A stretch of DNA of 42,713 bases, taken from the IMG/VR virus record IMGVR_UViG_3300045988_116821, one strand, 5' to 3'. Position numbers and translations under genes: made by a program. The notes under the pieces were generated by a model. The model was not told where the DNA came from, did no database searches, and saw only the letters and a program-made list of their open reading frames with translations. Of this stretch, positions 1-42,713 are shown one piece after another (positions within the stretch are counted from its first letter, which is position 1; every line of letters starts with the position of its first letter). The stretch is from a virus.

Positions 1-55
1 GTAACGGAGCCGCGCTGGTATCCAGCCTCACGGTCATAGTCGCCCATTCCCTGAA
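1..55. repeat. 55-bp exact terminal duplication, identical to 42659..42713 (circular closure overlap)
   Basis: Direct comparison of window start and end; every base identical. Confidence 0.95.
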
Positions 56-206
56 CGCTCATTTTCGGGATCTTTACTTCAGATCCACCGTTATAGATCA
101 CCTGGCCGGCATTGGCATCCATCCAGCCGGTGGTTGCTTCCTGAACAGCGATCTTATCAAGCTGTGTCATAAATAAGGTTGCTGTTGCTAAAGTATTGAT
201 TGCCAT
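1..206 (-). CDS. Major capsid protein, N-terminal part; the gene wraps the circular junction and continues in 41932..42658
   Basis: ATG at 206 with SD AAAGGAGAG; frame runs off position 1 and is in frame with ORF 41932..42705 through the 55-bp overlap (206-47=159 nt); combined 310 aa; lies directly after the scaffold gene. Confidence 0.85.
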   Translation of the reverse strand, partial: MAINTLATATLFMTQLDKIAVQEATTGWMDANAGQVIYNGGSEVKIPKMSVQGMGDYDREAGYQRGSV

Positions 207-223
207 TGTTTATTCACTCTCCT

Positions 224-856
224 TTAAAAAATACCCATCATCGCATTGTATACCTGCTTTTCAAGGGCTTCCTGTGTGTTTGTTTCTGGTGCTTTTTTCG
301 GAGGCTTGCCGCCTTTCAGCTTCTCATCGACTGCTTTCTCAACTGCAGTCTGGAACGCTTTTTTGACGGTTTCCATGGATTTCTTGCAGGCATCTGCATC
401 TGTATAATTCAGTACTTCTGCAAGCTCTACCGGAAGTCCTTCGTCTGACAGGTTGTTCTTTGCTTCTGCCATGAGCTCACTTCTGGTTACTGCTGCCTCC
501 CTGTCGGAAAGTTCCTTTTCTTTTTTATTCTGCATGTACTGCGCTTTTTCTTCCTTGGTCATCTTGGCCAGCTTCTCAGCTTCGGAAAGCTTATCATCCG
601 TCAGTGCCTGCCACTTCTCCTGTGCGTTTGTCACTGCCGTATTGACTGCCTTCTGGACACGTCTGTCAAATTCTGCCTGATTACTGCCTGTTTTCAGGAA
701 GTCATCAAAAGATGGAGGATTATCTCCTTCGCCGCCCGTACCTTCTCCGGATCCGCCGCCATTGCCCTCACCGGCCCCAGCACCGTCTCCGCCTTCTGCG
801 AATAACTGCAGGTTCATTGGAACTTTACACATTGCTTTGAATACTCTGTTTCTCAT
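224..856 (-). CDS. Capsid scaffolding protein
   Basis: MNLQLFAEGG motif near the N-terminus, Gly-rich linker, charged coiled-coil body; immediately upstream of the capsid gene. Start could be 856 or the internal ATG at 817. Confidence 0.85.
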   Translation of the reverse strand: MRNRVFKAMCKVPMNLQLFAEGGDGAGAGEGNGGGSGEGTGGEGDNPPSFDDFLKTGSNQAEFDRRVQKAVNTAVTNAQEKWQALTDDKLSEAEKLAKMTKEEKAQYMQNKKEKELSDREAAVTRSELMAEAKNNLSDEGLPVELAEVLNYTDADACKKSMETVKKAFQTAVEKAVDEKLKGGKPPKKAPETNTQEALEKQVYNAMMGIF

Positions 857-944
857 ATCTTTTCCTTTCTGCCCAGCCTATTCGTTCTCACGCCCGGGCC
901 ATTCAGTTTTTGGAATCTGCTTCTTTAACGCCTAGCGGAAAAAG

Positions 945-976
945 GCATAAAAAATAAGACGCTTCACCCTGCGTCT
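945..976 (-). terminator. Intrinsic terminator after the 54-aa gene
   Basis: Minus strand AGACGC-AGGGTGAA-GCGTCT followed by TATTTTTTAT. Confidence 0.7.
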
Positions 977-998
977 CACCGGGAGATAATTGGATTAC

Positions 999-1163
999 CT
1001 ATTCCTTCCCTTTGGCTGCTGCCTTTGCTTCTCTTACTGCCTCTGCAACACCCTCGCCGATCAGATGTTCCCCTCTGTTTTCTGTTACTTCCAGAACAGT
1101 TCCCTTCTCGACGATTTCTTTCAAGCAGATGTCGCTGTATCTTTTGATGCATTTTACTTTCAT
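999..1163 (-). CDS. Hypothetical small protein (54 aa)
   Basis: ATG 1163 with SD GGAGGGGAGGTG; the longer track ORF starts upstream inside a palindrome. Confidence 0.6.
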   Translation of the reverse strand: MKVKCIKRYSDICLKEIVEKGTVLEVTENRGEHLIGEGVAEAVREAKAAAKGKE

Positions 1164-1182
1164 TCTCTTCACCTCCCCTCCG

Positions 1183-1198
1183 TTGCGCCGGCGCAATT
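1183..1198. repeat. GC-rich palindrome copy A (TTGCGCCGGCGCAA, shared 16-mer TTGCGCCGGCGCAATT)
   Basis: Same 16-mer at 28110..28125; lies between the stop of gene 1197..1460 and the SD of gene 999..1163. Confidence 0.9.
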
Positions 1199-1460
1199 AC
1201 AGTTTAAAGCACATGTTCTGAAACTTCTTATAAGCATCAAGGTATAACTCGTGCTTATCTCCGTTATATGTCAGCTCATAATACATTCCATCCGGCACAG
1301 TCGTGCTCAGAAGTGCTTTACTGTTCTGTAATGTCTTACAACTCCATACCACGTACACATCCTGTACTGTGATCTGCTTTCCATCGGTCTTATCCATATG
1401 GGAGTTTGTATATTCAGCTACTTTCGCCTTACAAAGCCTTAAAAATTCTTCGTTTTTCAT
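1197..1460 (-). CDS. Hypothetical protein (87 aa)
   Basis: Compact ORF tightly packed between neighbours; no motif recognised. Confidence 0.65.
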   Translation of the reverse strand: MKNEEFLRLCKAKVAEYTNSHMDKTDGKQITVQDVYVVWSCKTLQNSKALLSTTVPDGMYYELTYNGDKHELYLDAYKKFQNMCFKL

Positions 1461-1463
1461 TCT

Positions 1464-1961
1464 CTACTCCTCCGCAAAAATCCAGTCTTCCGCAAGCATA
1501 TCTGCCTGAGATGCAAGCCATCCCATCTGCACACCAGATGTTCCTACAAAAGCCACTGCCATGTTGCCAATAGCATTGTGCTCACAGTTTACAACTTCGC
1601 CATCTGCTGCCTTATAAGAAATCCCAGTTGCAAGCTGAATGTACTGTTTTTTACCATTCCATCCTTTACGAGCTACTTTGGACCCTCTTTTCAGGTACTT
1701 GATAGCTTCCCCGAAAGAAAATGTTGCTTCTCCGCCCAACTGCGGACAGTTTACTTCATCTGCAATGATCCATTCATCAGAAAGAATATTCTGAAGCGTA
1801 TATACAACGCTCTGGGTTTCCCGGATATCCAGTTCCTGTCCATCTTTTGTGTGCATGATGATTGTTTCTTTCTCTGGACTCCAATACCAATATCCTCCCC
1901 AGGACGGTAATTTTGCTTTACTTCCTGCTTTCATTGCCTTTAATGCTTCTTCAAACTTCAT
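1464..1961 (-). CDS. Tandem DUF2829-like protein (Tad2-like candidate)
   Basis: ATG 1961 with SD AGAGAGG. Two DUF2829-type halves: MKFEEALKAMKAGSK...ILSDEWII and FSFGEAIKYLKRGSKVARKGWNGKKQYIQL...QADMLAEDWIF. Confidence 0.7.
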   Translation of the reverse strand: MKFEEALKAMKAGSKAKLPSWGGYWYWSPEKETIIMHTKDGQELDIRETQSVVYTLQNILSDEWIIADEVNCPQLGGEATFSFGEAIKYLKRGSKVARKGWNGKKQYIQLATGISYKAADGEVVNCEHNAIGNMAVAFVGTSGVQMGWLASQADMLAEDWIFAEE

Positions 1962-2025
1962 TTCTGATCCTCTCTTTCTTAAAAATGGGTATAAAAAGAC
2001 CACCGGCCATTTCTGACTGGTGGTA

Positions 2026-2283
2026 TCAGTTGGTCTGATAATAAATATCATCCCTTATTGATTCAAGCATATATGTTTTCGCTGATGGCTCATAATTTGC
2101 GTCCATCCAATATACCGACTCATCTTCCACAAAAAGCATAAAATCAATTTTGGTATCCACATCTACTTCAAATACTCCATTATTTTCACAATTCAGTACT
2201 CTCTGAACCAGCTCATTGTCAGGATACATTTCTTTAAGAAATTCGATCTGCTCTTTTTTTAGTTCAAATCTTCGCATTTCCAT
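2026..2283 (-). CDS. Small acidic protein overlapping the MuF 3' end (candidate immunity/partner protein)
   Basis: 85-aa ORF; 20-nt overlap with the stop region of the MuF gene; D/E-rich. Confidence 0.6.
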   Translation of the reverse strand: MEMRRFELKKEQIEFLKEMYPDNELVQRVLNCENNGVFEVDVDTKIDFMLFVEDESVYWMDANYEPSAKTYMLESIRDDIYYQTN

Positions 2284-3856
2284 TTGCTATTCTCCTTACA
2301 TAGTCTGCATCTGTTGGATTGCATTGAATCAGAATCCCCGTCTCAGGATCTAATGAGACTGTTCCATGTCTGCCAATATATTTCTGGCTTTTTCTTGAAT
2401 CAGGATCCGTTCTCGTAGGAAATACTTTCGCCGGATTCTCCAGCGCATCCCGTATTCCTTCCACGGTAACTCCTGATCGTGATCTTCCCGTTTTTGGATC
2501 TTTCATGGTTCCGATTACTCTGTCCATGAAATGTTTACTCTGTCTGGTTACTGCTGTTCCCTCAGAAGTCTTTATACCAACAACTTTTTCATTGATTTCA
2601 TCATAAATCTTCTGATAATTCTCGAATCCAGATAACGGAGATATCGTGCCTTTATCTACAGAACGTGCATAAGTCCTGAGCAGTTCCCACTTCTCAGGTT
2701 CATTATACTTCATTTCCTGGAAGTCTGCAAAATGTTTCGGCATGTCTTTTCCAAGAAGTTCCCGATACCGCTCATACTGCTTCCGGTCTGACGAAGCGTT
2801 CTTGACTGCTTTCTCCTGGGCTTCTGCTTTTAGATTTCCTTTGACGTATTTCTCATACCACTGTTCATAGGTCATATCCGCAGGAACCATCTCTGTACGC
2901 CCTGTTTCCGGGTTGTAAGCACTTCTTTTCATGTTCCTGAGGATTTTATCATCTATGACAGAAATCGTTGTAGAGCGGCAATATGGATGCATGGGAGGAT
3001 AGTTCACTCCGGCTTTCCGGTCTTTCACCGAAAAAACCTTTCCATCCAGTTCCCGACAGATCTCACTGGTACGAAGATCCAGCACTGCCACATAGCGATA
3101 ATTCTTGATCCCGCAGTCAATATAACTCTGTGCAGTCAATTCTCCTGCCATGTAACAGGATTCTGTTCTTACCAATCGCCTGGCCTGCTTTGCTCCCCCT
3201 CCGCACTGGGCCTGGATGGATTCCGCTGTTTCCCGGTCTGTCCGGCCGGTAAGGAGGCTGATCAGCAATTCATCCTTCAAGGAATCTGCAAGCTGCTGTG
3301 TGTTCTGCCAGATACGGTCTGAAAAATGTTTTCCGGACCATTTCATCTGCAGAGCCTGGTCGATCTGTTTCCTGCTTACATGAGAAAAACTGAATGCCAG
3401 GCCGGTTTCTTTCTGCATATTGTAGATGGAATGATAATAGGCTTTTTCTCCAAGCTGTTCCAGAAGTCTGGTATCGAACTGCTTCTCCTGCTGATATACC
3501 TGCTGCATCACTGCATCTACCTGTGTCATAAGATCCTGCAGGCGTTCCATTCTTGCACGGTACGCCGGAGCTTCCAGTTGTTTCAGAATCTCACTGTCCT
3601 TTTTCCTGTTCTGGAGTTCCTGTTTCAGCTGATCAATGGAGTTTTTATCCTGTATGGAATTTATAATCTGCCAGGCTTCTGTTTCTGACAGACCATATTT
3701 TGTCATGAACTTCTCAAAGATATCTCTTGCGGCATATTCCAGCTGGAGAGAGGCTTTCCGGTATACTCTGGCAATGAGATCTGCTGTCTCTTCTGCATCC
3801 TCCATAAACTGATACATATCCCAGGCAGATCTCTGCTCCCAGTATTTCCTACTCAT
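2264..3856 (-). CDS. Head morphogenesis protein, MuF / SPP1 gp7 family, with a ~230-aa C-terminal extension
   Basis: RTSEICRELDGKVF...NYPPMHPYCRSTT motif at aa 262-296; follows the portal gene; 530 aa total. Confidence 0.85.
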   Translation of the reverse strand: MSRKYWEQRSAWDMYQFMEDAEETADLIARVYRKASLQLEYAARDIFEKFMTKYGLSETEAWQIINSIQDKNSIDQLKQELQNRKKDSEILKQLEAPAYRARMERLQDLMTQVDAVMQQVYQQEKQFDTRLLEQLGEKAYYHSIYNMQKETGLAFSFSHVSRKQIDQALQMKWSGKHFSDRIWQNTQQLADSLKDELLISLLTGRTDRETAESIQAQCGGGAKQARRLVRTESCYMAGELTAQSYIDCGIKNYRYVAVLDLRTSEICRELDGKVFSVKDRKAGVNYPPMHPYCRSTTISVIDDKILRNMKRSAYNPETGRTEMVPADMTYEQWYEKYVKGNLKAEAQEKAVKNASSDRKQYERYRELLGKDMPKHFADFQEMKYNEPEKWELLRTYARSVDKGTISPLSGFENYQKIYDEINEKVVGIKTSEGTAVTRQSKHFMDRVIGTMKDPKTGRSRSGVTVEGIRDALENPAKVFPTRTDPDSRKSQKYIGRHGTVSLDPETGILIQCNPTDADYVRRIANGNAKI

Positions 3857-5315
3857 CTACTTTTTCCTTATCATCGGAATCCTGCTCCGGTGGCGTATTG
3901 TCCTGCAGTCCAAAGACTTCCCGCTGCCGCTTCAGATTCTCTTCTTCCTCTGTTTCCAGGGCTTTCAGTTCCTCATCCACATCATCCACAAACGGGACCT
4001 GGGAAAGCAAGGTCTTACGGCTTACCTTTCCCCACAGATTTGCCACGATCTGGGATATCTCTAGGAGATTTTTCGGCAATGCTCTGGTAAACGTCATCGT
4101 GATCCCGGATGGATCGATGCTGATCCCATGCAAAGCCAGATAGTTACAGAATATCCGAACTCGTTTTCTCAGACCTTTTTTATAATATCTGGTCTTAATC
4201 TTTGTGATGTTTTCCATGCCCAGGAGCTTAAATTCCATAGCCACACCACTGACGTTCCCTCCGAAGCTTTCATCTGACATACAGGGAATGTGGGAAAACT
4301 TATGGATATCCTGCTCAATGGCTTTCTTAAGAATCTCCACACCGCTTTCATCAAAAGTCCTGGTCAGATATTCTGCTTTGGCTGTGTCCGGCATCTCAAG
4401 AACCTTGTACTTTTTAAGACGGGCTTTGGCCTTTCGGATGCTCTCGTCTCCATCCTCAGTGTTCGGTTCGTCCTCATCGGTCAGCAATGTTCCATAGATG
4501 GCCAGGATCGCATCAATAAACTGCTCCTTATCGGTCACACGATCGCTCATCAGCGCATTGTATGCATCGATCAGTGGGATCTGCAGTTCAAAATCTCCGA
4601 TGGCCAGTTTATTGTTCAGGTATTCAATGATCGGGATCTCACCAAGATAATGGGGCACCGCCGGCTCTGTGGTTGCCTGGATCGTATTGCTGTTCTCAAT
4701 GTCCAGCTCGTACTTATAGTTTGTGGTCACTACTGTGGCCATATAGTGGTCCGGAAGCTTCTCAGAATCATCTTTCCGGATATAATAATAGACAGCAAAG
4801 AGTTCGTTTTCCTCTATGCTGTCGTCTTTTACCATGAAGGTATTCTCCGCAGACAGGTTCTTGGTCTGCAGATTATTCTCGTTTTCCTTCACATAGACAT
4901 ATTCATAGGCCAGGCCGTAGATGGATGCCTCCAGGCCGTTATCCCCGTCTGTCTCATCCGCTCCGGCCACCTCCAGTGCGTCTGTGAGGACCTTGATGTC
5001 TCCCTCTGATTTGTACGTCACCGGATTGCCGATGAAATAGCTGCTGGCTGTATCAGAGATGTCTTTTGCATGATTGCACACCAGGCGGTTTTCCCGTTTG
5101 GTTTCATCCAGGATCTTGTGCTTTCCTTCATAGTAGGACATATTCTTCTTCAGCCGATCCACCATGCTGATGTGTTTGCTGATCAGCTGGCGGAGTATCT
5201 GTTTGTCTGGGTTTAACTCGTCAAAGCTTTCTCTCGGTATTGTAAATGTGTATATTTTTCTCACCTCCTTATCTCTCGGAAACGTGCTGCTTTTCTGCCG
5301 ATTATGGTGCTGCAT
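3849..5315 (-). CDS. Portal protein
   Basis: 488-aa ORF directly downstream of terL, acidic C-terminus, SPP1 gp6-like size and position. Start uncertain (ATG 5315 overlaps the terL end by 54 nt). Confidence 0.85.
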   Translation of the reverse strand: MQHHNRQKSSTFPRDKEVRKIYTFTIPRESFDELNPDKQILRQLISKHISMVDRLKKNMSYYEGKHKILDETKRENRLVCNHAKDISDTASSYFIGNPVTYKSEGDIKVLTDALEVAGADETDGDNGLEASIYGLAYEYVYVKENENNLQTKNLSAENTFMVKDDSIEENELFAVYYYIRKDDSEKLPDHYMATVVTTNYKYELDIENSNTIQATTEPAVPHYLGEIPIIEYLNNKLAIGDFELQIPLIDAYNALMSDRVTDKEQFIDAILAIYGTLLTDEDEPNTEDGDESIRKAKARLKKYKVLEMPDTAKAEYLTRTFDESGVEILKKAIEQDIHKFSHIPCMSDESFGGNVSGVAMEFKLLGMENITKIKTRYYKKGLRKRVRIFCNYLALHGISIDPSGITMTFTRALPKNLLEISQIVANLWGKVSRKTLLSQVPFVDDVDEELKALETEEEENLKRQREVFGLQDNTPPEQDSDDKEKVDE

Positions 5316-6709
5316 AGGTACCTCACAGCGTCACAACAATGATCGAATTGTTTCACCGGTTTGTCTTCTCCTCTTTCCAGGGCTTTCTCATCCCAGATGT
5401 AAGAAGCAAATTCTTTTATGGTTTCTTTACAGGAAGAAGCAAAGACAATCTTCTCCAGGTTCAGAAGCATTCCAACCAGCCGGATTCCATCCAGAACATC
5501 ATTGTTGGCTTTCAGGACCTTATATCCCCGTTTCCGGAGTTCTGCAATAAAAGAAGCGGCCGATGGATCCACGATGATTGCTTTGATCTTGGTTCCATCC
5601 AGCCACACTTTCAGGTCATCTGCATATTCTGAATCTGTTTTCTGTTTACCTTTATCTCTTCCGGAATAGTAATACTCCCGGATGCAGTACCATTTCCCGT
5701 TGGTTCCTTTATTCCACAACAGGAATACTGTAGCGTTCTGTGTACCATAATCGCAGGAAACATACCGGTTCCCATTGATCAGCAGCTGATAGAAATCTTT
5801 GATATCCTGGACATGTTTGTTCTCGTCGAACATGTCGTAGATGATTCCCTCTGCTGCCGCCCAAAGCCCCATGATGTAACGTTTAAAGAATACTCCAACG
5901 TACATGCTCCTGTATCTGGCCTTGATCTCTTCATCCAGGGACAGGTTATCGTCCATAGTAAAGTGGAGATACAGGATATCTTTCAGACCAGGATCTTTCC
6001 CCTCCGCGGCCGCTTGCTGCATCCTCCGGGCAGTTTCTTCTTTTCCCAGATATCCGGTGGATTTATCTATCCAGTTCTGTTTAAACCAGTGATATGGACC
6101 ATCCGGATTGCAGTTAAACCAGAACTTTGAGCCTTTTACAGAGCATCGGCCTGTTGCCTGGTTCACAAAGGATTCCGGCATCAGGGCAACTTCGTCAAAG
6201 AACACTCCTGCCAAGGTAATTCCCTGGATAAGATCCTGAGATCTTTCATCCTTACCACCGAATATGTAGAAGTAGTTTTCTTTTCCGTCTTTTCGGATAG
6301 TTAGAAGGTTGTCTGCCCTGTGATCCGTGATGGAATATCCTCTTGACCGGAGCATCAGTTTCAACCAGAACAGAACATTTCTCCGGAAGGATCCTATGGT
6401 CTTTCCGCACATGGCAAAGTTCTGGCCAGTGAAGGTACTCATGGCCCACATAACGAATGATAAAGACATGCTGATTGTTTTTCCTGATCGAATTGCTCCA
6501 TCAGCGATAACTCCGTCCATATCGTGAACCGGGGATTCTTTGCACCACCAGGTCAGGACCTGTTTCTGTTTTCTTGAGAACGGAGAAAAATGAAACGTCT
6601 GGCCTATCTGCCTGTTGGCTCTGTTGGTTTTCATCTTCTGCAGCTTATCTTTCAGAGTTTTGAGTTTTTCATACATTCTCGTCACCCCAGACATCCTGCG
6701 CTGTTGCAT
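5261..6709 (-). CDS. terL: Terminase large subunit (PBSX/Terminase_3-like, headful type)
   Basis: Walker A GAIRSGKT, 482 aa, between terS and portal. Confidence 0.9.
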   Translation of the reverse strand: MQQRRMSGVTRMYEKLKTLKDKLQKMKTNRANRQIGQTFHFSPFSRKQKQVLTWWCKESPVHDMDGVIADGAIRSGKTISMSLSFVMWAMSTFTGQNFAMCGKTIGSFRRNVLFWLKLMLRSRGYSITDHRADNLLTIRKDGKENYFYIFGGKDERSQDLIQGITLAGVFFDEVALMPESFVNQATGRCSVKGSKFWFNCNPDGPYHWFKQNWIDKSTGYLGKEETARRMQQAAAEGKDPGLKDILYLHFTMDDNLSLDEEIKARYRSMYVGVFFKRYIMGLWAAAEGIIYDMFDENKHVQDIKDFYQLLINGNRYVSCDYGTQNATVFLLWNKGTNGKWYCIREYYYSGRDKGKQKTDSEYADDLKVWLDGTKIKAIIVDPSAASFIAELRKRGYKVLKANNDVLDGIRLVGMLLNLEKIVFASSCKETIKEFASYIWDEKALERGEDKPVKQFDHCCDAVRYLCSTIIGRKAARFREIRR

Positions 6710-7442
6710 TCATTGCCTCCAGGAAACCATCATCGGTAGTCTCTTCTGCCTGGTTATCCTGCTTCAGCATCTCAAATTCAAGCTGCATGGTTGCAAGTTC
6801 CAGTTTTGCATCGTCATAACCAAACTTATGCAGCATCTCGATTGCTTTCTGCTGCCGGGCCTGCACTCTAGTCAGAGCATCCTCTATAGCCTGGATCTGG
6901 CCAAGAATGCCTTCGTACTTTCGAAGTTCTGTTTGTTTTCCTTTTTCAATACCGGAAGCATATTCCGTTACAGACATTCCGCATGGTACCGAATCTTCTT
7001 CAGATCCGGTCTGAACCTCCAGTTCACGGAGAGACTGGATTCTTTTCAGCATCCGGCGTTCTCTGACTGCAAGAAGTTGGATTTCTCTGAGAAGCAGCTG
7101 CTCTTTGTTCGGCTGGATCATCTCTGCCAATGTTCTTTCTTCCGGTTCCAGGGTATCAAAAAAGAGAGTTTCAAACTCTCCTGTCCTGACTGCATTCTTA
7201 TTTCCCGGCGGACCGGTTCCTCCATGCCCCTCCGCATTTTTATTTCCGGGCTGTCCGCCCTTCTTTTTCGCAACGTTGCGTTTATTCTTTTGCAACGTTG
7301 CATCATCCCATTTATATCTATTTTTCCAGCTTCGGATTGTCCCCTCCGGGATTCCGAGCTTCTGAGAAACTTCAATTAATTTCGCTCCAGAAGCATATAT
7401 CTTTCTGGCCTCTTCAATTCTCTGATCTGGTGCTCTTGGCAA
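6669..7442 (-). CDS. terS: Terminase small subunit
   Basis: TTG start with SD GGTGGTGAGG; N-terminal HTH (IEVSQKLGIPEGTIRSWKNRYKWD); repeated GxPGNKNA motif. Confidence 0.8.
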   Translation of the reverse strand: MPRAPDQRIEEARKIYASGAKLIEVSQKLGIPEGTIRSWKNRYKWDDATLQKNKRNVAKKKGGQPGNKNAEGHGGTGPPGNKNAVRTGEFETLFFDTLEPEERTLAEMIQPNKEQLLLREIQLLAVRERRMLKRIQSLRELEVQTGSEEDSVPCGMSVTEYASGIEKGKQTELRKYEGILGQIQAIEDALTRVQARQQKAIEMLHKFGYDDAKLELATMQLEFEMLKQDNQAEETTDDGFLEAMNATAQDVWGDENV

Positions 7443-7623
7443 GCCTCACCACCTCTCATTCGTTTCGTTTTTTATATTTGTAAATTACAGTCCTGCCGGC
7501 ACCATAGTGACAGCCGATTGCTGCCACGCCGAAAGGAGGTGCGCAAACACTTACATACAGTGAATCCATGCGTAAGGTATGTATGTGCTGGTGCCGTGCA
7601 CGCTGTAGGAAAAATTGCATTAG

Positions 7624-7649
7624 AAAAGCACCCCGTAGGGTGCCTTTTT
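7624..7649. terminator. Bidirectional intrinsic terminator
   Basis: AAAA-GCACCC-CGTA-GGGTGC-CTTTTT; ends the 7663..9381 minus-strand unit. Confidence 0.75.
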
Positions 7650-7662
7650 GTATGCATCGTCT

Positions 7663-7896
7663 TTACACACTTAACAACGCTTTTCCTTTTTGCGTCAATT
7701 CAGCTGTTTTTAAAGAAACAACTTCCGGTTCTTGTGTATTTTTGTAATAAAAAACCGTTGCGCCAACAATGAGTCCATCTTTTTGCAATTCGGCTACTGC
7801 AATTTTGTATTTCCCATATATATTATTATATTTGTTATCAACTGCGCTTCCGTCCATCTCATTTAAATCCTTTAAAATCTGTTCTTTTAAATTCAT
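7663..7896 (-). CDS. YjcQ-like winged-helix protein (77 aa)
   Basis: ATG 7896 with SD AGGAGA; ...AELQKDGLIVGATVFYYK...AELTQKGKALL resembles the YjcQ/DUF2513 type. Confidence 0.55.
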   Translation of the reverse strand: MNLKEQILKDLNEMDGSAVDNKYNNIYGKYKIAVAELQKDGLIVGATVFYYKNTQEPEVVSLKTAELTQKGKALLSV

Positions 7897-7921
7897 AAAC
7901 CTATCTCCTATCACATAATAT

Positions 7922-8041
7922 CTAATTTGGTGTTGATCGTCTATGTTCTCTGACTTTTACACCATCACTTCGTGTATATGGTTTTACAACCACGATCTTT
8001 TTATTCTGAGTTCCTCTAACACTGGATTTTGTCTTAGCCAT
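7922..8041 (-). CDS. Micro-ORF, 39-aa basic peptide (MAKTKSSVRGTQNKKIVVVKPYTRSDGVKVREHRRSTPN)
   Basis: Found by hand, below the track cutoff; weak SD (AGGTAG); shares a TR(S/K)DG(V/T)K motif with the next micro-ORF. Confidence 0.4.
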   Translation of the reverse strand: MAKTKSSVRGTQNKKIVVVKPYTRSDGVKVREHRRSTPN

Positions 8042-8111
8042 ATTCTTCTACCTATGCCTTTCTTTTGGGTAGAAGCGTCCAACTGGTAAATACGCCTCTT
8101 TAATTAAAATA

Positions 8112-8240
8112 CTACTGATTCTTCTTTTTATCTGGTTCCGGTCCAGGACCTACCCAGAATCTAAAGGCTTTTTTACCATGATCCTTGGCATAATCTTTCG
8201 TGCCATCTTTCCTGGTAATCCACGTTCTAAAAATCCACAT
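8112..8240 (-). CDS. Micro-ORF, 42-aa peptide (MWIFRTWITRKDGTKDYAKDHGKKAFRFWVGPGPEPDKKKNQ)
   Basis: Found by hand; strong SD AAAGGAGGGG 6 nt upstream of ATG 8240. Confidence 0.6.
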   Translation of the reverse strand: MWIFRTWITRKDGTKDYAKDHGKKAFRFWVGPGPEPDKKKNQ

Positions 8241-8268
8241 GAATATCCCCTCCTTTCGCAAGTAACTC

Positions 8269-8297
8269 TTGCAAAAGGATAAATACAGTGTTACAAT
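8269..8297 (+). promoter_or_regulatory. Plus-strand promoter TTGCAA-N17-TGtTACAAT (extended -10)
   Basis: -35 at 8269..8274, TG at 8289..8290, -10 at 8292..8297. Confidence 0.6.
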
Positions 8298-8322
8298 TCA
8301 ATTGTCGAGAGAGAATTGTAAC
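8290..8322. promoter_or_regulatory. Perfect 10-bp inverted repeat GTTACAATTC-N13-GAATTGTAAC (operator candidate); adjacent palindrome CAGTTGAACAACTG at 8323..8336
   Basis: Arms at 8290..8299 and 8313..8322 span the -10 and the predicted +1 of the plus-strand promoter. Confidence 0.7.
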
Positions 8323-8394
8323 CAGTTGAACAACTGCATTTACATTTTTCGCAAGAGCCAAGCATCTCCATATAAATGGGTGCTTGGTTTTTTG
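8304..8394 (+). ncRNA. Predicted ~90-nt small RNA (promoter to terminator unit) in a minus-strand gene block
   Basis: Start inferred ~7 nt after the -10. Terminator CCAAGCA..TGCTTGG (8358..8387, extra inner CCA/TGG pairs) followed by TTTTTTGTTT. No SD-preceded ORF inside. Confidence 0.5.
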
Positions 8395-8430
8395 TTTATG
8401 TATAAAGCCTTTTGACTTATACACCTTTAC

Positions 8431-8985
8431 TTAACATTCAGCCTTAAATAACTCAAGTATTTTCTTTTCGTAATCTGTATAATAACTTCCGCTATTATAC
8501 AGCCAACTTCGATAATACCAATAAGCATTTTTCGCTGCCTGATTACTTAGATCAAAAACGTTTCTTATCGAATCTGGAGTGATATGTTCTATGAAAGTAT
8601 GAATCAACGGCGGCGGCGCAAGTGCATATTTAGCAAAAAATTTTGCCTCCGATTCTTCCTCTTCTCCATCTTTGATATGGCCCATTGCGTAATGACCAAT
8701 TTCGTGCATTATGGTCTGATTGATTCTTCCATAACTTTCGCAAGCATCGTTATAAAAAATCATCCACTCTTGGCTACGAGAACTGCCTATTGAAAATCCA
8801 TCTTTACTTTCACGCATTGCTGCACTTCTCTTTTCCTCACTCAATGCCGAGTACGGAATAACTTTGATTCCCATTTTTGTAGCCATTTCAAATGCACTAA
8901 TTGGAATGCATCTGATTCCATACACAGAAAAGGTATCTATCACTGTCCTCTTAATCTCTTCATACTGCTCATCTTCCAGACGCAT
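8431..8985 (-). CDS. ImmA/IrrE-type (M78, COG2856) zinc metallopeptidase
   Basis: HEIGHYAMGH (HExxH) motif; directly downstream of an XRE gene. Confidence 0.8.
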   Translation of the reverse strand: MRLEDEQYEEIKRTVIDTFSVYGIRCIPISAFEMATKMGIKVIPYSALSEEKRSAAMRESKDGFSIGSSRSQEWMIFYNDACESYGRINQTIMHEIGHYAMGHIKDGEEEESEAKFFAKYALAPPPLIHTFIEHITPDSIRNVFDLSNQAAKNAYWYYRSWLYNSGSYYTDYEKKILELFKAEC

Positions 8986-9000
8986 ATGTTCTCCTGCTTG

Positions 9001-9312
9001 TTACATTAAAAGATTGATAAGTTCCATTTTTTGCTCTTTACTCATTTTTGAAGCATTTCGTGCTAAAATCACTCGTGCATCATCAAACTCTTTCTGTAAG
9101 CCACCTGTATTATCTTGGCCCAATAAATAATCCGTTGATGTATCAAGTGCTTTCGCAATTTTAATCAGAGTGGCGCCTCTCGGTATGCGATCTCCCTTTA
9201 AGTAATGGGAAATGGCAGATTCTGTCACTCCTGATAAAAATGCCAGATCCTTTTGCGTCATTTTACGGTCAGAAATTATTTCTGCCATACGCTCTGCTAT
9301 GTCCCTTGCCAT
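9001..9312 (-). CDS. XRE-family HTH regulator (103 aa)
   Basis: MTQKDLAFLSGVTESAISHYLKGDRIPRGATLIKIAKAL helix-turn-helix; SD AAGGAGGAAG. Confidence 0.85.
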   Translation of the reverse strand: MARDIAERMAEIISDRKMTQKDLAFLSGVTESAISHYLKGDRIPRGATLIKIAKALDTSTDYLLGQDNTGGLQKEFDDARVILARNASKMSKEQKMELINLLM

Positions 9313-9329
9313 TTTGTCTTCCTCCTTAT

Positions 9330-9345
9330 TAGCAATCGATTGCTA
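9330..9345. promoter_or_regulatory. Perfect 16-bp palindrome TAGCAATCGATTGCTA (operator candidate at +1 of the XRE promoter)
   Basis: Lies between the -10 and the SD of gene 9001..9312. Confidence 0.75.
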
Positions 9346-9352
9346 CATCCAT

Positions 9353-9381
9353 ACTATATCATTCAATTATCACTTTGTCAA
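9353..9381 (-). promoter_or_regulatory. Promoter TTGACA-N17-TGaTATAGT for the XRE-M78 unit
   Basis: Minus-strand -35 at 9376..9381, -10 at 9353..9358, TGn extended -10. Confidence 0.7.
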
Positions 9382-9422
9382 GTTATTATATTTTTCGTCG
9401 CATTTATTGTCATTTTTTATAT

Positions 9423-9452
9423 AAAAAAAGCACCCGCTGCCAGATGCTTTCT
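9423..9452 (-). terminator. Intrinsic terminator downstream of the tRNA-like gene
   Basis: Minus strand AAGCATC-loop-GGGTGCTT followed by a T-run. Confidence 0.7.
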
Positions 9453-9494
9453 TGTGATGATTGGAATATTATATATGCAGGTGTGTACACCTGA

Positions 9495-9581
9495 TCGGAA
9501 CGGATGGATTCGAACCATCGCCATCGACTTCATCAGTCAATTTCTGGTTACACAGTTGCTCTGCCACTAAGCTACGTTCCA
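9495..9581 (-). tRNA. tRNA-like gene (~87 nt) with canonical acceptor, D and T arms and an extra arm, but no canonical anticodon stem; isotype not assignable
   Basis: Acceptor TGGAACG/CGTTCCG; TA; D arm GCTT-AGTGGCA-GAGC; T arm GATGG-TTCGAAT-CCATC; 6-bp arm TTGACT-GATGA-AGTCGA. The 17 nt at the anticodon-arm position (ACTGTGTAACCAGAAAT) do not form a 5-bp stem. Confidence 0.5.
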
Positions 9582-9687
9582 TTACAGGGTGGTCGGCCCT
9601 GTCAGTCAATATCTGAAAGCCGCCGGCCTTTATGCCTTTGGCTTCTATTGTATTCTATAACGATATTTCCGATATAAACGATATTTT

Positions 9688-10104
9688 TTACTTAATCTCA
9701 CATTTTTTCAAATATGTATCTCTGATATAGAGCCTTGGATAATCCGGGCTCTGGGAATATCCTGTCTTTTCTGCTATCTTCTCCCAGGTCATTCCCTGCT
9801 GGTAAAATGCCTTGAACACATATCTTGTCTGGCCATCTTCAATGCTCTGGATCCATCGTTCCACTGCTGCCGCCTGTGCCATTTTATGATCGTATGTGTG
9901 CTTTCTCCGGTCATATCGTGCTTGGTCGAATCCAACTACACTCTGTGGTCGCGCAAAGCCGGTGGTGTAGTCAAATATCGTACTGTTTCCAAGACCAGCC
10001 TCCCCCTGTTTCATTTCAGCCAGTTCCATGCTGAGGACCGGTATTTCCCTCTTTAACTTTCTGTAGTTATCCAGAAGCTTCCTGGTGATCTTGATCTCGC
10101 CCAC
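9688..10104 (-). CDS. Sigma-like / RinA-ArpU-type late transcriptional regulator candidate (DUF1492-like)
   Basis: GTG start with SD AAAGGGGAGG; N-terminal KLLDNYRKLKREIPVL... and C-terminal HTH-like YQQGMTWEKIAEKTGYSQS. Confidence 0.5.
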   Translation of the reverse strand: MGEIKITRKLLDNYRKLKREIPVLSMELAEMKQGEAGLGNSTIFDYTTGFARPQSVVGFDQARYDRRKHTYDHKMAQAAAVERWIQSIEDGQTRYVFKAFYQQGMTWEKIAEKTGYSQSPDYPRLYIRDTYLKKCEIK

Positions 10105-10171
10105 TGGTATCCTCCCCTTTCGATGCTTTTAGCCGGGAACGTGTATGCTCCCGGCTTTCTCTGCATTTCTT

Positions 10172-11095
10172 TTATTTATCCGCGATCACGGCATCGGCTC
10201 CCTGGACTGTAACCCAGCCGTTTTTGTAGTGAGCTTCTGCCTCCTTCATTTTGATCAATTCATCTGTAATGGATGCACTGAGTTCTTTATTAGCCTCTGC
10301 CTGTGCTTTTGCCTTGGTTTTTGTGTTTTCTGCTTCAGCTGCTGCTTTAACCTTAGCTTTCTTTGCGTCTGCCTTTGCCTTAGTCAGTTCGATCTGGGCA
10401 TCTGCTTCAGCCTGGAGTTTTTCTGTTTCTTTCTGGACTTTAACCTTTTCCTGCTCTGCCTGAGCCTGTTGTTTCTCTTGCAAGGCTGTCACTCTATTAT
10501 CAATGGCCTGCTTCAGCTTTTTATCCGGATGCACATCTACGATGGAAGCATCCAGGACTTCAATGCCGTATTTTTTATGAAAATCTTTGTTAAGATATTC
10601 CGTGATAGCGTTATTCAGCTCGGATCTGTTTCCGGAATAGATGTCCATCATTGAATAATCGGTTGTAACCTCAGAAATCTTTGACTTCAAAACAGTTTTG
10701 ACACGGTTTTCGATAATATCTTCCCCGTCCATTCCCTTGAAACGTTTGTATGTATCAATCACTGTATCCGGATCGTATCGGTAACTCATCTGGAAAGATA
10801 CTGCAATGCTGGCATCGTCTGATGTGGCCACTTTAAAAGAATCATCCTCTTTACTGCCGTCCCTTTTGTCCTTTGTGAGAACAAGGATCTCGTTGCTGGT
10901 ACTGAATTCCTTTACTTTGTTCATCGGTGCGATAAAATGCATTCCCGGGGTGAGTACTGTGTCCTGTACTCCATCTTTATAGTTGTAGACGATACCAACT
11001 TTACCTGTGCCGATAAAATCCATTCTTGATACAGTGTATCCTCCGCCAAGAACTGCTACTGCTGCCACGGTTCCGATAATAATCTTACTTTTCAT
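10172..11095 (-). CDS. SPFH/Band-7 (prohibitin/HflC-like) membrane protein with a C-terminal Ala/Lys/Glu coiled coil
   Basis: N-terminal TM (IIIGTVAAVAVLGGG), SPFH-type core, long AEAxxK coiled coil. Confidence 0.75.
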   Translation of the reverse strand: MKSKIIIGTVAAVAVLGGGYTVSRMDFIGTGKVGIVYNYKDGVQDTVLTPGMHFIAPMNKVKEFSTSNEILVLTKDKRDGSKEDDSFKVATSDDASIAVSFQMSYRYDPDTVIDTYKRFKGMDGEDIIENRVKTVLKSKISEVTTDYSMMDIYSGNRSELNNAITEYLNKDFHKKYGIEVLDASIVDVHPDKKLKQAIDNRVTALQEKQQAQAEQEKVKVQKETEKLQAEADAQIELTKAKADAKKAKVKAAAEAENTKTKAKAQAEANKELSASITDELIKMKEAEAHYKNGWVTVQGADAVIADK

Positions 11096-11291
11096 TTTTG
11101 TTCTCCTTTTCTTTGATAGCTTCTTTTACTTTGTTGTATGTTTCATCTTCAATCTCAAACTTCTTCTGCTGCCGCCTAATTGACAGGATCACTCTGCTTC
11201 CTATCCAGATCAGTACCAGGGCTGCGGCTCCGAACACCATGCCGGAACCAAGAAATATTACCCACATTGTTCTCATCTCCTCTGCGGCCAT
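11085..11291 (-). CDS. Small single-pass membrane protein, start overlapping the SPFH gene
   Basis: TM WVIFLGSGMVFGAAALVLIWIG then a charged tail. Start ambiguous (11291, 11276 or 11267). Confidence 0.55.
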   Translation of the reverse strand: MAAEEMRTMWVIFLGSGMVFGAAALVLIWIGSRVILSIRRQQKKFEIEDETYNKVKEAIKEKENKNEK

Positions 11292-11461
11292 TCTTTTCCT
11301 GTTTTCTTTTCTCTTATCACTGCCACCTCTAATCCTAAACGACCAGCTATATTGTTGAGTAAGCAATAGTCGTTATAGACGTGTGTCGGCATCCGGCTGG
11401 CCCTCCGGATTGCTTCTCCTTCTGTTGGTGCTGGGTAACCTTCGTTGTTTTTATAACTCAT
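11273..11461 (-). CDS. Hypothetical protein (62 aa)
   Basis: ORF packed in an operon, start overlaps the upstream stop. Confidence 0.55.
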   Translation of the reverse strand: MSYKNNEGYPAPTEGEAIRRASRMPTHVYNDYCLLNNIAGRLGLEVAVIREKKTGKEWPQRR

Positions 11462-11789
11462 TGTTGTTCACCTCCTCCCAGTCAAGTGCTTGACCGCATT
11501 TATGGCAATAATTACTATTTCGATAAATATTTTCTTCTCCACATATAGGACATGTGCCTATGCACGTGTAATATCTTCCTGAAAAATCATTAACCGACCT
11601 CATATCCTTCATTTTTATAGGAATCTGCTTTTCCAACGCTTCAATAGCTGTATCATATGTCTGAGTTCTCTTTTTCTGTTGTATGGCAACAATTTTTCTA
11701 AGTGCTTTCGTGGTACCAAGCTGTTCCATAACACCTGCAGAAATATTTTTTTCAAATTTCAACTCTTTTATTGCTTCTTTTTTATCCAC
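11451..11789 (-). CDS. Zinc-ribbon protein (112 aa)
   Basis: GTG 11789 with SD GGAGGAAAAAC; C-terminal CPICGEEN...CHKCG. Confidence 0.6.
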   Translation of the reverse strand: MDKKEAIKELKFEKNISAGVMEQLGTTKALRKIVAIQQKKRTQTYDTAIEALEKQIPIKMKDMRSVNDFSGRYYTCIGTCPICGEENIYRNSNYCHKCGQALDWEEVNNNEL

Positions 11790-12210
11790 GTTTTTCCTCC
11801 ATTTCACTGAGTCTTTCCTCTGCATCTTCACGTCTGGCAAATACAATCTGCTTGACCTTGCCGGCTTTTATGTAATGCAGTGTGTTTCCTGTCAAAAACG
11901 GATAGTGTATCTCCTGCCAGTCTTCCGGAAGAAGATTTGATGTACCTGGACAGTGTTGATACAAGATGCAGTTGCTGCAGGTTCCATCTTCACTGGCCGG
12001 CTGGCTTTTACATCCCTGTATCAACGTGTTATATGCTGACAGCATCAGCTCTGGTGTGATGTCCATCTTCTTCTCATGTCGTTTCATTCTGACCTTCTTT
12101 CCTGCTGCCAAGTGATGCTCGCAGGAATCTTCGTCTTCTACAAGGATTCCTCTGTGATCGCAAAGGCCATCATCGTTGTTGATGCAGGTTTTACATGTGT
12201 TCTCCATCAT
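11782..12210 (-). CDS. Cys-rich hypothetical protein (142 aa)
   Basis: ATG 12210 with SD AAAGGAGAAA; CKTCINNDDGLCDHRG...CEHH pattern. Confidence 0.6.
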   Translation of the reverse strand: MMENTCKTCINNDDGLCDHRGILVEDEDSCEHHLAAGKKVRMKRHEKKMDITPELMLSAYNTLIQGCKSQPASEDGTCSNCILYQHCPGTSNLLPEDWQEIHYPFLTGNTLHYIKAGKVKQIVFARREDAEERLSEMEEKRG

Positions 12211-12431
12211 TTTCTCCTTTCTGCCATGATCCGGTTGAAATTCTCTACGTTTCTGGTGTTTATCCGGTATTTCACTCTGTCTGGGATTTTCTCTGTGCAA
12301 ATGCGTTTGTATGTTACTGCTCCGATACCAGTGTAATATTGGAATACCCACGTCTGGAAATTGTGTGGGAGCTTTACAAGCCGGTATCCACATTTTCTGT
12401 TGAACAGTTTCTTTTTCTGCCTCCTATCCAT
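12207..12431 (-). CDS. Hypothetical protein (74 aa)
   Basis: ATG 12431 with SD GGGAGGGGAG; overlaps the tail of the upstream ORF. Confidence 0.5.
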   Translation of the reverse strand: MDRRQKKKLFNRKCGYRLVKLPHNFQTWVFQYYTGIGAVTYKRICTEKIPDRVKYRINTRNVENFNRIMAERRK

Positions 12432-12697
12432 TCTCCCCTCCCTGCTGCCCTCAGCATCCACTTCCGGTACCTGTCCCATTCTGCCAGGAGTTCAACATCT
12501 AAAACCTTGCTCAATTTGATATCCTCCGGAATGATCCGGTATTTCTTGTTCACAAGAGCAAAATTTGCTGCTGCCTGGGCTACGTTGTTCTTTGTGCAGC
12601 CAGTCTTTTCTGTGACCTGTTTAGCCGTCAGAAGATTCTCAAACACTTGCTTCCCGTTCTGGTCTACTACCTTATACAGGTTCATCCTCTTTCTCAT
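12374..12697 (-). CDS. HTH-like small protein (107 aa)
   Basis: ATG 12697 with SD GGAGGAAG; LTAKQVTEKTGCTKNNVAQAA segment. Confidence 0.55.
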   Translation of the reverse strand: MRKRMNLYKVVDQNGKQVFENLLTAKQVTEKTGCTKNNVAQAAANFALVNKKYRIIPEDIKLSKVLDVELLAEWDRYRKWMLRAAGRGEWIGGRKRNCSTENVDTGL

Positions 12698-13079
12698 TTT
12701 CTTCCTCCAGGCAGTTTTCTCCGAATATTCGCATAAAATCTTCTCTACTGCCGATTTTCTCTTCAAACGCTTTCTGTGCAATCCGCTTTAGTACATCGTT
12801 AACTTCCCGGTACTTATGAGCAGATATCCTGCCTTCTTTATGATGTTCTAGACACAGATGAACCGTAAGGCCACACCAGTCTGAATTATCTCTGTTTCTA
12901 CTTCCGAAGAAAATATGATGATTTTCTATGTTTATATGACTTCCGCATATATAACATCTATCTTTTCTATCTCCAGGAATAATACTTTCCCTCTGTCTTT
13001 TACATGGATATTTCCAAGCTTTTGACCTCTTTCTTTTTTTCTTTCCCTGTTTTGGGAATTTCAAGTTATCGTAATTCAT
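12672..13079 (-). CDS. HNH/NinG-like Cys-His protein
   Basis: CYICGS...ENHHIFFGSRNR...LCLEHH pattern. Start ATG 13079 preferred over the track start GTG 13103. Confidence 0.5.
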   Translation of the reverse strand: MNYDNLKFPKQGKKKRKRSKAWKYPCKRQRESIIPGDRKDRCYICGSHINIENHHIFFGSRNRDNSDWCGLTVHLCLEHHKEGRISAHKYREVNDVLKRIAQKAFEEKIGSREDFMRIFGENCLEEENEKEDEPV

Positions 13080-13086
13080 TTTCCGT

Positions 13087-13104
13087 GTGTCCGAATCGGA
13101 CACC
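13087..13104. repeat. GTGTCC-N5-GGACAC palindrome, copy 1 (parS-like candidate)
   Basis: GTGTCCGAATCGGACACC; 88 nt downstream of the parB-like stop, between an SD and the next ATG. Confidence 0.85.
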
Positions 13105-13113
13105 CTCCTTTCC

Positions 13114-13146
13114 CCTGCCGCATTTCTGACAGGCTCGTGCGGCAGG
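13114..13146. other. 9-bp GC-rich hairpin CCTGCCGCA-N15-TGCGGCAGG
   Basis: Perfect arms at 13114..13122 and 13138..13146; no T-run on either strand. Confidence 0.7.
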
Positions 13147-13191
13147 ACTGATGGGTTTATATGTTAAGCGGTTTTTCGAAAACACCCTTGT

Positions 13192-14910
13192 TTATTCTTC
13201 TCGACAATCTTTGACAAGATTCTTGATCAATCTCAATCCTGCTGTGATTAATTGCTGTCTCATAATCTCCATGCGCGGCATCCCTGGTTCTTCCTTTTCC
13301 ACTTCAAGGATTTCCCTGAGTTTTCGCTCTTCATCGTACAAGTATCCAGTTATTTCTATTTCTGTCGGAATTGGGATGTCCTTCAGTTCCGGCGGCCAGG
13401 CATCTGGCATGTCGGTAGTATCACCGAAATGGTCTGCGGTTTTGGTATCTTCAACAGAATCGTGCTGCTTTTCGTCTGGTGTTTCCGCTACCGATTGGCA
13501 GCGTTCTTCTTCATCGAACTTGGAATCCCATGGATCGTAAAGTTTCTTTGCTTCTGCAATCAGTTTTCCGTACTTCATGGACACTTTTTCTTTTCCAATT
13601 TCAATCTCCAGTCCTGCGTTAAATCCCATGAATGTATATCCAACCTCAGGTCCAGTACATCCGTGGTATCCATACGGTGCAATTCTCTTTTGCGCTGCTC
13701 GGGCAGCATCTCCATTGTTATTGTATAGCCTGCATATTCTCATGATTGTTTTTAATTTTTCAGGATATGCCCCACAGAATGCTTTTACTGCTGCTGATAT
13801 TGCTGATATTGTGTCTTCCGTCTTCTCCGGTGTATCTACAGGTACCATCTTGACCGGTTTCTTATGCCCATATTTCCTGATCAGGATCTTGGCCAGGGAC
13901 TGCCAGGACAGCTCGTGTTCAAATACCCCTCCTGGATTAAAGGTGATCCCGGCGGTTGATCCTTGGTAATTGAGGTGTCCGTTTCGGACACGTGCTGATC
14001 CATACAAGTTCGAAAGCATGAAGATGGTCATGTTCTTGTCTTCCTGGATGATGTAGTTCTTCATGTTCTTGTTTGTGCTCTCATAGAAACGCTCAATCTG
14101 TGTCTCTGCCGGAATCTCCGTATCATCTTCCGGAGGTCTGTTCTGGCCGGTTGCTGTTTCGATGGTCATCTGGCCAGGAATACCTTTCTCTGCTTCCTGC
14201 TGCCGGTACAGGTCTCTGATATCATCCAGTGTCAAGACCCCTGCTTCTTCGTATAACTCGCAAGCCTGTTTCTGATATTCTTTATTGAGTTTTGACACTT
14301 CATAGGCCACGGAAATCTTGATCCTGTCTTCTTTAAATTCTGACATCAGCTGCTCACAGAGGTTTGTGCTAATCGAATGGTATCTTCCCAGCTGACCGCC
14401 GGACGTTCCGATCAGGTCTTTCAGGATGTCTCTTGTCTTTCCTTCCATCGGTGATTTCTCACGGAGTTCTTTCACAAGGCCTTCCATCTTGAGCGTTTCA
14501 GTCATTTTTTCCCAGTCGGATTTATCACGATAACAGTTCGCCTGGATGATCATGATCTGGCGTACTATGTCGTTTTCCTGACCCGCATCCTGTTCCAGTT
14601 TCGATTGTGTTTTATATATACATGGAACCCGGCTGAATCTGTCATTTCCTTCATTGAGCAGATCAATACAGCACTTCCGGCGGCAATGGCCGGCTATAAC
14701 GTAATCCTTCCCATCCCTGTTCTCGATCAGGAGCGGTTGAAGGATCCCCAGAAGCTTGATCGACTGTTTCAGCCTTTCAAGCTTCTCTGTGTTGTAGAAG
14801 TTTTCTTCTGACGGGATCAGATCTTTTGGATTTCGGTATACGATCTTCTGGTCCTGCTGCCGGTCCGGGACTGATCTGTCATTGAGAAGTCCTTTCAGAT
14901 CAAATTTCGC
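13192..14910 (-). CDS. parB: ParB-like N-terminal domain protein with a large uncharacterised C-terminal region
   Basis: LGILQPLLIENRDGKDYVIAGHCRR ParB/Srx-type motif; start overlaps the ParA stop; ATG 14910 with SD GGAGA. Confidence 0.7.
   Translation of the reverse strand, partial: AKFDLKGLLNDRSVPDRQQDQKIVYRNPKDLIPSEENFYNTEKLERLKQSIKLLGILQPLLIENRDGKDYVIAGHCRRKCCIDLLNEGNDRFSRVPCIYKTQSKLEQDAGQENDIVRQIMIIQANCYRDKSDWEKMTETLKMEGLVKELREKSPMEGKTRDILKDLIGTSGGQLGRYHSISTNLCEQLMSEFKEDRIKISVAYEVSKLNKEYQKQACELYEEAGVLTLDDIRDLYRQQEAEKGIPGQMTIETATGQNRPPEDDTEIPAETQIERFYESTNKNMKNYIIQEDKNMTIFMLSNLYGSARVRNGHLNYQGSTAGITFNPGGVFEHELSWQSLAKILIRKYGHKKPVKMVPVDTPEKTEDTISAISAAVKAFCGAYPEKLKTIMRICRLYNNNGDAARAAQKRIAPYGYHGCTGPEVGYTFMGFNAGLEIEIGKEKVSMKYGKLIAEAKKLYDPWDSKFDEEERCQSVAETPDEKQHDSVEDTKTADHFGDTTDMPDAWPPELKDIPIPTEIEITGYLYDEERKLREILEVEKEEPGMPRMEIMRQQLITAGLRLIKNLVKDCREE
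13974..13991. repeat. GTGTCC-N5-GGACAC palindrome, copy 2 (inside the parB-like gene)
   Basis: GGTGTCCGTTTCGGACAC. Confidence 0.85.
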
Positions 14911-15682
14911 CATCGTCTTCATCTCCAATCATATCCAGGTACTCATTCACAAGGGTTTCATAGTCTTCTGCTGCCGCTGATCTGGGACTGTGCAGGGCTA
15001 CAGGCATGCGCACGAATGTGCTCCTTGCTACTACACCGGAAAAGCGTATCTTCGTTCTCATGATCGGGTACTGTTCTTCTATGATCTCCGCTCCCTGCAG
15101 GTGCGCCTGGTTGAATTTCTGATATTTTGTTATAAAGCAGCGCACGTTCTTCAGATCCGGATTCAATTCTTCTTTTACATCATCGATCTGATCCAGAAGC
15201 TCGTTCATACCTTCCAGCGTGTTATCATCTACTTCTACCGGAATCAGGACATCGTCTGCGGCAGTCAGGGCGTTGATCACCGACACATTGATATCCGGAG
15301 CATTATCGATCACGCAGAAATCGTAATTATCGGCTACCTGCTGCAGTGCCTTTCTCAACCGGTTCTGCTGTGGGCGTACACGGTCCATGGTTACTTCCAT
15401 GTTTGCAGTCAGGAGACCAAGGTTTGCTGTGATGATATCCAGATGCAGATAGTCAGTCTTGTTGATCAGTTTTTCCATATCCGGATGCCGGTCTACCATG
15501 ATCCGGTCAATCCCTTCCCCATCCTGGGTACGGCGGTTCATTCCACGTGAACAGTCCCCCTGCTTGTCATTATCAACCAGAAGCACCTTGTATCCTTTCC
15601 GCATCAGTATGTATGCGATGTTAATGCTTGATGTGGTCTTGGCCACACCGCCCTTTAAATTGATGATTGCTATTGTTCTCAT
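14900..15682 (-). CDS. parA: ParA/Soj-type partition ATPase
   Basis: MRTIAIINLKGGVAKTT deviant Walker A; ATG 15682 with SD AAGGAGG. Confidence 0.85.
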   Translation of the reverse strand: MRTIAIINLKGGVAKTTSSINIAYILMRKGYKVLLVDNDKQGDCSRGMNRRTQDGEGIDRIMVDRHPDMEKLINKTDYLHLDIITANLGLLTANMEVTMDRVRPQQNRLRKALQQVADNYDFCVIDNAPDINVSVINALTAADDVLIPVEVDDNTLEGMNELLDQIDDVKEELNPDLKNVRCFITKYQKFNQAHLQGAEIIEEQYPIMRTKIRFSGVVARSTFVRMPVALHSPRSAAAEDYETLVNEYLDMIGDEDDGEI

Positions 15683-15692
15683 GATATCCTCC

Positions 15693-16094
15693 TTATCTTT
15701 CCTCTCCCATGCTGCATCCATCATTTTCTCTCAACTGTACAGCTGGAAGGCCAAACCCTCTACAATAGTGATATCCTGACTTTCCTTTAGCTCTGTACCT
15801 GCAGTCTTTGCAGAGTGTGATCTTACGATATCTGTTCATAAGCTGACCGGTCTGGCTCTTATCAAAGTTATTGATCTTCTCATATTCCTCCCGGATTCTG
15901 TCAGCATACTGTTGTAATCCGCAACGTCCGCATATCCTGTCCATCAAATCTCCCTGCATTTCTTCTCGAAACCAGCACAATTCATCGCAGACATATGCCA
16001 TTAATTTCTCAAGGATGCCGTCTATGCCTTCGTCTTCGTTCCTTGTCTGCTCTCTGCATCCATTCTGGTTTTCCTCCGATCGGTTCATCATCAA
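15693..16094 (-). CDS. Cys-rich (zinc-finger-like) hypothetical protein
   Basis: CGRCG and CKDCRYRAKGKSGYHYC patterns. Confidence 0.55.
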   Translation of the reverse strand: MMMNRSEENQNGCREQTRNEDEGIDGILEKLMAYVCDELCWFREEMQGDLMDRICGRCGLQQYADRIREEYEKINNFDKSQTGQLMNRYRKITLCKDCRYRAKGKSGYHYCRGFGLPAVQLRENDGCSMGEER

Positions 16095-16233
16095 ACCATA
16101 TCCCTCCTTTTTCGTCTTTGTAGTATGTAAACCGGATACCTGACTTAATAATGGTACCCAGACATTCCATTGTTAATATGTCCTGTTCCGGGCGCAGGCT
16201 CCAGCCCTTGCCCCAGTATTCTTCCACATTCAC
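16009..16233 (-). CDS. Hypothetical protein (74 aa), overlaps both neighbours
   Basis: GTG start with GGAG upstream; ends of these three ORFs overlap, so boundaries are uncertain. Confidence 0.4.
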   Translation of the reverse strand: MNVEEYWGKGWSLRPEQDILTMECLGTIIKSGIRFTYYKDEKGGIWFDDEPIGGKPEWMQRADKERRRRHRRHP

Positions 16234-16657
16234 GGTGCTTCATCTCCTCTCGCAGCCATGCTGAATAACTGTGTTTCTCTGTTTTTGCGGTGATTTCGTG
16301 TGGATCCGGAAGCTGATTTATAGCTTTAAACAGTCTGCACCATTCCTCTCTGTTCGCGATCGGCTTTCCTTTTGTGTCCAACCAGCCGGATCCGGCCATT
16401 TCCGTGATCTTTCCCAGGCGACTTGTAACATACAGATCGCTTATGTAAAAGCACACGTCACAGGTTCTCGTCATGTGATCCAGTGCATCCACCATGGTAA
16501 GCAATATGGCCTGATGATATGTTCCAGTTACCCTTCCAAAATGCTCCCTTGTCTCTTTCCCTGTCCGGAGCTGAGTCGACAGCACATATCCGCATTTTCT
16601 TTCCACATTTCCGCGAAACCGGCTGCTTGTCTCAATAAAAACATTTACTTGCTGCAT
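16145..16657 (-). CDS. RNase H-like fold protein
   Basis: VNVFIETSS / TYHQAILLTMVDAL / CFYISDLYV / GWLDTKGKPIANREEW blocks align by eye to RNase HI. Confidence 0.55.
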   Translation of the reverse strand: MQQVNVFIETSSRFRGNVERKCGYVLSTQLRTGKETREHFGRVTGTYHQAILLTMVDALDHMTRTCDVCFYISDLYVTSRLGKITEMAGSGWLDTKGKPIANREEWCRLFKAINQLPDPHEITAKTEKHSYSAWLREEMKHRECGRILGQGLEPAPGTGHINNGMSGYHY

Positions 16658-16658
16658 G

Positions 16659-17483
16659 TTATTCCCTTCTCTTCTCTGTTTTGATTAATATGTAATGCCG
16701 GTATGCGTATCCTGTTATCTTGTTTTTCCCGCATTTTACTGAGTTTGGCACGATCGCCCAGCCTTTTGGCGGCTTCGGATCTCGCGGCCTTCCATGCTTG
16801 TCCAGCAAGCTTCTTCTGTTTATCTCTTCTTTTTCTGGATCTTTGCGGATTAGATTCCTGGACGGGTGATACCGTTTCAGATCTTCCGGCTCATGATCCT
16901 GCAGCGGCTTGGTTATGTACTGTGCTAGTTCTCCAGAATCAACGTCATACACCCTTTTTGTCTGTGCATGGCCATGTTCCCAGAGTGTTTCTACCAGCAG
17001 GCCTGTGTCTGTTTCATCGTTTGACTTCCGATTGATTAAAACATGTACATGGGGTCCTCCATTCTTCCCGATTTCTAACCGGTATATATACTTCAGTTCC
17101 CATCCATATTTTTTATACTTGTCCCGGAGCTTTCGAATGAATTTTGACATATCTTTCTGCATCTGTTTCCAGGGCGGCCGTGAGCCTTTCTTGTACGTCA
17201 GCGTGAACCAGTAATCTCCTATTCCGAAATTCCACTTGATCAGCCTGCGAACATCTCTTTCTCTTTTCCATTGATTTTGCTTTGCAATTTCTTCCGGGGT
17301 AGCTTTCCGTCTTTTCTGGCGTTTCTGTCCCCTGGCACCATATCTTCCTGTATGTTTTTCTTCTACTTCTCTGGTGTTCCCACAGTCCCAGGTCTGCCTT
17401 ATATACCCACACTTCATAAAAGTGTCCCTCGTCTCATCTCTAATACGTTTAATCAAGCCTGCAAGGGGATCTTGTCCCCTCAA
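16659..17483 (-). CDS. rep: HUH rolling-circle replication initiator (Rep)
   Basis: FTLTY (motif 1), GPHVHVLI (HUH), ELAQYITKP (catalytic Tyr). Track start is TTG 17483; ATG 17417 (SD GAGGGA) is an alternative. Confidence 0.75.
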   Translation of the reverse strand: MRGQDPLAGLIKRIRDETRDTFMKCGYIRQTWDCGNTREVEEKHTGRYGARGQKRQKRRKATPEEIAKQNQWKRERDVRRLIKWNFGIGDYWFTLTYKKGSRPPWKQMQKDMSKFIRKLRDKYKKYGWELKYIYRLEIGKNGGPHVHVLINRKSNDETDTGLLVETLWEHGHAQTKRVYDVDSGELAQYITKPLQDHEPEDLKRYHPSRNLIRKDPEKEEINRRSLLDKHGRPRDPKPPKGWAIVPNSVKCGKNKITGYAYRHYILIKTEKRRE

Positions 17484-17523
17484 AAAAAGGTTAAAAATAT
17501 AGCGGTATATAACCGCCGGATGC

Positions 17524-17552
17524 TTGACTTTCCGGCTCCCTGGTGTTATATT
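17524..17552 (+). promoter_or_regulatory. Plus-strand promoter TTGACT-N17-TGtTATATT
   Basis: -35 at 17524..17529, TG at 17544..17545, -10 at 17547..17552. Confidence 0.6.
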
Positions 17553-17558
17553 TTATGT

Positions 17559-17623
17559 AAACTTATTTTCTCCAGGGGCCGGATGGTCCTGGCTCAAGCG
17601 GTGCAACGCCTGAGCCTTTTTTT
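17559..17623 (+). ncRNA. Predicted ~65-nt countertranscript-like RNA antisense to the rep upstream leader
   Basis: Promoter above; hairpin CCAGG..CCTGG (17572..17592); terminator GGCTCA.GCG-GTGCAA-CGC.TGAGCC (17591..17616) followed by TTTTTTT. Confidence 0.5.
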
Positions 17624-17669
17624 CTTTTACCTCTTGATTTCTTCTGTGAATTTGATATACTGAATTTGT

Positions 17670-17876
17670 CTAATTATTCAAGCCCTTTACATTTGCAGAT
17701 GTGAGGGCTCTTTTTATTACTCTGGTTTTGTCCTCCAGCCATGTAATTGTGATCATGGCCACGATCGTTATGCAGATACTTCCTGTCAGAAATGTGAGCT
17801 TATCGCCCCAGTCCCAGAGTGGAAGTAATGCTACGAGTTGGCCTGTAATCAGGCTGATGATCACATTCTTTTGCAT
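17670..17876 (-). CDS. Small membrane protein (68 aa)
   Basis: Two hydrophobic segments; SD GAGGAGGTG. Confidence 0.6.
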   Translation of the reverse strand: MQKNVIISLITGQLVALLPLWDWGDKLTFLTGSICITIVAMITITWLEDKTRVIKRALTSANVKGLNN

Positions 17877-17891
17877 CTTTGTTCACCTCCT

Positions 17892-18047
17892 CTACCCCAC
17901 TGATTTTCTTATGTAATAATCATTGACTATCCGGGATACGTTATCTATGATCTTCTGATTGTCTTCCGGAGTATTGTTCTTGCAGTAATCGTCATGGATC
18001 CGGATTACTCCTCCGGATCCGTTTTTGATTTCTTTGATAACTGCCAT
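17892..18047 (-). CDS. Hypothetical small protein (51 aa, MAVIKEIKNGSGGVIRIHDDYCKNN...)
   Basis: Found by hand; SD AGGAGGTG 6 nt before ATG 18047. Confidence 0.6.
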   Translation of the reverse strand: MAVIKEIKNGSGGVIRIHDDYCKNNTPEDNQKIIDNVSRIVNDYYIRKSVG

Positions 18048-18129
18048 CTAGTTCACCTCCTGCTTTATCGTATGAAGATTGTGTTTATTGTGTTTATAGA
18101 ATTTTTACTACTTTGTCGAACGCTTTTTC

Positions 18130-18209
18130 TTGTGTTTTCGACAGTACACTCCTATTCTGTATATACAGGGTGCTGACACACCCGAGTACATATGGAAGGA
18201 GGGTTGATT
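18130..18209 (+). promoter_or_regulatory. Promoter/5'-leader cassette R1
   Basis: TTGTGT-N17-TATTCT, palindrome CTGTATATACAG, hairpin GGGTG-CTGACA-CACCC (18168..18183), CGAGTA, SD GGAAGGAGGG. Confidence 0.65.
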
Positions 18210-18443
18210 ATGCGAAGATCTCAGACACCGTTTAATGGCAAACGTTTTCTGCTTAATATCAATACCGGCGAAATTCACGACTTGGATAATGAAACAGCAG
18301 AATGCAAAATTGATAAAATTAAGCCAGAACACATTAGAATGGATAATTCTTATATGTCTTGTTTGATTTATGCAAAAATGATGGGATGCCCAAACGGAAA
18401 TGGCTGTTACTATTGCCTACGGGATAAAGACGATCGGTCTTAA
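18210..18443 (+). CDS. Small Cys-rich protein (77 aa)
   Basis: ATG 18210 after SD GGAAGGAGGG; ...GCPNGNGCYYCL. Confidence 0.65.
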   Translation: MRRSQTPFNGKRFLLNINTGEIHDLDNETAECKIDKIKPEHIRMDNSYMSCLIYAKMMGCPNGNGCYYCLRDKDDRS

Positions 18444-18623
18444 CCCTTCCTTACGACCTGCATCATTAATCCGGCGCAGGTCTTCTTCTGTTATCTTGCT
18501 TTCCAGATGTTCTACTAAAGCTTCTGGATTATCGTGGAATCTTTTTCCAAATTCTATAATTATGCGAGCTGCAAGATCTGTATTTGTCTGTTTTAAGAGA
18601 TCAAATCTGTTCATTTTTTCCAC
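18417..18623 (-). CDS. Hypothetical protein (68 aa), 3' end overlaps 18210..18443 by 27 nt
   Basis: SD AAGAGGTGG before ATG 18623. Confidence 0.6.
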   Translation of the reverse strand: MEKMNRFDLLKQTNTDLAARIIIEFGKRFHDNPEALVEHLESKITEEDLRRINDAGRKEGLRPIVFIP

Positions 18624-18663
18624 CTCTTTATAAAAATTTAAGCAAATTGTCGAACGTCTTTCA

Positions 18664-18740
18664 TTGACTGTCGAGCTGTATGCTCCTATCCTGTAAATAC
18701 AGGCACTGCCATGCCGAGTATCAAAGAAAGGAGGATCTTT
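18664..18740 (+). promoter_or_regulatory. Promoter/5'-leader cassette R2
   Basis: TTGACT-N17-TATCCT, palindrome CCTGTAAATACAGG, hairpin GGCA-CTGCCA-TGCC (18702..18715), GAGTA, SD AAAGGAGG. Confidence 0.65.
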
Positions 18741-18926
18741 ATGGAAAGAAAGTATTCTGTAACTGGTTTTTGTCCAAAAGCAAATAAGGACATCAAGGTA
18801 TCAGCCACATATGTCTTCAACACTAATGTATGGGAAAAAGGCATTAGCGAACTCCCTTGTTCATCTCCGTGTAAAGACGAATGTCCTATTCTCGCTTCTG
18901 CTCCAGATGAATTAAGGAGTATCTAA
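18741..18926 (+). CDS. Small Cys-rich protein (61 aa)
   Basis: ATG 18741 after SD AAAGGAGG; CX3CX3CP pattern (LPCSSPCKDECP). Confidence 0.6.
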   Translation: MERKYSVTGFCPKANKDIKVSATYVFNTNVWEKGISELPCSSPCKDECPILASAPDELRSI

Positions 18927-19241
18927 AACCAGTTCTATTCCATTCTCCCTGCAAAGCTCTACCATTTTATCTTTAGGAATTACACCCGATGCAAGCAGTC
19001 TACTGATTGATATGTATTGTCCTTTATATGGTTCCGGCAATGCAGGGAGCATTTTTGCGTCTAACGTAACATTCGTTGCTTTCAGTTCAATCTGTAACAC
19101 AGGAAGTCCTTTGTTTTCTTTGTAACTCTGTGAAAATCTCACTCCTGCAACTCCCGGAAGCTCTTTTCCGTCAATGAAAATTTTTGTGTTTGTAATTCCA
19201 TCTGTCTGAATTAATATTTGTGGTTTTCTTATGTTTTCCAT
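18912..19241 (-). CDS. Hypothetical protein (109 aa), 3' end overlaps 18741..18926 by 15 nt
   Basis: SD AGAGGAGAA before ATG 19241. Confidence 0.65.
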   Translation of the reverse strand: MENIRKPQILIQTDGITNTKIFIDGKELPGVAGVRFSQSYKENKGLPVLQIELKATNVTLDAKMLPALPEPYKGQYISISRLLASGVIPKDKMVELCRENGIELVLDTP

Positions 19242-19271
19242 CCTAATTCTCCTCTTGGTCTGACATAAATA

Positions 19272-19351
19272 TTGACTTTCTACTGTTTCTCTCCTATTCT
19301 TTTCTTACAGGGCACTGGCATGCCCGAGTATCTCAAAAAGGAGAAAATATC
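19272..19351 (+). promoter_or_regulatory. Promoter/5'-leader cassette R3
   Basis: TTGACT-N17-TATTCT, TACAG, hairpin GGGCA-CTGGCA-TGCCC (19310..19325), GAGTA, SD AAAGGAG. Confidence 0.65.
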
Positions 19352-19735
19352 ATGCAATTAACACCTGACTGTATACGTGATGTTTTACTTGAACTTGAAA
19401 CATTTCATATGGGTGCGTACAAAGCTGATGAATTTCAAAACTCTATATCATCACATGATCGTGAACAAGTTTTGTATACCCTCATTAAATTGTTTGAGGG
19501 TGGCTATATCAACGCTCAATACGAACGATCACCTACTGGCCAGTTGATTACATTTCGAGTTTATGATATGACTTTTCAAGGACATGAGTTTCTTGAAAAA
19601 ATCCGGTCAGAAACCGTATGGGATCAAAAATTAAAACCTGTTTTTACAACCATCGGTTCCATGTCTTTGGATGTAATATCCAATGTAGCAAATAGCGTCA
19701 TAACATCCCTCGTCTTAAAAAAACTGAACTTATAA
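19352..19735 (+). CDS. DUF2513-like winged-helix protein (127 aa)
   Basis: MQLTPDCIRDVLLELE... and ...MTFQGHEFLEKIR resemble the DUF2513/YjcQ type. Confidence 0.6.
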   Translation: MQLTPDCIRDVLLELETFHMGAYKADEFQNSISSHDREQVLYTLIKLFEGGYINAQYERSPTGQLITFRVYDMTFQGHEFLEKIRSETVWDQKLKPVFTTIGSMSLDVISNVANSVITSLVLKKLNL

Positions 19736-19915
19736 TTTAAAAAGCTTTTTTGCTGCGAAGTGGGTGCATTCTTCCAGATCCTGATTATCCGGAAGTTTGT
19801 ATCCGCTTTTTTCGATATAATAGATAAGTGCTGCACAAGAAATGCTTCGAGTCAGCCACCCTACGGCGCATATCGCTGTTGATATAACAAAAACTGCTGT
19901 TATCACTTCTCTCAC
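19730..19915 (-). CDS. Small membrane protein (61 aa), 3' end overlaps 19352..19735 by 6 nt
   Basis: N-terminal TM VITAVFVISTAICAVGWL; SD GGAGGTGAG. Confidence 0.6.
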   Translation of the reverse strand: MREVITAVFVISTAICAVGWLTRSISCAALIYYIEKSGYKLPDNQDLEECTHFAAKKLFKL

Positions 19916-20036
19916 CTCCTATCCGGCCTTGCGGGCCTCAATGGTTGTCCTGTAACTCTTCTTTCCTGTAATACTGTTGTAATATCTTTCATAAAATGCT
20001 AAAATTCTTTCATAATATAATGAAAAGAGGTATTTT

Positions 20037-20879
20037 ATGTCGGATTACAATGATTCTCTCAAACGCATGACTAAAATCATGTCTGATAGTTTGCTTTGTA
20101 CATCACAATTTCATAAAGCCGTAACTTCTTCTACTGCTTTTGCTACTACTCAAAGTGTAGCTAAAATCATGGAGCCGTATCGAAATTTGTGTAAAAATTT
20201 CAAAACCGCTTATTCAGATTCTATTGCCAAAACTATAGGTCCTTGTTTATCACAACAATTGGCAAAGTCCCTTTCTGACAGCATACACAAAAGTTTTTCT
20301 AATTCTCTAAAAAACAATCCTGCTTTTACAGAATTATCATTAACACTTAACAGGGCAACACCTGAATTAACTTTTTTATCCCATTCTCACACATATGATT
20401 TTCCAACTGATTTAGGTGGAATCTCTGAGAATGACGACTATGTTATTGTTGATAAATCAGCAATCAAGACCTATAACTTGCCGGATTCTGTTGCTATACC
20501 TATTGGCAACTGTCGAATCAAACTTCCAACATCTTTATTTGTTGCTATTGTTCAATTCATTATCGGCACTGTCATTACGCTCTCTCTTACTTTTGCACAG
20601 TCCTGTTCTTCAACTGAATCAGCTAATAAGCAGTTGCAAGTAGAAAATGTTCAAATCCAGCTTTTAAAATCTCAAAACATAATGTTTCAACAGTTACTTA
20701 ACAATATAGATACTTCTTCCTCAAGTGAGATCGAAGCGATCAATGAGTTGAAGCAATCTGTCGAAGAGCAAAGTAAACAGCTTTCACAGTGTCAAGAAAC
20801 CCTTGACAAGTTTGAAGAAGCTCTTGATAATCACGAGACAGTCGAGAATATTGATACAGCAAAGAAACCAATACAATAA
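20037..20879 (+). CDS. Single-pass membrane protein with a C-terminal coiled coil, unknown function (moron candidate)
   Basis: 280-aa ORF, SD AAAAGAGG, TM LFVAIVQFIIGTVITLSLTFA, visibly AT-rich. Confidence 0.7.
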   Translation: MSDYNDSLKRMTKIMSDSLLCTSQFHKAVTSSTAFATTQSVAKIMEPYRNLCKNFKTAYSDSIAKTIGPCLSQQLAKSLSDSIHKSFSNSLKNNPAFTELSLTLNRATPELTFLSHSHTYDFPTDLGGISENDDYVIVDKSAIKTYNLPDSVAIPIGNCRIKLPTSLFVAIVQFIIGTVITLSLTFAQSCSSTESANKQLQVENVQIQLLKSQNIMFQQLLNNIDTSSSSEIEAINELKQSVEEQSKQLSQCQETLDKFEEALDNHETVENIDTAKKPIQ

Positions 20880-20967
20880 TTGCACTTACCTGCGTAATTA
20901 CCAGACAGATCTTAAGCATGTTTATCTGATTACGCAGGTAAATAATTTCTTTTTCCATTTCTTCCAT
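20740..20967 (-). CDS. Possible small membrane protein downstream of the cro-like gene; doubtful
   Basis: Begins right after the cro-like stop, but contains a 13-bp inverted repeat and overlaps the convergent gene by 140 nt. Confidence 0.35.
   Translation of the reverse strand: MEEMEKEIIYLRNQINMLKICLVITQVSAIIVLVSLLYQYSRLSRDYQELLQTCQGFLDTVKAVYFALRQIASTH
20886..20941. repeat. 13-bp perfect inverted repeat TTACCTGCGTAAT-N30-ATTACGCAGGTAA
   Basis: Arms at 20886..20898 and 20929..20941; at the convergence point of the plus and minus transcription units. Confidence 0.85.
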
Positions 20968-21189
20968 TTAAACCGCCTTTCTCTGTTCATCCGAGAAAAA
21001 TATCGGATTCACATCGAGATGCTTGCATAATGCTAAAAATTCATCTACTCGCAAATCGCGATTTCTTTTCTCATTAAAAAGACTGTCATACAATGCCATG
21101 TATGGAATATGGGTTTTTCTTGATATATCTGATAGATTGAACCCTTTGTGTCTTATATACTCAGAAACTCTCTGTGTTGCTCCATCCAT
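20968..21189 (-). CDS. Cro-like HTH early regulator
   Basis: 73 aa, divergent from the repressor gene, SD AAAGGAGG, HTH-like FNLSDISRKTHIPYMALYDSL. Confidence 0.65.
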   Translation of the reverse strand: MDGATQRVSEYIRHKGFNLSDISRKTHIPYMALYDSLFNEKRNRDLRVDEFLALCKHLDVNPIFFSDEQRKAV

Positions 21190-21209
21190 ATCCGCGCCTC
21201 CTTTCTAAG

Positions 21210-21282
21210 TTTCTAAGAATTTATCTGTATAATATTCTATTATTCTCAGAATGTCAATACTTTTTTCTAATATTCTTAGAAT
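21210..21282. promoter_or_regulatory. Three 11-bp operators, ATTCT-N-AGAAT
   Basis: O1 at 21210..21220 (TTTCTAAGAAT), O2 at 21242..21252 (ATTCTCAGAAT), O3 at 21272..21282 (ATTCTTAGAAT); centres 32 and 30 bp apart. Confidence 0.75.
21229..21257 (-). promoter_or_regulatory. Early (cro-like) promoter TTGACA-N17-TATTAT
   Basis: Minus-strand -35 at 21252..21257, -10 at 21229..21234. Confidence 0.65.
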
Positions 21283-21287
21283 TCTTA

Positions 21288-21316
21288 TTGACACGTTAAA
21301 AACATAATGATATATT
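21288..21316 (+). promoter_or_regulatory. Repressor promoter TTGACA-N17-TGaTATATT
   Basis: -35 at 21288..21293, -10 at 21311..21316 with TGn. Confidence 0.7.
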
Positions 21317-21348
21317 CAAGATACCAAGAAGAAACGAAGGGATTATTT

Positions 21349-21870
21349 ATGAAAAGTTCTATCGGTGAAACATTAAAAAAATGCAGGCTTAACGCAGGGA
21401 AATCTGTAAAAGAAATTTCTGATTTATTAATATCTAAAGGTTTCAAAGCATCTGAAAAAACAATCTACAGCTGGGAAAGTGGTAATAGCCAACCTAGTCC
21501 TGACGCGTTTTTAATTATGTGCAAAGCTTATAATCTTTCAGATATATTAAGAACTTTCGGATATACGAATACTTCAGCTTCCGACGTTAAACCTGTCTCA
21601 ACTAATAATCATGAATTTATAAAAAAATACCGTGAGCTTGACACCCACGGTAAAGATATGGTTGATACTGTTCTTCAGAAAGAATATGAGCACATTATTG
21701 AATTGCGTGATTTTGCTCCGCAATCTAAATATATAGGTAAAGATCCCGATAACATTGTCACTGTTGATCTCACACCTCTCGCCGCTCATACTCGTACAGA
21801 TGTAGAACAAACTCCTGAAGGTGTTCAGCATGATCTGGATATTATGAACGATGATTCTCAATGGAAATAG
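21349..21870 (+). CDS. XRE-family phage repressor (CI-like, no S24 peptidase domain recognised)
   Basis: HTH SIGETLKKCRLNAGKSVKEISDLLISKGFKASEKTIYSWESGNSQPS; divergent from the cro-like gene. Confidence 0.8.
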   Translation: MKSSIGETLKKCRLNAGKSVKEISDLLISKGFKASEKTIYSWESGNSQPSPDAFLIMCKAYNLSDILRTFGYTNTSASDVKPVSTNNHEFIKKYRELDTHGKDMVDTVLQKEYEHIIELRDFAPQSKYIGKDPDNIVTVDLTPLAAHTRTDVEQTPEGVQHDLDIMNDDSQWK

Positions 21871-21885
21871 AAAGGGGAAATGCAA

Positions 21886-22152
21886 ATGCCAGAATTAAGT
21901 AGATTTGAGGGGATGGTTATTAAAATGTTATTTAATGACACTGTCCAGCATAATAAGCCGCATGTCCATGTTACTTACGGTGAATACAGAGCTTCTGTTG
22001 GTATTGACGGTGAACTGCTTGCTGGATCGCTTCCGCAAAAACAGTTTAAAATGCTGGTCGGTTGGCTTGCTCTGCACGAAGATGAAGCTTATGCAGCTTG
22101 GAACAAAGCTGTCAGAGGCGAACACTTTGATAAGATTAAGCCTTTACAGTAA
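21886..22152 (+). CDS. DUF4160-like protein
   Basis: MPELSRFEGMVIKMLFNDTVQHNKPHVHVTYGEY matches the DUF4160 N-terminal signature. Confidence 0.65.
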   Translation: MPELSRFEGMVIKMLFNDTVQHNKPHVHVTYGEYRASVGIDGELLAGSLPQKQFKMLVGWLALHEDEAYAAWNKAVRGEHFDKIKPLQ

Positions 22153-22165
22153 GGAGGAATTCTTT

Positions 22166-22465
22166 ATGTTTATTTCAAATGGAATTGTTTACGCTAGTGA
22201 ACGCCCGGAAAATGTACAGATTATTGCAGTAAAGCCATTGGATGATATGATGATGCTTCTCACTTTTTCAACTGGTGAGCAGAGACTTTTTGATGCTTCG
22301 GTATTAAACGGCCCCGCTTTCGCTCCATTAACTGATGAAAAAATATTCAAAGACTGCAAAATCGTAGATGGAGTTGTCACCTGGATGGACGAAGATATTG
22401 ACTGTGCTCCTGAATATATGTACGAGCATAGTTATGCGTATCCGTCCTTAAAATCCGCAATTTGA
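22166..22465 (+). CDS. DUF2442-like protein
   Basis: ATG 22166 after SD AAGGAGG; usual partner gene of DUF4160. The track ORF 21905..22465 is an upstream extension. Confidence 0.6.
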   Translation: MFISNGIVYASERPENVQIIAVKPLDDMMMLLTFSTGEQRLFDASVLNGPAFAPLTDEKIFKDCKIVDGVVTWMDEDIDCAPEYMYEHSYAYPSLKSAI

Positions 22466-22484
22466 ATTAAAAGGACTGATTTAT

Positions 22485-22952
22485 TTGACCTACGAACAAC
22501 TTTTAAGTACTGCCGATCAGGCCGGCCTTACAGTAAAGGAACGGCCGCTCCAAAAACATGATGGGCTGATCCGCGGCAATCGTATCGCTATTCGAAAAAG
22601 TATTGACACTCAGGCTGAAAAGTCCTGTGTGCTGGCTGAAGAACTTGGTCACCACTACACCACTACCGGCAATATCCTGGAACAGGCATCTGATGTGATG
22701 AACCGAAAGCAGGAATACCGCGCCAGGCTTTACGGCTATAATCTCCGTGTTGGCCTGATCGGGATCATTAAGGCTTACGAAGCCCGCTGTCGGAATCTTC
22801 ATGAGATGGCTGAGTATCTGGATGTACCGGAGGATTATCTCATTGAAGTGATCGACTGCTACCGTTCCAAATATGGGCAGTATGTTGCTGTGGATAATTA
22901 TATGATCTATTTTGTTCCCCAGCTGGCCGTGATGAGAATTGATGTTTTATAA
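22485..22952 (+). CDS. ImmA/IrrE-type metallopeptidase (anti-repressor protease candidate)
   Basis: TTG start; HExxH motif AEELGHHY; last gene of the repressor operon. Confidence 0.65.
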   Translation: MTYEQLLSTADQAGLTVKERPLQKHDGLIRGNRIAIRKSIDTQAEKSCVLAEELGHHYTTTGNILEQASDVMNRKQEYRARLYGYNLRVGLIGIIKAYEARCRNLHEMAEYLDVPEDYLIEVIDCYRSKYGQYVAVDNYMIYFVPQLAVMRIDVL

Positions 22953-22982
22953 TAAATGCATAATGATGGCATAGAGTAATAA

Positions 22983-23066
22983 CCAAGTAGCAAAGGTCGG
23001 AAAGGCTCCCGACACACTCGCAAGAGTACCTGAGATGATAGATACGCCGCCCATCTTGTTACTTGG
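22983..23066 (+). ncRNA. Candidate structured RNA (multi-helix junction) of unknown class
   Basis: P1 CCAAGTAGCAA/TTGTTACTTGG (11 bp, one G-U) encloses GTCGG..CCGAC, ACTC-GCAA-GAGT (GNRA loop) and GATG..CATC. Confidence 0.45.
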
Positions 23067-23077
23067 ATTATCTTAAA

Positions 23078-23106
23078 GGTGTTGTCGTTATGGCAACACC
23101 TTTTTT
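23078..23106 (+). terminator. Intrinsic terminator
   Basis: GGTGTTG-loop-CAACACC followed by TTTTTT. Confidence 0.8.
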
Positions 23107-23195
23107 CGTTCTATAATAAAAAATACAAATAAGCAATTTTCTATGATGAATATCGTATTATTTGTGGATATTATAATTTAAAGGAGGCGTTTCTT

Positions 23196-24155
23196 ATGAA
23201 AAAGAAAACCTGGTGTATCTCGTTGTTGCTGGCTTTATGCCTGCTCTTCTGTAGCATCCCTGTTCAAGCTGCAAGTGGTTGGAATTATTCATGTGGCGGT
23301 GGTTATCGAAAACCTATCACCTTAAAAAAAGGTAAAACTGTTACGGCTTATCTTGCACGCTCAGAGCGTATGGGATTCAATGTTCCCGGAAGTGGTTACA
23401 AATGGAGTAGTTCGAATAAAAAATGCGCTACTATTTCCCGCGGTGTAGCAACATATAAAAAAAATGGTTCTACAATCATTACAGCAAAAAAGGGAAAGAA
23501 TGTATATAGGTGTAAACTTATAACAGAATCACCCAGAGCAGGAAAAGCCGTATCTACAATGACTGTCGGAAAAACCTATCAGTACTCTATTTATGGAACA
23601 AAACAGAAAATCGCCTGGAAATCTTCAAATAACTCTGTGGTTTCTATTAATTCCAAAGGAAAGGCTACCGCAAAACGTTCTGGATATGTAACAATAACAG
23701 CAACTTTCGGAACTTATCATTTTGAATCTTATGTAAATGTCAATCCGAAACCCACTGTTGTAAAAACGTATAATATAGGACAGACCTGGAAAGTTCCTGG
23801 TCAGTGGAGTTTAAGAATCAATTCCGTCACAGAAATGGACGAACGTAATCCATATTCGGATGTTTATCCGGACGCTGTATATCTCATTGATTATACTTAT
23901 GAAAATCTTGGATATGGTGATGGATTATATATTTCAATGGATCTTCAAAGAATTGTAGACGCAAAAGGCTATACTGGATATTCTTATCCAAACGATCAGG
24001 CATATTATCCTCAGGAACTTCCTGTTGGTGCCAAGTGTCACGCTCAGGGAATCATCGGTGTTGATCATGCCGGAAACTTCAAGATTTATGTTGATCAATA
24101 TACCAACACAACATACAAAAAATATTCCGCAATTTTTAATATAAAAATCAATTAA
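23196..24155 (+). CDS. Secreted protein with Ig-like (Big_2-type) repeats and a C-terminal beta-rich domain (moron)
   Basis: Signal peptide MKKKTWCISLLLALCLLFCSIPVQA; SD AAAGGAGG; repeated ...SSN...V..I...GK.TAKK.G...ITA segments. Confidence 0.7.
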   Translation: MKKKTWCISLLLALCLLFCSIPVQAASGWNYSCGGGYRKPITLKKGKTVTAYLARSERMGFNVPGSGYKWSSSNKKCATISRGVATYKKNGSTIITAKKGKNVYRCKLITESPRAGKAVSTMTVGKTYQYSIYGTKQKIAWKSSNNSVVSINSKGKATAKRSGYVTITATFGTYHFESYVNVNPKPTVVKTYNIGQTWKVPGQWSLRINSVTEMDERNPYSDVYPDAVYLIDYTYENLGYGDGLYISMDLQRIVDAKGYTGYSYPNDQAYYPQELPVGAKCHAQGIIGVDHAGNFKIYVDQYTNTTYKKYSAIFNIKIN

Positions 24156-24327
24156 ACATATAAAAACCGCCCCAGTACGCCAATACCGGGACGGTGGTGG
24201 ATCTCCGAAGAGATATCCGTTTTCAGCAAAAATATTGTATCATCTTCGGAGCGGCTGCACAATCAGAACATTTGTGTGGTCGTTATTTTTGTACCCATTT
24301 TTACATATTTTAAACCGAGGTGATATT

Positions 24328-25896
24328 ATGGAACTTTTAAATGTATGTATCTACCTGCGTAAGTCCCGTGCTGATCGGGAGGCTGAAGCCCGAGGTGAAG
24401 GCGAAACTCTCGCCCGACACGAGCGGATCCTGCTGGATCTTGCAAAAAAGCGTGGCTATAATGTAGGGGCGATCTATAAAGAGATTGTTTCCGGTGAGAC
24501 GATTTCTGCAAGGCCTGTTATGCAACAACTTCTTCGTGAAGTTGAATCCGGTATGTGGGATGGTGTCCTTGTTGTTGAAGTGGAACGTCTGGCTAGAGGC
24601 GATACCATTGACCAGGGTGTTGTTGCCAGATCTTTCCAATACTCCAACACATTAATCATTACTCCACTTAAAACTTACGATCCAAACAACGAATACGACG
24701 AAGAGTATTTTGAATTCGGACTTTTTATGTCCCGGCGTGAATACAAGACCATTCGCCGCCGTCTCACTGCAGGTCGCGAATCTTCCGCAAAAGAAGGAAA
24801 ATATTGCGGCAGTAAGCCGCCTTATGGATATTCCCGTGTAAAACTTGTTGGTGAAAAAGGATGGACACTGCAGCCTGTTCCTGACCAGGCAGAGATTGTC
24901 AAGCTTATATTCAATTTATATGTCCATGGAGTATCCGGCGAACGAATTGGAATGGCTAAGATCTGCCGTAAATTAAATGATTCCGGAATCAAGACCATGG
25001 ATGGTGGCCTATGGACCATTTCTCGTGTGCAGGCAATTCTCAGAAATCCAGTATATGAAGGAATGATACGATGGAACAGTCGGAAAGCAGTAAAGCATAT
25101 AAAGGATGGGCAAATAACTATCTCCCGTCCTTTCGCTCAGGATTATATTCTTGTCAAAGGCAGGCATCCTGCTATTGTATCAAGGGAACTCTTTCAGCAA
25201 GCTCAAGATATCGTAAACAAAAATCCTGCACGGCCGCTTAACTCTTTGCATGTTCTTCGTAACCCTCTTGCCGGTATTGTTCGTTGTGGAAAATGTGATC
25301 ATGTTATGACTCGTAAATCCCCTAATGGAAGACAGGGTGATCTGATCCGGTGCCCATACAGTTCTTGTAGCAATATAAGCAGCAAGCTTCCTCTTGTTGA
25401 AAAGGCTCTTCTTGACGGAATCCAGGAGCTTGTAGATGGCTACAGACTAAATAACAGTGTTTCCGATCAGGAGTATTCTCTTTCTATTTCTGAAAGAGAA
25501 AAAATGATTCAAGGAAAATTAAAAGAAATTGATATTTTAAAGAAAAGGAAACAAAGGCAGTATGATCTTCTTGAACAGGGAATTTACTCCACGGAAGAAT
25601 TTCTTGAACGCTCCCGTGCTACTGCTGCCGAGCTGTCTGCCTGCGATGCAGTAATTCTTTCTCTGAAGCAAGAAATTGAACATGAACAGGAACTTCAGTT
25701 TCAACGTTCCTCTTTTATTCCCAAGTGCGAGGATCTTCTCGCAAATTACTGGACGTGGGATACCTCTACAAAGAACCGATTTCTCCGTGAACTGATAGAA
25801 AAGGCTGTTTATACTAAAAACGCAAAAAATACATGGAAAAATGGCGATGACATCTCTTTTACTTTAGATATTTATCCAAAAATCCAGCAAAAGTAA
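24328..25896 (+). CDS. int: Large serine recombinase (integrase or resolvase)
   Basis: N-terminal catalytic VCIYLRKSRAD, recombinase domain, zinc ribbon CGKCDH...CPYSSC, C-terminal coiled coil; ATG 24328 after SD GAGGTG. Confidence 0.9.
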   Translation: MELLNVCIYLRKSRADREAEARGEGETLARHERILLDLAKKRGYNVGAIYKEIVSGETISARPVMQQLLREVESGMWDGVLVVEVERLARGDTIDQGVVARSFQYSNTLIITPLKTYDPNNEYDEEYFEFGLFMSRREYKTIRRRLTAGRESSAKEGKYCGSKPPYGYSRVKLVGEKGWTLQPVPDQAEIVKLIFNLYVHGVSGERIGMAKICRKLNDSGIKTMDGGLWTISRVQAILRNPVYEGMIRWNSRKAVKHIKDGQITISRPFAQDYILVKGRHPAIVSRELFQQAQDIVNKNPARPLNSLHVLRNPLAGIVRCGKCDHVMTRKSPNGRQGDLIRCPYSSCSNISSKLPLVEKALLDGIQELVDGYRLNNSVSDQEYSLSISEREKMIQGKLKEIDILKKRKQRQYDLLEQGIYSTEEFLERSRATAAELSACDAVILSLKQEIEHEQELQFQRSSFIPKCEDLLANYWTWDTSTKNRFLRELIEKAVYTKNAKNTWKNGDDISFTLDIYPKIQQK

Positions 25897-25910
25897 GTGT
25901 AGGTAGCCTT

Positions 25911-25934
25911 TATGTACCTGCACATTGGCACATA
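25911..25934. other. Imperfect inverted repeat TATGTACC-N8-GGCACATA (attP core candidate)
   Basis: 7 of 8 complementary arms, 15 nt after the recombinase stop. Confidence 0.25.
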
Positions 25935-25953
25935 AATGATGATACAATATCCG

Positions 25954-25983
25954 TCCGGCAGTGGGTACCTGCCGGACTTTTTT
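25954..25983. terminator. Intrinsic terminator between the convergent recombinase and endolysin genes
   Basis: TCCGGCAG-TGGGTAC-CTGCCGGA followed by CTTTTTT. Confidence 0.8.
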
Positions 25984-25994
25984 ATAATAGGAAG

Positions 25995-27428
25995 TTATTT
26001 TGTCTTTGCCTTCACATGTTCGATCACCTTTTTCCAGGAATCAATACCACAGGTTCCACTTACCTTTACGCCTGTGTTTTTCTGGAAAACTTTCAGGGAT
26101 GTTTCTGTATCGTCTCCGAAACGGCCATCCACAGTAACACCAAGTACAGACTGCAGCACAGAAACTGCAACGCCGGAATTCCCTTTCCGGATGATTGGAA
26201 GCTGGGTCTCAAACTTTCCCGTCAGAACTACTGCCTTTTTTGAAGTCTGTACCGGATACACTGCTTTTCCGTTCCAGTCATAGATGGTGTATCCCTGTTT
26301 CCACTCTTTCTTTGCATTCTCAAGGCTCTTGTATGCTCCGATCTGGCTCTTGCTGTCAGCCCAGGACTTTCTTGTGCGATAATACTTATCTACCGTCGGT
26401 GTGTCGGTCTTAGCTCCGATCAGCTGCTTGAACCGGTTCCAGTCACCTTTTGCACGGATTGCTGACGGGCAGTTCTTTGCACATACATCATAATGCTGCA
26501 CAACTCTGTCTGCCGGGATTCCCAGCTGTTTCATAAGCTGTTTGCACACCTGGACTGTATTCTGGAAAGCTTTCTCGTAGTTATAGCCCGCCTGAACGCA
26601 CATCTCGATTCCTACTGAATTTCTGTTGTTGACAGTACCGAACAGCCGACCGCCGTAGTTGACGCCCACGTGCCATGCTCCACGGTTGTATGGAAGCGCC
26701 TGATACGCTTCTGTGTCGTCCACATATACATGTGCAGAATATCCCTTAAAGTTGCCATCATGCTGTGCTTTTGCATGCGCTTTCGCATTTGCACCCTTGG
26801 CATAGTTATCCGTGTTGTGAATTACGATATATGCCGGTTTCTGACCTGCATAGCTATTGTTGTTACTGATAAGGCTTGTGTTGATATTCATGGTATTACT
26901 CTCCTTTTCTGTTTTTGATGTCTTGATAGATAATATGCCATTCAGGATGTTGATGATTTTCTGTCCGTAGTTCTTTCCGGATGCCCAGCCCTGACCTTTG
27001 GGATTTTCCTGGATGCCGAGATGCTCAACATACTCAGCGCAGCCTCTTGATACGTATGTATATCGCGGGTCAATACATTTCTGTTTCAGTCCGTCTGTAC
27101 AAGCGTAAGCCTGCAGATGCTGGATCTGCGCCCTGATTCCTTCTTTCGCAGTTTTGAAGCTGCAGCCTTTCTTTCCTGTGACGTTCACACCTAATCCGCA
27201 GAAATTATTCTGATCAAGTGTTACTGCTGATCCCGAAAACGTGAAGTTTCCTGTTTCCAAACAGGACTGGGCAAAAGCAATGTCACCACGCACGCCCTCT
27301 TCCGTGCCTTCCGTGATATACAGAGGAATCATCTTTGTGACCGAATCGGACACCTGTGGATTTACTTTTTTGATGTAAACCTTCATCTGTTCAACGCTGG
27401 CCTGTGGGGTTCCCATGATCTTTATCAT
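25995..27428 (-). CDS. Multidomain endolysin: glucosaminidase + N-acetylmuramoyl-L-alanine amidase + cell-wall-binding domains
   Basis: FAQSCLETGNFTFSG (glucosaminidase-like), YIVIHNTDNY...AHVYVDD (Amidase_2-like), C-terminal PG_binding_1-like NSGVAVSVLQSVLGVTVDGRFG. Confidence 0.85.
   Translation of the reverse strand: MIKIMGTPQASVEQMKVYIKKVNPQVSDSVTKMIPLYITEGTEEGVRGDIAFAQSCLETGNFTFSGSAVTLDQNNFCGLGVNVTGKKGCSFKTAKEGIRAQIQHLQAYACTDGLKQKCIDPRYTYVSRGCAEYVEHLGIQENPKGQGWASGKNYGQKIINILNGILSIKTSKTEKESNTMNINTSLISNNNSYAGQKPAYIVIHNTDNYAKGANAKAHAKAQHDGNFKGYSAHVYVDDTEAYQALPYNRGAWHVGVNYGGRLFGTVNNRNSVGIEMCVQAGYNYEKAFQNTVQVCKQLMKQLGIPADRVVQHYDVCAKNCPSAIRAKGDWNRFKQLIGAKTDTPTVDKYYRTRKSWADSKSQIGAYKSLENAKKEWKQGYTIYDWNGKAVYPVQTSKKAVVLTGKFETQLPIIRKGNSGVAVSVLQSVLGVTVDGRFGDDTETSLKVFQKNTGVKVSGTCGIDSWKKVIEHVKAKTK
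27337..27354. repeat. GTGTCC-N5-GGACAC palindrome, copy 3 (one mismatch; inside the endolysin gene)
   Basis: GTGACCGAATCGGACACC; shares CCGAATCGGACACC with copy 1. Confidence 0.75.
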
Positions 27429-27449
27429 ATTTTCCTCCTGTGAGGGTGA

Positions 27450-27788
27450 TCACTCACCCTCTGAATTTTTATATTTTGTTCTTTCCCAGATCTCCTTGAC
27501 TTTCTCCCAGCCTCCGGTTGCAACCAGATACACGATAAATGCTGCAATCACAGATGCTACAATGTAATACCAGGTTATTGCAGCTTTATAATATGTGCAC
27601 AGAATCAGTAATGCTACCGGGCACAGAATCAGGGATGCTACAAGGGCAACAATACTGGTCTGAATGTTCTTCAGACCTGGAAGATCTTTGATCACCTGCA
27701 CGATTGCTGAAACGATAAATGCCAGGATTCCGATCAGGGCCAGGGCGTAAGTTACATACTGTGTGATAGTGTTAATATTCATAGTCAT
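27450..27788 (-). CDS. Holin-like membrane protein
   Basis: 112 aa, three hydrophobic segments, charged C-terminus, immediately upstream of the endolysin. Confidence 0.7.
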   Translation of the reverse strand: MTMNINTITQYVTYALALIGILAFIVSAIVQVIKDLPGLKNIQTSIVALVASLILCPVALLILCTYYKAAITWYYIVASVIAAFIVYLVATGGWEKVKEIWERTKYKNSEGE

Positions 27789-28087
27789 TCTCCCTTTCTT
27801 TTGATATGCAGTTCTTCAATTTCCTGTTTCATTTTTGTTACCATGCCATTTCCGCCAAGTCTGTGGTAAGCTTCGTACATTTCGCAGAAATTCTGATATG
27901 CGTATGACGGAATATCTCCCATCTTCGTATACTTTGAGTGATACTCAATCATCTGGACGCGAAGCAAGAGCATAGTTCCCTTACTGTTTGCGTCTCGATC
28001 TTTCTTCTGATTTTTCAGAAGCCAAACGATATAACCAAGCAAAATCGGCAATGCGATAAGATATGTTTGTGTGAGTATTTCTTTCAA
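27785..28087 (-). CDS. Small N-terminally anchored membrane protein of the lysis cassette
   Basis: TTG start; TM YLIALPILLGYIVWLL; overlaps the holin start. Confidence 0.55.
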   Translation of the reverse strand: MKEILTQTYLIALPILLGYIVWLLKNQKKDRDANSKGTMLLLRVQMIEYHSKYTKMGDIPSYAYQNFCEMYEAYHRLGGNGMVTKMKQEIEELHIKRKGE

Positions 28088-28108
28088 TTATTCACGCTTT
28101 CTCCGGCT

Positions 28109-28124
28109 ATTGCGCCGGCGCAAT
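28109..28124. repeat. GC-rich palindrome copy B (ATTGCGCCGGCGCAAT)
   Basis: Contains the same 16-mer as 1183..1198; lies between a terminator and the first lysis-cassette gene. Confidence 0.9.
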
Positions 28125-28132
28125 TTTCTGTA

Positions 28133-28161
28133 AAATAAAAGAGCCTGTCACGGCTCGGCTC
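28133..28161 (-). terminator. Intrinsic terminator after the tail genes
   Basis: Minus strand AGAGCC-GAGCCGTGAC-GGCTCT followed by TTTTATTTT. Confidence 0.75.
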
Positions 28162-28196
28162 TGATCTTCATAAATAAATCCTTTCTATCCTTTCAA

Positions 28197-28496
28197 TCAA
28201 ACACTGTTATCCTTATCTTCGAAAACATCTTCCGCTCCTTCGAACTCCAGAAGGGTTTTGAGATATTCATATGCTTCCTTGATACTCAGATCGCTAAATT
28301 TCTCAGTTTCATAGGTGACAATTTTCTGATAAGGCTGCTGAATTTCTCCCGCGAGCTGTTTATTCCTGATCTCTTCGGAAGCCAAGGAAATCACAGCAAC
28401 AGAGCAATGACTGTTTACAGTGTTTGATACATACAGGATGCGGTGGTATTCAGTAATCACACCATCCTCCTGGATTATCTTCTTTTTTAATGCCAT
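28197..28496 (-). CDS. Hypothetical protein downstream of the tail fibre (99 aa)
   Basis: Compact ORF, acidic C-terminus. Confidence 0.65.
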   Translation of the reverse strand: MALKKKIIQEDGVITEYHRILYVSNTVNSHCSVAVISLASEEIRNKQLAGEIQQPYQKIVTYETEKFSDLSIKEAYEYLKTLLEFEGAEDVFEDKDNSV

Positions 28497-28512
28497 TTTG
28501 ATTCTCCTTTAG

Positions 28513-31500
28513 CTAAAATGTGATTTTTATACTTGCCATGATAGCGCAAGTATCATTATTCACAATGTTCTTAATATCAGTGTCAGTAAAACCATTACTA
28601 TCAATTCCCATTTTAGCTCTAACGTTTAATCCGTTACGCCCTCCTATAACCGCAGCTGTATACGATGCCGGTTTTATAGGTTTTGAAGCAGTCGAGTTAT
28701 ATATATACTTTCCATTTTGCCGAATCGTGAGTCCATTTATACTTGATATCGAAACTTTGGTGGACATAATTGGTCGGGAAAATGGAATAAGAAAAATGAC
28801 TTCCTGTTTATTTGATGTAACATATCCATTTACATAAAACTCCATATTTATTACGTCGTCAGCGCGATAATATGGTCTTAATGTACCGCTAAACTTACTG
28901 CCGTCGGGACGATCCAGTGTATATTCGCCGAATTTAATAATAAAATCACCTGGCGTTATTATTCCGTTTCTAATAAATGCATAGCCATCATCAACTGCGA
29001 ACCAGGGATAATAATCAACAGCACCTGTATTACTTCCAACCACAAGCGGGCAATCTGAATAAGTATATTGCATATTACTGCTTAATGGGTATCCTATTCG
29101 TACTCGTTCGCCAAATTCGGCCTTATTTCCGATTTGAATTCCATTTTTAGTCGGTTTCATATATATATTCCCAAACTTCAAGCTGCTCTCAATCTCACCG
29201 GAGTTGATATGGAATACCTTTCCTGTGATCCAGGCAGTTGCGTCGGAATCGGGGGTTATGGCGGTTTCGCTGGTGCCTTTGAACTGGATGGAATCATTGG
29301 TGATCTTCAATTTGTTTTTGGAATTGGAATGACCAAGTAAAATATTGCCACTTTCAAGAGTGATATATTTCTGATAAGTTCCAACTTCGGCGCCGTCAAC
29401 CATTGTGGCTGTTTTCCATTTAAACGCCCAATCGTTGTATGTTTTTACAAATTCAGAACTTATATCCACGTCTTTTTTCAGACCAGAGGCTAACGTGTAA
29501 GCATCTTCTGCCGTAGTTCGATATGCCAGTGACTGCTCAACACCATTCGTTGGCTTTGTGTCTTGTTTTGTAAAATTTGGATTCCATCCGCTGTAAATAC
29601 CAGATATGGTGTAATTTCCATTCCAGTATGTCCATGGAAGATATGTCCAAATTTCACACACATTCGATGCAGTTGCTCGTACACTAACCAGAAGGTCTTT
29701 AGTGTTCTGTCGTGTAACGCTTGCTCCAAATGCCGCCGTCGTACTTGCTTTGTCCTGCCACCCATCTTTTATGATGATCTCGGCTTGAGAATTTTGGCTT
29801 TCTGTCCCGTTGAAACCGTTTCCGGTCTGAAGAGTAATAACGACAACTGAAGCATCGCCGGCGGACGTGAGTGTCCCAAGTCGAACCCATTGCGCTTTGT
29901 TGTTTGCCCCGCCAAAAGAATAGCTCTTTGTCGCAATCTTGTTTAAAGCTTTTACTGAAGAATTGGCATTATCTGCTGATTTTTGGGCTGTGTCGATTTT
30001 ATTATCCACATCTTCAGGTGCAGGCGTCCAGTCTGTCGGAACGGTTCCGAACTCGCCTTTCACGTTTCGAATCTTGAATTTAATCGGAGATTTTGCGTCT
30101 GTAGTAATGATACCCCAGTTCGATGAAGCGTCAAATATATCATACAAAACATCTGTTCTGGGCGTGTACGAGAACCATACTCTTTGCCATTTATTGGCTA
30201 CCAACGAATGATCTGAAGATTTACGCAAGGACTGGTTATCATTGTCATTACCGGTCCCACTCGGCATTCCGTCGAAACCGTTATTTACGTCAGCATTCCA
30301 AATGCAGGCAACTTCAGGATTTACTTCCAGACTGATTATATATGTGTATCCTCGTGGAATGTAGATTTTCTTTACGCCAGTGTCGAAATAAATTCCTCGA
30401 CCCCATGAATTGGAACCAATCGGAGCCACACAAGTCCAGGTGTTTGATGCTTTATCATAAGAAAATGTTGATAATCCATTACAGTTTTTGATCATCCCTA
30501 CGGGAATTAAGTTTCTTCCACCGATTTTTATATTACCAATCATACTCTCAGCATCTTCTGGAGCTGGAGACCAATCCGTAGCAATGTTACCTTCTTCAAG
30601 TTTCAATCCGTATATTAAAAAGGCCGTATCCGTATCGCATTCAAATCGACATGTGGATATCGTTGCGTTTCCGCTATTGAAAGTTACTGAAACTCTTTTG
30701 TAATCGGTAGTGCCTACTTGAGAGTTTAGTATGCTGCCTGTCTGTGGAGAAGCACTATCATAGAAACGAAGGGTGCTTGTTTTCGTGGAATCTTCCCATT
30801 TTATGTAAGCAGACAACGTATAATACGTGTTGGGTTTAATAGTAACTCTTTGGCTAGCATCGACCCATGCCTTAGCTATTCGTTGAACACCAAATCCGTT
30901 CACTGTAGTATGCGGGACATCTACATGACATCGGAGACCTTCGTTATTATCAACCCAGAATGTATCATTTAGAGCATCATATTCTTTTGTTTTTTTCCAA
31001 AGATTTCTTCCGCCAACTTTCAGATTGTCAATTTTATTATTCGCACTATCAGCAGTACTTTTGGCAGCATTTGCCGTGGACGCTGCATTGGACGCGGTTG
31101 ATTTTGCTGTGTTTGCTGTACTATTTGCAGTATTTGCTGTGGACACGGCATTACTTGCGTTCGTATTCGCGGTAGATACTTTGCTGTCTACATCCTCTGG
31201 AGCTGGTGTCCAGGTAGTCGCCTGGGTTCCTTCTTCAATTTTGAAGTCTCGAATATATAGAATCTCGCCAACTTTGAAACCTAGATAGAATGTAAACGAA
31301 TAATACTCGGCATCTGTATATACCCAAGTATGCGAGAATTTCTTCCACGATGTAGTAAGTGAAATGTTCGTCTGTCCGCCGCTTTCGTGTCCGACAGAGC
31401 CTGATTTAGCAACGCTACATTTAGCCCAGAAAGACCAGGTGTACGTTTTACCAATCTTGTCAGCTGTTTTCTGGAATATCGGATAATGTGGACCAGCGCC

Positions 31501-34494
31501 TGCGGTCGTGCATTTTGTTTCGACGTGATATTTGCTAAGAGCTTCCGAATCAGAAACTACAGCAAACGTGCAGAGATATCCTCCTGCGCCGTAAAATTTA
31601 TCATCCAGTTTATGTGAATTAAGAACCAGGTTTCTTCCACCAACTGAAAGGTTATTTACTTTGCTTACTGCACTTACTGCGTTGGCGTTTGCGTTATTGA
31701 TTGCGTTTGCCAAGACAGGATTTGTTGTGGTTGTGTTTCCATTGCTGAATGTGATGTATGATCTTGTCCAGATATATTTTCCGGACTCCCAGTTGGGCTG
31801 AGTATCGGACCATGAACCACCGGCCTGAGCAGTATTTGATGTTGATTTATACCACTGATCTTTGATGGTGGTAACGCTCACGCCCTGAGGACCAGTAGAT
31901 CCAGGGTTTCCCTGTGGTCCTTGAGCACCTGTCTCTCCTTTAGGTCCAGTTGGTCCCTGAGGTCCAGTAGCTCCTTTGTCGCCTTTGGGTCCCTGAGCGC
32001 CCGTGTTTCCATATACAGCCAGTAATAACACTGTCGTCTGATTCGTGTTATTCGTATAGTTGATTACTTCTTTCTGCCATAAGTACTTATTCGTAGCGTC
32101 AAGAGTGGGCATCGTAGTCGATGTGATGTTTCCTGCACTGGGCGCTGTCTGAGATGTTGTCCTGGCATAGTAATAAGTTATCGACTTGATACCGTTACCG
32201 GCAGCACCCTGAGCTCCGGTATTTCCGGTTTCCCCTTTGTCACCCTTGATCAGCGACCAAGAATAGTCTGAGTAAGATGTGCTTTCAGTTCCTGTTGTTT
32301 TATTATACGCAAAACCAATATACTTCTTGCCGCTTGGATTATCGGACATACCAGAAGTAGGTGAATCAGCATATTTGACCCATGTATAATATGTTTTGCC
32401 ATCAGCGCCTTTCACTCCTTGGATGCCCTGTGGTCCCTGAGGTCCGGTAGCACCTTGTGGACCCTGAGCACCAGTTTCACCTTTGGGTCCGGCGGCACCT
32501 TGTGGACCACGAGCGCCCTGAGCACCCTGAGCCCCGGTATTACCTGTTATACATACTCCGTTTTCAGAAGGCGTGAATTCAGTACGATCATCTCCGTAGG
32601 TTACGAAATTTCGTCTCCAAATATACTTGCCTTCTGTCCATGCGGGCTGGTTATTACTCCATGAACCACCAACTAAGGATGTTGGGGATGTGGATAAATA
32701 GAATTGTTCGAGTGTTGATTTGATTGTGTTATCTACTGTGGCTGCTTCTTTTGAACCAATCCGGAAATTGCTGACATTGATGTCCAACATATCCGTCACT
32801 GGATTAAATTCCAACGATGAATTTTTGCCTTTAAGTTTAAATACACCATCAGCATACATCTGAATTGGCGATTCTTTCTTACTTGTAAGAGCTCCGTCGC
32901 CAAGTCCAAGACCGGTGGTGGAAATATAAACACCGCTTGTTGGATCATTAATAGCCAGCTTGCCACTATAGATGGCATTTTGACTCATATCAAACTGAGC
33001 AATCTTAGCCTGGAATGCAGACAGGTCAACGACATCTATAGAAGCGGCCTGGATCTTCTGACCATTCACTTCTGCCTCAGATACGCCATTTGCGATGTTG
33101 ATTGCTTTGACAATAGAGTCCTGACCATCCGGACCGGTGATGATAAGGCGCTCTGTCTTAATCGTACCGGCTACAATAGAATCTGCATTGATAGACTTGA
33201 TCTTCGCTGCTTCAATCGTCGCATCAGCAATCTTAGCGTTCGTTACAGCGCCTTCATGGATTGCTGCTGAGCCAATGGACCCGTCCTTTAGGACGCCTTT
33301 TTCAATCCAAGCGTTATTTACATTTGCGAGATCGATATTTGCTTTTTTAGCATTAATTTCCTCAGCATTTTCTTTAACTACATCCAGTTCCTTAATAGAT
33401 GCATACGTGATTTTTGCAGTCTCCACATCCAGTTTGTTAATCATCGCTCTGTCAATCATTACCAACTGTGCGTAATACCGTTCCATTTCTTTTGTCTGTG
33501 GGCCTTTATAATCTGCATTGGTTTCTTCTTCTGACAGGCCGACAGCTTCAACTGAATATGTAAGACCGCCATCGTATTCCCAATCCAGTTTCATGATAGG
33601 AACCTTATATGTGTTTCCAGACAGATCTGCTACGGTCAGGATATCCCAAGGATCCAGTCGGGGATCTCCCATCATTTTCAATGTACCTGGCATATAGGAG
33701 AAATTTTTGAAAGATGCCAGGATATTATTGAGGACTGTTTGTGTCATGAACGGATTGGAAAAAGACACGGACCTCGCTCCGGATCCTGAAAAGATTGATA
33801 TGCTTTTTCCATTTTTATCTTGTCCCGTAAAACATACAAATTTTGAAACATCAAAAGCATAATCATTATGTTCAAAATTTCCCCAGTACCGGCTCGTCTT
33901 TACCTTATAATCTGAATCCACATAGGTATGCAGCTCGATCTGACCTCTACGGTTACAAACAGCAAACGCGCCATGAAGCTGCGCCACATAAGAAAGGACT
34001 TCCCTGCAGCTATATCCTTTCGGCACTTTTATGGATATCGCAGTTAATCCGGATGTCACTACAGGAACACCTGTGATATCCGCAATCTGCTTTAGTACTG
34101 CCACTGTATTTGTGGTTGTGCCATCCATGGAAAATGTCCGCTCTGTGTTCATCATACGGTCGTAAGCCGTGAACGTGATCTGATCATCCGCTTTTTGGGG
34201 CTTTCCTGCTGTAAAATATCCCATGGGGATATATTCTGTTTTTCCGTTCACGTCCATACCAATCTGAAGGAGCATTTCTGTTCCTTCAACTACCAGTCCT
34301 TTGCCAGGAATTGTCACTTCTATGTACTGTGACATGGTAGAACCCAGAGAAAAATCGTCTTCTCCTTCAGAACCTCCGGTGAATTTGATACTTCGTACGG
34401 TTGTGATGGATGTTTCTCCATAGGTGAGTAAACATTTAAATGTTCTGGAATCCTGCTGTACCAAGGTTCCAAATGCAGTTGTTGACTGATACAC
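28513..34494 (-). CDS. Giant tail fibre / receptor-binding protein (1993 aa)
   Basis: GTG start with SD GGAGG; tail-tip-like N-terminus, collagen G-X-Y tracts, three modules bounded by GGRNL and W(T/S)PAPED. Confidence 0.85.
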   Translation of the reverse strand: MYQSTTAFGTLVQQDSRTFKCLLTYGETSITTVRSIKFTGGSEGEDDFSLGSTMSQYIEVTIPGKGLVVEGTEMLLQIGMDVNGKTEYIPMGYFTAGKPQKADDQITFTAYDRMMNTERTFSMDGTTTNTVAVLKQIADITGVPVVTSGLTAISIKVPKGYSCREVLSYVAQLHGAFAVCNRRGQIELHTYVDSDYKVKTSRYWGNFEHNDYAFDVSKFVCFTGQDKNGKSISIFSGSGARSVSFSNPFMTQTVLNNILASFKNFSYMPGTLKMMGDPRLDPWDILTVADLSGNTYKVPIMKLDWEYDGGLTYSVEAVGLSEEETNADYKGPQTKEMERYYAQLVMIDRAMINKLDVETAKITYASIKELDVVKENAEEINAKKANIDLANVNNAWIEKGVLKDGSIGSAAIHEGAVTNAKIADATIEAAKIKSINADSIVAGTIKTERLIITGPDGQDSIVKAINIANGVSEAEVNGQKIQAASIDVVDLSAFQAKIAQFDMSQNAIYSGKLAINDPTSGVYISTTGLGLGDGALTSKKESPIQMYADGVFKLKGKNSSLEFNPVTDMLDINVSNFRIGSKEAATVDNTIKSTLEQFYLSTSPTSLVGGSWSNNQPAWTEGKYIWRRNFVTYGDDRTEFTPSENGVCITGNTGAQGAQGARGPQGAAGPKGETGAQGPQGATGPQGPQGIQGVKGADGKTYYTWVKYADSPTSGMSDNPSGKKYIGFAYNKTTGTESTSYSDYSWSLIKGDKGETGNTGAQGAAGNGIKSITYYYARTTSQTAPSAGNITSTTMPTLDATNKYLWQKEVINYTNNTNQTTVLLLAVYGNTGAQGPKGDKGATGPQGPTGPKGETGAQGPQGNPGSTGPQGVSVTTIKDQWYKSTSNTAQAGGSWSDTQPNWESGKYIWTRSYITFSNGNTTTTNPVLANAINNANANAVSAVSKVNNLSVGGRNLVLNSHKLDDKFYGAGGYLCTFAVVSDSEALSKYHVETKCTTAGAGPHYPIFQKTADKIGKTYTWSFWAKCSVAKSGSVGHESGGQTNISLTTSWKKFSHTWVYTDAEYYSFTFYLGFKVGEILYIRDFKIEEGTQATTWTPAPEDVDSKVSTANTNASNAVSTANTANSTANTAKSTASNAASTANAAKSTADSANNKIDNLKVGGRNLWKKTKEYDALNDTFWVDNNEGLRCHVDVPHTTVNGFGVQRIAKAWVDASQRVTIKPNTYYTLSAYIKWEDSTKTSTLRFYDSASPQTGSILNSQVGTTDYKRVSVTFNSGNATISTCRFECDTDTAFLIYGLKLEEGNIATDWSPAPEDAESMIGNIKIGGRNLIPVGMIKNCNGLSTFSYDKASNTWTCVAPIGSNSWGRGIYFDTGVKKIYIPRGYTYIISLEVNPEVACIWNADVNNGFDGMPSGTGNDNDNQSLRKSSDHSLVANKWQRVWFSYTPRTDVLYDIFDASSNWGIITTDAKSPIKFKIRNVKGEFGTVPTDWTPAPEDVDNKIDTAQKSADNANSSVKALNKIATKSYSFGGANNKAQWVRLGTLTSAGDASVVVITLQTGNGFNGTESQNSQAEIIIKDGWQDKASTTAAFGASVTRQNTKDLLVSVRATASNVCEIWTYLPWTYWNGNYTISGIYSGWNPNFTKQDTKPTNGVEQSLAYRTTAEDAYTLASGLKKDVDISSEFVKTYNDWAFKWKTATMVDGAEVGTYQKYITLESGNILLGHSNSKNKLKITNDSIQFKGTSETAITPDSDATAWITGKVFHINSGEIESSLKFGNIYMKPTKNGIQIGNKAEFGERVRIGYPLSSNMQYTYSDCPLVVGSNTGAVDYYPWFAVDDGYAFIRNGIITPGDFIIKFGEYTLDRPDGSKFSGTLRPYYRADDVINMEFYVNGYVTSNKQEVIFLIPFSRPIMSTKVSISSINGLTIRQNGKYIYNSTASKPIKPASYTAAVIGGRNGLNVRAKMGIDSNGFTDTDIKNIVNNDTCAIMASIKITF
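31880..32546 (-). repeat. Three collagen-like G-X-Y tracts inside the tail fibre gene
   Basis: GNTGAQGAQGARGPQGAAGPKGETGAQGPQGATGPQGPQGIQGVKG; GDKGETGNTGAQGAAGNG; GNTGAQGPKGDKGATGPQGPTGPKGETGAQGPQGNPGSTGPQG. Confidence 0.9.
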
Positions 34495-34506
34495 AGGACC
34501 GCCTCC

Positions 34507-34899
34507 TTACTCTGCCAGCATGAAATCAATGACATCCAGTTCAGCCATAGTCAGTGAATCATATTTCGGATCTTCGTCACATTTCTCGACTACTGAGATG
34601 GAAACAGTATGAATCTCCACCTCGGTCTCAATATTCAGAAGTTCACTCATATCCTTCCCAAATCTTTCTTTGTCTTCCATGATATAGCAGTCGTCTTCCG
34701 TCATGATCTCACCATTTTCATCTTTCTTGGCGTATCTGCGGATCAATTCTTCCCGTTCCGCAGTGTAAGCTGACGCAGCCTCCTGGACTGCTACCACGTT
34801 CTTCTTGATCGCATACGCCAGACGGACTGGCAAGCTCTTTTTTTTCATAGATACGCAAGTATTTAAAAAGTCTACAATTTCTTTGTTTTGCATTTTCAT
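34507..34899 (-). CDS. Tail-associated hypothetical protein (130 aa)
   Basis: Position between the small tail protein and the fibre; no motif recognised. Confidence 0.6.
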   Translation of the reverse strand: MKMQNKEIVDFLNTCVSMKKKSLPVRLAYAIKKNVVAVQEAASAYTAEREELIRRYAKKDENGEIMTEDDCYIMEDKERFGKDMSELLNIETEVEIHTVSISVVEKCDEDPKYDSLTMAELDVIDFMLAE

Positions 34900-34912
34900 T
34901 GTTCTGTTCTCC

Positions 34913-35278
34913 TTATTTTCCGATCAGTGTCGCCCCTACTCCTTTGTATGTTTTCACACCGTCCACATAACTGTATACCGGATAGGATGGTGTGTTTGAG
35001 TAGCATCTCTTTGTTATCCGGGAATTGCTTCCAGGATCCGTAAATGTCACATTAAAGAAAGCAGGGCTGATTGCTGCATCAATCTTGGCAGTATCCGCTC
35101 TGCTTAACATGGGCCATGTAATTTCCAACGTATATTTAATAGCAATAAGATCGCCTACCATATCACCATTCGCTACACGCCCTGTATTATTTGACCAGAT
35201 TTTTTCCTTTTTTATTGTCAAACCCGAAAGGGCCGGAGTCGGCATCGTAACTCCGTCAATAATGATATCATCTGTCAC
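34913..35278 (-). CDS. Small distal-tail-type protein (121 aa)
   Basis: Immediately downstream of the tape measure gene. Confidence 0.55.
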   Translation of the reverse strand: MTDDIIIDGVTMPTPALSGLTIKKEKIWSNNTGRVANGDMVGDLIAIKYTLEITWPMLSRADTAKIDAAISPAFFNVTFTDPGSNSRITKRCYSNTPSYPVYSYVDGVKTYKGVGATLIGK

Positions 35279-35290
35279 TTTACCGCCTCC

Positions 35291-38200
35291 TTATCCAAAT
35301 ACCGGATTTCCGGTCTGTTTCTGATAGTTGTTTCCTTCCTGGCGGATCACCTTAAACAATTTCTTTGCATCGCCTTCCAGATAGATGTGGAGTTCCCGTC
35401 CACGATCATTTCTGCCCTGCATGCTTTCAAAAGCATTCACAACTGCTTCAAATACACCTGCCCGGATTCCGGCAATGATCTGATTATTGTTTGCCACCGC
35501 AGAATGGTTTCCCATTCTTCCGACAAGCTCCGGTCCGGACTCTCTTGCCACGAACATTTCTCCCATACCAGGGAATCCGCCATTTGCGTACCAGCTCAGA
35601 TTGAAACGTGGCAATGAAAATTTGAAGTTACCGATTTTTATAGATCCACCTTCCCAATCCCAGCCGATATGTGGCATAGGGATATGGATGCTTGAAAATC
35701 CATTTGCAAAAGTCTGAATAACATTCTGGCCAACTGTGTATAAGCTTGGAATTGCGTTTGCCACCTTGCCTGGTATATTACTTAATATTCCAGACAGAGA
35801 GCTCCAGTTATTATTCAGGCCGGTTCTCATTCCGCTTATGATATCCCTGCCTTTCGGCGTTACTTTGCTTTTGATATCTCCGATAGCGTTGAAAGATTGA
35901 GAACCGATTTTCTTTACTCTGCTCAGGAATGTTGATTCCCTTACAGCTTCCCAGCCATTTTTCAGACCGGTGATCGCAGCATTTCCTTTCCCACGTAGCC
36001 ATGTTTTGGCATTTCCAAGTCTCTCTTTTGTCTGCCCTGGGAGTTTAGCAATCCAAGACAGTACAGCTGGCAATCCTGCTTTCATACCATTGAACAGGCC
36101 AGATATAACATATCCGCCCTGCGTACGCATGACTGTTGATGGTGAATGGATTCCGAAAGCTTTTTTGAATCCGTTTATGAATGGTTTAAAAATGTGTGCC
36201 TTGATCCAGGTTCCTATATCTTTAAATGACTGCACAACACCATTTTTAAAGCCTTCCCAGGTGAATTTTCCAGCTTCTGTGAAATGCTTTATAATATACT
36301 TCCTTGCATCTGCAACTGCATTTTTAAAGATACCGCCAATAAATGCGGCAAAACCTCCAAATGCAGCTCCAATCGTTTCAAAAACTCTGTCAGCAATTCC
36401 GCTCCAGTCAATGTTTACCATCAGATCTTTTGCTTTGTTATAGATGGTGTCCCCCATGGACCACCAATCCATGTGTTCAATCGCTGAGATTGCAAAATCA
36501 AAAAAGCCTTTTATCCCATCGGATAAGGTCTGTCCTATTTTTCCTGTATCAATGGTTTTGACCGTGTTGGTTACAAGATCAGCCAGTGCAGTGCCCAAGC
36601 CTCTCCAGTTAAAGTTATGAACCGTGGTATAAAGTGCTTCCAGTCGTGTGTTAAAGCACTCTCCAACTGTTTTTCCAACTACACTCCAATTGGTTGTCGC
36701 AATCGCTGTATTCAGTGTGCTTACCAGACCAAAGACGGTATCATGTACGGTTCCTTTGATCAGATTCCAGTCAAGGCCTTCAAGAGCACCATTGATCCCA
36801 TCTCCGATAGCTTTCCCAAGACTGTTCCAGTGGAAATTCTTTGCAAAGGTATCTACAAATCCAAAGGCTGTGTTCAGTCCCTTAGAGAATGTATTACCAA
36901 CTAATTTCCAATCCGCAGCTTCAATAAAGCCATTCAGAAAAGTGGCAATGCTTTTTGCAATCTTGTTACAGGTATTCTGGATTTTACCCCACGGAATACG
37001 TTCCAGTGCTTCGTTGAGCTTATTGCCGACCATGGCACCAAGTTCTGTAAAATCGCCGGACTTCCAAGAATCTTTAATCAGTTTTGCGAGATCTTTGAAA
37101 CGGCTCTTGATGGCCGTTGTCTGGAACATATCATTAACACCACCAAGCGGTGATGTATCCGTTCCACTTCCTGTTCCTCCTGATCCGGAGCTGTCTGAAT
37201 CATCGTTCAGCTTGTTGATCTGGTCGAATCCCAGAAGAGTGCGCTGATATTGTTTTGCCGCTTTTGATGCCGTATCCGCGTTCTTTGCATTATTCTTCAG
37301 ACCCGTTGAGGTACTGTTAAGACTTGCAGCATAATCCTGATTGACTTTTTTGGCCGTGACCATGGTGGTTTTGCCTGTGAGGGCTCCCATCAGCTGGCCT
37401 ATGGAATTTACCACGTTGATAACCGTCTGAATGAAACTGTTCAGAATTGGTGCTACAACATTCAGGATTGGTGCAAAGGCTGTGGCCAGTGAATTTTTGA
37501 GCTGTGTCAGAGAAGACATCAGCAGAGAAAGACTTCTGTTTGTTTCTCCACTGTACTGTGCAAGGTTCTGAAATCCCTGCTTTGCGCCATCTACAGCTCC
37601 ACGGATCACAAAACTTGCAAACATAAATTTTGCAGTCATTCCGATCGTCTTCAGTATACCTGTCAAGCCTCGTCCGGATGTTCCCAGACCATTGAACGAA
37701 GATTTTGTCCTGTTAAGAAACGGGATTCCGGATGTGAACTTCTGGATCAGTGCAGCATAAGCACCGGAGCATTTCCGGATCACACCGGTGAAGGAAGATG
37801 CAACGTTTCCAACACCTCCCAGAAGCTTTGTAAAGCCTCCCCACCCCTTCGAAACAGTTGCTCCTATTCCTTTGAAAATTCCTGTCCCAAAGTTCAATGC
37901 CTGTTTCGGAAGAGATACCGGCCGCTTTACATCTGTATTTGAGGATTCCATCTGTCTGGCCTTTGTTTTATACTCCTCTACAGCTATTTTCGCTTGATCA
38001 ATGTCATATGTAAGGCTTTTCCATTCCTGACTTTCTTTTGATACGCCCAAAGCTTGGAGCTTATTCTTTTTTTCGCGATAAGCATCAAGTTCTTTATTTA
38101 CTTTCAAAATGTCTTTTTGTATTTTTTGATATTCTTCTGTTGGCACCTGCTGAGTTGATTTTCCTGATTTTTCTAACGATTTCATTTTTTCTTCATACTC

Positions 38201-38851
38201 AAACAGCTTCCCGCGAGCTTGTTCAATATCGTATATAAGGCTTCTCCATTGCTTGCTTTCTTTCTTAACGCCCATCGCCTCAAGCTTTTCACCTTTTTTT
38301 TCATATTTTTCTATTTCTTCGTTTAAACTTTTAACAGAATTTCTGATTTCACGATATTCGTCTGTAGGGGTTTGTTTAAAAGCAGTTCCTGACGTTTCCA
38401 TTTTGGCTGCAGCATCTTTGTATTCACTGAGTTTTTTTTCAGCTCGAGTAATATCAACTACAAGGCTTTTCCATTGCTGGTTCTCTTTAGATTTACCCGT
38501 GTTTTCAAATTTGTGCTGTTTTTCTTGTAGTTTTTCCAATGATTGCTGTGCTTTTGATAAATTTTTCTGCAATTCTGCATACTCTTCCGTTGGAACTTTG
38601 ATGCCTGCCTTGATCTGGAAATTTTTCACAGGATTCCTGCTGAGCATTTCCCTGATCTTATTCAGAGTATTCCTTACCGGCTGCAGCGCCTTGCTTTCCA
38701 TTCCCTTGAACGGATTCTTTACTTTCTCAGTTTCCTTCTGGATTTCTTCAACGCTTTTCTTTACTTCCCGCCGGCTGTTTTCCATTCCTTTTTTCAATGG
38801 TTCTGTTGTAGCTTCAATTATCACCTGCATCTTATGAAGTGTGTCTCCCAT
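35291..38851 (-). CDS. Tail tape measure protein (1186 aa)
   Basis: Length, coiled-coil N-terminus, Gly/Ala-rich hydrophobic centre, position after the chaperone genes. Confidence 0.9.
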   Translation of the reverse strand: MGDTLHKMQVIIEATTEPLKKGMENSRREVKKSVEEIQKETEKVKNPFKGMESKALQPVRNTLNKIREMLSRNPVKNFQIKAGIKVPTEEYAELQKNLSKAQQSLEKLQEKQHKFENTGKSKENQQWKSLVVDITRAEKKLSEYKDAAAKMETSGTAFKQTPTDEYREIRNSVKSLNEEIEKYEKKGEKLEAMGVKKESKQWRSLIYDIEQARGKLFEYEEKMKSLEKSGKSTQQVPTEEYQKIQKDILKVNKELDAYREKKNKLQALGVSKESQEWKSLTYDIDQAKIAVEEYKTKARQMESSNTDVKRPVSLPKQALNFGTGIFKGIGATVSKGWGGFTKLLGGVGNVASSFTGVIRKCSGAYAALIQKFTSGIPFLNRTKSSFNGLGTSGRGLTGILKTIGMTAKFMFASFVIRGAVDGAKQGFQNLAQYSGETNRSLSLLMSSLTQLKNSLATAFAPILNVVAPILNSFIQTVINVVNSIGQLMGALTGKTTMVTAKKVNQDYAASLNSTSTGLKNNAKNADTASKAAKQYQRTLLGFDQINKLNDDSDSSGSGGTGSGTDTSPLGGVNDMFQTTAIKSRFKDLAKLIKDSWKSGDFTELGAMVGNKLNEALERIPWGKIQNTCNKIAKSIATFLNGFIEAADWKLVGNTFSKGLNTAFGFVDTFAKNFHWNSLGKAIGDGINGALEGLDWNLIKGTVHDTVFGLVSTLNTAIATTNWSVVGKTVGECFNTRLEALYTTVHNFNWRGLGTALADLVTNTVKTIDTGKIGQTLSDGIKGFFDFAISAIEHMDWWSMGDTIYNKAKDLMVNIDWSGIADRVFETIGAAFGGFAAFIGGIFKNAVADARKYIIKHFTEAGKFTWEGFKNGVVQSFKDIGTWIKAHIFKPFINGFKKAFGIHSPSTVMRTQGGYVISGLFNGMKAGLPAVLSWIAKLPGQTKERLGNAKTWLRGKGNAAITGLKNGWEAVRESTFLSRVKKIGSQSFNAIGDIKSKVTPKGRDIISGMRTGLNNNWSSLSGILSNIPGKVANAIPSLYTVGQNVIQTFANGFSSIHIPMPHIGWDWEGGSIKIGNFKFSLPRFNLSWYANGGFPGMGEMFVARESGPELVGRMGNHSAVANNNQIIAGIRAGVFEAVVNAFESMQGRNDRGRELHIYLEGDAKKLFKVIRQEGNNYQKQTGNPVFG
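37916..38593 (-). repeat. Three tandem ~75-aa coiled-coil repeats in the tape measure N-terminus
   Basis: Each unit starts PT(E/D)EY and contains K(E/S)(N/K/Q)QxW(K/R)SL..DI. Confidence 0.85.
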
Positions 38852-38881
38852 GGGCTCACCTCCTCTCTTTTTCTCAACAAA

Positions 38882-39244
38882 TCAATGATTATGTCTATAG
38901 TTCCATTCGGCGTTGTACGCCCTTCTTTTTTCCATGTACTCTTCCCACTGGCGGGCTTCCTCTGCTTCTTCGTATGCCTTCTGTTCTTTTTCAAACAGTT
39001 CCGGATAATAATCCCAGGGATGGGCTATCTTGCCATCTTTAGCAAATAACGCTGAGATATCTACTGCTATGGCCTGGGCCTGGATGAAATTATCCATGAT
39101 CCGCTGCTTTTCTTCTCTGAGCAACCGCCTTCTTATATTTGCCAAAGTATCGAATATCTCATTTACAGAAAGGTTCCAGAATGTTTCCGCCAGGATCCCC
39201 ATCTCAAGAGCTACCGGATACAGCTCCGAGAGCTGTTCTGACAT
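38882..39244 (-). CDS. Tail assembly protein (Gp15-like position)
   Basis: 120 aa, TGATG overlap with the upstream gene, directly before the tape measure. Confidence 0.55.
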   Translation of the reverse strand: MSEQLSELYPVALEMGILAETFWNLSVNEIFDTLANIRRRLLREEKQRIMDNFIQAQAIAVDISALFAKDGKIAHPWDYYPELFEKEQKAYEEAEEARQWEEYMEKRRAYNAEWNYRHNH

Positions 39245-39693
39245 CAGGCGTTCTCGATTTCCTCCAGAAGGGATACCGCTGTTTTCTCCGGTAAAAAACC
39301 CGATACCACCATGAGCGGGATCAAAATCTTCTGATAGAGTTCCAGCTGACTGTTCCCTTCATCGATCCATGCGTCATACAGCTTCTGCACATCCTGATAA
39401 TCAATCCCATGCTCCCACGGTGACATTGCTTCCTGGATGATCGTCAGCATCACGGAAAGCGGCGGAATATCATCGATCATATTCATGAGATTCTGTCTGT
39501 ACTTATTTTCCAGGCGTCCGATTCCGGAAGCTTTCAGTTTCATCTTGAAGCTCCTGCCGCCTACATTCCAATAAGCAAAGGGCTGTCTCTTTTTCTTCTG
39601 TTCCTCCAGATTGACTACTTTTTCCTCTGGAGCCTGTGTCTCATTCTGGGCAGAAGCTCCGCCCAGATCCTGAATGCCTTCAAAATTCATCAT
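39244..39693 (-). CDS. Tail assembly chaperone candidate
   Basis: 149 aa between the major tail and tape measure genes. Confidence 0.55.
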   Translation of the reverse strand: MMNFEGIQDLGGASAQNETQAPEEKVVNLEEQKKKRQPFAYWNVGGRSFKMKLKASGIGRLENKYRQNLMNMIDDIPPLSVMLTIIQEAMSPWEHGIDYQDVQKLYDAWIDEGNSQLELYQKILIPLMVVSGFLPEKTAVSLLEEIENA

Positions 39694-39706
39694 CTTTTAT
39701 TCCTCC

Positions 39707-40129
39707 TTACGCCGGATCTGTCTGTTTGATCTCAGACTGTACGGCCATGGTCACCTCAAACTCGATCACACCATTTACTCCACCGCCTGTACGTTTTACG
39801 GAAAACTGTGCAGTAAACTCGGTAACTGTTCCATCTTTTGTTTTTTCCTGGAAATCCCAGATCTCTTTTTTGTCTGCTGCATCTCTCATAAGCCTGTACG
39901 GGCTTCCGGCTTTACTGTTGTCGTACTTCCATTTGTACTTCATATCCGGAAGGTCTCCAATGCCTTCCTCGTACATCTTGTGCGGATCTGTAAGGCAGGT
40001 GTTTTCCTCCTTATCCAGTTCCACTCCGACTTCCGGGATCTCTTTCAGTCCTGGAAGATCTGTGTAAGCTGCAGAGTTTTCTCCAGCTGTGTGTTTTCTG
40101 TAACCTAATGTTGCTCCATTTGCTAACAT
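39707..40129 (-). CDS. Major tail protein
   Basis: 140 aa, position after the head-tail joining genes. Confidence 0.65.
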   Translation of the reverse strand: MLANGATLGYRKHTAGENSAAYTDLPGLKEIPEVGVELDKEENTCLTDPHKMYEEGIGDLPDMKYKWKYDNSKAGSPYRLMRDAADKKEIWDFQEKTKDGTVTEFTAQFSVKRTGGGVNGVIEFEVTMAVQSEIKQTDPA

Positions 40130-40141
40130 CGCTATTCCTCC

Positions 40142-40510
40142 TTATCTCCAATACACGCTGTCAGAATCCATATCAATGATCCCTTCGTAGCGCATCTGTT
40201 TATGCTTCATCCCTGACGGATCCGGCACATCTGCACATGCGATCCGTTTCAGGCCTGTCACTTTCATCGCTTCATCTACCTGCAGAGCTGCTTCTGAAGT
40301 GCTGTGATTGTTCCAGATATCGATCCGGTATCTTACAAGGGCTTTATCCTCTCTCATTCCTTCAGCATCGGAGCTGGCTTCGTATACATCGTTCTGCTCT
40401 TCGGTATACTGGAGCGTTGAGCCCTCCGCCCAGGAACGGGGATAAGCATCTGAAACATTTTCGGACACCGTGCACAGTGCCGCGTACACCTGATCTTTTA
40501 CATTCTTCAT
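40142..40510 (-). CDS. Tail completion / head-tail joining protein
   Basis: Position and size (122 aa). Confidence 0.55.
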   Translation of the reverse strand: MKNVKDQVYAALCTVSENVSDAYPRSWAEGSTLQYTEEQNDVYEASSDAEGMREDKALVRYRIDIWNNHSTSEAALQVDEAMKVTGLKRIACADVPDPSGMKHKQMRYEGIIDMDSDSVYWR

Positions 40511-41016
40511 ATATCCTCCAAATCTGACGCAAGGCTTCCGCCCAGCACCTTTAAGATCTGTTCTTCGTTATCCTTCATAGCCGGATACAGGAACGGATAG
40601 GCCGGATTTCCGCTGCATCTATAGAATCTTCCATCCGGCGTGTCCATATATGGCCAACGGTACTTTTCAGCCACTCTTCTGTCTATCTGGCTTTCATGGA
40701 TCCACCATGGCTGTTGAGTATAGACCGGAGTTACTTCCGGAGAGATGCCGGCATGTTTCTCCTGGCCTTTCGGTCCGGTTCCGAACTCTATGTACGGAGC
40801 ATAAGCTTTGTCTGTCCAGCAGATCCCTGTGACAGAGTTTTCTTCCTCTGTGGTTTCCGCAAAAATGCTCTGCCGGAGTTCTCCGGTATCTGCATGGCAA
40901 TTCTCAACTGCTGCTGACCGTACAAACTGGATCGCTTCTCCAACTGCCTGCCGGGTGTCCAACTCGGACACCTCCTGCAAAGCTTTCTCCACTTCATCAA
41001 ATCCATTTACACTCAT
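40507..41016 (-). CDS. HK97 gp10-like head-tail joining protein
   Basis: ATG 41016 with SD GAGGTGG; MSVNGFDEVEKAL... N-terminus typical of the family. Confidence 0.6.
   Translation of the reverse strand: MSVNGFDEVEKALQEVSELDTRQAVGEAIQFVRSAAVENCHADTGELRQSIFAETTEEENSVTGICWTDKAYAPYIEFGTGPKGQEKHAGISPEVTPVYTQQPWWIHESQIDRRVAEKYRWPYMDTPDGRFYRCSGNPAYPFLYPAMKDNEEQILKVLGGSLASDLEDI
40954..40972. repeat. GTGTCC-N5-GGACAC palindrome, copy 4 (inside the gp10-like gene)
   Basis: GGTGTCCAACTCGGACACC, 7-bp perfect arms. Confidence 0.85.
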
Positions 41017-41387
41017 ATCTTTTCCACCTCTATGGTAAGGAAACGATATGGTTTGATGGATATGATCCGATAGTCTGGAAGCTGATCTGCTGCCACATAT
41101 AGACAAATCCCGTCCCGTTCCTCTATATCCGTTCCATCTTCCAGGATATAATGCAGCCGGCTTTTTCCATCCGTCTGGATCTTATAGTTTCCCTGTATCC
41201 GGATATTCCGGATATAATTCAGTTTCTGGCCGTACTGCTCAACCTGTACTTCTCCAGATGCCGGCCAGCTTTCTCCGGTAACAGAAGAGGCAGCACCATA
41301 TTCCTCGCTGGTACTGCCTTCTTTATCTTTCTTTACCGTCATTTTCTTATGGAAAAATTCCTCAAGTCTGCTTCTTCTCAGCCTCAT
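41013..41387 (-). CDS. Head closure / head-tail adaptor protein
   Basis: Position. Start uncertain (41387 or ATG 41342). Confidence 0.55.
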   Translation of the reverse strand: MRLRRSRLEEFFHKKMTVKKDKEGSTSEEYGAASSVTGESWPASGEVQVEQYGQKLNYIRNIRIQGNYKIQTDGKSRLHYILEDGTDIEERDGICLYVAADQLPDYRIISIKPYRFLTIEVEKI

Positions 41388-41691
41388 AAGTCTTTCCTCC
41401 TACTCTGGCCAGGCGATACCGGTTCAGCGTGTCGTAGATCTGTTTCGGCGCATCCTCAAAAGTATAACTCTCTCCACCCTCACTTCTGGACTTTTCCCCC
41501 TCTGTTCCCATCCGGTTCAAAGCGATCACAGCAAGATCCCGGACTGCCTTTTCCAGCCCGGTCCTTAACTGTTTGCGATTGGTGTAGGACAGCACGAAAG
41601 CTTCAGCTTCATCCAGAAGGACAGACAGAAGTTCCTCATTCTTTTCTCCGGTCAGGATCTTCAGCTTTTTGATATCTTCTGCTGATGCCAT
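41362..41691 (-). CDS. gp6-like head-tail connector protein
   Basis: N-terminus ...LKILTGEKNEELLSVLLDEAEAFVLSYTNRK typical of this family. Confidence 0.65.
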   Translation of the reverse strand: MASAEDIKKLKILTGEKNEELLSVLLDEAEAFVLSYTNRKQLRTGLEKAVRDLAVIALNRMGTEGEKSRSEGGESYTFEDAPKQIYDTLNRYRLARVGGKTYEAEKKQT

Positions 41692-41695
41692 CGTA

Positions 41696-41935
41696 TCACC
41701 CTTTCAGGATTGCCAGAAGGTCCGCTTTTGCCAGGGAGGAGACACCGGTCAGTCCTTTCTCCTTTGCAAGAGTTTTCAGTTCTTCAACTGTCATATCCTC
41801 GATGTCCTTACCGATTTTCTCTTCCGGTACTGTGTCTGGTGTGGCTTTTTTCATCGGTGTGAAGCCATCACTGATCAGCTTTTCTGCTGCAGATCCTTCC
41901 GCTTCTCTTTCTACATTTTTACGGATCAGCCTCAT
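41696..41935 (-). CDS. Rho-N/SAP-like small protein
   Basis: MTVEELKTLAKEKGLTGVSSLAKADLLAIL motif. Confidence 0.6.
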   Translation of the reverse strand: MRLIRKNVEREAEGSAAEKLISDGFTPMKKATPDTVPEEKIGKDIEDMTVEELKTLAKEKGLTGVSSLAKADLLAILKG

Positions 41936-42713
41936 GCTTTCGCCTCCTGGATGCTCAGATAGATGGAATCCAGTTTATTATCCAGAATCCACATATCATG
42001 GAAACGGCGGTAATCCATCTGCCATGCGTTCAATTTCTGGTTTGTTGTCGGGTCGAAGATACGCATGATATCCTGTTTTGTGACAGCGATTGGCGTGGTT
42101 ACAGGGCAGATGAAAAAGTTCAGGTTCTTTGCAGATGTTCCTTTTTCATATCCGCCTTTTTCCTGGCCACTATCTTTACCGTTATTGATCTTGATAGCTG
42201 TGTACATACGGTTGGAAGGTGTGGAAACCAGCGGTACACCATCTACAGAAGGAACCTGTGTCTGAATTCCGCCTTTAGAGAAGGTCACTGCAGTGATCTT
42301 GCCCGCAAGTTCCAGTTCCAGCTCCATAATAAAGTCCGGTGTTGCCTGGCAGATAAGAGCTCCGTTATAGTTTTCTCTTACCGCTTTGATCCCTTCTTTC
42401 AGCTTACGCAGAGCAGATGTAGAAGCAGTTCCCGGTACATAAGATTCTCCGATCATTCCTGCTTTATCTGCAGTAAGTGTTTCTGTGGCCAGCTTGCTGA
42501 TACGGTACGCATCGATCTCCGGAACTACCTGTGTCCTCTGGAACTCTCCCATAACTGCACCGGCAGTCGGGATAAAGTTTGCCTCGTTGATATCCATCGG
42601 ATCCAGCTGGAAGAGACGGCCACGGTCCTGTGTCATTTTTCTGGTCTCGTACTCCAGGGTAACGGAGCCGCGCTGGTATCCAGCCTCACGGTCATAGTCG
42701 CCCATTCCCTGAA
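41932..42713 (-). CDS. Major capsid protein, C-terminal part (continues from 1..206 across the circular junction)
   Basis: In frame with 1..206 through the overlap; stop at 41932. Confidence 0.85.
   Translation of the reverse strand, partial: QGMGDYDREAGYQRGSVTLEYETRKMTQDRGRLFQLDPMDINEANFIPTAGAVMGEFQRTQVVPEIDAYRISKLATETLTADKAGMIGESYVPGTASTSALRKLKEGIKAVRENYNGALICQATPDFIMELELELAGKITAVTFSKGGIQTQVPSVDGVPLVSTPSNRMYTAIKINNGKDSGQEKGGYEKGTSAKNLNFFICPVTTPIAVTKQDIMRIFDPTTNQKLNAWQMDYRRFHDMWILDNKLDSIYLSIQEAKA
42659..42713. repeat. 55-bp terminal duplication, second copy
   Basis: Identical to 1..55. Confidence 0.95.

Follow-up and report, generated by a model that had tools for sequence, protein, structure and literature searches.

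Tad2x2, a two-domain Tad2-like protein from an accessory slot of a phage head module, is a probable immune-signal sponge

The locus and its genes

The window analysed here is a 42,713-nucleotide stretch of viral DNA (IMG/VR record IMGVR_UViG_3300045988_116821). It carries a phage head module, and four small genes lie between the MuF and scaffold genes of that module. One of the four encodes a 165-aa protein with two Tad2-like domains, here called Tad2x2. This gene and all of its neighbours share the minus strand. The features are as follows, in the order in which they are read.

6669..7442, minus strand: small terminase
5261..6709, minus strand: large terminase
3849..5315, minus strand: SPP1-type portal
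2264..3856, minus strand: MuF/gp7-type minor head protein
2026..2283, minus strand: 85-aa ORF
2066..2038, minus strand: promoter-like pair (TTGAAT, 17 nt, TATTAT) upstream of the Tad2x2 start; weak, a consensus match only
1969..1974, minus strand: putative ribosome-binding site GAGAGG, read from the sequence, 7 nt ahead of the ATG at 1961
1464..1961, minus strand: Tad2x2 coding sequence, stop codon included; two-domain Tad2-like protein of 165 aa
1752..1961, minus strand: N-domain, aa 1-70, a 'mini-DUF2829' (N-type) with a predicted compact, divergent Tad2 fold
1722..1751, minus strand: linker, aa 71-80, with a conserved N-C-P-x-L-G-G motif
1467..1721, minus strand: C-domain, aa 81-165, canonical Tad2-like, with the contact set W101, N102, G103, W148, S151 and D154
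1197..1460, minus strand: DUF6275 gene, 87 aa (PF19791, 8.1e-38)
999..1196, minus strand: 54/65-aa ORF
953..980, minus strand: terminator-like hairpin with a T-run, between the 54/65-aa ORF and the scaffold gene; consensus scan only
224..856, minus strand: DUF4355 scaffold protein

Translation of 1464..1961 on the minus strand gives the same 165-aa protein that was quoted in the first-pass annotation of this DNA. The mechanical ORF reaches 2051. We place the true start at the ATG at 1961, because of the GAGAGG just upstream and because homologue lengths are mostly 164-168 aa (checked on the 120 closest homologues). For the 54/65-aa ORF, a GGAGG upstream and PHROG matches that begin at residue 12 indicate that the start is probably the ATG at 1163, which gives 54 aa.

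After the promoter-like pair, an imperfect hairpin (ACCACCAG...CCGGTGGT) with a T-run lies at about 2017..1985 (minus strand), again a consensus match only. The pair and the hairpin could give the cargo genes a transcription start of their own, or could attenuate them. The head module appears to cross the window ends, with a head-tail connector at 41362..41691 and an unassigned 257-aa ORF at 41932..42705, both on the minus strand, at one end and the scaffold gene (224..856) at the other. This suggests a circularly permuted contig of a whole phage or prophage. Another IMG/VR contig, UViG_3300029402_000006 (43,453 bp), has identical genes at its two ends.

The window very probably represents a prophage of Blautia, since Blautia fusiformis CLA-AA-H217 encodes Tad2x2 at 100% identity in the species-genome scan. 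A megablast of positions 1-8000 of the window against isolated phages gave no match. The PADLOC and NCBIfam libraries gave zero matches for the four small proteins.

Two diverged Tad2-like domains in one chain

The whole of Tad2x2 matches the Pfam family PF11195 (Tad2-like) at 90.2 bits (1.3e-25) in two stretches. Most of this score comes from the C-half (aa 76-165), which matches across the full profile (E 8.7e-21, 74.7 bits) and has sequence matches in the PDB to pdAcrIIA7 (9kzr), HgmTad2 (8kbi), SPO1 Tad2 (8sme), SptTad2 (8wjd) and ModTad2 (9eib). The N-half alone scores 21.8 bits, over profile positions 1-31 only. Against a gathering score of 25 bits, the C-half passes and the N-half falls under, so a sequence profile alone would leave the membership of the N-half open. 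Searching each half against this profile, as the first-pass annotation had proposed, settles the matter for one half and not for the other. The stand-alone N-type protein gp36 of Clostridium phage phiCT19406A (66 aa) passes the PF11195 cut-off by itself, at 31.1 bits.

Direct comparison of the halves links them. A BLASTP alignment of N-half with C-half spans both from end to end, with 22% identity and an E of 6e-5. Alignment of profiles with hhalign, built from 65 N-domain and 94 C-domain sequences, gives a probability of 96.7% and an E of 3.5e-10, with N 1-69 aligned to C 3-87. An N-domain profile searched against PDB sequences reached Tad2 below threshold only (E 0.07-1.1), so the assignment was settled by fold comparison. 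The AlphaFold2 model of the N-half alone has a pLDDT of 95.3 and a pTM of 0.82. Its nine top Foldseek matches in the PDB are all Tad2 crystal structures (TMq 0.68-0.73), and the next match after them stands at E 0.7 and TMq 0.39.

The full-length model, a single chain with pLDDT 89.8 and pTM 0.74, gave 24 significant Foldseek matches in the PDB, and all 24 are Tad2. In this model the order of helices and strands is the same in both halves, and the linker is well ordered (pLDDT 91-96). The predicted models contain the elements of the Tad2 fold, that is an N-terminal helix, an antiparallel beta-sheet, a C-terminal helix and a strand ending xEDW. A search of BFVD found no full-length structural counterpart (TMq at most 0.42). 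The likeness of the N and C folds is far above chance expectation. The original proposal that both halves are of DUF2829 type is therefore confirmed, by the Pfam score for the C-half and by BLASTP, hhalign and an exclusively Tad2 set of Foldseek matches for the N-half; within the reach of sequence comparison and predicted models, both belong to the Tad2/DUF2829 fold and superfamily.

The same annotation had called the protein a covalent duplication, and here the evidence points elsewhere. Stand-alone N-type proteins of 66-84 aa exist, among them gp24 of Ruminococcus phage RG-TP1 (55% identical), gp36 of phiCT19406A (43%) and the BFVD entry A0A8S5LV12 (rmsd 0.8 Å over 68 columns). The C-type likewise has a stand-alone relative, A0A8S5QUV8, at 64% identity. 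A recent tandem duplication was rejected on the 22% identity between the halves and on these stand-alone relatives. Since each half is closer to stand-alone proteins than to the other half, Tad2x2 is best read from its sequence as two DUF2829 subfamilies that diverged long ago and were later fused, and not as one domain duplicated in place.

Nor is the architecture unusual, as had been supposed. The family phrog_1048 covers residues 1-164 of Tad2x2 (4.7e-58), the exact sequence is found on at least 1000 public contigs, and relatives are encoded by 552 or more contigs of IMG/VR. In a scan limited to one genome per species, up to 92 matches were confirmed, in Clostridia. An exhaustive search of representatives of 50%-identity clusters found 83 clusters below 1e-30. 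In about half of the top 150 representatives, down to 42% identity, an N-type domain precedes a C-type domain or at least its beginning, and many of these N+C representatives are truncated proteins. Tad2x2 is among the commoner prophage accessory proteins of human-gut Lachnospiraceae. Of 50,697 records of isolated phages, two match over 80% or more of the query, a rarity that follows from how few Clostridia phages have been isolated.

One of those two is Dorea phage DO134P1. Its protein WAX12350.1 and the PHROG 1048 and Blautia proteins named 'DUF2829 domain-containing protein' share the two-domain architecture at 80-100% identity. They do not differ in kind from Tad2x2 and are unannotated members of the same family. 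The DO134P1 gene has a similar location, with the terminase genes and two large unannotated proteins upstream of it.

A variable slot between MuF and scaffold

Sister loci were anchored on the scaffold protein. Of 80 fetched, 70 carried both MuF and scaffold. The content of the interval between them is given below; the sister contigs are non-independent samples, and the counts are descriptive only.

Tad2x2 gene: 27 of 70 loci
DUF6275: 30 of 70 loci, 29 of them together with Tad2x2 or DUF4406
DUF4406: 21 of 70 loci, together with Tad2x2 once only
VG64-type lipoprotein: 18 of 70 loci
antirepressor-like proteins: 8 of 70 loci
Sequestin (PF21825)-domain protein: 5 of 70 loci
no cargo: 11 of 70 loci

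The phages with an empty slot are near-identical to the window (MuF 92-94%, scaffold 97-100%). In them, 631-633 nt separate the end of the MuF match from the scaffold gene wherever the full MuF was matched. In other Clostridia genomes the Tad2x2 gene lies in the lysis cassette, beside holins and endolysins, and its neighbours are highly variable. The lysis cassette is a classic moron slot. From the empty slots in near-identical sister phages and from the variable locations elsewhere, it follows that Tad2x2 is dispensable for virion assembly, and it accompanies counter-defence genes. Across the 70 syntenic loci the gene is polymorphic for presence and absence, with alternative anti-defence genes in its place, and the earlier description of dispensable cargo between MuF and scaffold holds.

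These data bear directly on whether Tad2x2 might be a virion or assembly protein (a decoration protein, a chaperone or a packaged protein) and not a signal sponge. Its position between MuF and scaffold, co-oriented and tightly spaced with late genes, would suit such a role, as would the small DUF2829 genes at the equivalent position in RG-TP1 and phiCT19406A. Sister phages whose MuF and scaffold are near-identical nevertheless do without it, with the slot empty or filled by unrelated cargo. In other Clostridia prophages it adjoins lysis genes, and its invariant residues include those of the pocket, not of the core alone. We consider a structural role very unlikely.

The company kept in the slot points to counter-defence. 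Sequestin is a validated 3'cADPR sponge (PMC12265669). In sister loci such as L241:3818-4267, L228:3531-4040, L231:3760-4269 and L245:3787-4317, a 149-176-aa Sequestin-domain protein (PF21825, 2.1e-18) occupies the interval. These slot proteins also have an N-terminal domain, 'YVGTKVIEA...GYLVKY.DGY.SWSP', with no match in Pfam. In P0239, P0243 and P0251 this domain is joined to Tad2 C-type domains.

The DUF6275 gene begins 3 nt past the Tad2x2 stop, and the two travel together. In the sister phages DUF6275 follows Tad2x2 or DUF4406 at 29 of its 30 loci. In species genomes no other family lies immediately next to Tad2x2 as often (16 of 78, within 700 bp on either side). A genuine DUF6275-Tad2 fusion also exists as a recurrent 179-aa protein (PF19791 plus PF11195), with 58 members in the P0226 cluster and P0271 on 55 contigs. 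Because it is fused to Tad2 ('guilt by fusion'), DUF6275 is a candidate counter-defence partner. The literature searched holds no mention of it.

DUF4406, like Tad2x2, has DUF6275 downstream of it in the slot, and may stand in functionally for the Tad2x2 gene. Examples of 100-108 aa (PF14359) lie at L187:4083-4385, L212:4355-4654, L246:4110-4436 and L210:1961-2281. In the wider set of species genomes DUF4406 neighbours Tad2x2 in 8 of 79 by direct BLASTP. A figure of 58 of 79, obtained by single-linkage clustering, was discarded as an artefact.

The interval had been described as an island of four small genes, and this stands for two of them. Tad2x2 and DUF6275 are cargo. The 54/65-aa ORF, present at 66 of 70 sister loci, belongs to the core of the head module and not to the cargo. 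The 85-aa ORF shares 20 nt with the end of the MuF gene and tracks the MuF C-terminus, as it occurs exactly where the MuF C-terminal module (about aa 395-530, about 2264..2670, minus strand) occurs. At one locus (L068) only this module matches, on a different MuF body, and the 85-aa ORF is present; at another (L036) MuF is 95% identical with another C-terminus, and the ORF is absent. Neither the 85-aa ORF nor the MuF C-terminal 179 aa matches Pfam. Polymorphic modules that have a cognate partner, such as those of MuF toxin/immunity pairs, show this kind of arrangement, although the toxin reading is unproven.

Pocket residues and proposed function

Both halves of Tad2x2 are under purifying selection. 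Across 129 distinct genes, the N-half has a dN/dS of 0.19, against 0.13 in the linker and 0.08 in the C-half. Among 20 diverse two-domain members (40-63% identity) it is the N-domain that is conserved more strongly. In the linker, N71 and L75 are at least 90% conserved among 20 diverse A1 members, and LGG is kept in the consensus.

The C-domain has the same predicted fold as SPO1 Tad2 (gp34.65; PDB 8SME/8SMF), the founding PF11195 member, with about 35% identity over 82 residues. In alignment, the main gcADPR contacts of SPO1 Tad2 (W25, N26, W73 and D79) fall on W101, N102, W148 and D154, and the further contacts S76 and T65 on S151 and T141. The HgmTad2 contacts W21, N22, G23, W87, L88, S90 and D93 are also kept, as W101, N102, G103, W148, L149, S151 and D154. 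W101, W148, S151 and D154 are conserved in at least 128 of the 129 genes, and N102 in 125. Three secondary SPO1 contacts are lost, with T78 replaced by A153, D67 by G143 and H71 by a gap; T92 of HgmTad2, the equivalent of T78, likewise becomes A153. The cyclic-dinucleotide pocket of HgmTad2 is not kept (R31 to A111, N85 to M146), and the beta2-beta5 insertion differs, leaving S47 and F70 without alignment.

While the gcADPR-contact set is present in the C-domain, the N-domain keeps only W21 and G23 of it. Its pocket equivalents are W21, retained, G22 in place of the Asn, T49, and N58 in place of the Asp. Y54 probably stands for the Tad2 Trp, the alignment being weaker there. K17, W21, G23, W25, T49, T55 and N58 are invariant in the 129 genes; R47 and Y24 are invariant residues as well. 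These invariant residues, the dN/dS of 0.19 and the stand-alone N-types in the same slot argue that the N-domain is functional. It appears to be not a dead copy but a domain whose pocket wall is conserved and rewritten.

We propose, with a probability of about 0.6, that Tad2x2 is a phage counter-defence sponge of the Tad2 family that carries two different Tad2-fold domains per chain. The predicted Tad2 fold, the retained pocket residues and the cargo slot shared with Sequestin make the anti-defence role put forward at the outset the best reading. In this mechanism the C-domain would supply the canonical pocket residues, which in SPO1 Tad2 and HgmTad2 clamp the TIR-made cyclic ADP-ribose of Thoeris. 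A dimer of two-domain chains would probably mimic the Tad2 homotetramer. With the signal sequestered, the host effector would never be switched on. The N-domain might form a second, asymmetric pocket wall, or carry separate pockets that accept a second signal. In the latter case Tad2x2 would be a two-specificity sponge, like the published Acb4-Tad2 fusions. We infer the oligomeric state, the ligand identity and the defence system that is blocked. Position speaks partly against a sponge, as Tad2x2 sits in a late head operon, which would be unusual timing; the weak promoter-like site lies upstream.

The geometry would differ from that of the founding member. Both are small phage accessory proteins. 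SPO1 Tad2 has one domain of 89 aa and assembles into a homotetramer whose two pockets are symmetric, whereas Tad2x2 adds a divergent Tad2-fold domain in front. Since the two domains are unlike, any pocket between them would be asymmetric. The characterised Tad2 ligands include 3'cADPR, His-ADPR, N7-cADPR, cyclic dinucleotides and cUMP/cCMP (PMC12393519). Because these ligands vary so widely and the solved relatives are only about 30-35% identical, the ligand of Tad2x2 is not readable from homology.

The N-domain could instead be a ligand-free scaffold for oligomerisation or solubility, with the C-domain alone working as a sponge. This sub-case of the sponge reading is unlikely in our view. The Asn and Asp that make polar contacts in Tad2 are missing (G22 and N58 stand there), and the domain's own Pfam score is sub-threshold, both as expected of an inert partner. 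Its most conserved residues, however, map to the Tad2 pocket wall (W21, T49, N58 and probably Y54), together with R47, Y24 and W25. N-types also stand alone in the same slot and so must act without a C-domain.

At the other extreme, the N-type mini-Tad2 may be a sponge module with its own pocket chemistry (the invariant K17, W21, W25, R47, T49, Y54 and N58). Fused to a canonical Tad2, it would create asymmetric hetero-pockets or a second pocket class, and one 165-aa protein that is abundant in Blautia prophages of the human gut would neutralise two signals, possibly one not yet described in Clostridia. DUF6275 and DUF4406 would then be further undescribed signal-binding counter-defence families. 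We advance this extension of the sponge reading tentatively, as a possibility with the odds against it.

A quite different activity is suggested by the best sequence match in the PDB. By E-value this is pdAcrIIA7 (9kzr, 1.1e-12), an anti-CRISPR, and on that model an oligomeric core with a positively charged groove would bind tracrRNA and block Cas9 loading. The pdAcrIIA7 residues K58, K66 and K71, whose mutation abolished RNA binding (PMC13133391), align to K91, K99 and K104 of Tad2x2. The equivalents of K58 and K71, however, belong to a generic LK-x-G...GWNGK motif that is also present in SPO1 Tad2, where the K66 position is Ser, and so have little discriminating value. K93 and R101 of pdAcrIIA7 fall in the insertion that differs in Tad2x2 and are not alignable. 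Activity of pdAcrIIA7 needs its N-terminal head to be absent (PMC13133391), whereas Tad2x2 always carries an 80-aa N-terminal domain, and by Foldseek that part is a Tad2 fold, not the two-helix head of AcrIIA7. For HgmTad2, an independent study did not see Cas9 inhibition (PMC10680739). We regard an AcrIIA7-type function as very unlikely.

HgmTad2/AcrIIA7 (PDB 8KBI-8KBM, 9KZR) is the best sequence match, and Tad2x2 keeps the gcADPR contacts named above and the three pdAcrIIA7 lysines. HgmTad2 and Tad2x2 both come from human gut sequence, the former from Bacteroides phages and the latter from Clostridia prophages. The front of the protein sets them apart, with a two-helix head in pdAcrIIA7 and a Tad2-fold domain in Tad2x2.

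Tad2 sponges are a main phage route past signalling immunity (Thoeris, CBASS and Pycsar), and their ligand range is still being mapped. For the sponge reading of Tad2x2, this gives the family its interest as a natural experiment in pocket engineering, with two diverged copies of one fold and one rewritten pocket. It bears on whether fusing two diverged Tad2 folds widens specificity, on which signals gut Clostridia use, and on whether 'guilt by fusion and by slot' can identify DUF6275 and DUF4406 as new families of counter-defence proteins. Should Tad2x2 bind only 3'cADPR, as SPO1 Tad2 does, it would be a conventional member of the family that has one additional domain.

Sponges of the Tad2 family are already known, as are fusions of one sponge to another. 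Tad2 frequently occurs joined to other sponges, in proteins that inhibit two systems (PMC12265669). Two of these, Acb4-Tad2 from Pasteurella phage Pm86 and Sequestin-Tad2 (PMC12265669), resemble Tad2x2 in joining Tad2 to a second small domain known to stand alone. In those fusions the partner is an unrelated sponge family, whereas Tad2x2 has a diverged Tad2 fold as partner, which makes its fusion homotypic yet heterologous. The largest Tad2 survey tested 18 Tad2 homologues (PMC12393519). In the literature searched, the supplementary tables of that survey aside, no tandem or two-domain fusion of diverged Tad2 folds is described.

Further multi-DUF2829 architectures turn up in the databases, including C+C (P0265 and P0170) and three-domain proteins such as N'+N+C. 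P0263 (481 aa) has an N-type domain followed by several further repeats, and P0139 (242 aa) and P0143 (228 aa) are also multi-DUF2829 proteins. These proteins are mostly database singletons, so some may be assembly or gene-calling artefacts. The C+C tandem P0265 has 3 cluster members.

Follow-up and report, generated by a model that had tools for sequence, protein, structure and literature searches.

What four copies of one palindrome are doing in the genome of a temperate phage, two of them at a parA-parB gene pair and two far from it, is the question raised by the viral DNA analysed here (IMG/VR record IMGVR_UViG_3300045988_116821; the whole stretch of 42,713 nt is referred to as the window). 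The element is a siphovirus-like temperate phage of the Blautia type (Lachnospiraceae). An earlier note, based on a scan by eye, had described the copies as GTGTCC-N5-GGACAC repeats and proposed them as parS-like sites for the adjacent ParB-like protein. An exhaustive search of the window at up to one mismatch returned exactly four matches, the same four, so that the eye scan had missed none; the family is exact at nt 13087, 13975 and 40955 and has one mismatch at nt 27337. The chance expectation is 0.03, in keeping with the note's estimate of far less than one, and none of 100 shuffles of the window gave four or more copies. As a post-hoc control, all inverted repeats with 6-nt arms and spacers of 0–12 were enumerated in the window, and GTGTCC/GGACAC was the sole family with at least three exact copies; among dinucleotide shuffles, 1 of 60 yielded some three-copy inverted-repeat family. 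For the half-site GTGTCCGA, 7 occurrences compare with an expectation of 0.83, and the relaxed pattern TGWCC-N5-GGWCA gave no convincing extra sites in the window.

The copies are spread over the genome (13.1, 14.0, 27.3 and 41.0 kb), three of the four within coding sequence, and none is assigned a strand. Site 1 (nt 13087–13103; GTGTCCGAATCGGACAC) is exact and intergenic, 3' of parB, and reads GTGTCCGA-A-TCGGACAC, a perfect 17-bp palindrome of the form 8-1-8 (as a consensus, GTGTCCGA-W-TCGGACAC); the arms of the 6+5+6 form given in the note are correct, but that form is too narrow for this copy. The extended end of site 1, at nt 13104, is 88 nt from the parB stop codon at nt 13192, the distance originally reported. 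The site is placed between the Shine-Dalgarno sequence AAAGGAGG (nt 13104–13111) and the ATG (nt 13077–13079) of the next gene on the minus strand, and a conserved stem-loop with a 10-bp stem and a 15-nt loop (nt 13113–13147, minus strand; no U tract after it) lies between the parB stop and this Shine-Dalgarno/site 1 segment. Site 2 (nt 13975–13991; GTGTCCGTTTCGGACAC) is an exact copy within the parB coding sequence, a 7-3-7 palindrome read on the minus strand as R-V-R-N-G-H, while site 3 (nt 27337–27353; GTGACCGAATCGGACAC), the copy with one mismatch, is a hybrid of TGACC and TGTCC half-sites within the endolysin coding sequence, where it is read as V-S-D-S-V-T. Both are in the genes to which they had been ascribed. 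Site 4 (nt 40955–40971; GTGTCCAACTCGGACAC), again exact, joins a CCGA half to a TTGG half on the minus strand and is read as V-S-E-L-D-T; its host gene, correctly placed among the head-tail genes, is the Neck1/tail-completion gene.

The parB gene (nt 13192–14913, minus strand; limits per the gene call in L267) encodes a ParB-like protein of 573 aa. Its N-terminal domain is of the ParB/Srx type and carries GHCRR and N..R motifs; the protein further has a helix-turn-helix (HTH; GTSGGQLGRYHSI) and a long C-terminal extension. Its match to Pfam ParB_N (E = 1e-4, 22.6 bits) falls under the curated cut-off of 26.3 bits, it matches phrog_4715 with E = 4.6e-41, and precomputed annotation gives PF02195 for most of the listed ParB homologues. 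In a PDB sequence match at the GxxRR region, GHCRR aligns with GERR of M. xanthus ParB. Residues G80, R83, N131, R134 and E140 are invariant in 39 diverse ParB homologues, as is H81, which is E in plasmid ParBs in a wider 7-sequence alignment, and the conserved G.S..Q..RY..I helix is present. An AlphaFold2 model (pLDDT 76) matches ParB, Noc, KorB and Spo0J over ~220 columns (E = 1e-8 to 1e-5). Foldseek pairs it with the ParB-CDP structure 6sdk (E = 1.7e-8), and it aligns to the N-terminal and DNA-binding domains of Noc 7nfu (TM 0.54, target-normalised), Caulobacter ParB 6t1f and Spo0J 1vz0. As modelled, the window protein has a ParB fold in its N-terminal and HTH domains. The extra C-terminal region (~300 aa) is shuffled as a module, and occurs in chimeric proteins of L077, L078 and L082; these were used to seek the cognate protein of a second palindrome, ATTGCGCCGGCGCAAT, and the window carries no homologue of their N-terminal domain.

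The start of parB is overlapped by 14 nt by parA (nt 14900–15682, minus strand; limits from the gene call), which encodes a 260-aa Walker-type ATPase with a deviant Walker A motif, KGGVAKT, and no N-terminal HTH. It matches AAA_31 (E = 6e-46), CbiA (E = 5.5e-18), ParA families and phrog_164 (E = 2.6e-55); ParA proteins of this kind are 260–274 aa in length and start almost directly at Walker A. Upstream of both genes, in one leftward module with them, is a rolling-circle-type replication initiator, Rep (REP_ORF2-G2P; nt 16659–17417, minus strand). The ParA-ParB family profile finds more than 3,500 protein clusters at E ≤ 1e-10 among 8,000 candidates scored. Judged from its sequence, the locus has the apparent make-up of a type I ParABS system: an adjacent ParA, a ParB/Srx fold with its motifs, an HTH, and palindromic cis sites that are kept together with the par operon.

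Close relatives keep the four-copy set, with some losses or mismatches at individual sites. Site 1 is present in all of those with enough downstream sequence, and the same 17-mer recurs unchanged, within another coding context, at 41–48% ParB identity, a range in which relatives carry either the exact 17-mer or a symmetric variant. Where ParB identity is 72% or more, most relatives carry site 2, some with one mismatch, and a few have lost it; a similarly placed copy with one mismatch occurs in the P0161 lineage. At site 3, 16 of the 17 nt are invariant among endolysin homologues that are 74–82% identical in DNA, and the neighbouring synonymous positions vary. Site 4 is kept in most of the relatives found via the tape-measure protein, two of them with one mismatch. 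The earlier note had named conservation of the motif in relatives with the same parAB as a test of its proposal, and these comparisons support it strongly.

A megablast search with the par region found no relatives among GenBank phages or PLSDB plasmids, and searches were therefore made at the protein level. About 20 ParB lineages, with identities down to ~22%, have the family palindrome in or beside parB. In the clade of the window the site is directly 3' of parB, while in seven further lineages or lineage groups with very divergent ParB proteins (L091, L148, L155, L101/L128, L110, L186 and L115/L147/L151) it is at the parA-parB junction or not more than 50 nt from one or the other end of parB. 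Phage Saumur has a site in its 35-nt parA-parB gap, and phage Cormatin has one 48 nt into parB plus three more dispersed copies. Clostridium perfringens plasmid pCP13 carries GGTGTCCCCGGGGGACACC in the parA-parB gap and a second copy after the parB-PCP03 pair, with similar sites in pCPCPI75-1_2 and C. difficile pCd5_2, all at 24–25% GC. In these five replicons GTGTCC...GGACAC lies between parA and parB, among the first 60 nt of parB or shortly past it. ParA and ParB are the only proteins common to them and the window, the ParB of pCd5_2 being matched by tblastn only (E = 7e-10). When six ParB lineages were chosen without regard to the motif, by protein homology alone, all six proved to carry a site, placed at -35, +48 or +57 relative to the parB start, within parB or past its end; these were exact-protein look-ups, as the diverse ParB alignment has no stretch conserved enough for a profile-based locus search. 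Likewise, each of the five GenBank phage records in which a ParB homologue is encoded has the family palindrome at or near parB. A DNA-only scan of IMG/VR with the 17-mer gave 114 loci, mostly short contig pieces, in which ParB (29 loci) and ParA (28 loci) were the proteins of the window most often represented; the presence of ParB elsewhere on the contig could be judged for all but ~70 of the loci. Site density is 97/Mb in loci selected by ParB against 4.8/Mb in late regions of distant phages selected by the tape-measure protein, the chance value being 3.8/Mb on a uniform-composition estimate. The motif is a family-wide site and not private to this phage; as a candidate site it can be written GTG(T/A/C)CC-N5-GG(A/T/G)CAC, with the core GTGTCCGAWTCGGACAC. 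The 17-mer, the 15-mer core and the AA(A/T)TT variant were not found in the literature searched, nor is the site described in the papers on Saumur and Cormatin, pCP13 or gut megaplasmids, and within that literature it is previously unreported.

The conserved feature is a DNA sequence. The site occurs in all three reading frames, read as VSDSDT, CPNRT and VRNGH in different genes, and site 3 is unchanged at synonymous positions across the endolysin homologues. Palindromy reaches the centre in three inner variants (GA|TC, AA|TT and CC|GG), symmetric double changes are found (TGACC/GGTCA and TGCCC/GGGCA), and there are conserved hybrid sites that would mispair as RNA. Because the site uses all three reading frames, is invariant at synonymous positions, changes symmetrically and includes hybrids that mispair in RNA, the constraint is on DNA and not on protein or RNA. 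The recognition helix of ParB seemed at first to match the site variant strictly (RYH with TGTCC, RYK with TGACC), but this was ruled out, since some loci have TGACC sites plus one TGTCC site under either type of helix; given such mixed loci and counter-examples, helix covariation was not used as evidence of specificity. The sites are real, non-random, constrained at the DNA level and exclusively tied to this ParA-ParB family, whose window member has the ParB fold.

The four palindromes are best explained, with good though incomplete confidence, as parS, the cognate sites at which the phage's own ParB would bind and load, and the comparative evidence supports the original proposal to this effect. 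A ParB dimer would read two half-sites, (G)TG(T/A)CCGA, through its helix-turn-helix and, by analogy with ParBs that keep the GxxR and N..R nucleotide-binding motifs, would close as a CTP-dependent clamp and spread from each site. With these ParB complexes the small Walker-type ParA could then position phage genome copies, or segregate them, while they are not integrated, whether upon excision, in the course of Rep-driven replication or as episomes in a carrier state. Site 1, the perfect palindrome just past parB, would be the primary site, with site 2 in parB and sites 3 and 4 in late genes as secondary loading points, so that ParB would sit at three points spaced about equally round the 42.66-kb circle. 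Physical binding, its dependence on CTP and partition as the biological output are what we infer from these comparisons.

The lifestyle of the element bears on this last point. A large serine recombinase is encoded at nt 24235–25896 (phrog_95, E = 2.6e-105), the identical ParB gene is found on contigs of 69–129 kb with non-phage sequence beyond the recombinase, and the same gene is present in a 106-kb contig of a Blautia fusiformis isolate. Given the recombinase and its placement in longer contigs, the element integrates. The circular assembly of 42.66 kb means that a circular or concatemeric form exists, and the prophage state may differ. A non-integrating plasmid prophage like N15, whose scattered intragenic centromere sites the earlier note had cited, is not supported, on the same two grounds; the likeness to N15 holds for the dispersed intragenic sites and fails for the lifestyle. 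Since the element integrates, the need for a centromere is not obvious, and in place of partition the system might serve regulation or the organisation of the genome.

That possibility gives the most substantial alternative, in which ParB does bind the sites but its main output is silencing by a KorB-like sliding clamp, or organisation of the genome, and not segregation; the dispersed sites would give access to late genes, load SMC or fold the phage genome. It gains from integration, which leaves a centromere not strictly needed, from the position of the sites in or beside late genes and about evenly round the circle, from Saumur and Cormatin, integrated inducible prophages that also have one site at parAB plus dispersed copies, and from a ParB fold that matches KorB as well as ParB and Noc. 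However, a cognate ParA ATPase always adjoins, which is the signature of a segregation system, and the same sites flank parAB on the true plasmids pCP13 and pCd5_2. Moreover, no sigma-70-like promoter is predicted at site 1, and PHROG and Pfam annotation of the neighbouring genes showed no KorA-like partner. We consider this reading unlikely, though it carries some weight. Rather unlikely too is a more elaborate version, in which the ParB of integrating prophages of gut Clostridia, loaded at roughly equidistant sites, would coat or fold the whole genome as a CTP clamp (for silencing or three-dimensional organisation in lysogeny, or for positioning replicating genomes before packaging) and site 1 would have a dual role: its DNA would load ParB, its RNA hairpin would bridge a split ribosome-binding site of the gene that follows the par operon, and ParB occupancy or read-through of the par operon would be coupled to the late-region switch.

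The hairpin might also be the whole explanation, the palindromes acting in leftward transcripts as a split-RBS bridge at site 1 and elsewhere as mRNA stabilisers, processing sites or terminators. At site 1, AAAGGAGG and the ATG are 24 nt apart with the palindrome between them, and a hairpin of -9.2 kcal/mol would reduce the spacing to 7 nt; the next gene is HNH-like, and the arrangement persists whichever of two ORF alleles follows it. Elsewhere among phages, the 17-mer is often just 5' of a Shine-Dalgarno sequence or forms the core of terminator-like aaagcc...ggcttt hairpins, the second pCP13 copy is terminator-like as well, and symmetric double changes keep RNA pairing as they do palindromy. 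The hairpins are predicted to be stable, with energies from -5.2 to -9.2 kcal/mol, site 3 giving the weak fold at -5.2 kcal/mol; Rfam gave no family at gathering score at any of the four sites, and a terminator-like scan of nt 12500–17900 found nothing at sites 1 or 2. Against the RNA reading, only site 1 of the four window copies is outside coding sequence, complementarity is retained at positions 8 and 10, which could not pair in a hairpin, hybrid sites with a mispaired stem are conserved, and one specific sequence recurs, always beside parAB, in replicons of 24% to 62% GC. As the sole explanation it is improbable; at site 1 some effect of the RNA may be superimposed on that of the DNA. It is more doubtful still that the sites are operators of some other DNA-binding protein, such as a repressor, Rep, the HNH-like protein, the serine recombinase, the terminase or a host factor. 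The dispersed copies at gene junctions do recall, by analogy, the stoperators of mycobacteriophages, which are placed in this way, Rep and the HNH-like gene accompany the site in 20–21 scanned loci, and the site is before, inside or after the HNH-like gene according to clade. But pCP13-type plasmids lack Rep, the HNH-like protein, the repressors, the recombinase and the terminase, or else Saumur and Cormatin do not have them in common with the window, and Rep is not a likely binder because the site-bearing plasmids do not share it. Several copies of a rolling-circle origin would disrupt replication, and an attP or pac site is single-copy. A Rep origin, attP, pac site and HNH target were rejected on these grounds, as proteins not shared with the site-bearing replicons and sites of single copy. 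The chance-level density in the late regions of distant phages, taken without regard to host, tends to speak against a general host factor. Finally, the four copies might be due to chance in codon usage or to faulty assembly. In favour of this it can be said that three copies are in the same V-S-x-x-D/V-T frame and that one of the 60 shuffles gave some three-copy family; it is effectively refuted by the conservation data: the observed number far exceeds expectation, and the sites recur in many independent assemblies, isolate genomes and plasmids.

If the sites are parS, they provide a concrete centromere candidate for a ParA-ParB family that is large and not yet characterised, and that is found in temperate phages of abundant human-gut Clostridia (Blautia, Enterocloster, Flavonifractor) and on plasmids of C. 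perfringens and C. difficile, and the published 'putative parS' of the pCP13-family toxin plasmids may need revision. The hosts of Saumur and Cormatin, the cultivable Enterocloster clostridioformis YL32 and Flavonifractor plautii YL31, are strains of the OMM12 model community, which makes these phages tractable systems. The 17-mer is a cheap annotation marker for the module, and could be a basis for ParB/parS DNA-labelling in anaerobes. That an integrating prophage should retain a partition system with N15-style dispersed sites is a question raised by these data.

In E. coli, phage N15 is kept as a linear plasmid prophage that does not integrate. Its SopA/SopB system with IR1–IR4 resembles the window in having four single inverted repeats scattered over a temperate phage genome, and in a ParB-family protein (here the predicted binder) encoded beside a ParA ATPase. 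In contrast to N15, the window phage has a large serine recombinase and is found integrated, and its ParA is small and of chromosomal type, lacking the N-terminal HTH of the Sop type (Ia). The structural matches of its ParB are to chromosomal ParB, Noc and KorB, and its site sequence differs from those of N15 (PMC7205306, Table 4). A distant ParB relative, MT835532, carries four dispersed palindromes, GTGCGACA-N3-TGTCGCAC, whose arms closely resemble the N15 repeat GTGCGACC-NN-GGTCGCAC. The RK2 KorB system, with its 12 OB operators, is similar in its ParB-family clamp and in the many palindromes dispersed over a mobile element, and the KorB structures 8qa8 and 8qa9 match the ParB model; unlike KorB, the window has no KorA-like partner or site-promoter link that could be found, and ParA is always adjacent. 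In T4, genes 38 and 25 have split ribosome-binding sites bridged by an mRNA hairpin, and by analogy site 1, alone of the four copies, would fit such an arrangement (24 nt to 7 nt).

The Soj/Spo0J ParABS system (16-bp parS, TGTTNCACGTGAAACA) shares with the window a small Walker ParA without HTH, a ParB made of an N-terminal CTPase-type domain and an HTH, a single palindrome of 16–17 bp that is tolerated in coding sequence with one copy in parB, and retention of the site although the ParB proteins diverge widely. In B. subtilis, the earliest parS to be identified was within spo0J. The window site differs in having another sequence and an odd-length, 8-1-8 palindrome, its ParB has the ~300-aa extra C-terminal region, and the carriers are phages and plasmids rather than chromosomes. 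In the pCP13 family, the published 'putative parS' had been assigned by position only, to another region of 117 bp, which lies between parB and PCP03 and whose inverted repeats are not these palindromes (PMC4459074). The inner bases of the pCP13 palindrome are CCGGG against GAWTC in the window, and pCP13 is a conjugative plasmid. Its par locus (parA/soj, parB/spo0J, PCP03) nevertheless encodes a homologous ParA (E = 3e-53) and a homologous ParB (~31% identity over the N-terminal 240 aa), and its parB is flanked by palindromes that have the GTGTCC/GGACAC arms of the window sites.

An exhaustive search of the window for GTGTCC-N5-GGACAC, allowing up to one mismatch, recovered the four copies reported in the earlier note and no others. 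Copy 1 (nt 13087) is intergenic and is a perfect 17-bp palindrome, GTGTCCGA-W-TCGGACAC; copy 2 (nt 13975) lies in parB (nt 13192–14913, − strand; R-V-R-N-G-H), copy 3 (nt 27337) in the endolysin gene (V-S-D-S-V-T) and copy 4 (nt 40955) in the Neck1/tail-completion gene (V-S-E-L-D-T). All were read on the − strand, the coding strand in these regions, and all match exactly except copy 3, which has one mismatch. Their claimed rarity was borne out, as 0.03 copies are expected by chance and none of 100 shuffles reached four. Since the pattern had been picked after viewing the sequence, all inverted repeats with 6-nt arms and spacers of 0–12 nt were enumerated; this was the only family in the window with at least three exact copies, and one of 60 dinucleotide shuffles yielded any such family.

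The element is a temperate siphovirus-like phage, and the window is a circular assembly with a true length of 42,658 bp (55-bp terminal direct repeat, nt 1–55 and 42659–42713). In relatives the sequence runs uninterrupted across the end-to-start junction; the late operon spans the assembly ends. Annotation gave small and large terminase, an SPP1-type portal, a Mu-F-like head protein and a scaffold, the Neck1/tail-completion protein and endolysin, XRE/ImmA-type regulators and a 553-aa large serine recombinase, while a 1993-aa ORF (nt 28513–34494) is presumed to encode the tape measure. The leftward early module consists, in order, of Rep (REP_ORF2-G2P; nt 16659–17417), two small ORFs, ParA (nt 14900–15682), ParB and a small Cys/His-rich HNH-like protein. 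Genomes of Blautia, Ruminococcus and Enterocloster contain relatives. An identical ParB is on record from 380 contigs, the longest of 129 kb, and contigs of 69 and 81 kb carry non-phage sequence past the recombinase of the prophage; the phage therefore integrates. Several other features were seen. A skipping-rope RNA (nt 22986–23063, + strand; RF02924, 64.9 bits with a gathering score of 36.7) is found in the rightward accessory region, flanked by a metalloprotease-like gene and an Ig-like-domain gene, and a tRNA-like gene of unusual length (87 nt; nt 9495–9581, − strand; Rfam tRNA 43 bits; ARAGORN tRNA-Val, anticodon AAC) is sited between the regulator genes. One otherwise identical relative (L268, nt 18205–21221) has an interrupted or extended large terminase gene, with weak matches to an intein-splicing domain (PF14890). 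On the circle, the site positions (13087–13991, 27337 and 40955) are nearly equidistant (gaps of 13.4, 13.6 and 14.8 kb), a post hoc observation with a probability of about 0.004 for three random points (minimum gap ≥ 0.313). This spacing is kept in contig 3300029425_000252 (L024 plus L198) and was not seen in phages Saumur or Cormatin.

Both partition proteins are genuine. ParA matches AAA_31 (E = 6e-46) as well as the CbiA and ParA families and has the deviant Walker A motif KGGVAKT. ParB matches the PHROG 'ParB-like partition protein' (E = 4.6e-41), and Pfam ParB_N weakly (22.6 bits, under the 26.3-bit cut-off). Its GHCRR aligned with the GERR box of M. xanthus ParB, and G80, H81, R83, N131, R134 and E140 are invariant in 39 diverse homologues. 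A ParB fold is predicted by an AlphaFold2 model of residues 1–300 (pLDDT 76), which matches ParB-CDP, Noc, Caulobacter ParB, KorB and Spo0J over some 220 columns (E = 1e-8 to 1e-5), spanning the nucleotide-binding N-terminal and HTH domains. The C-terminal half (residues ~250–578, ~330 aa) acts as a module of its own: three other Blautia elements (L077, L078, L082) have it joined to another N-terminal domain, with no parA upstream and no homologue of that domain in the window. A second perfect palindrome of 16 bp, ATTGCGCCGGCGCAAT, lies inside these chimeric genes; it occurs twice in the window (nt 1182–1197 and 28109–28124), each time directly 5' of a Shine-Dalgarno sequence on the − strand, and its 14-nt core was found in 31 fetched loci.

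Conservation of the palindromes in relatives with the same parAB, proposed earlier as a check, was found for all four copies. Copy 1 is kept in every relative with at least 69% ParB identity and enough downstream DNA, in a constant arrangement (hairpin, AAAGGAGG, palindrome, 6–8 nt, ATG), and copy 2 is kept by most relatives at that identity. Copies 3 and 4 are kept in relatives found via the putative tape-measure protein. Across endolysin genes 74–82% identical in DNA, 16 of the 17 nt of copy 3 are invariant, and flanking synonymous positions vary freely. ParB relatives of 41–48% identity carry the identical 17-mer 2–4.6 kb downstream of parB, within the HNH-like gene homologue and in another frame (..F-G-G-C-P-N-R-T-H..), and in another clade a symmetric variant, TGACCGAWTCGGTCA, is present in as many as four copies over ~9 kb around parAB. 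Across genes all three reading frames are used for the site, and its position shifts from before to inside to after the neighbouring gene, which marks it as a DNA-level element; the sites are real, non-random and constrained as DNA.

When IMG/VR was scanned for the bare 17-mer, at least 114 loci of widely varied context were obtained, in which the commonest window proteins were ParB (29), ParA (28), HNH-like (21) and Rep (20); about 70 of the loci were covered as partial contigs, which may or may not carry a ParB elsewhere. In divergent par operons (L091, L148, L155, L101/L128, L110, L186 and L115/L147/L151) the 17-mer lies where parA meets parB, or no more than ~50 nt from the start or end of parB. 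Enterocloster phage Saumur has GTGTCCGATTCGGTCAC in its 35-nt parA-parB gap and two dispersed copies, Flavonifractor phage Cormatin has the exact 17-mer 48 nt into parB and three TGTGTCCAAGTTGGACACA copies elsewhere, and C. perfringens pCP13 has GGTGTCCCCGGGGGACACC in the parA-parB gap and a second copy after PCP03. A pCP13-like site occurs in pCPCPI75-1_2 and C. difficile pCd5_2, in DNA of 24–25% GC. Only ParA and ParB are common to the window and these five replicons (pCd5_2 ParB being detected by tblastn only). Two tests were free of motif ascertainment: in all six further ParB lineages picked by protein homology alone, a family site is present in or after parB or at −35, +48 or +57 relative to its start, and each of the five GenBank phage records that encode a ParB homologue has a palindrome of the family at or close to parB, including the symmetric variant GTGCCCGA-K-TCGGGCAC and the more distant GTGCGACA-N3-TGTCGCAC in four dispersed copies. 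Site density was 97/Mb in ParB-selected loci versus 4.8/Mb in distant phage late regions, with 3.8/Mb expected by chance (uniform-composition estimate). Across the replicons and ParB lineages compared, the sites associate exclusively with the ParA-ParB family of the window. Four IMG/VR contigs (L115, L151, L118, L147) carry the exact 17-mer as tandem pairs 38–39 bp apart at three gene junctions, encoding repeated ..D-V-S-D-S-D-T-E.. tails at protein C-termini, with up to five copies in 5.5 kb around parAB.

Every copy can also be folded as RNA (−5.2 to −9.2 kcal/mol), but four considerations favour a symmetric dimer that recognises duplex DNA. The palindrome runs to its centre in the inner variants GA|TC, AA|TT and CC|GG, where positions 8 and 10 cannot pair in a hairpin; hybrid sites with a mispaired stem (e.g. 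copy 3 and those of Saumur) are conserved; one specific sequence, rather than an arbitrary hairpin, recurs over 24% to 62% GC; and the absence of any Rfam family match at the sites counts in the same direction. A secondary RNA role is possible for copy 1. On the − strand (nt 13077–13147) a conserved stem-loop (10-bp stem, 15-nt loop) is followed by AAAGGAGG, site 1, 7 nt and the ATG of the HNH-like gene. This places 24 nt between a strong Shine-Dalgarno and the ATG; formation of the 17-nt hairpin would restore a spacing of 7 nt, making this a possible split ribosome-binding site. Relatives retain the arrangement with either of two different ORF alleles downstream.

On the best-supported reading, the palindromes are loading sites for ParB in a ParABS module: ParB would bind them and clamp in a CTP-dependent manner, and segregation would follow. 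There is suggestive, though not strict, covariation between the recognition helix and the site variant. The module probably serves to partition the genome while it is not integrated. Since the phage integrates, KorB-like silencing or genome organisation by the same protein is a serious alternative output.

No paper containing the site was found in the literature. The site is of note because partition systems of a very large family, in gut phages and clostridial plasmids, appear to use it, and because it occurs in integrating prophages. In protein type the system is similar to chromosomal Soj/Spo0J and to the pCP13 locus, to which it is homologous. The sole published proposal for a pCP13 parS is a different 117-bp region, placed by position alone (PMC4459074), and the GGTGTCC...GGACACC pair flanking parB and PCP03 lies outside this region as defined in the text of that paper; the published region (L270, nt 3032–3146) contains a different palindrome, GGGAGAAAAATTTCTCCC. 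MT835532.1, a phage from the human gut whose ParB shares 28% identity with that of the window, has four dispersed GGTGCGACA-N3-TGTCGCACC sites (nt 6306, 18021, 18681 and 26890), with arms closely like those of the N15 SopB sites, GTGCGACC-NN-GGTCGCAC. N15, in which four single SopB-binding inverted repeats are dispersed over the prophage (PMC7205306), is the closest functional analogue. The likeness to N15 drawn in the earlier note holds for the dispersed single inverted repeats on a prophage but not for the plasmid-prophage lifestyle, as this phage integrates, and the two systems differ also in ParA type and site sequence.

Follow-up and report, generated by a model that had tools for sequence, protein, structure and literature searches.

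A promoter and leader-hairpin cassette reused before accessory genes of temperate Lachnospiraceae phages, with a covarying stem that points to a structured RNA motif

The DNA analyzed here, hereafter the window, is the whole stretch of 42,713 nucleotides from the IMG/VR virus record IMGVR_UViG_3300045988_116821 and represents a prophage of a gut bacterium. Three copies of a ~96-base unit, designated R1, R2 and R3, are located on its plus strand, each consisting of a promoter, a hairpin and a strong ribosome-binding site and each standing before its own small cargo gene (Table 1). The DUF2513 identity previously proposed for the third cargo gene was borne out by a PF10711 match. Minus-strand genes of the lytic direction are interleaved with the cassettes, and three of them (18417-18614, 18912-19241 and 19730-19915) run at their 3′ ends into the cargo genes, with overlaps of 27, 15 and 6 nt, respectively.

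Table 1. Features of the cassette region and of its surroundings in the window (Shine-Dalgarno sequence, SD; predicted transcription start, +1).
Feature	Position	Strand	Details
Cassette R1	18117-18213	+	Covariance model 89.3 bits, E 5e-18
R1 promoter	-35 18130-18135; -10 18153-18158	+	TTGTGT; TATTCT; predicted +1 A 18165
R1 hairpin	18168-18183	+	Stem GGGTG 18168-18172 / CACCC 18179-18183, loop CTGACA
R1 leader end	GAGTA 18184-18188; SD 18196-18202; ATG 18210	+	
R1 palindrome	18157-18168		CTGTATATACAG; between -10 and hairpin; some cassette lineages only
Element upstream of R1	18093-18121	-	TTCGAC-N16-TATAAA; lineage-specific
Cargo 1	18210-18443	+	77-aa Cys-rich protein; no Pfam or PADLOC match
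Cassette R2	18651-18744	+	Covariance model 79.2 bits, E 9e-16
R2 promoter	-35 18664-18669; -10 18687-18692	+	TTGACT; TATCCT; predicted +1 A 18699
R2 hairpin	18702-18715	+	Stem GGCA 18702-18705 / TGCC 18712-18715, loop CTGCCA
R2 leader end	GAGTA 18716-18720; SD 18726-18734; ATG 18741	+	
R2 palindrome	18691-18702		CTGTAAATACAG; equivalent of the R1 palindrome
Element upstream of R2	18627-18655	-	TTCGAC-N16-TATAAA; lineage-specific
Cargo 2	18741-18926	+	61-aa Cys-rich protein; no family match
Cassette R3	19259-19355	+	Covariance model 87.3 bits, E 1.5e-17
R3 promoter	-35 19272-19277; -10 19295-19300	+	TTGACT; TATTCT; predicted +1 A 19307
R3 hairpin	19310-19325	+	Stem GGGCA 19310-19314 / TGCCC 19321-19325, loop CTGGCA
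R3 leader end	GAGTA 19326-19330; SD 19337-19343; ATG 19352	+	
Cargo 3	19352-19735	+	127-aa DUF2513 protein (PF10711, E 1.3e-18)
51-aa gene	17892-18047	-	Divergent from R1; interleaved, lytic direction
Other interleaved genes	18417-18614; 18912-19241; 19730-19915	-	Lytic direction
Rep	630 bp from the cassettes		Rolling-circle Rep, family PF23343
Large serine recombinase	24235-25896		Only recombinase among the scanned window proteins

The preliminary description of this DNA had noted three blocks sharing the same spacing; all of them were recovered at its positions with identical spacing, the stem beginning 9 nt after the -10 in R1, R2 and R3. A covariance model built on 63 copies (3 from the window and 60 from other phages) found exactly these three sites when the 42.7-kb window was scanned, the next-ranked match having an E-value of 0.62. 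Additionally, the promoter scan, which measures a consensus match only, scored R2 (9/12) and R3 as promoter-like.

Beyond the window, the cassette follows the consensus TTGACT-N17-(CTCC)TATYCT-N6-ACA-[4-5 bp stem, YUGNCR loop]-GAGTA-N5-GAAAGGAG-N6-8-ATG. At least 118 IMG/VR viral contigs and at least 23 genome contigs carry this exact pattern, labeled almost exclusively as Lachnospiraceae or related Clostridia. Candidate cultured lysogens from the genome search are Blautia luti, Blautia intestinalis 27-44, Blautia fusiformis CLA-AA-H217 and Ruminococcus sp. AF46-10NS. The search for further homologues suggested in the preliminary description thus returned hundreds, with the covarying stem; the family comprises about 190 distinct copies, at 1-5 per genome, every one inside a promoter. 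Concerning known elements, no Rfam 15 family matched at the cassette site when the whole window was searched with gathering thresholds, and only chance-level matches appeared for 18050-19400 at E ≤ 10. BLAST gave no match against GenBank phages (INPHARED) for the region or the cassette, nor against PLSDB plasmids for the cassette alone, so these collections contain no annotated relative. No prior description was found in the literature searched. The unit is a well-supported structured RNA motif, absent from Rfam 15 and from that literature.

The case for a structure rests on covariation. The stems had been reported to differ yet stay complementary, as expected when structure is conserved over sequence, and two alignments, one with 100 and one with 105 distinct copies, substantiate this: 98-99.6% of the stem cells are paired, with double changes at 4/5 and 5/5 of the stem pairs (alignment A2 has 105 doubly changed cells at 99.6% pairing, alignment A3 125 at 98.0%). 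When the registers are shifted by 1-3 columns, pairing falls to 9-53%. The family contains at least 20 different stem sequences, three of them in the window genome itself. Single-sequence folding, by comparison, yielded -4.9 to -8.2 kcal/mol with z-scores of -0.7 to -1.6, which is not significant against shuffles and leaves the argument to covariation. Unlike the free stem sequence, loop positions U2, G3 and C5 are each at least 90% conserved, positions 1 and 6 covary between C..A and U..G, and no variation is seen in the flanking ACA and CCGAGTA. A mutual-information scan detected no covarying column pair besides the 5-bp stem, and we do not claim the extended structure proposed by RNAfold (an outer UAC/GUA helix and, in R1, also GUAU/AUAU), for which covariation is lacking; its outer helix is further undercut by an uncompensated change of U48 to C and by a position upstream of the predicted +1. 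An anti-SD function, in which the CTCCT before the -10 would pair with AGGAG in read-through transcripts, was likewise dropped, because the complementarity is present but does not covary and variant promoters often lack CTCC. A skipping-rope RNA is located at 22986-23063 of the window; considered as a partner of the hairpin, it has no evident complementarity to the loop.

The kind of mispairing tolerated in the stem indicates which strand folds. G·U or U·G combinations outnumber A·C or C·A by 22 to 3, and this excess identifies plus-strand RNA as the folded strand. The element could instead work on the minus strand, perhaps as a signal for processing or pausing in the early lytic transcript that runs leftward through the cassettes, since these always lie antisense to early lytic genes and their reverse complement can form a hairpin as well. 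The commonest closing combination, C..A, would there become a U·G wobble, and the scan marked one copy (18715-18702) as terminator-like on that strand. However, the 22 G·U combinations would turn into mismatches, no U-tract follows the minus-strand hairpin of R1 or R3, and the strict spacing to the plus-strand -10 and SD would be left without explanation. We therefore consider a minus-strand element very improbable.

We rate still lower a double-stranded DNA operator, in which a dimeric repressor would bind a palindrome spanning +4 to +19 and symmetric half-sites would account for the apparent covariation. A position just past the start site is typical of repressors, and true palindromes adjoin the hairpin in R1 and R2. 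Nevertheless, there are three different stems in one genome and at least 20 in the family, all of them nearly perfectly complementary; the conserved ACAGG and CCGAGTA flanks and the CTGNCA loop are not symmetric; the preference for G·T over A·C is unexpected in duplex DNA; and the CI/Cro-type operators of this phage (ATTCTnAGAAT, 21210-21282) are unrelated. A comparable case is offered by the SAS and ESAS of cluster K mycobacteriophages, where a 13-bp GGGATAGGAGCCC-type motif precedes start codons by 3-7 bp (Pope et al., 2011, PMC3203893). As in the cassette, a conserved asymmetric motif containing the SD precedes many unrelated non-structural genes in one orientation, and an inverted repeat often precedes the motif (PMC3203893). 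The ESAS inverted repeats are 17 bp long and the changes in them give no support to RNA pairing; the authors favored DNA binding (PMC3203893). Their half-site changes do not compensate, and the cassette shows the reverse, a stem of 4-5 bp that is 98-99.6% paired with compensatory changes. The cassette also differs in sequence and is coupled to a -10 element, whereas SAS has no tie to promoters.

This coupling to the promoter is strict, no hairpin having been found that lacks a sigma-A-type -10 element 6-7 nt before the invariant A. Among 115 distinct hairpin+SD instances in the 1.3 Mb searched, 113 have a -10 and a -35 at fixed spacing and the remaining two have point-mutated promoters. When the canonical -10 register was excluded from the scan, the leader was still found 6-7 nt after other sigma-A -10 elements (TATAAT, TATACT, TGnTATAAT), paired with different -35s, which establishes the leader hairpin, and not a particular promoter sequence, as the constant part. 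The same observation ruled out an alternative sigma factor, a candidate suggested by the conserved CTCCTATTCT, because ordinary TATAAT, TATACT or extended -10s precede the same leader. The -10 spacing places the predicted +1 at this A, 7-8 nt past the -10, so that the stem would begin at +4. Some degenerate copies keep the promoter and have lost the hairpin, which is thus not obligatory for every gene.

Two further elements proved to be lineage-specific. The start-site palindromes that the preliminary description assigned to R1 and R2 both exist, but they belong to some cassette lineages only and not to the core unit, and the N6 segment between the -10 and the leader is variable among copies. 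A search with the palindrome returned two exact matches, and five within one mismatch compared to 0.6 expected. These palindromes were rejected as CI/Cro operators, because the operators of the switch region differ from them. The divergent TTCGAC-N16-TATAAA element is likewise present at both sites, yet it is restricted to certain lineages and was left uncalled by the promoter scan, including the copy upstream of R1. The R1 copy could be a divergent promoter serving the 51-aa gene. At R1, TGTCGAA (18114-18120) and TTCGACA (18137-18143) form an inverted repeat.

Concerning the genes served, cassettes precede about 90 different cargo proteins encoded by small genes, including Abi_alpha/PDC-S47, DUF4145/PD-T7-4-like and DUF2513 proteins; some of them are known or candidate defense genes. 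All multi-copy loci (79/79) carry their cassettes in the same orientation. In tblastn orientation statistics, cassettes are opposite to Rep (94/94), ParA (26/26) and Cro (12/12) and parallel to CI (24/24), an arrangement that fits genes expressed from the prophage. A moron is an extra gene with its own promoter and terminator, variably present and expressed from the prophage, a concept of Juhala and Hendrix. The earlier designation of the cargo as moron-type holds with respect to the predicted promoter of its own, the presence or absence between related phages, the prophage-type orientation and the defense or exclusion functions of some genes. It does not extend to the terminator: none was predicted on the plus strand after the cargo genes, whose 3′ ends overlap convergent genes, and they are accordingly not textbook morons. 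They also differ in sharing one standardized promoter-leader unit. Without such terminators, upstream plus-strand transcripts could read through, making some hairpins internal.

Comparison of related loci revealed mosaicism, with homology between phages breaking off exactly where the cassette ends. Many loci lose their homology to the window at 18201-18212, and identity is 93-97% over the cassette compared to 67% for Rep. In one locus (L067) only the cargo ORF was exchanged, cargo 1 being cleanly replaced by another gene, and in another (L069) R1 is joined to R3. A unit of ~100 bp that is near-identical between otherwise diverged phages would serve as a homologous-recombination junction for cargo swaps. 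Exchange at a hairpin also recalls integron attC sites, imperfect hairpins 3′ of the cassette ORF that are recombined by the tyrosine integrase IntI. The least probable of the readings considered here is that the cassette forms such a single-stranded DNA hairpin for mobility or replication, either attC-like or as an HUH nuclease site of the neighboring rolling-circle Rep. Both attC sites and HUH targets typically are hairpins conserved in structure and variable in sequence, and a PF23343 Rep lies 630 bp away from cassettes where cargo is exchanged. Against this, fixed distances to a -10 and an SD would be meaningless for a recombination site, and the hairpin sits 5′ of the ORF, inside the promoter-leader, with all of the 1-5 copies per genome in promoters. 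In addition, no IntI-type tyrosine integrase was present among the scanned proteins, the only recombinase being the large serine type, and the breakpoints fit plain homologous recombination over about 100 bp of near-identity.

Mobile regulatory cassettes of a comparable kind are the PeSLs (promoter-early stem-loop) of T4-type phages (Arbiol et al., 2010, PMC2839356; Comeau et al., 2014, PMC4122927). Both are short conserved composite units with a strong sigma-70-type promoter (for the cassette, a consensus match, TTGACT-17-TATYCT) and a G/C stem-loop. Both are repeated before small ORFans in a plastic genome region, and PeSLs act as homologous-recombination linkers for single-gene insertion, deletion and replacement, as the breakpoints at the cassette suggest here. 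The PeSL stem-loop, however, is a transcription terminator adjoining the promoter, whereas the cassette hairpin lies past the predicted start site in the 5′ leader, 9 nt after the -10, and has 4-5 bp, no U-tract, RNA-type covariation and a conserved loop. PeSLs occur in lytic myoviruses of Gram-negatives, the cassette in temperate Lachnospiraceae phages, and the two have no sequence similarity.

Homologues, covariation, cargo diversity, orientation and the known or candidate defense genes among the cargo all favor the reading given in the preliminary description, that of a reusable promoter/5′-leader cassette with a structure-conserved hairpin. Somewhat on the probable side, in our judgment, is the fuller proposal that the unit combines a promoter with a 5′-terminal protective leader hairpin for prophage accessory genes and doubles as a recombination linker, where we infer the transcription start, the expression in lysogens and the stabilizing role. 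A host sigma-A-type promoter (TTGACT-17-TATYCT) would fire at the invariant A of ACAGG, and the RNA would fold over its first ~20 nt into a 4-5 bp hairpin starting 3 nt from the 5′ end. A near-perfect Firmicute SD (GAAAGGAG) would follow ten nt after the hairpin, and then the start codon. The hairpin would act on plus-strand RNA at the extreme 5′ end of the message, most likely as a shield against 5′-end-dependent decay (RNase J1/RppH type) that keeps the SD open, and a factor may recognize it in addition. The cassettes would drive accessory genes (exclusion, abortive infection and others) in the lysogenic orientation, antisense to early lytic genes, and would constitute the junction at which cargo genes get swapped by homologous recombination.

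Stem-loops a few nt from the 5′ end are known to stabilize mRNAs, as in E. coli ompA, B. subtilis aprE and the T7 gene 10 leader. The cassette would share with them a stem-loop ~3 nt from the predicted 5′ end, followed by a single-stranded stretch and a strong SD, and in its stem it is the structure and not the sequence that is conserved. Those leaders each serve a single gene, whereas the cassette is reused throughout a family and keeps its loop and flanks conserved, a pattern suggesting a role beyond passive protection. A plain stabilizer needs no near-invariant Y-UGNC-R loop, covarying closing position or ACA/GAGUA flanks, and these point to sequence-specific recognition. Also counting against the protective leader are the thermodynamic weakness of the hairpin, the read-through that could make some hairpins internal and the degenerate copies that have lost it. 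Tentatively, then, and with less confidence than for the protective leader, the hairpin may be an operator for a trans-acting RNA-binding factor, phage- or host-encoded, that co-regulates all cassette genes. Such a factor could recognize the YUGNCR loop, its wobble-type closing pair and the ACA/GAGUA flanks, and could act by translational repression or activation, targeted cleavage or polymerase modification in the style of nut/put. Apart from the conserved loop and flanks around a free stem and the covarying positions 1 and 6, the fixed hairpin-SD distance and the same leader behind different promoters speak for it, and it is compatible with, and not exclusive of, the stabilizer explanation. 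On the other hand, protein scans gave no candidate RNA-binding protein among the window genes, no downstream terminators were predicted for an antiterminator to override, the loop fits neither the boxB-type GNRA-like pentaloop nor the ANTAR hexaloop rule, and the invariant flanks could reflect constraints on the initial transcribed sequence instead.

With regard to polymerase modification, lambda nut sites comprise boxA and a boxB hairpin with a GNRA-like pentaloop and act on downstream terminators, and the HK022 put RNAs are comparable. These are small promoter-proximal RNA hairpins acting in cis on the transcript or polymerase, and like them the cassette combines a conserved loop with a covarying stem of 5 bp and occurs several times per phage genome. 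The differences are that the three cassette leaders contain no boxA-like CGCTCTT, that the loop is a YUGNCR hexaloop with no plus-strand terminators predicted downstream, and that the hairpin keeps a fixed distance to the predicted +1 and the SD, which nut sites are not known to need.

Lachnospiraceae are dominant yet genetically little-studied human gut bacteria, and the motif marks accessory and defense genes in temperate phages of Blautia, Ruminococcus and other members of the family. It can serve as a search handle for prophage exclusion and abortive-infection genes in gut metagenomes, and as a compact natural part (promoter, leader and ribosome-binding site) for expression in Lachnospiraceae. 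After the T4-type PeSLs, it would be a second independent example of standardized regulatory cassettes doubling as gene-shuffling linkers of phages. If a factor reads the hairpin, a new layer of post-transcriptional control in lysogeny would be added. The Y-UGNC-R loop, with its isosteric C·A/U·G closing, and the ACA/GAGUA flanks might in that case, which we regard as conceivable but doubtful, form a tag for a dedicated RNA-binding factor that unites the accessory and defense genes into one post-transcriptional regulon. Across a large, uncultured family of phages from gut Lachnospiraceae, these lysogeny-oriented genes would then be switched together, for instance upon prophage induction or superinfection, by a tag that travels with its promoter as a mobile, recombination-competent unit.

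The three repeated promoter and 5'-leader blocks of the preliminary description were all present as described when the sequence of 17700-20100 was read, and an exact search for CTCCTATYCT-N6-ACAGG matched at 18149, 18683 and 19291 only. A covariance model of 63 copies (three from the window and 60 from other phages), run window-wide with filters off, recovered the copies R1 (E = 5e-18), R3 (E = 1.5e-17) and R2 (E = 9e-16), the best score outside them being E = 0.62. The cassette repeat is therefore real and has exactly three copies in the window.

Positions of the cassette elements and of the main genes in the window
Feature	Position	Strand
R1	-35 18130-18135; -10 18153-18158; hairpin 18168-18183; GAGTA 18184-18188; ATG 18210	+
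R2	-35 18664-18669; -10 18687-18692; hairpin 18702-18715; GAGTA 18716-18720; ATG 18741	+
R3	-35 19272-19277; -10 19295-19300; hairpin 19310-19325; GAGTA 19326-19330; ATG 19352	+
ParB_N-like	13192-14928	-
ParA	14900-15724	-
Rep, PF23343	16659-17483	-
Cro-like HTH	20968-21189	-
XRE repressor	21307-21870	+
Large serine recombinase	24235-25896	+
Endolysin	25995-27428	-
Long unannotated ORFs, presumed virion/tail genes	28.5-42.7 kb	-

The consensus of the cassette is aTTGACTttt-N12-CTCCTATyCT-N5-T-ACAGG-stem-YUGNCR-stem-CCGAGTA-N4-5-GAAAGGAG-N6-8-ATG. The preliminary description had proposed a covariance-model search for homologues, and further covarying copies were found: CTCCTATYCT-N6-ACAGG-N9-17-CGAGTA is present in at least 118 IMG/VR stretches and in 23 contigs of a species-representative genome set, two covariance-model scans over cassette-bearing loci gave 171 and 140 matches, and many genomes hold 2-5 copies. 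The genome contigs are labelled almost entirely as Lachnospiraceae or related Clostridia (including Blautia, 'Ruminococcus sp.', Faecalimonas, Hominisplanchenecus and Anaerotignum), the sole other label being a metagenome bin marked Prevotella. Searches of GenBank phages and PLSDB with the cassette gave no match. It belongs to no family of Rfam 15 and is neither a nut site nor an attC site.

The hairpin stem had been thought to covary, and compensatory changes proved abundant. In two alignments, both fitted to the covariance model and hence biased toward the structure, pairing reached 99.6% of stem cells (A2, 100 distinct rows; 105 doubly changed cells, both-sided changes in four of five stem pairs) and 98.0% (A3, 105 distinct rows, in part from a scan with the promoter left free; 125 doubly changed cells, double changes in all five pairs); shifting the A2 registers by 1-3 columns left only 9-46% pairing. 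The same pairing is seen in raw pattern matches, without model fit (GGGCA/TGCCC, GGGTG/CACCC, GGGTA/TACCC, GGCA/TGCC, GGCTT/AAGCC, GGCTC/GAGCC, GGCTG/CAGCC, GGACA/TGTCC, GGTTC/GAACC, and more). Two R1-lineage cassettes of other loci (L050, 1222-1318, minus strand; L115, 6591-6686, plus strand) have the stem GGGTA/CACCC with a single A·C mismatch, intermediate in form between GGGTG/CACCC and GGGTA/TACCC, as if only the first half of a compensatory change had taken place. Among 88 distinct cores, stems hold 22 G·U/U·G against three A·C/C·A pairs, which indicates that the plus strand is the folded one and speaks against both a palindrome acting as duplex DNA and an RNA read from the minus strand. 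The hairpin is a selected structure folded on the plus strand; an operator in duplex DNA, a role on the minus strand and a recombination site in single-stranded DNA are all disfavoured by this G·U asymmetry, by that of the conserved parts, by the three stems within one genome and by the lock to the -10 element and the SD.

Within 1.3 Mb of related DNA, 115 distinct instances of hairpin, NAGTA and SD were found; 113 have -10 and -35 elements at fixed spacing, and the promoters of the remaining two carry point mutations. A variant-promoter scan that barred A from canonical position -11 nonetheless gave 40 stretches, in which the same leader lies 6-7 nt downstream of another sigma-A -10 element (TATAAT, TATACT, TGnTATAAT or TAAAAT) joined with differing -35 hexamers. 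Since the leader is kept behind differing promoter elements, the constant unit is the leader RNA, from the invariant A of ACAGG (a start predicted from spacing) with the stem from +4. The reverse coupling fails, as degenerate copies in other loci (L004, 1333-1390, minus; L009, 8064-8160, plus; L021, 1850-1926, minus; L023, 4226-4319, minus) retain the ATTGACTTTT...CTCCTATTCT promoter, the hairpin leader having been lost or never there. The promoter module can thus occur alone; the hairpin never does.

Start-site palindromes and a divergent TTCGAC-N16-TATAAA element, both noted earlier, are present at 18157-18168 (R1) and 18691-18702 (R2), and at 18093-18120 and 18627-18654, respectively, but are confined to some cassette lineages, and R3-type cassettes have neither. 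The upstream block (TTTATA-N16-GTCGAA on the plus strand) occurs in three cassette types, R1, R2 and that of locus L001, with conserved hexamers, constant spacing and a variable spacer, which fits a divergent promoter for the adjoining minus-strand genes; however, its -35 match is poor and the promoter scan of the window did not call it.

Reuse of the cassette ahead of differing cargo was borne out by about 90 distinct proteins encoded behind it, and one identical promoter-leader sequence can precede four to nine unrelated genes. The cargo includes Abi_alpha (PF14337, E = 2e-47; PADLOC PDC-S47), a DUF4145 protein with a weak PD-T7-4 match, several DUF2513 proteins and many small proteins without a family match, several of them Cys-rich or with a hydrophobic tail that is probably membrane-spanning. 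By BLAST, homology to the window ends at 18201-18212 in many loci; in three (L045, L094 and L024) the ~114-bp cassette alone shows similarity (93-97%), Rep being 67% identical or undetected. Locus L067 has an exact cargo-ORF replacement (window 18213-18423), and in L069 R1 is fused directly to R3. These homology breaks, the cargo swap and the R1-R3 junction indicate that, besides signalling expression, the cassette is a recombination junction. Of known systems, PeSL cassettes of T4-type phages come closest in concept to this Lachnospiraceae-phage cassette: in them a strong promoter and a stem-loop form recombination linkers around ORFans (PMC2839356, PMC4122927). The PeSL stem-loop, however, is a terminator, and neither the phages nor the sequences are related to those described here. 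The SAS/ESAS repeats of cluster K mycobacteriophages are likewise associated with gene starts, but their inverted-repeat changes do not compensate, unlike those of the cassette stem, and DNA binding was favoured by the authors (PMC3203893).

The window represents a temperate, tailed phage that may resemble a phage-plasmid: alongside its large serine recombinase it encodes a rolling-circle-type Rep, ParA and a ParB_N-like protein, and several genome matches lie on separate 35-40 kb contigs (loci L124, L126, L127, L129 and L135), making a phage-plasmid lifestyle a possibility. The switch region that separates the Cro-like and XRE repressor genes (21195-21300) has near-consensus divergent promoters (TTGACA-17-TATTAT leftward, TTGACA-17-TATATT rightward), together with three ATTCTnAGAAT palindromes (21210, 21242 and 21272; spacing 30-32 bp) that are probable CI/Cro operators, unrelated to the cassette palindromes. 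The three cassette genes run parallel to the repressor and alternate with small minus-strand genes. Across loci, cassettes are co-oriented in 79/79 multi-copy cases, opposite to Rep (94/94), ParA (26/26) and Cro (12/12), and parallel to CI (24/24) and to the recombinase (31/34), as would be expected for prophage-expressed genes. Cargo and minus-strand genes overlap at their 3' ends by 27 nt (18417-18443), 15 nt (18912-18926) and 6 nt (19730-19735), and terminator prediction in the window found none behind the cargo or between cargo and convergent genes; the two transcripts must therefore be mutually antisense, and may exert transcriptional interference or antisense control between lysogenic and lytic programmes. 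Shortly before R1, within a 51-aa gene of the minus strand, the plus strand carries a strong terminator-like hairpin (17994-18022; 11 pairs then TTTTGATTTC) that could shield R1 from plus-strand transcription originating farther upstream.

The lysogeny module also holds a full-length skipping-rope RNA (22986-23063, plus strand; Rfam RF02924, 64.9 bits, E = 1.7e-13) between an ImmA-like gene and a Big_2-domain gene, followed by an apparent intrinsic terminator (hairpin 23078-23106); this RNA showed no complementarity to the cassette loop. There are two separate XRE-HTH and Peptidase_M78 (ImmA/IrrE-like) gene sets, at 8431-9312 (minus), adjoining a tRNA-Val gene (9495-9581, minus) with the unusual anticodon AAC and an unusually long 87 nt (ARAGORN; Rfam tRNA 43 bits), and at 21307-22952 (plus), with a DUF2442 protein gene between its two members. 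The early/accessory region includes a gene (10172-11095, minus) for a protein of the SPFH/Band 7 family (PF01145, E = 3e-26).

The cassette joins a conserved sigma-A-type promoter motif to a selected plus-strand RNA-type hairpin, placed obligatorily at the predicted 5' end and at a fixed distance from a strong SD, in lysogenic orientation and with exchangeable cargo. On the simplest reading, the leader hairpin would be a 5'-terminal protective stem-loop, comparable to those of the ompA, T7 gene 10 and aprE leaders. Single-sequence folding gave modest energies (-4.9 to -8.2 kcal/mol) that were not significant. The loop is constrained, with U2, G3 and C5 at least 90% conserved and positions 1 and 6 switching jointly between C..A and U..G; a mutual-information scan found no covarying pairs beyond the stem. 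Protection alone would not call for so conserved a loop, nor for the closing position and the ACA/GAGUA flanks; a specific RNA-binding factor recognizing the hairpin is therefore a live possibility, if the less likely one. In a Firmicute, where decay depends on the 5' end, a protective stem of this kind would lead to higher expression from messages of a single gene. The cassette is a mobile phage regulatory cassette holding a previously uncurated 5'-leader RNA motif.
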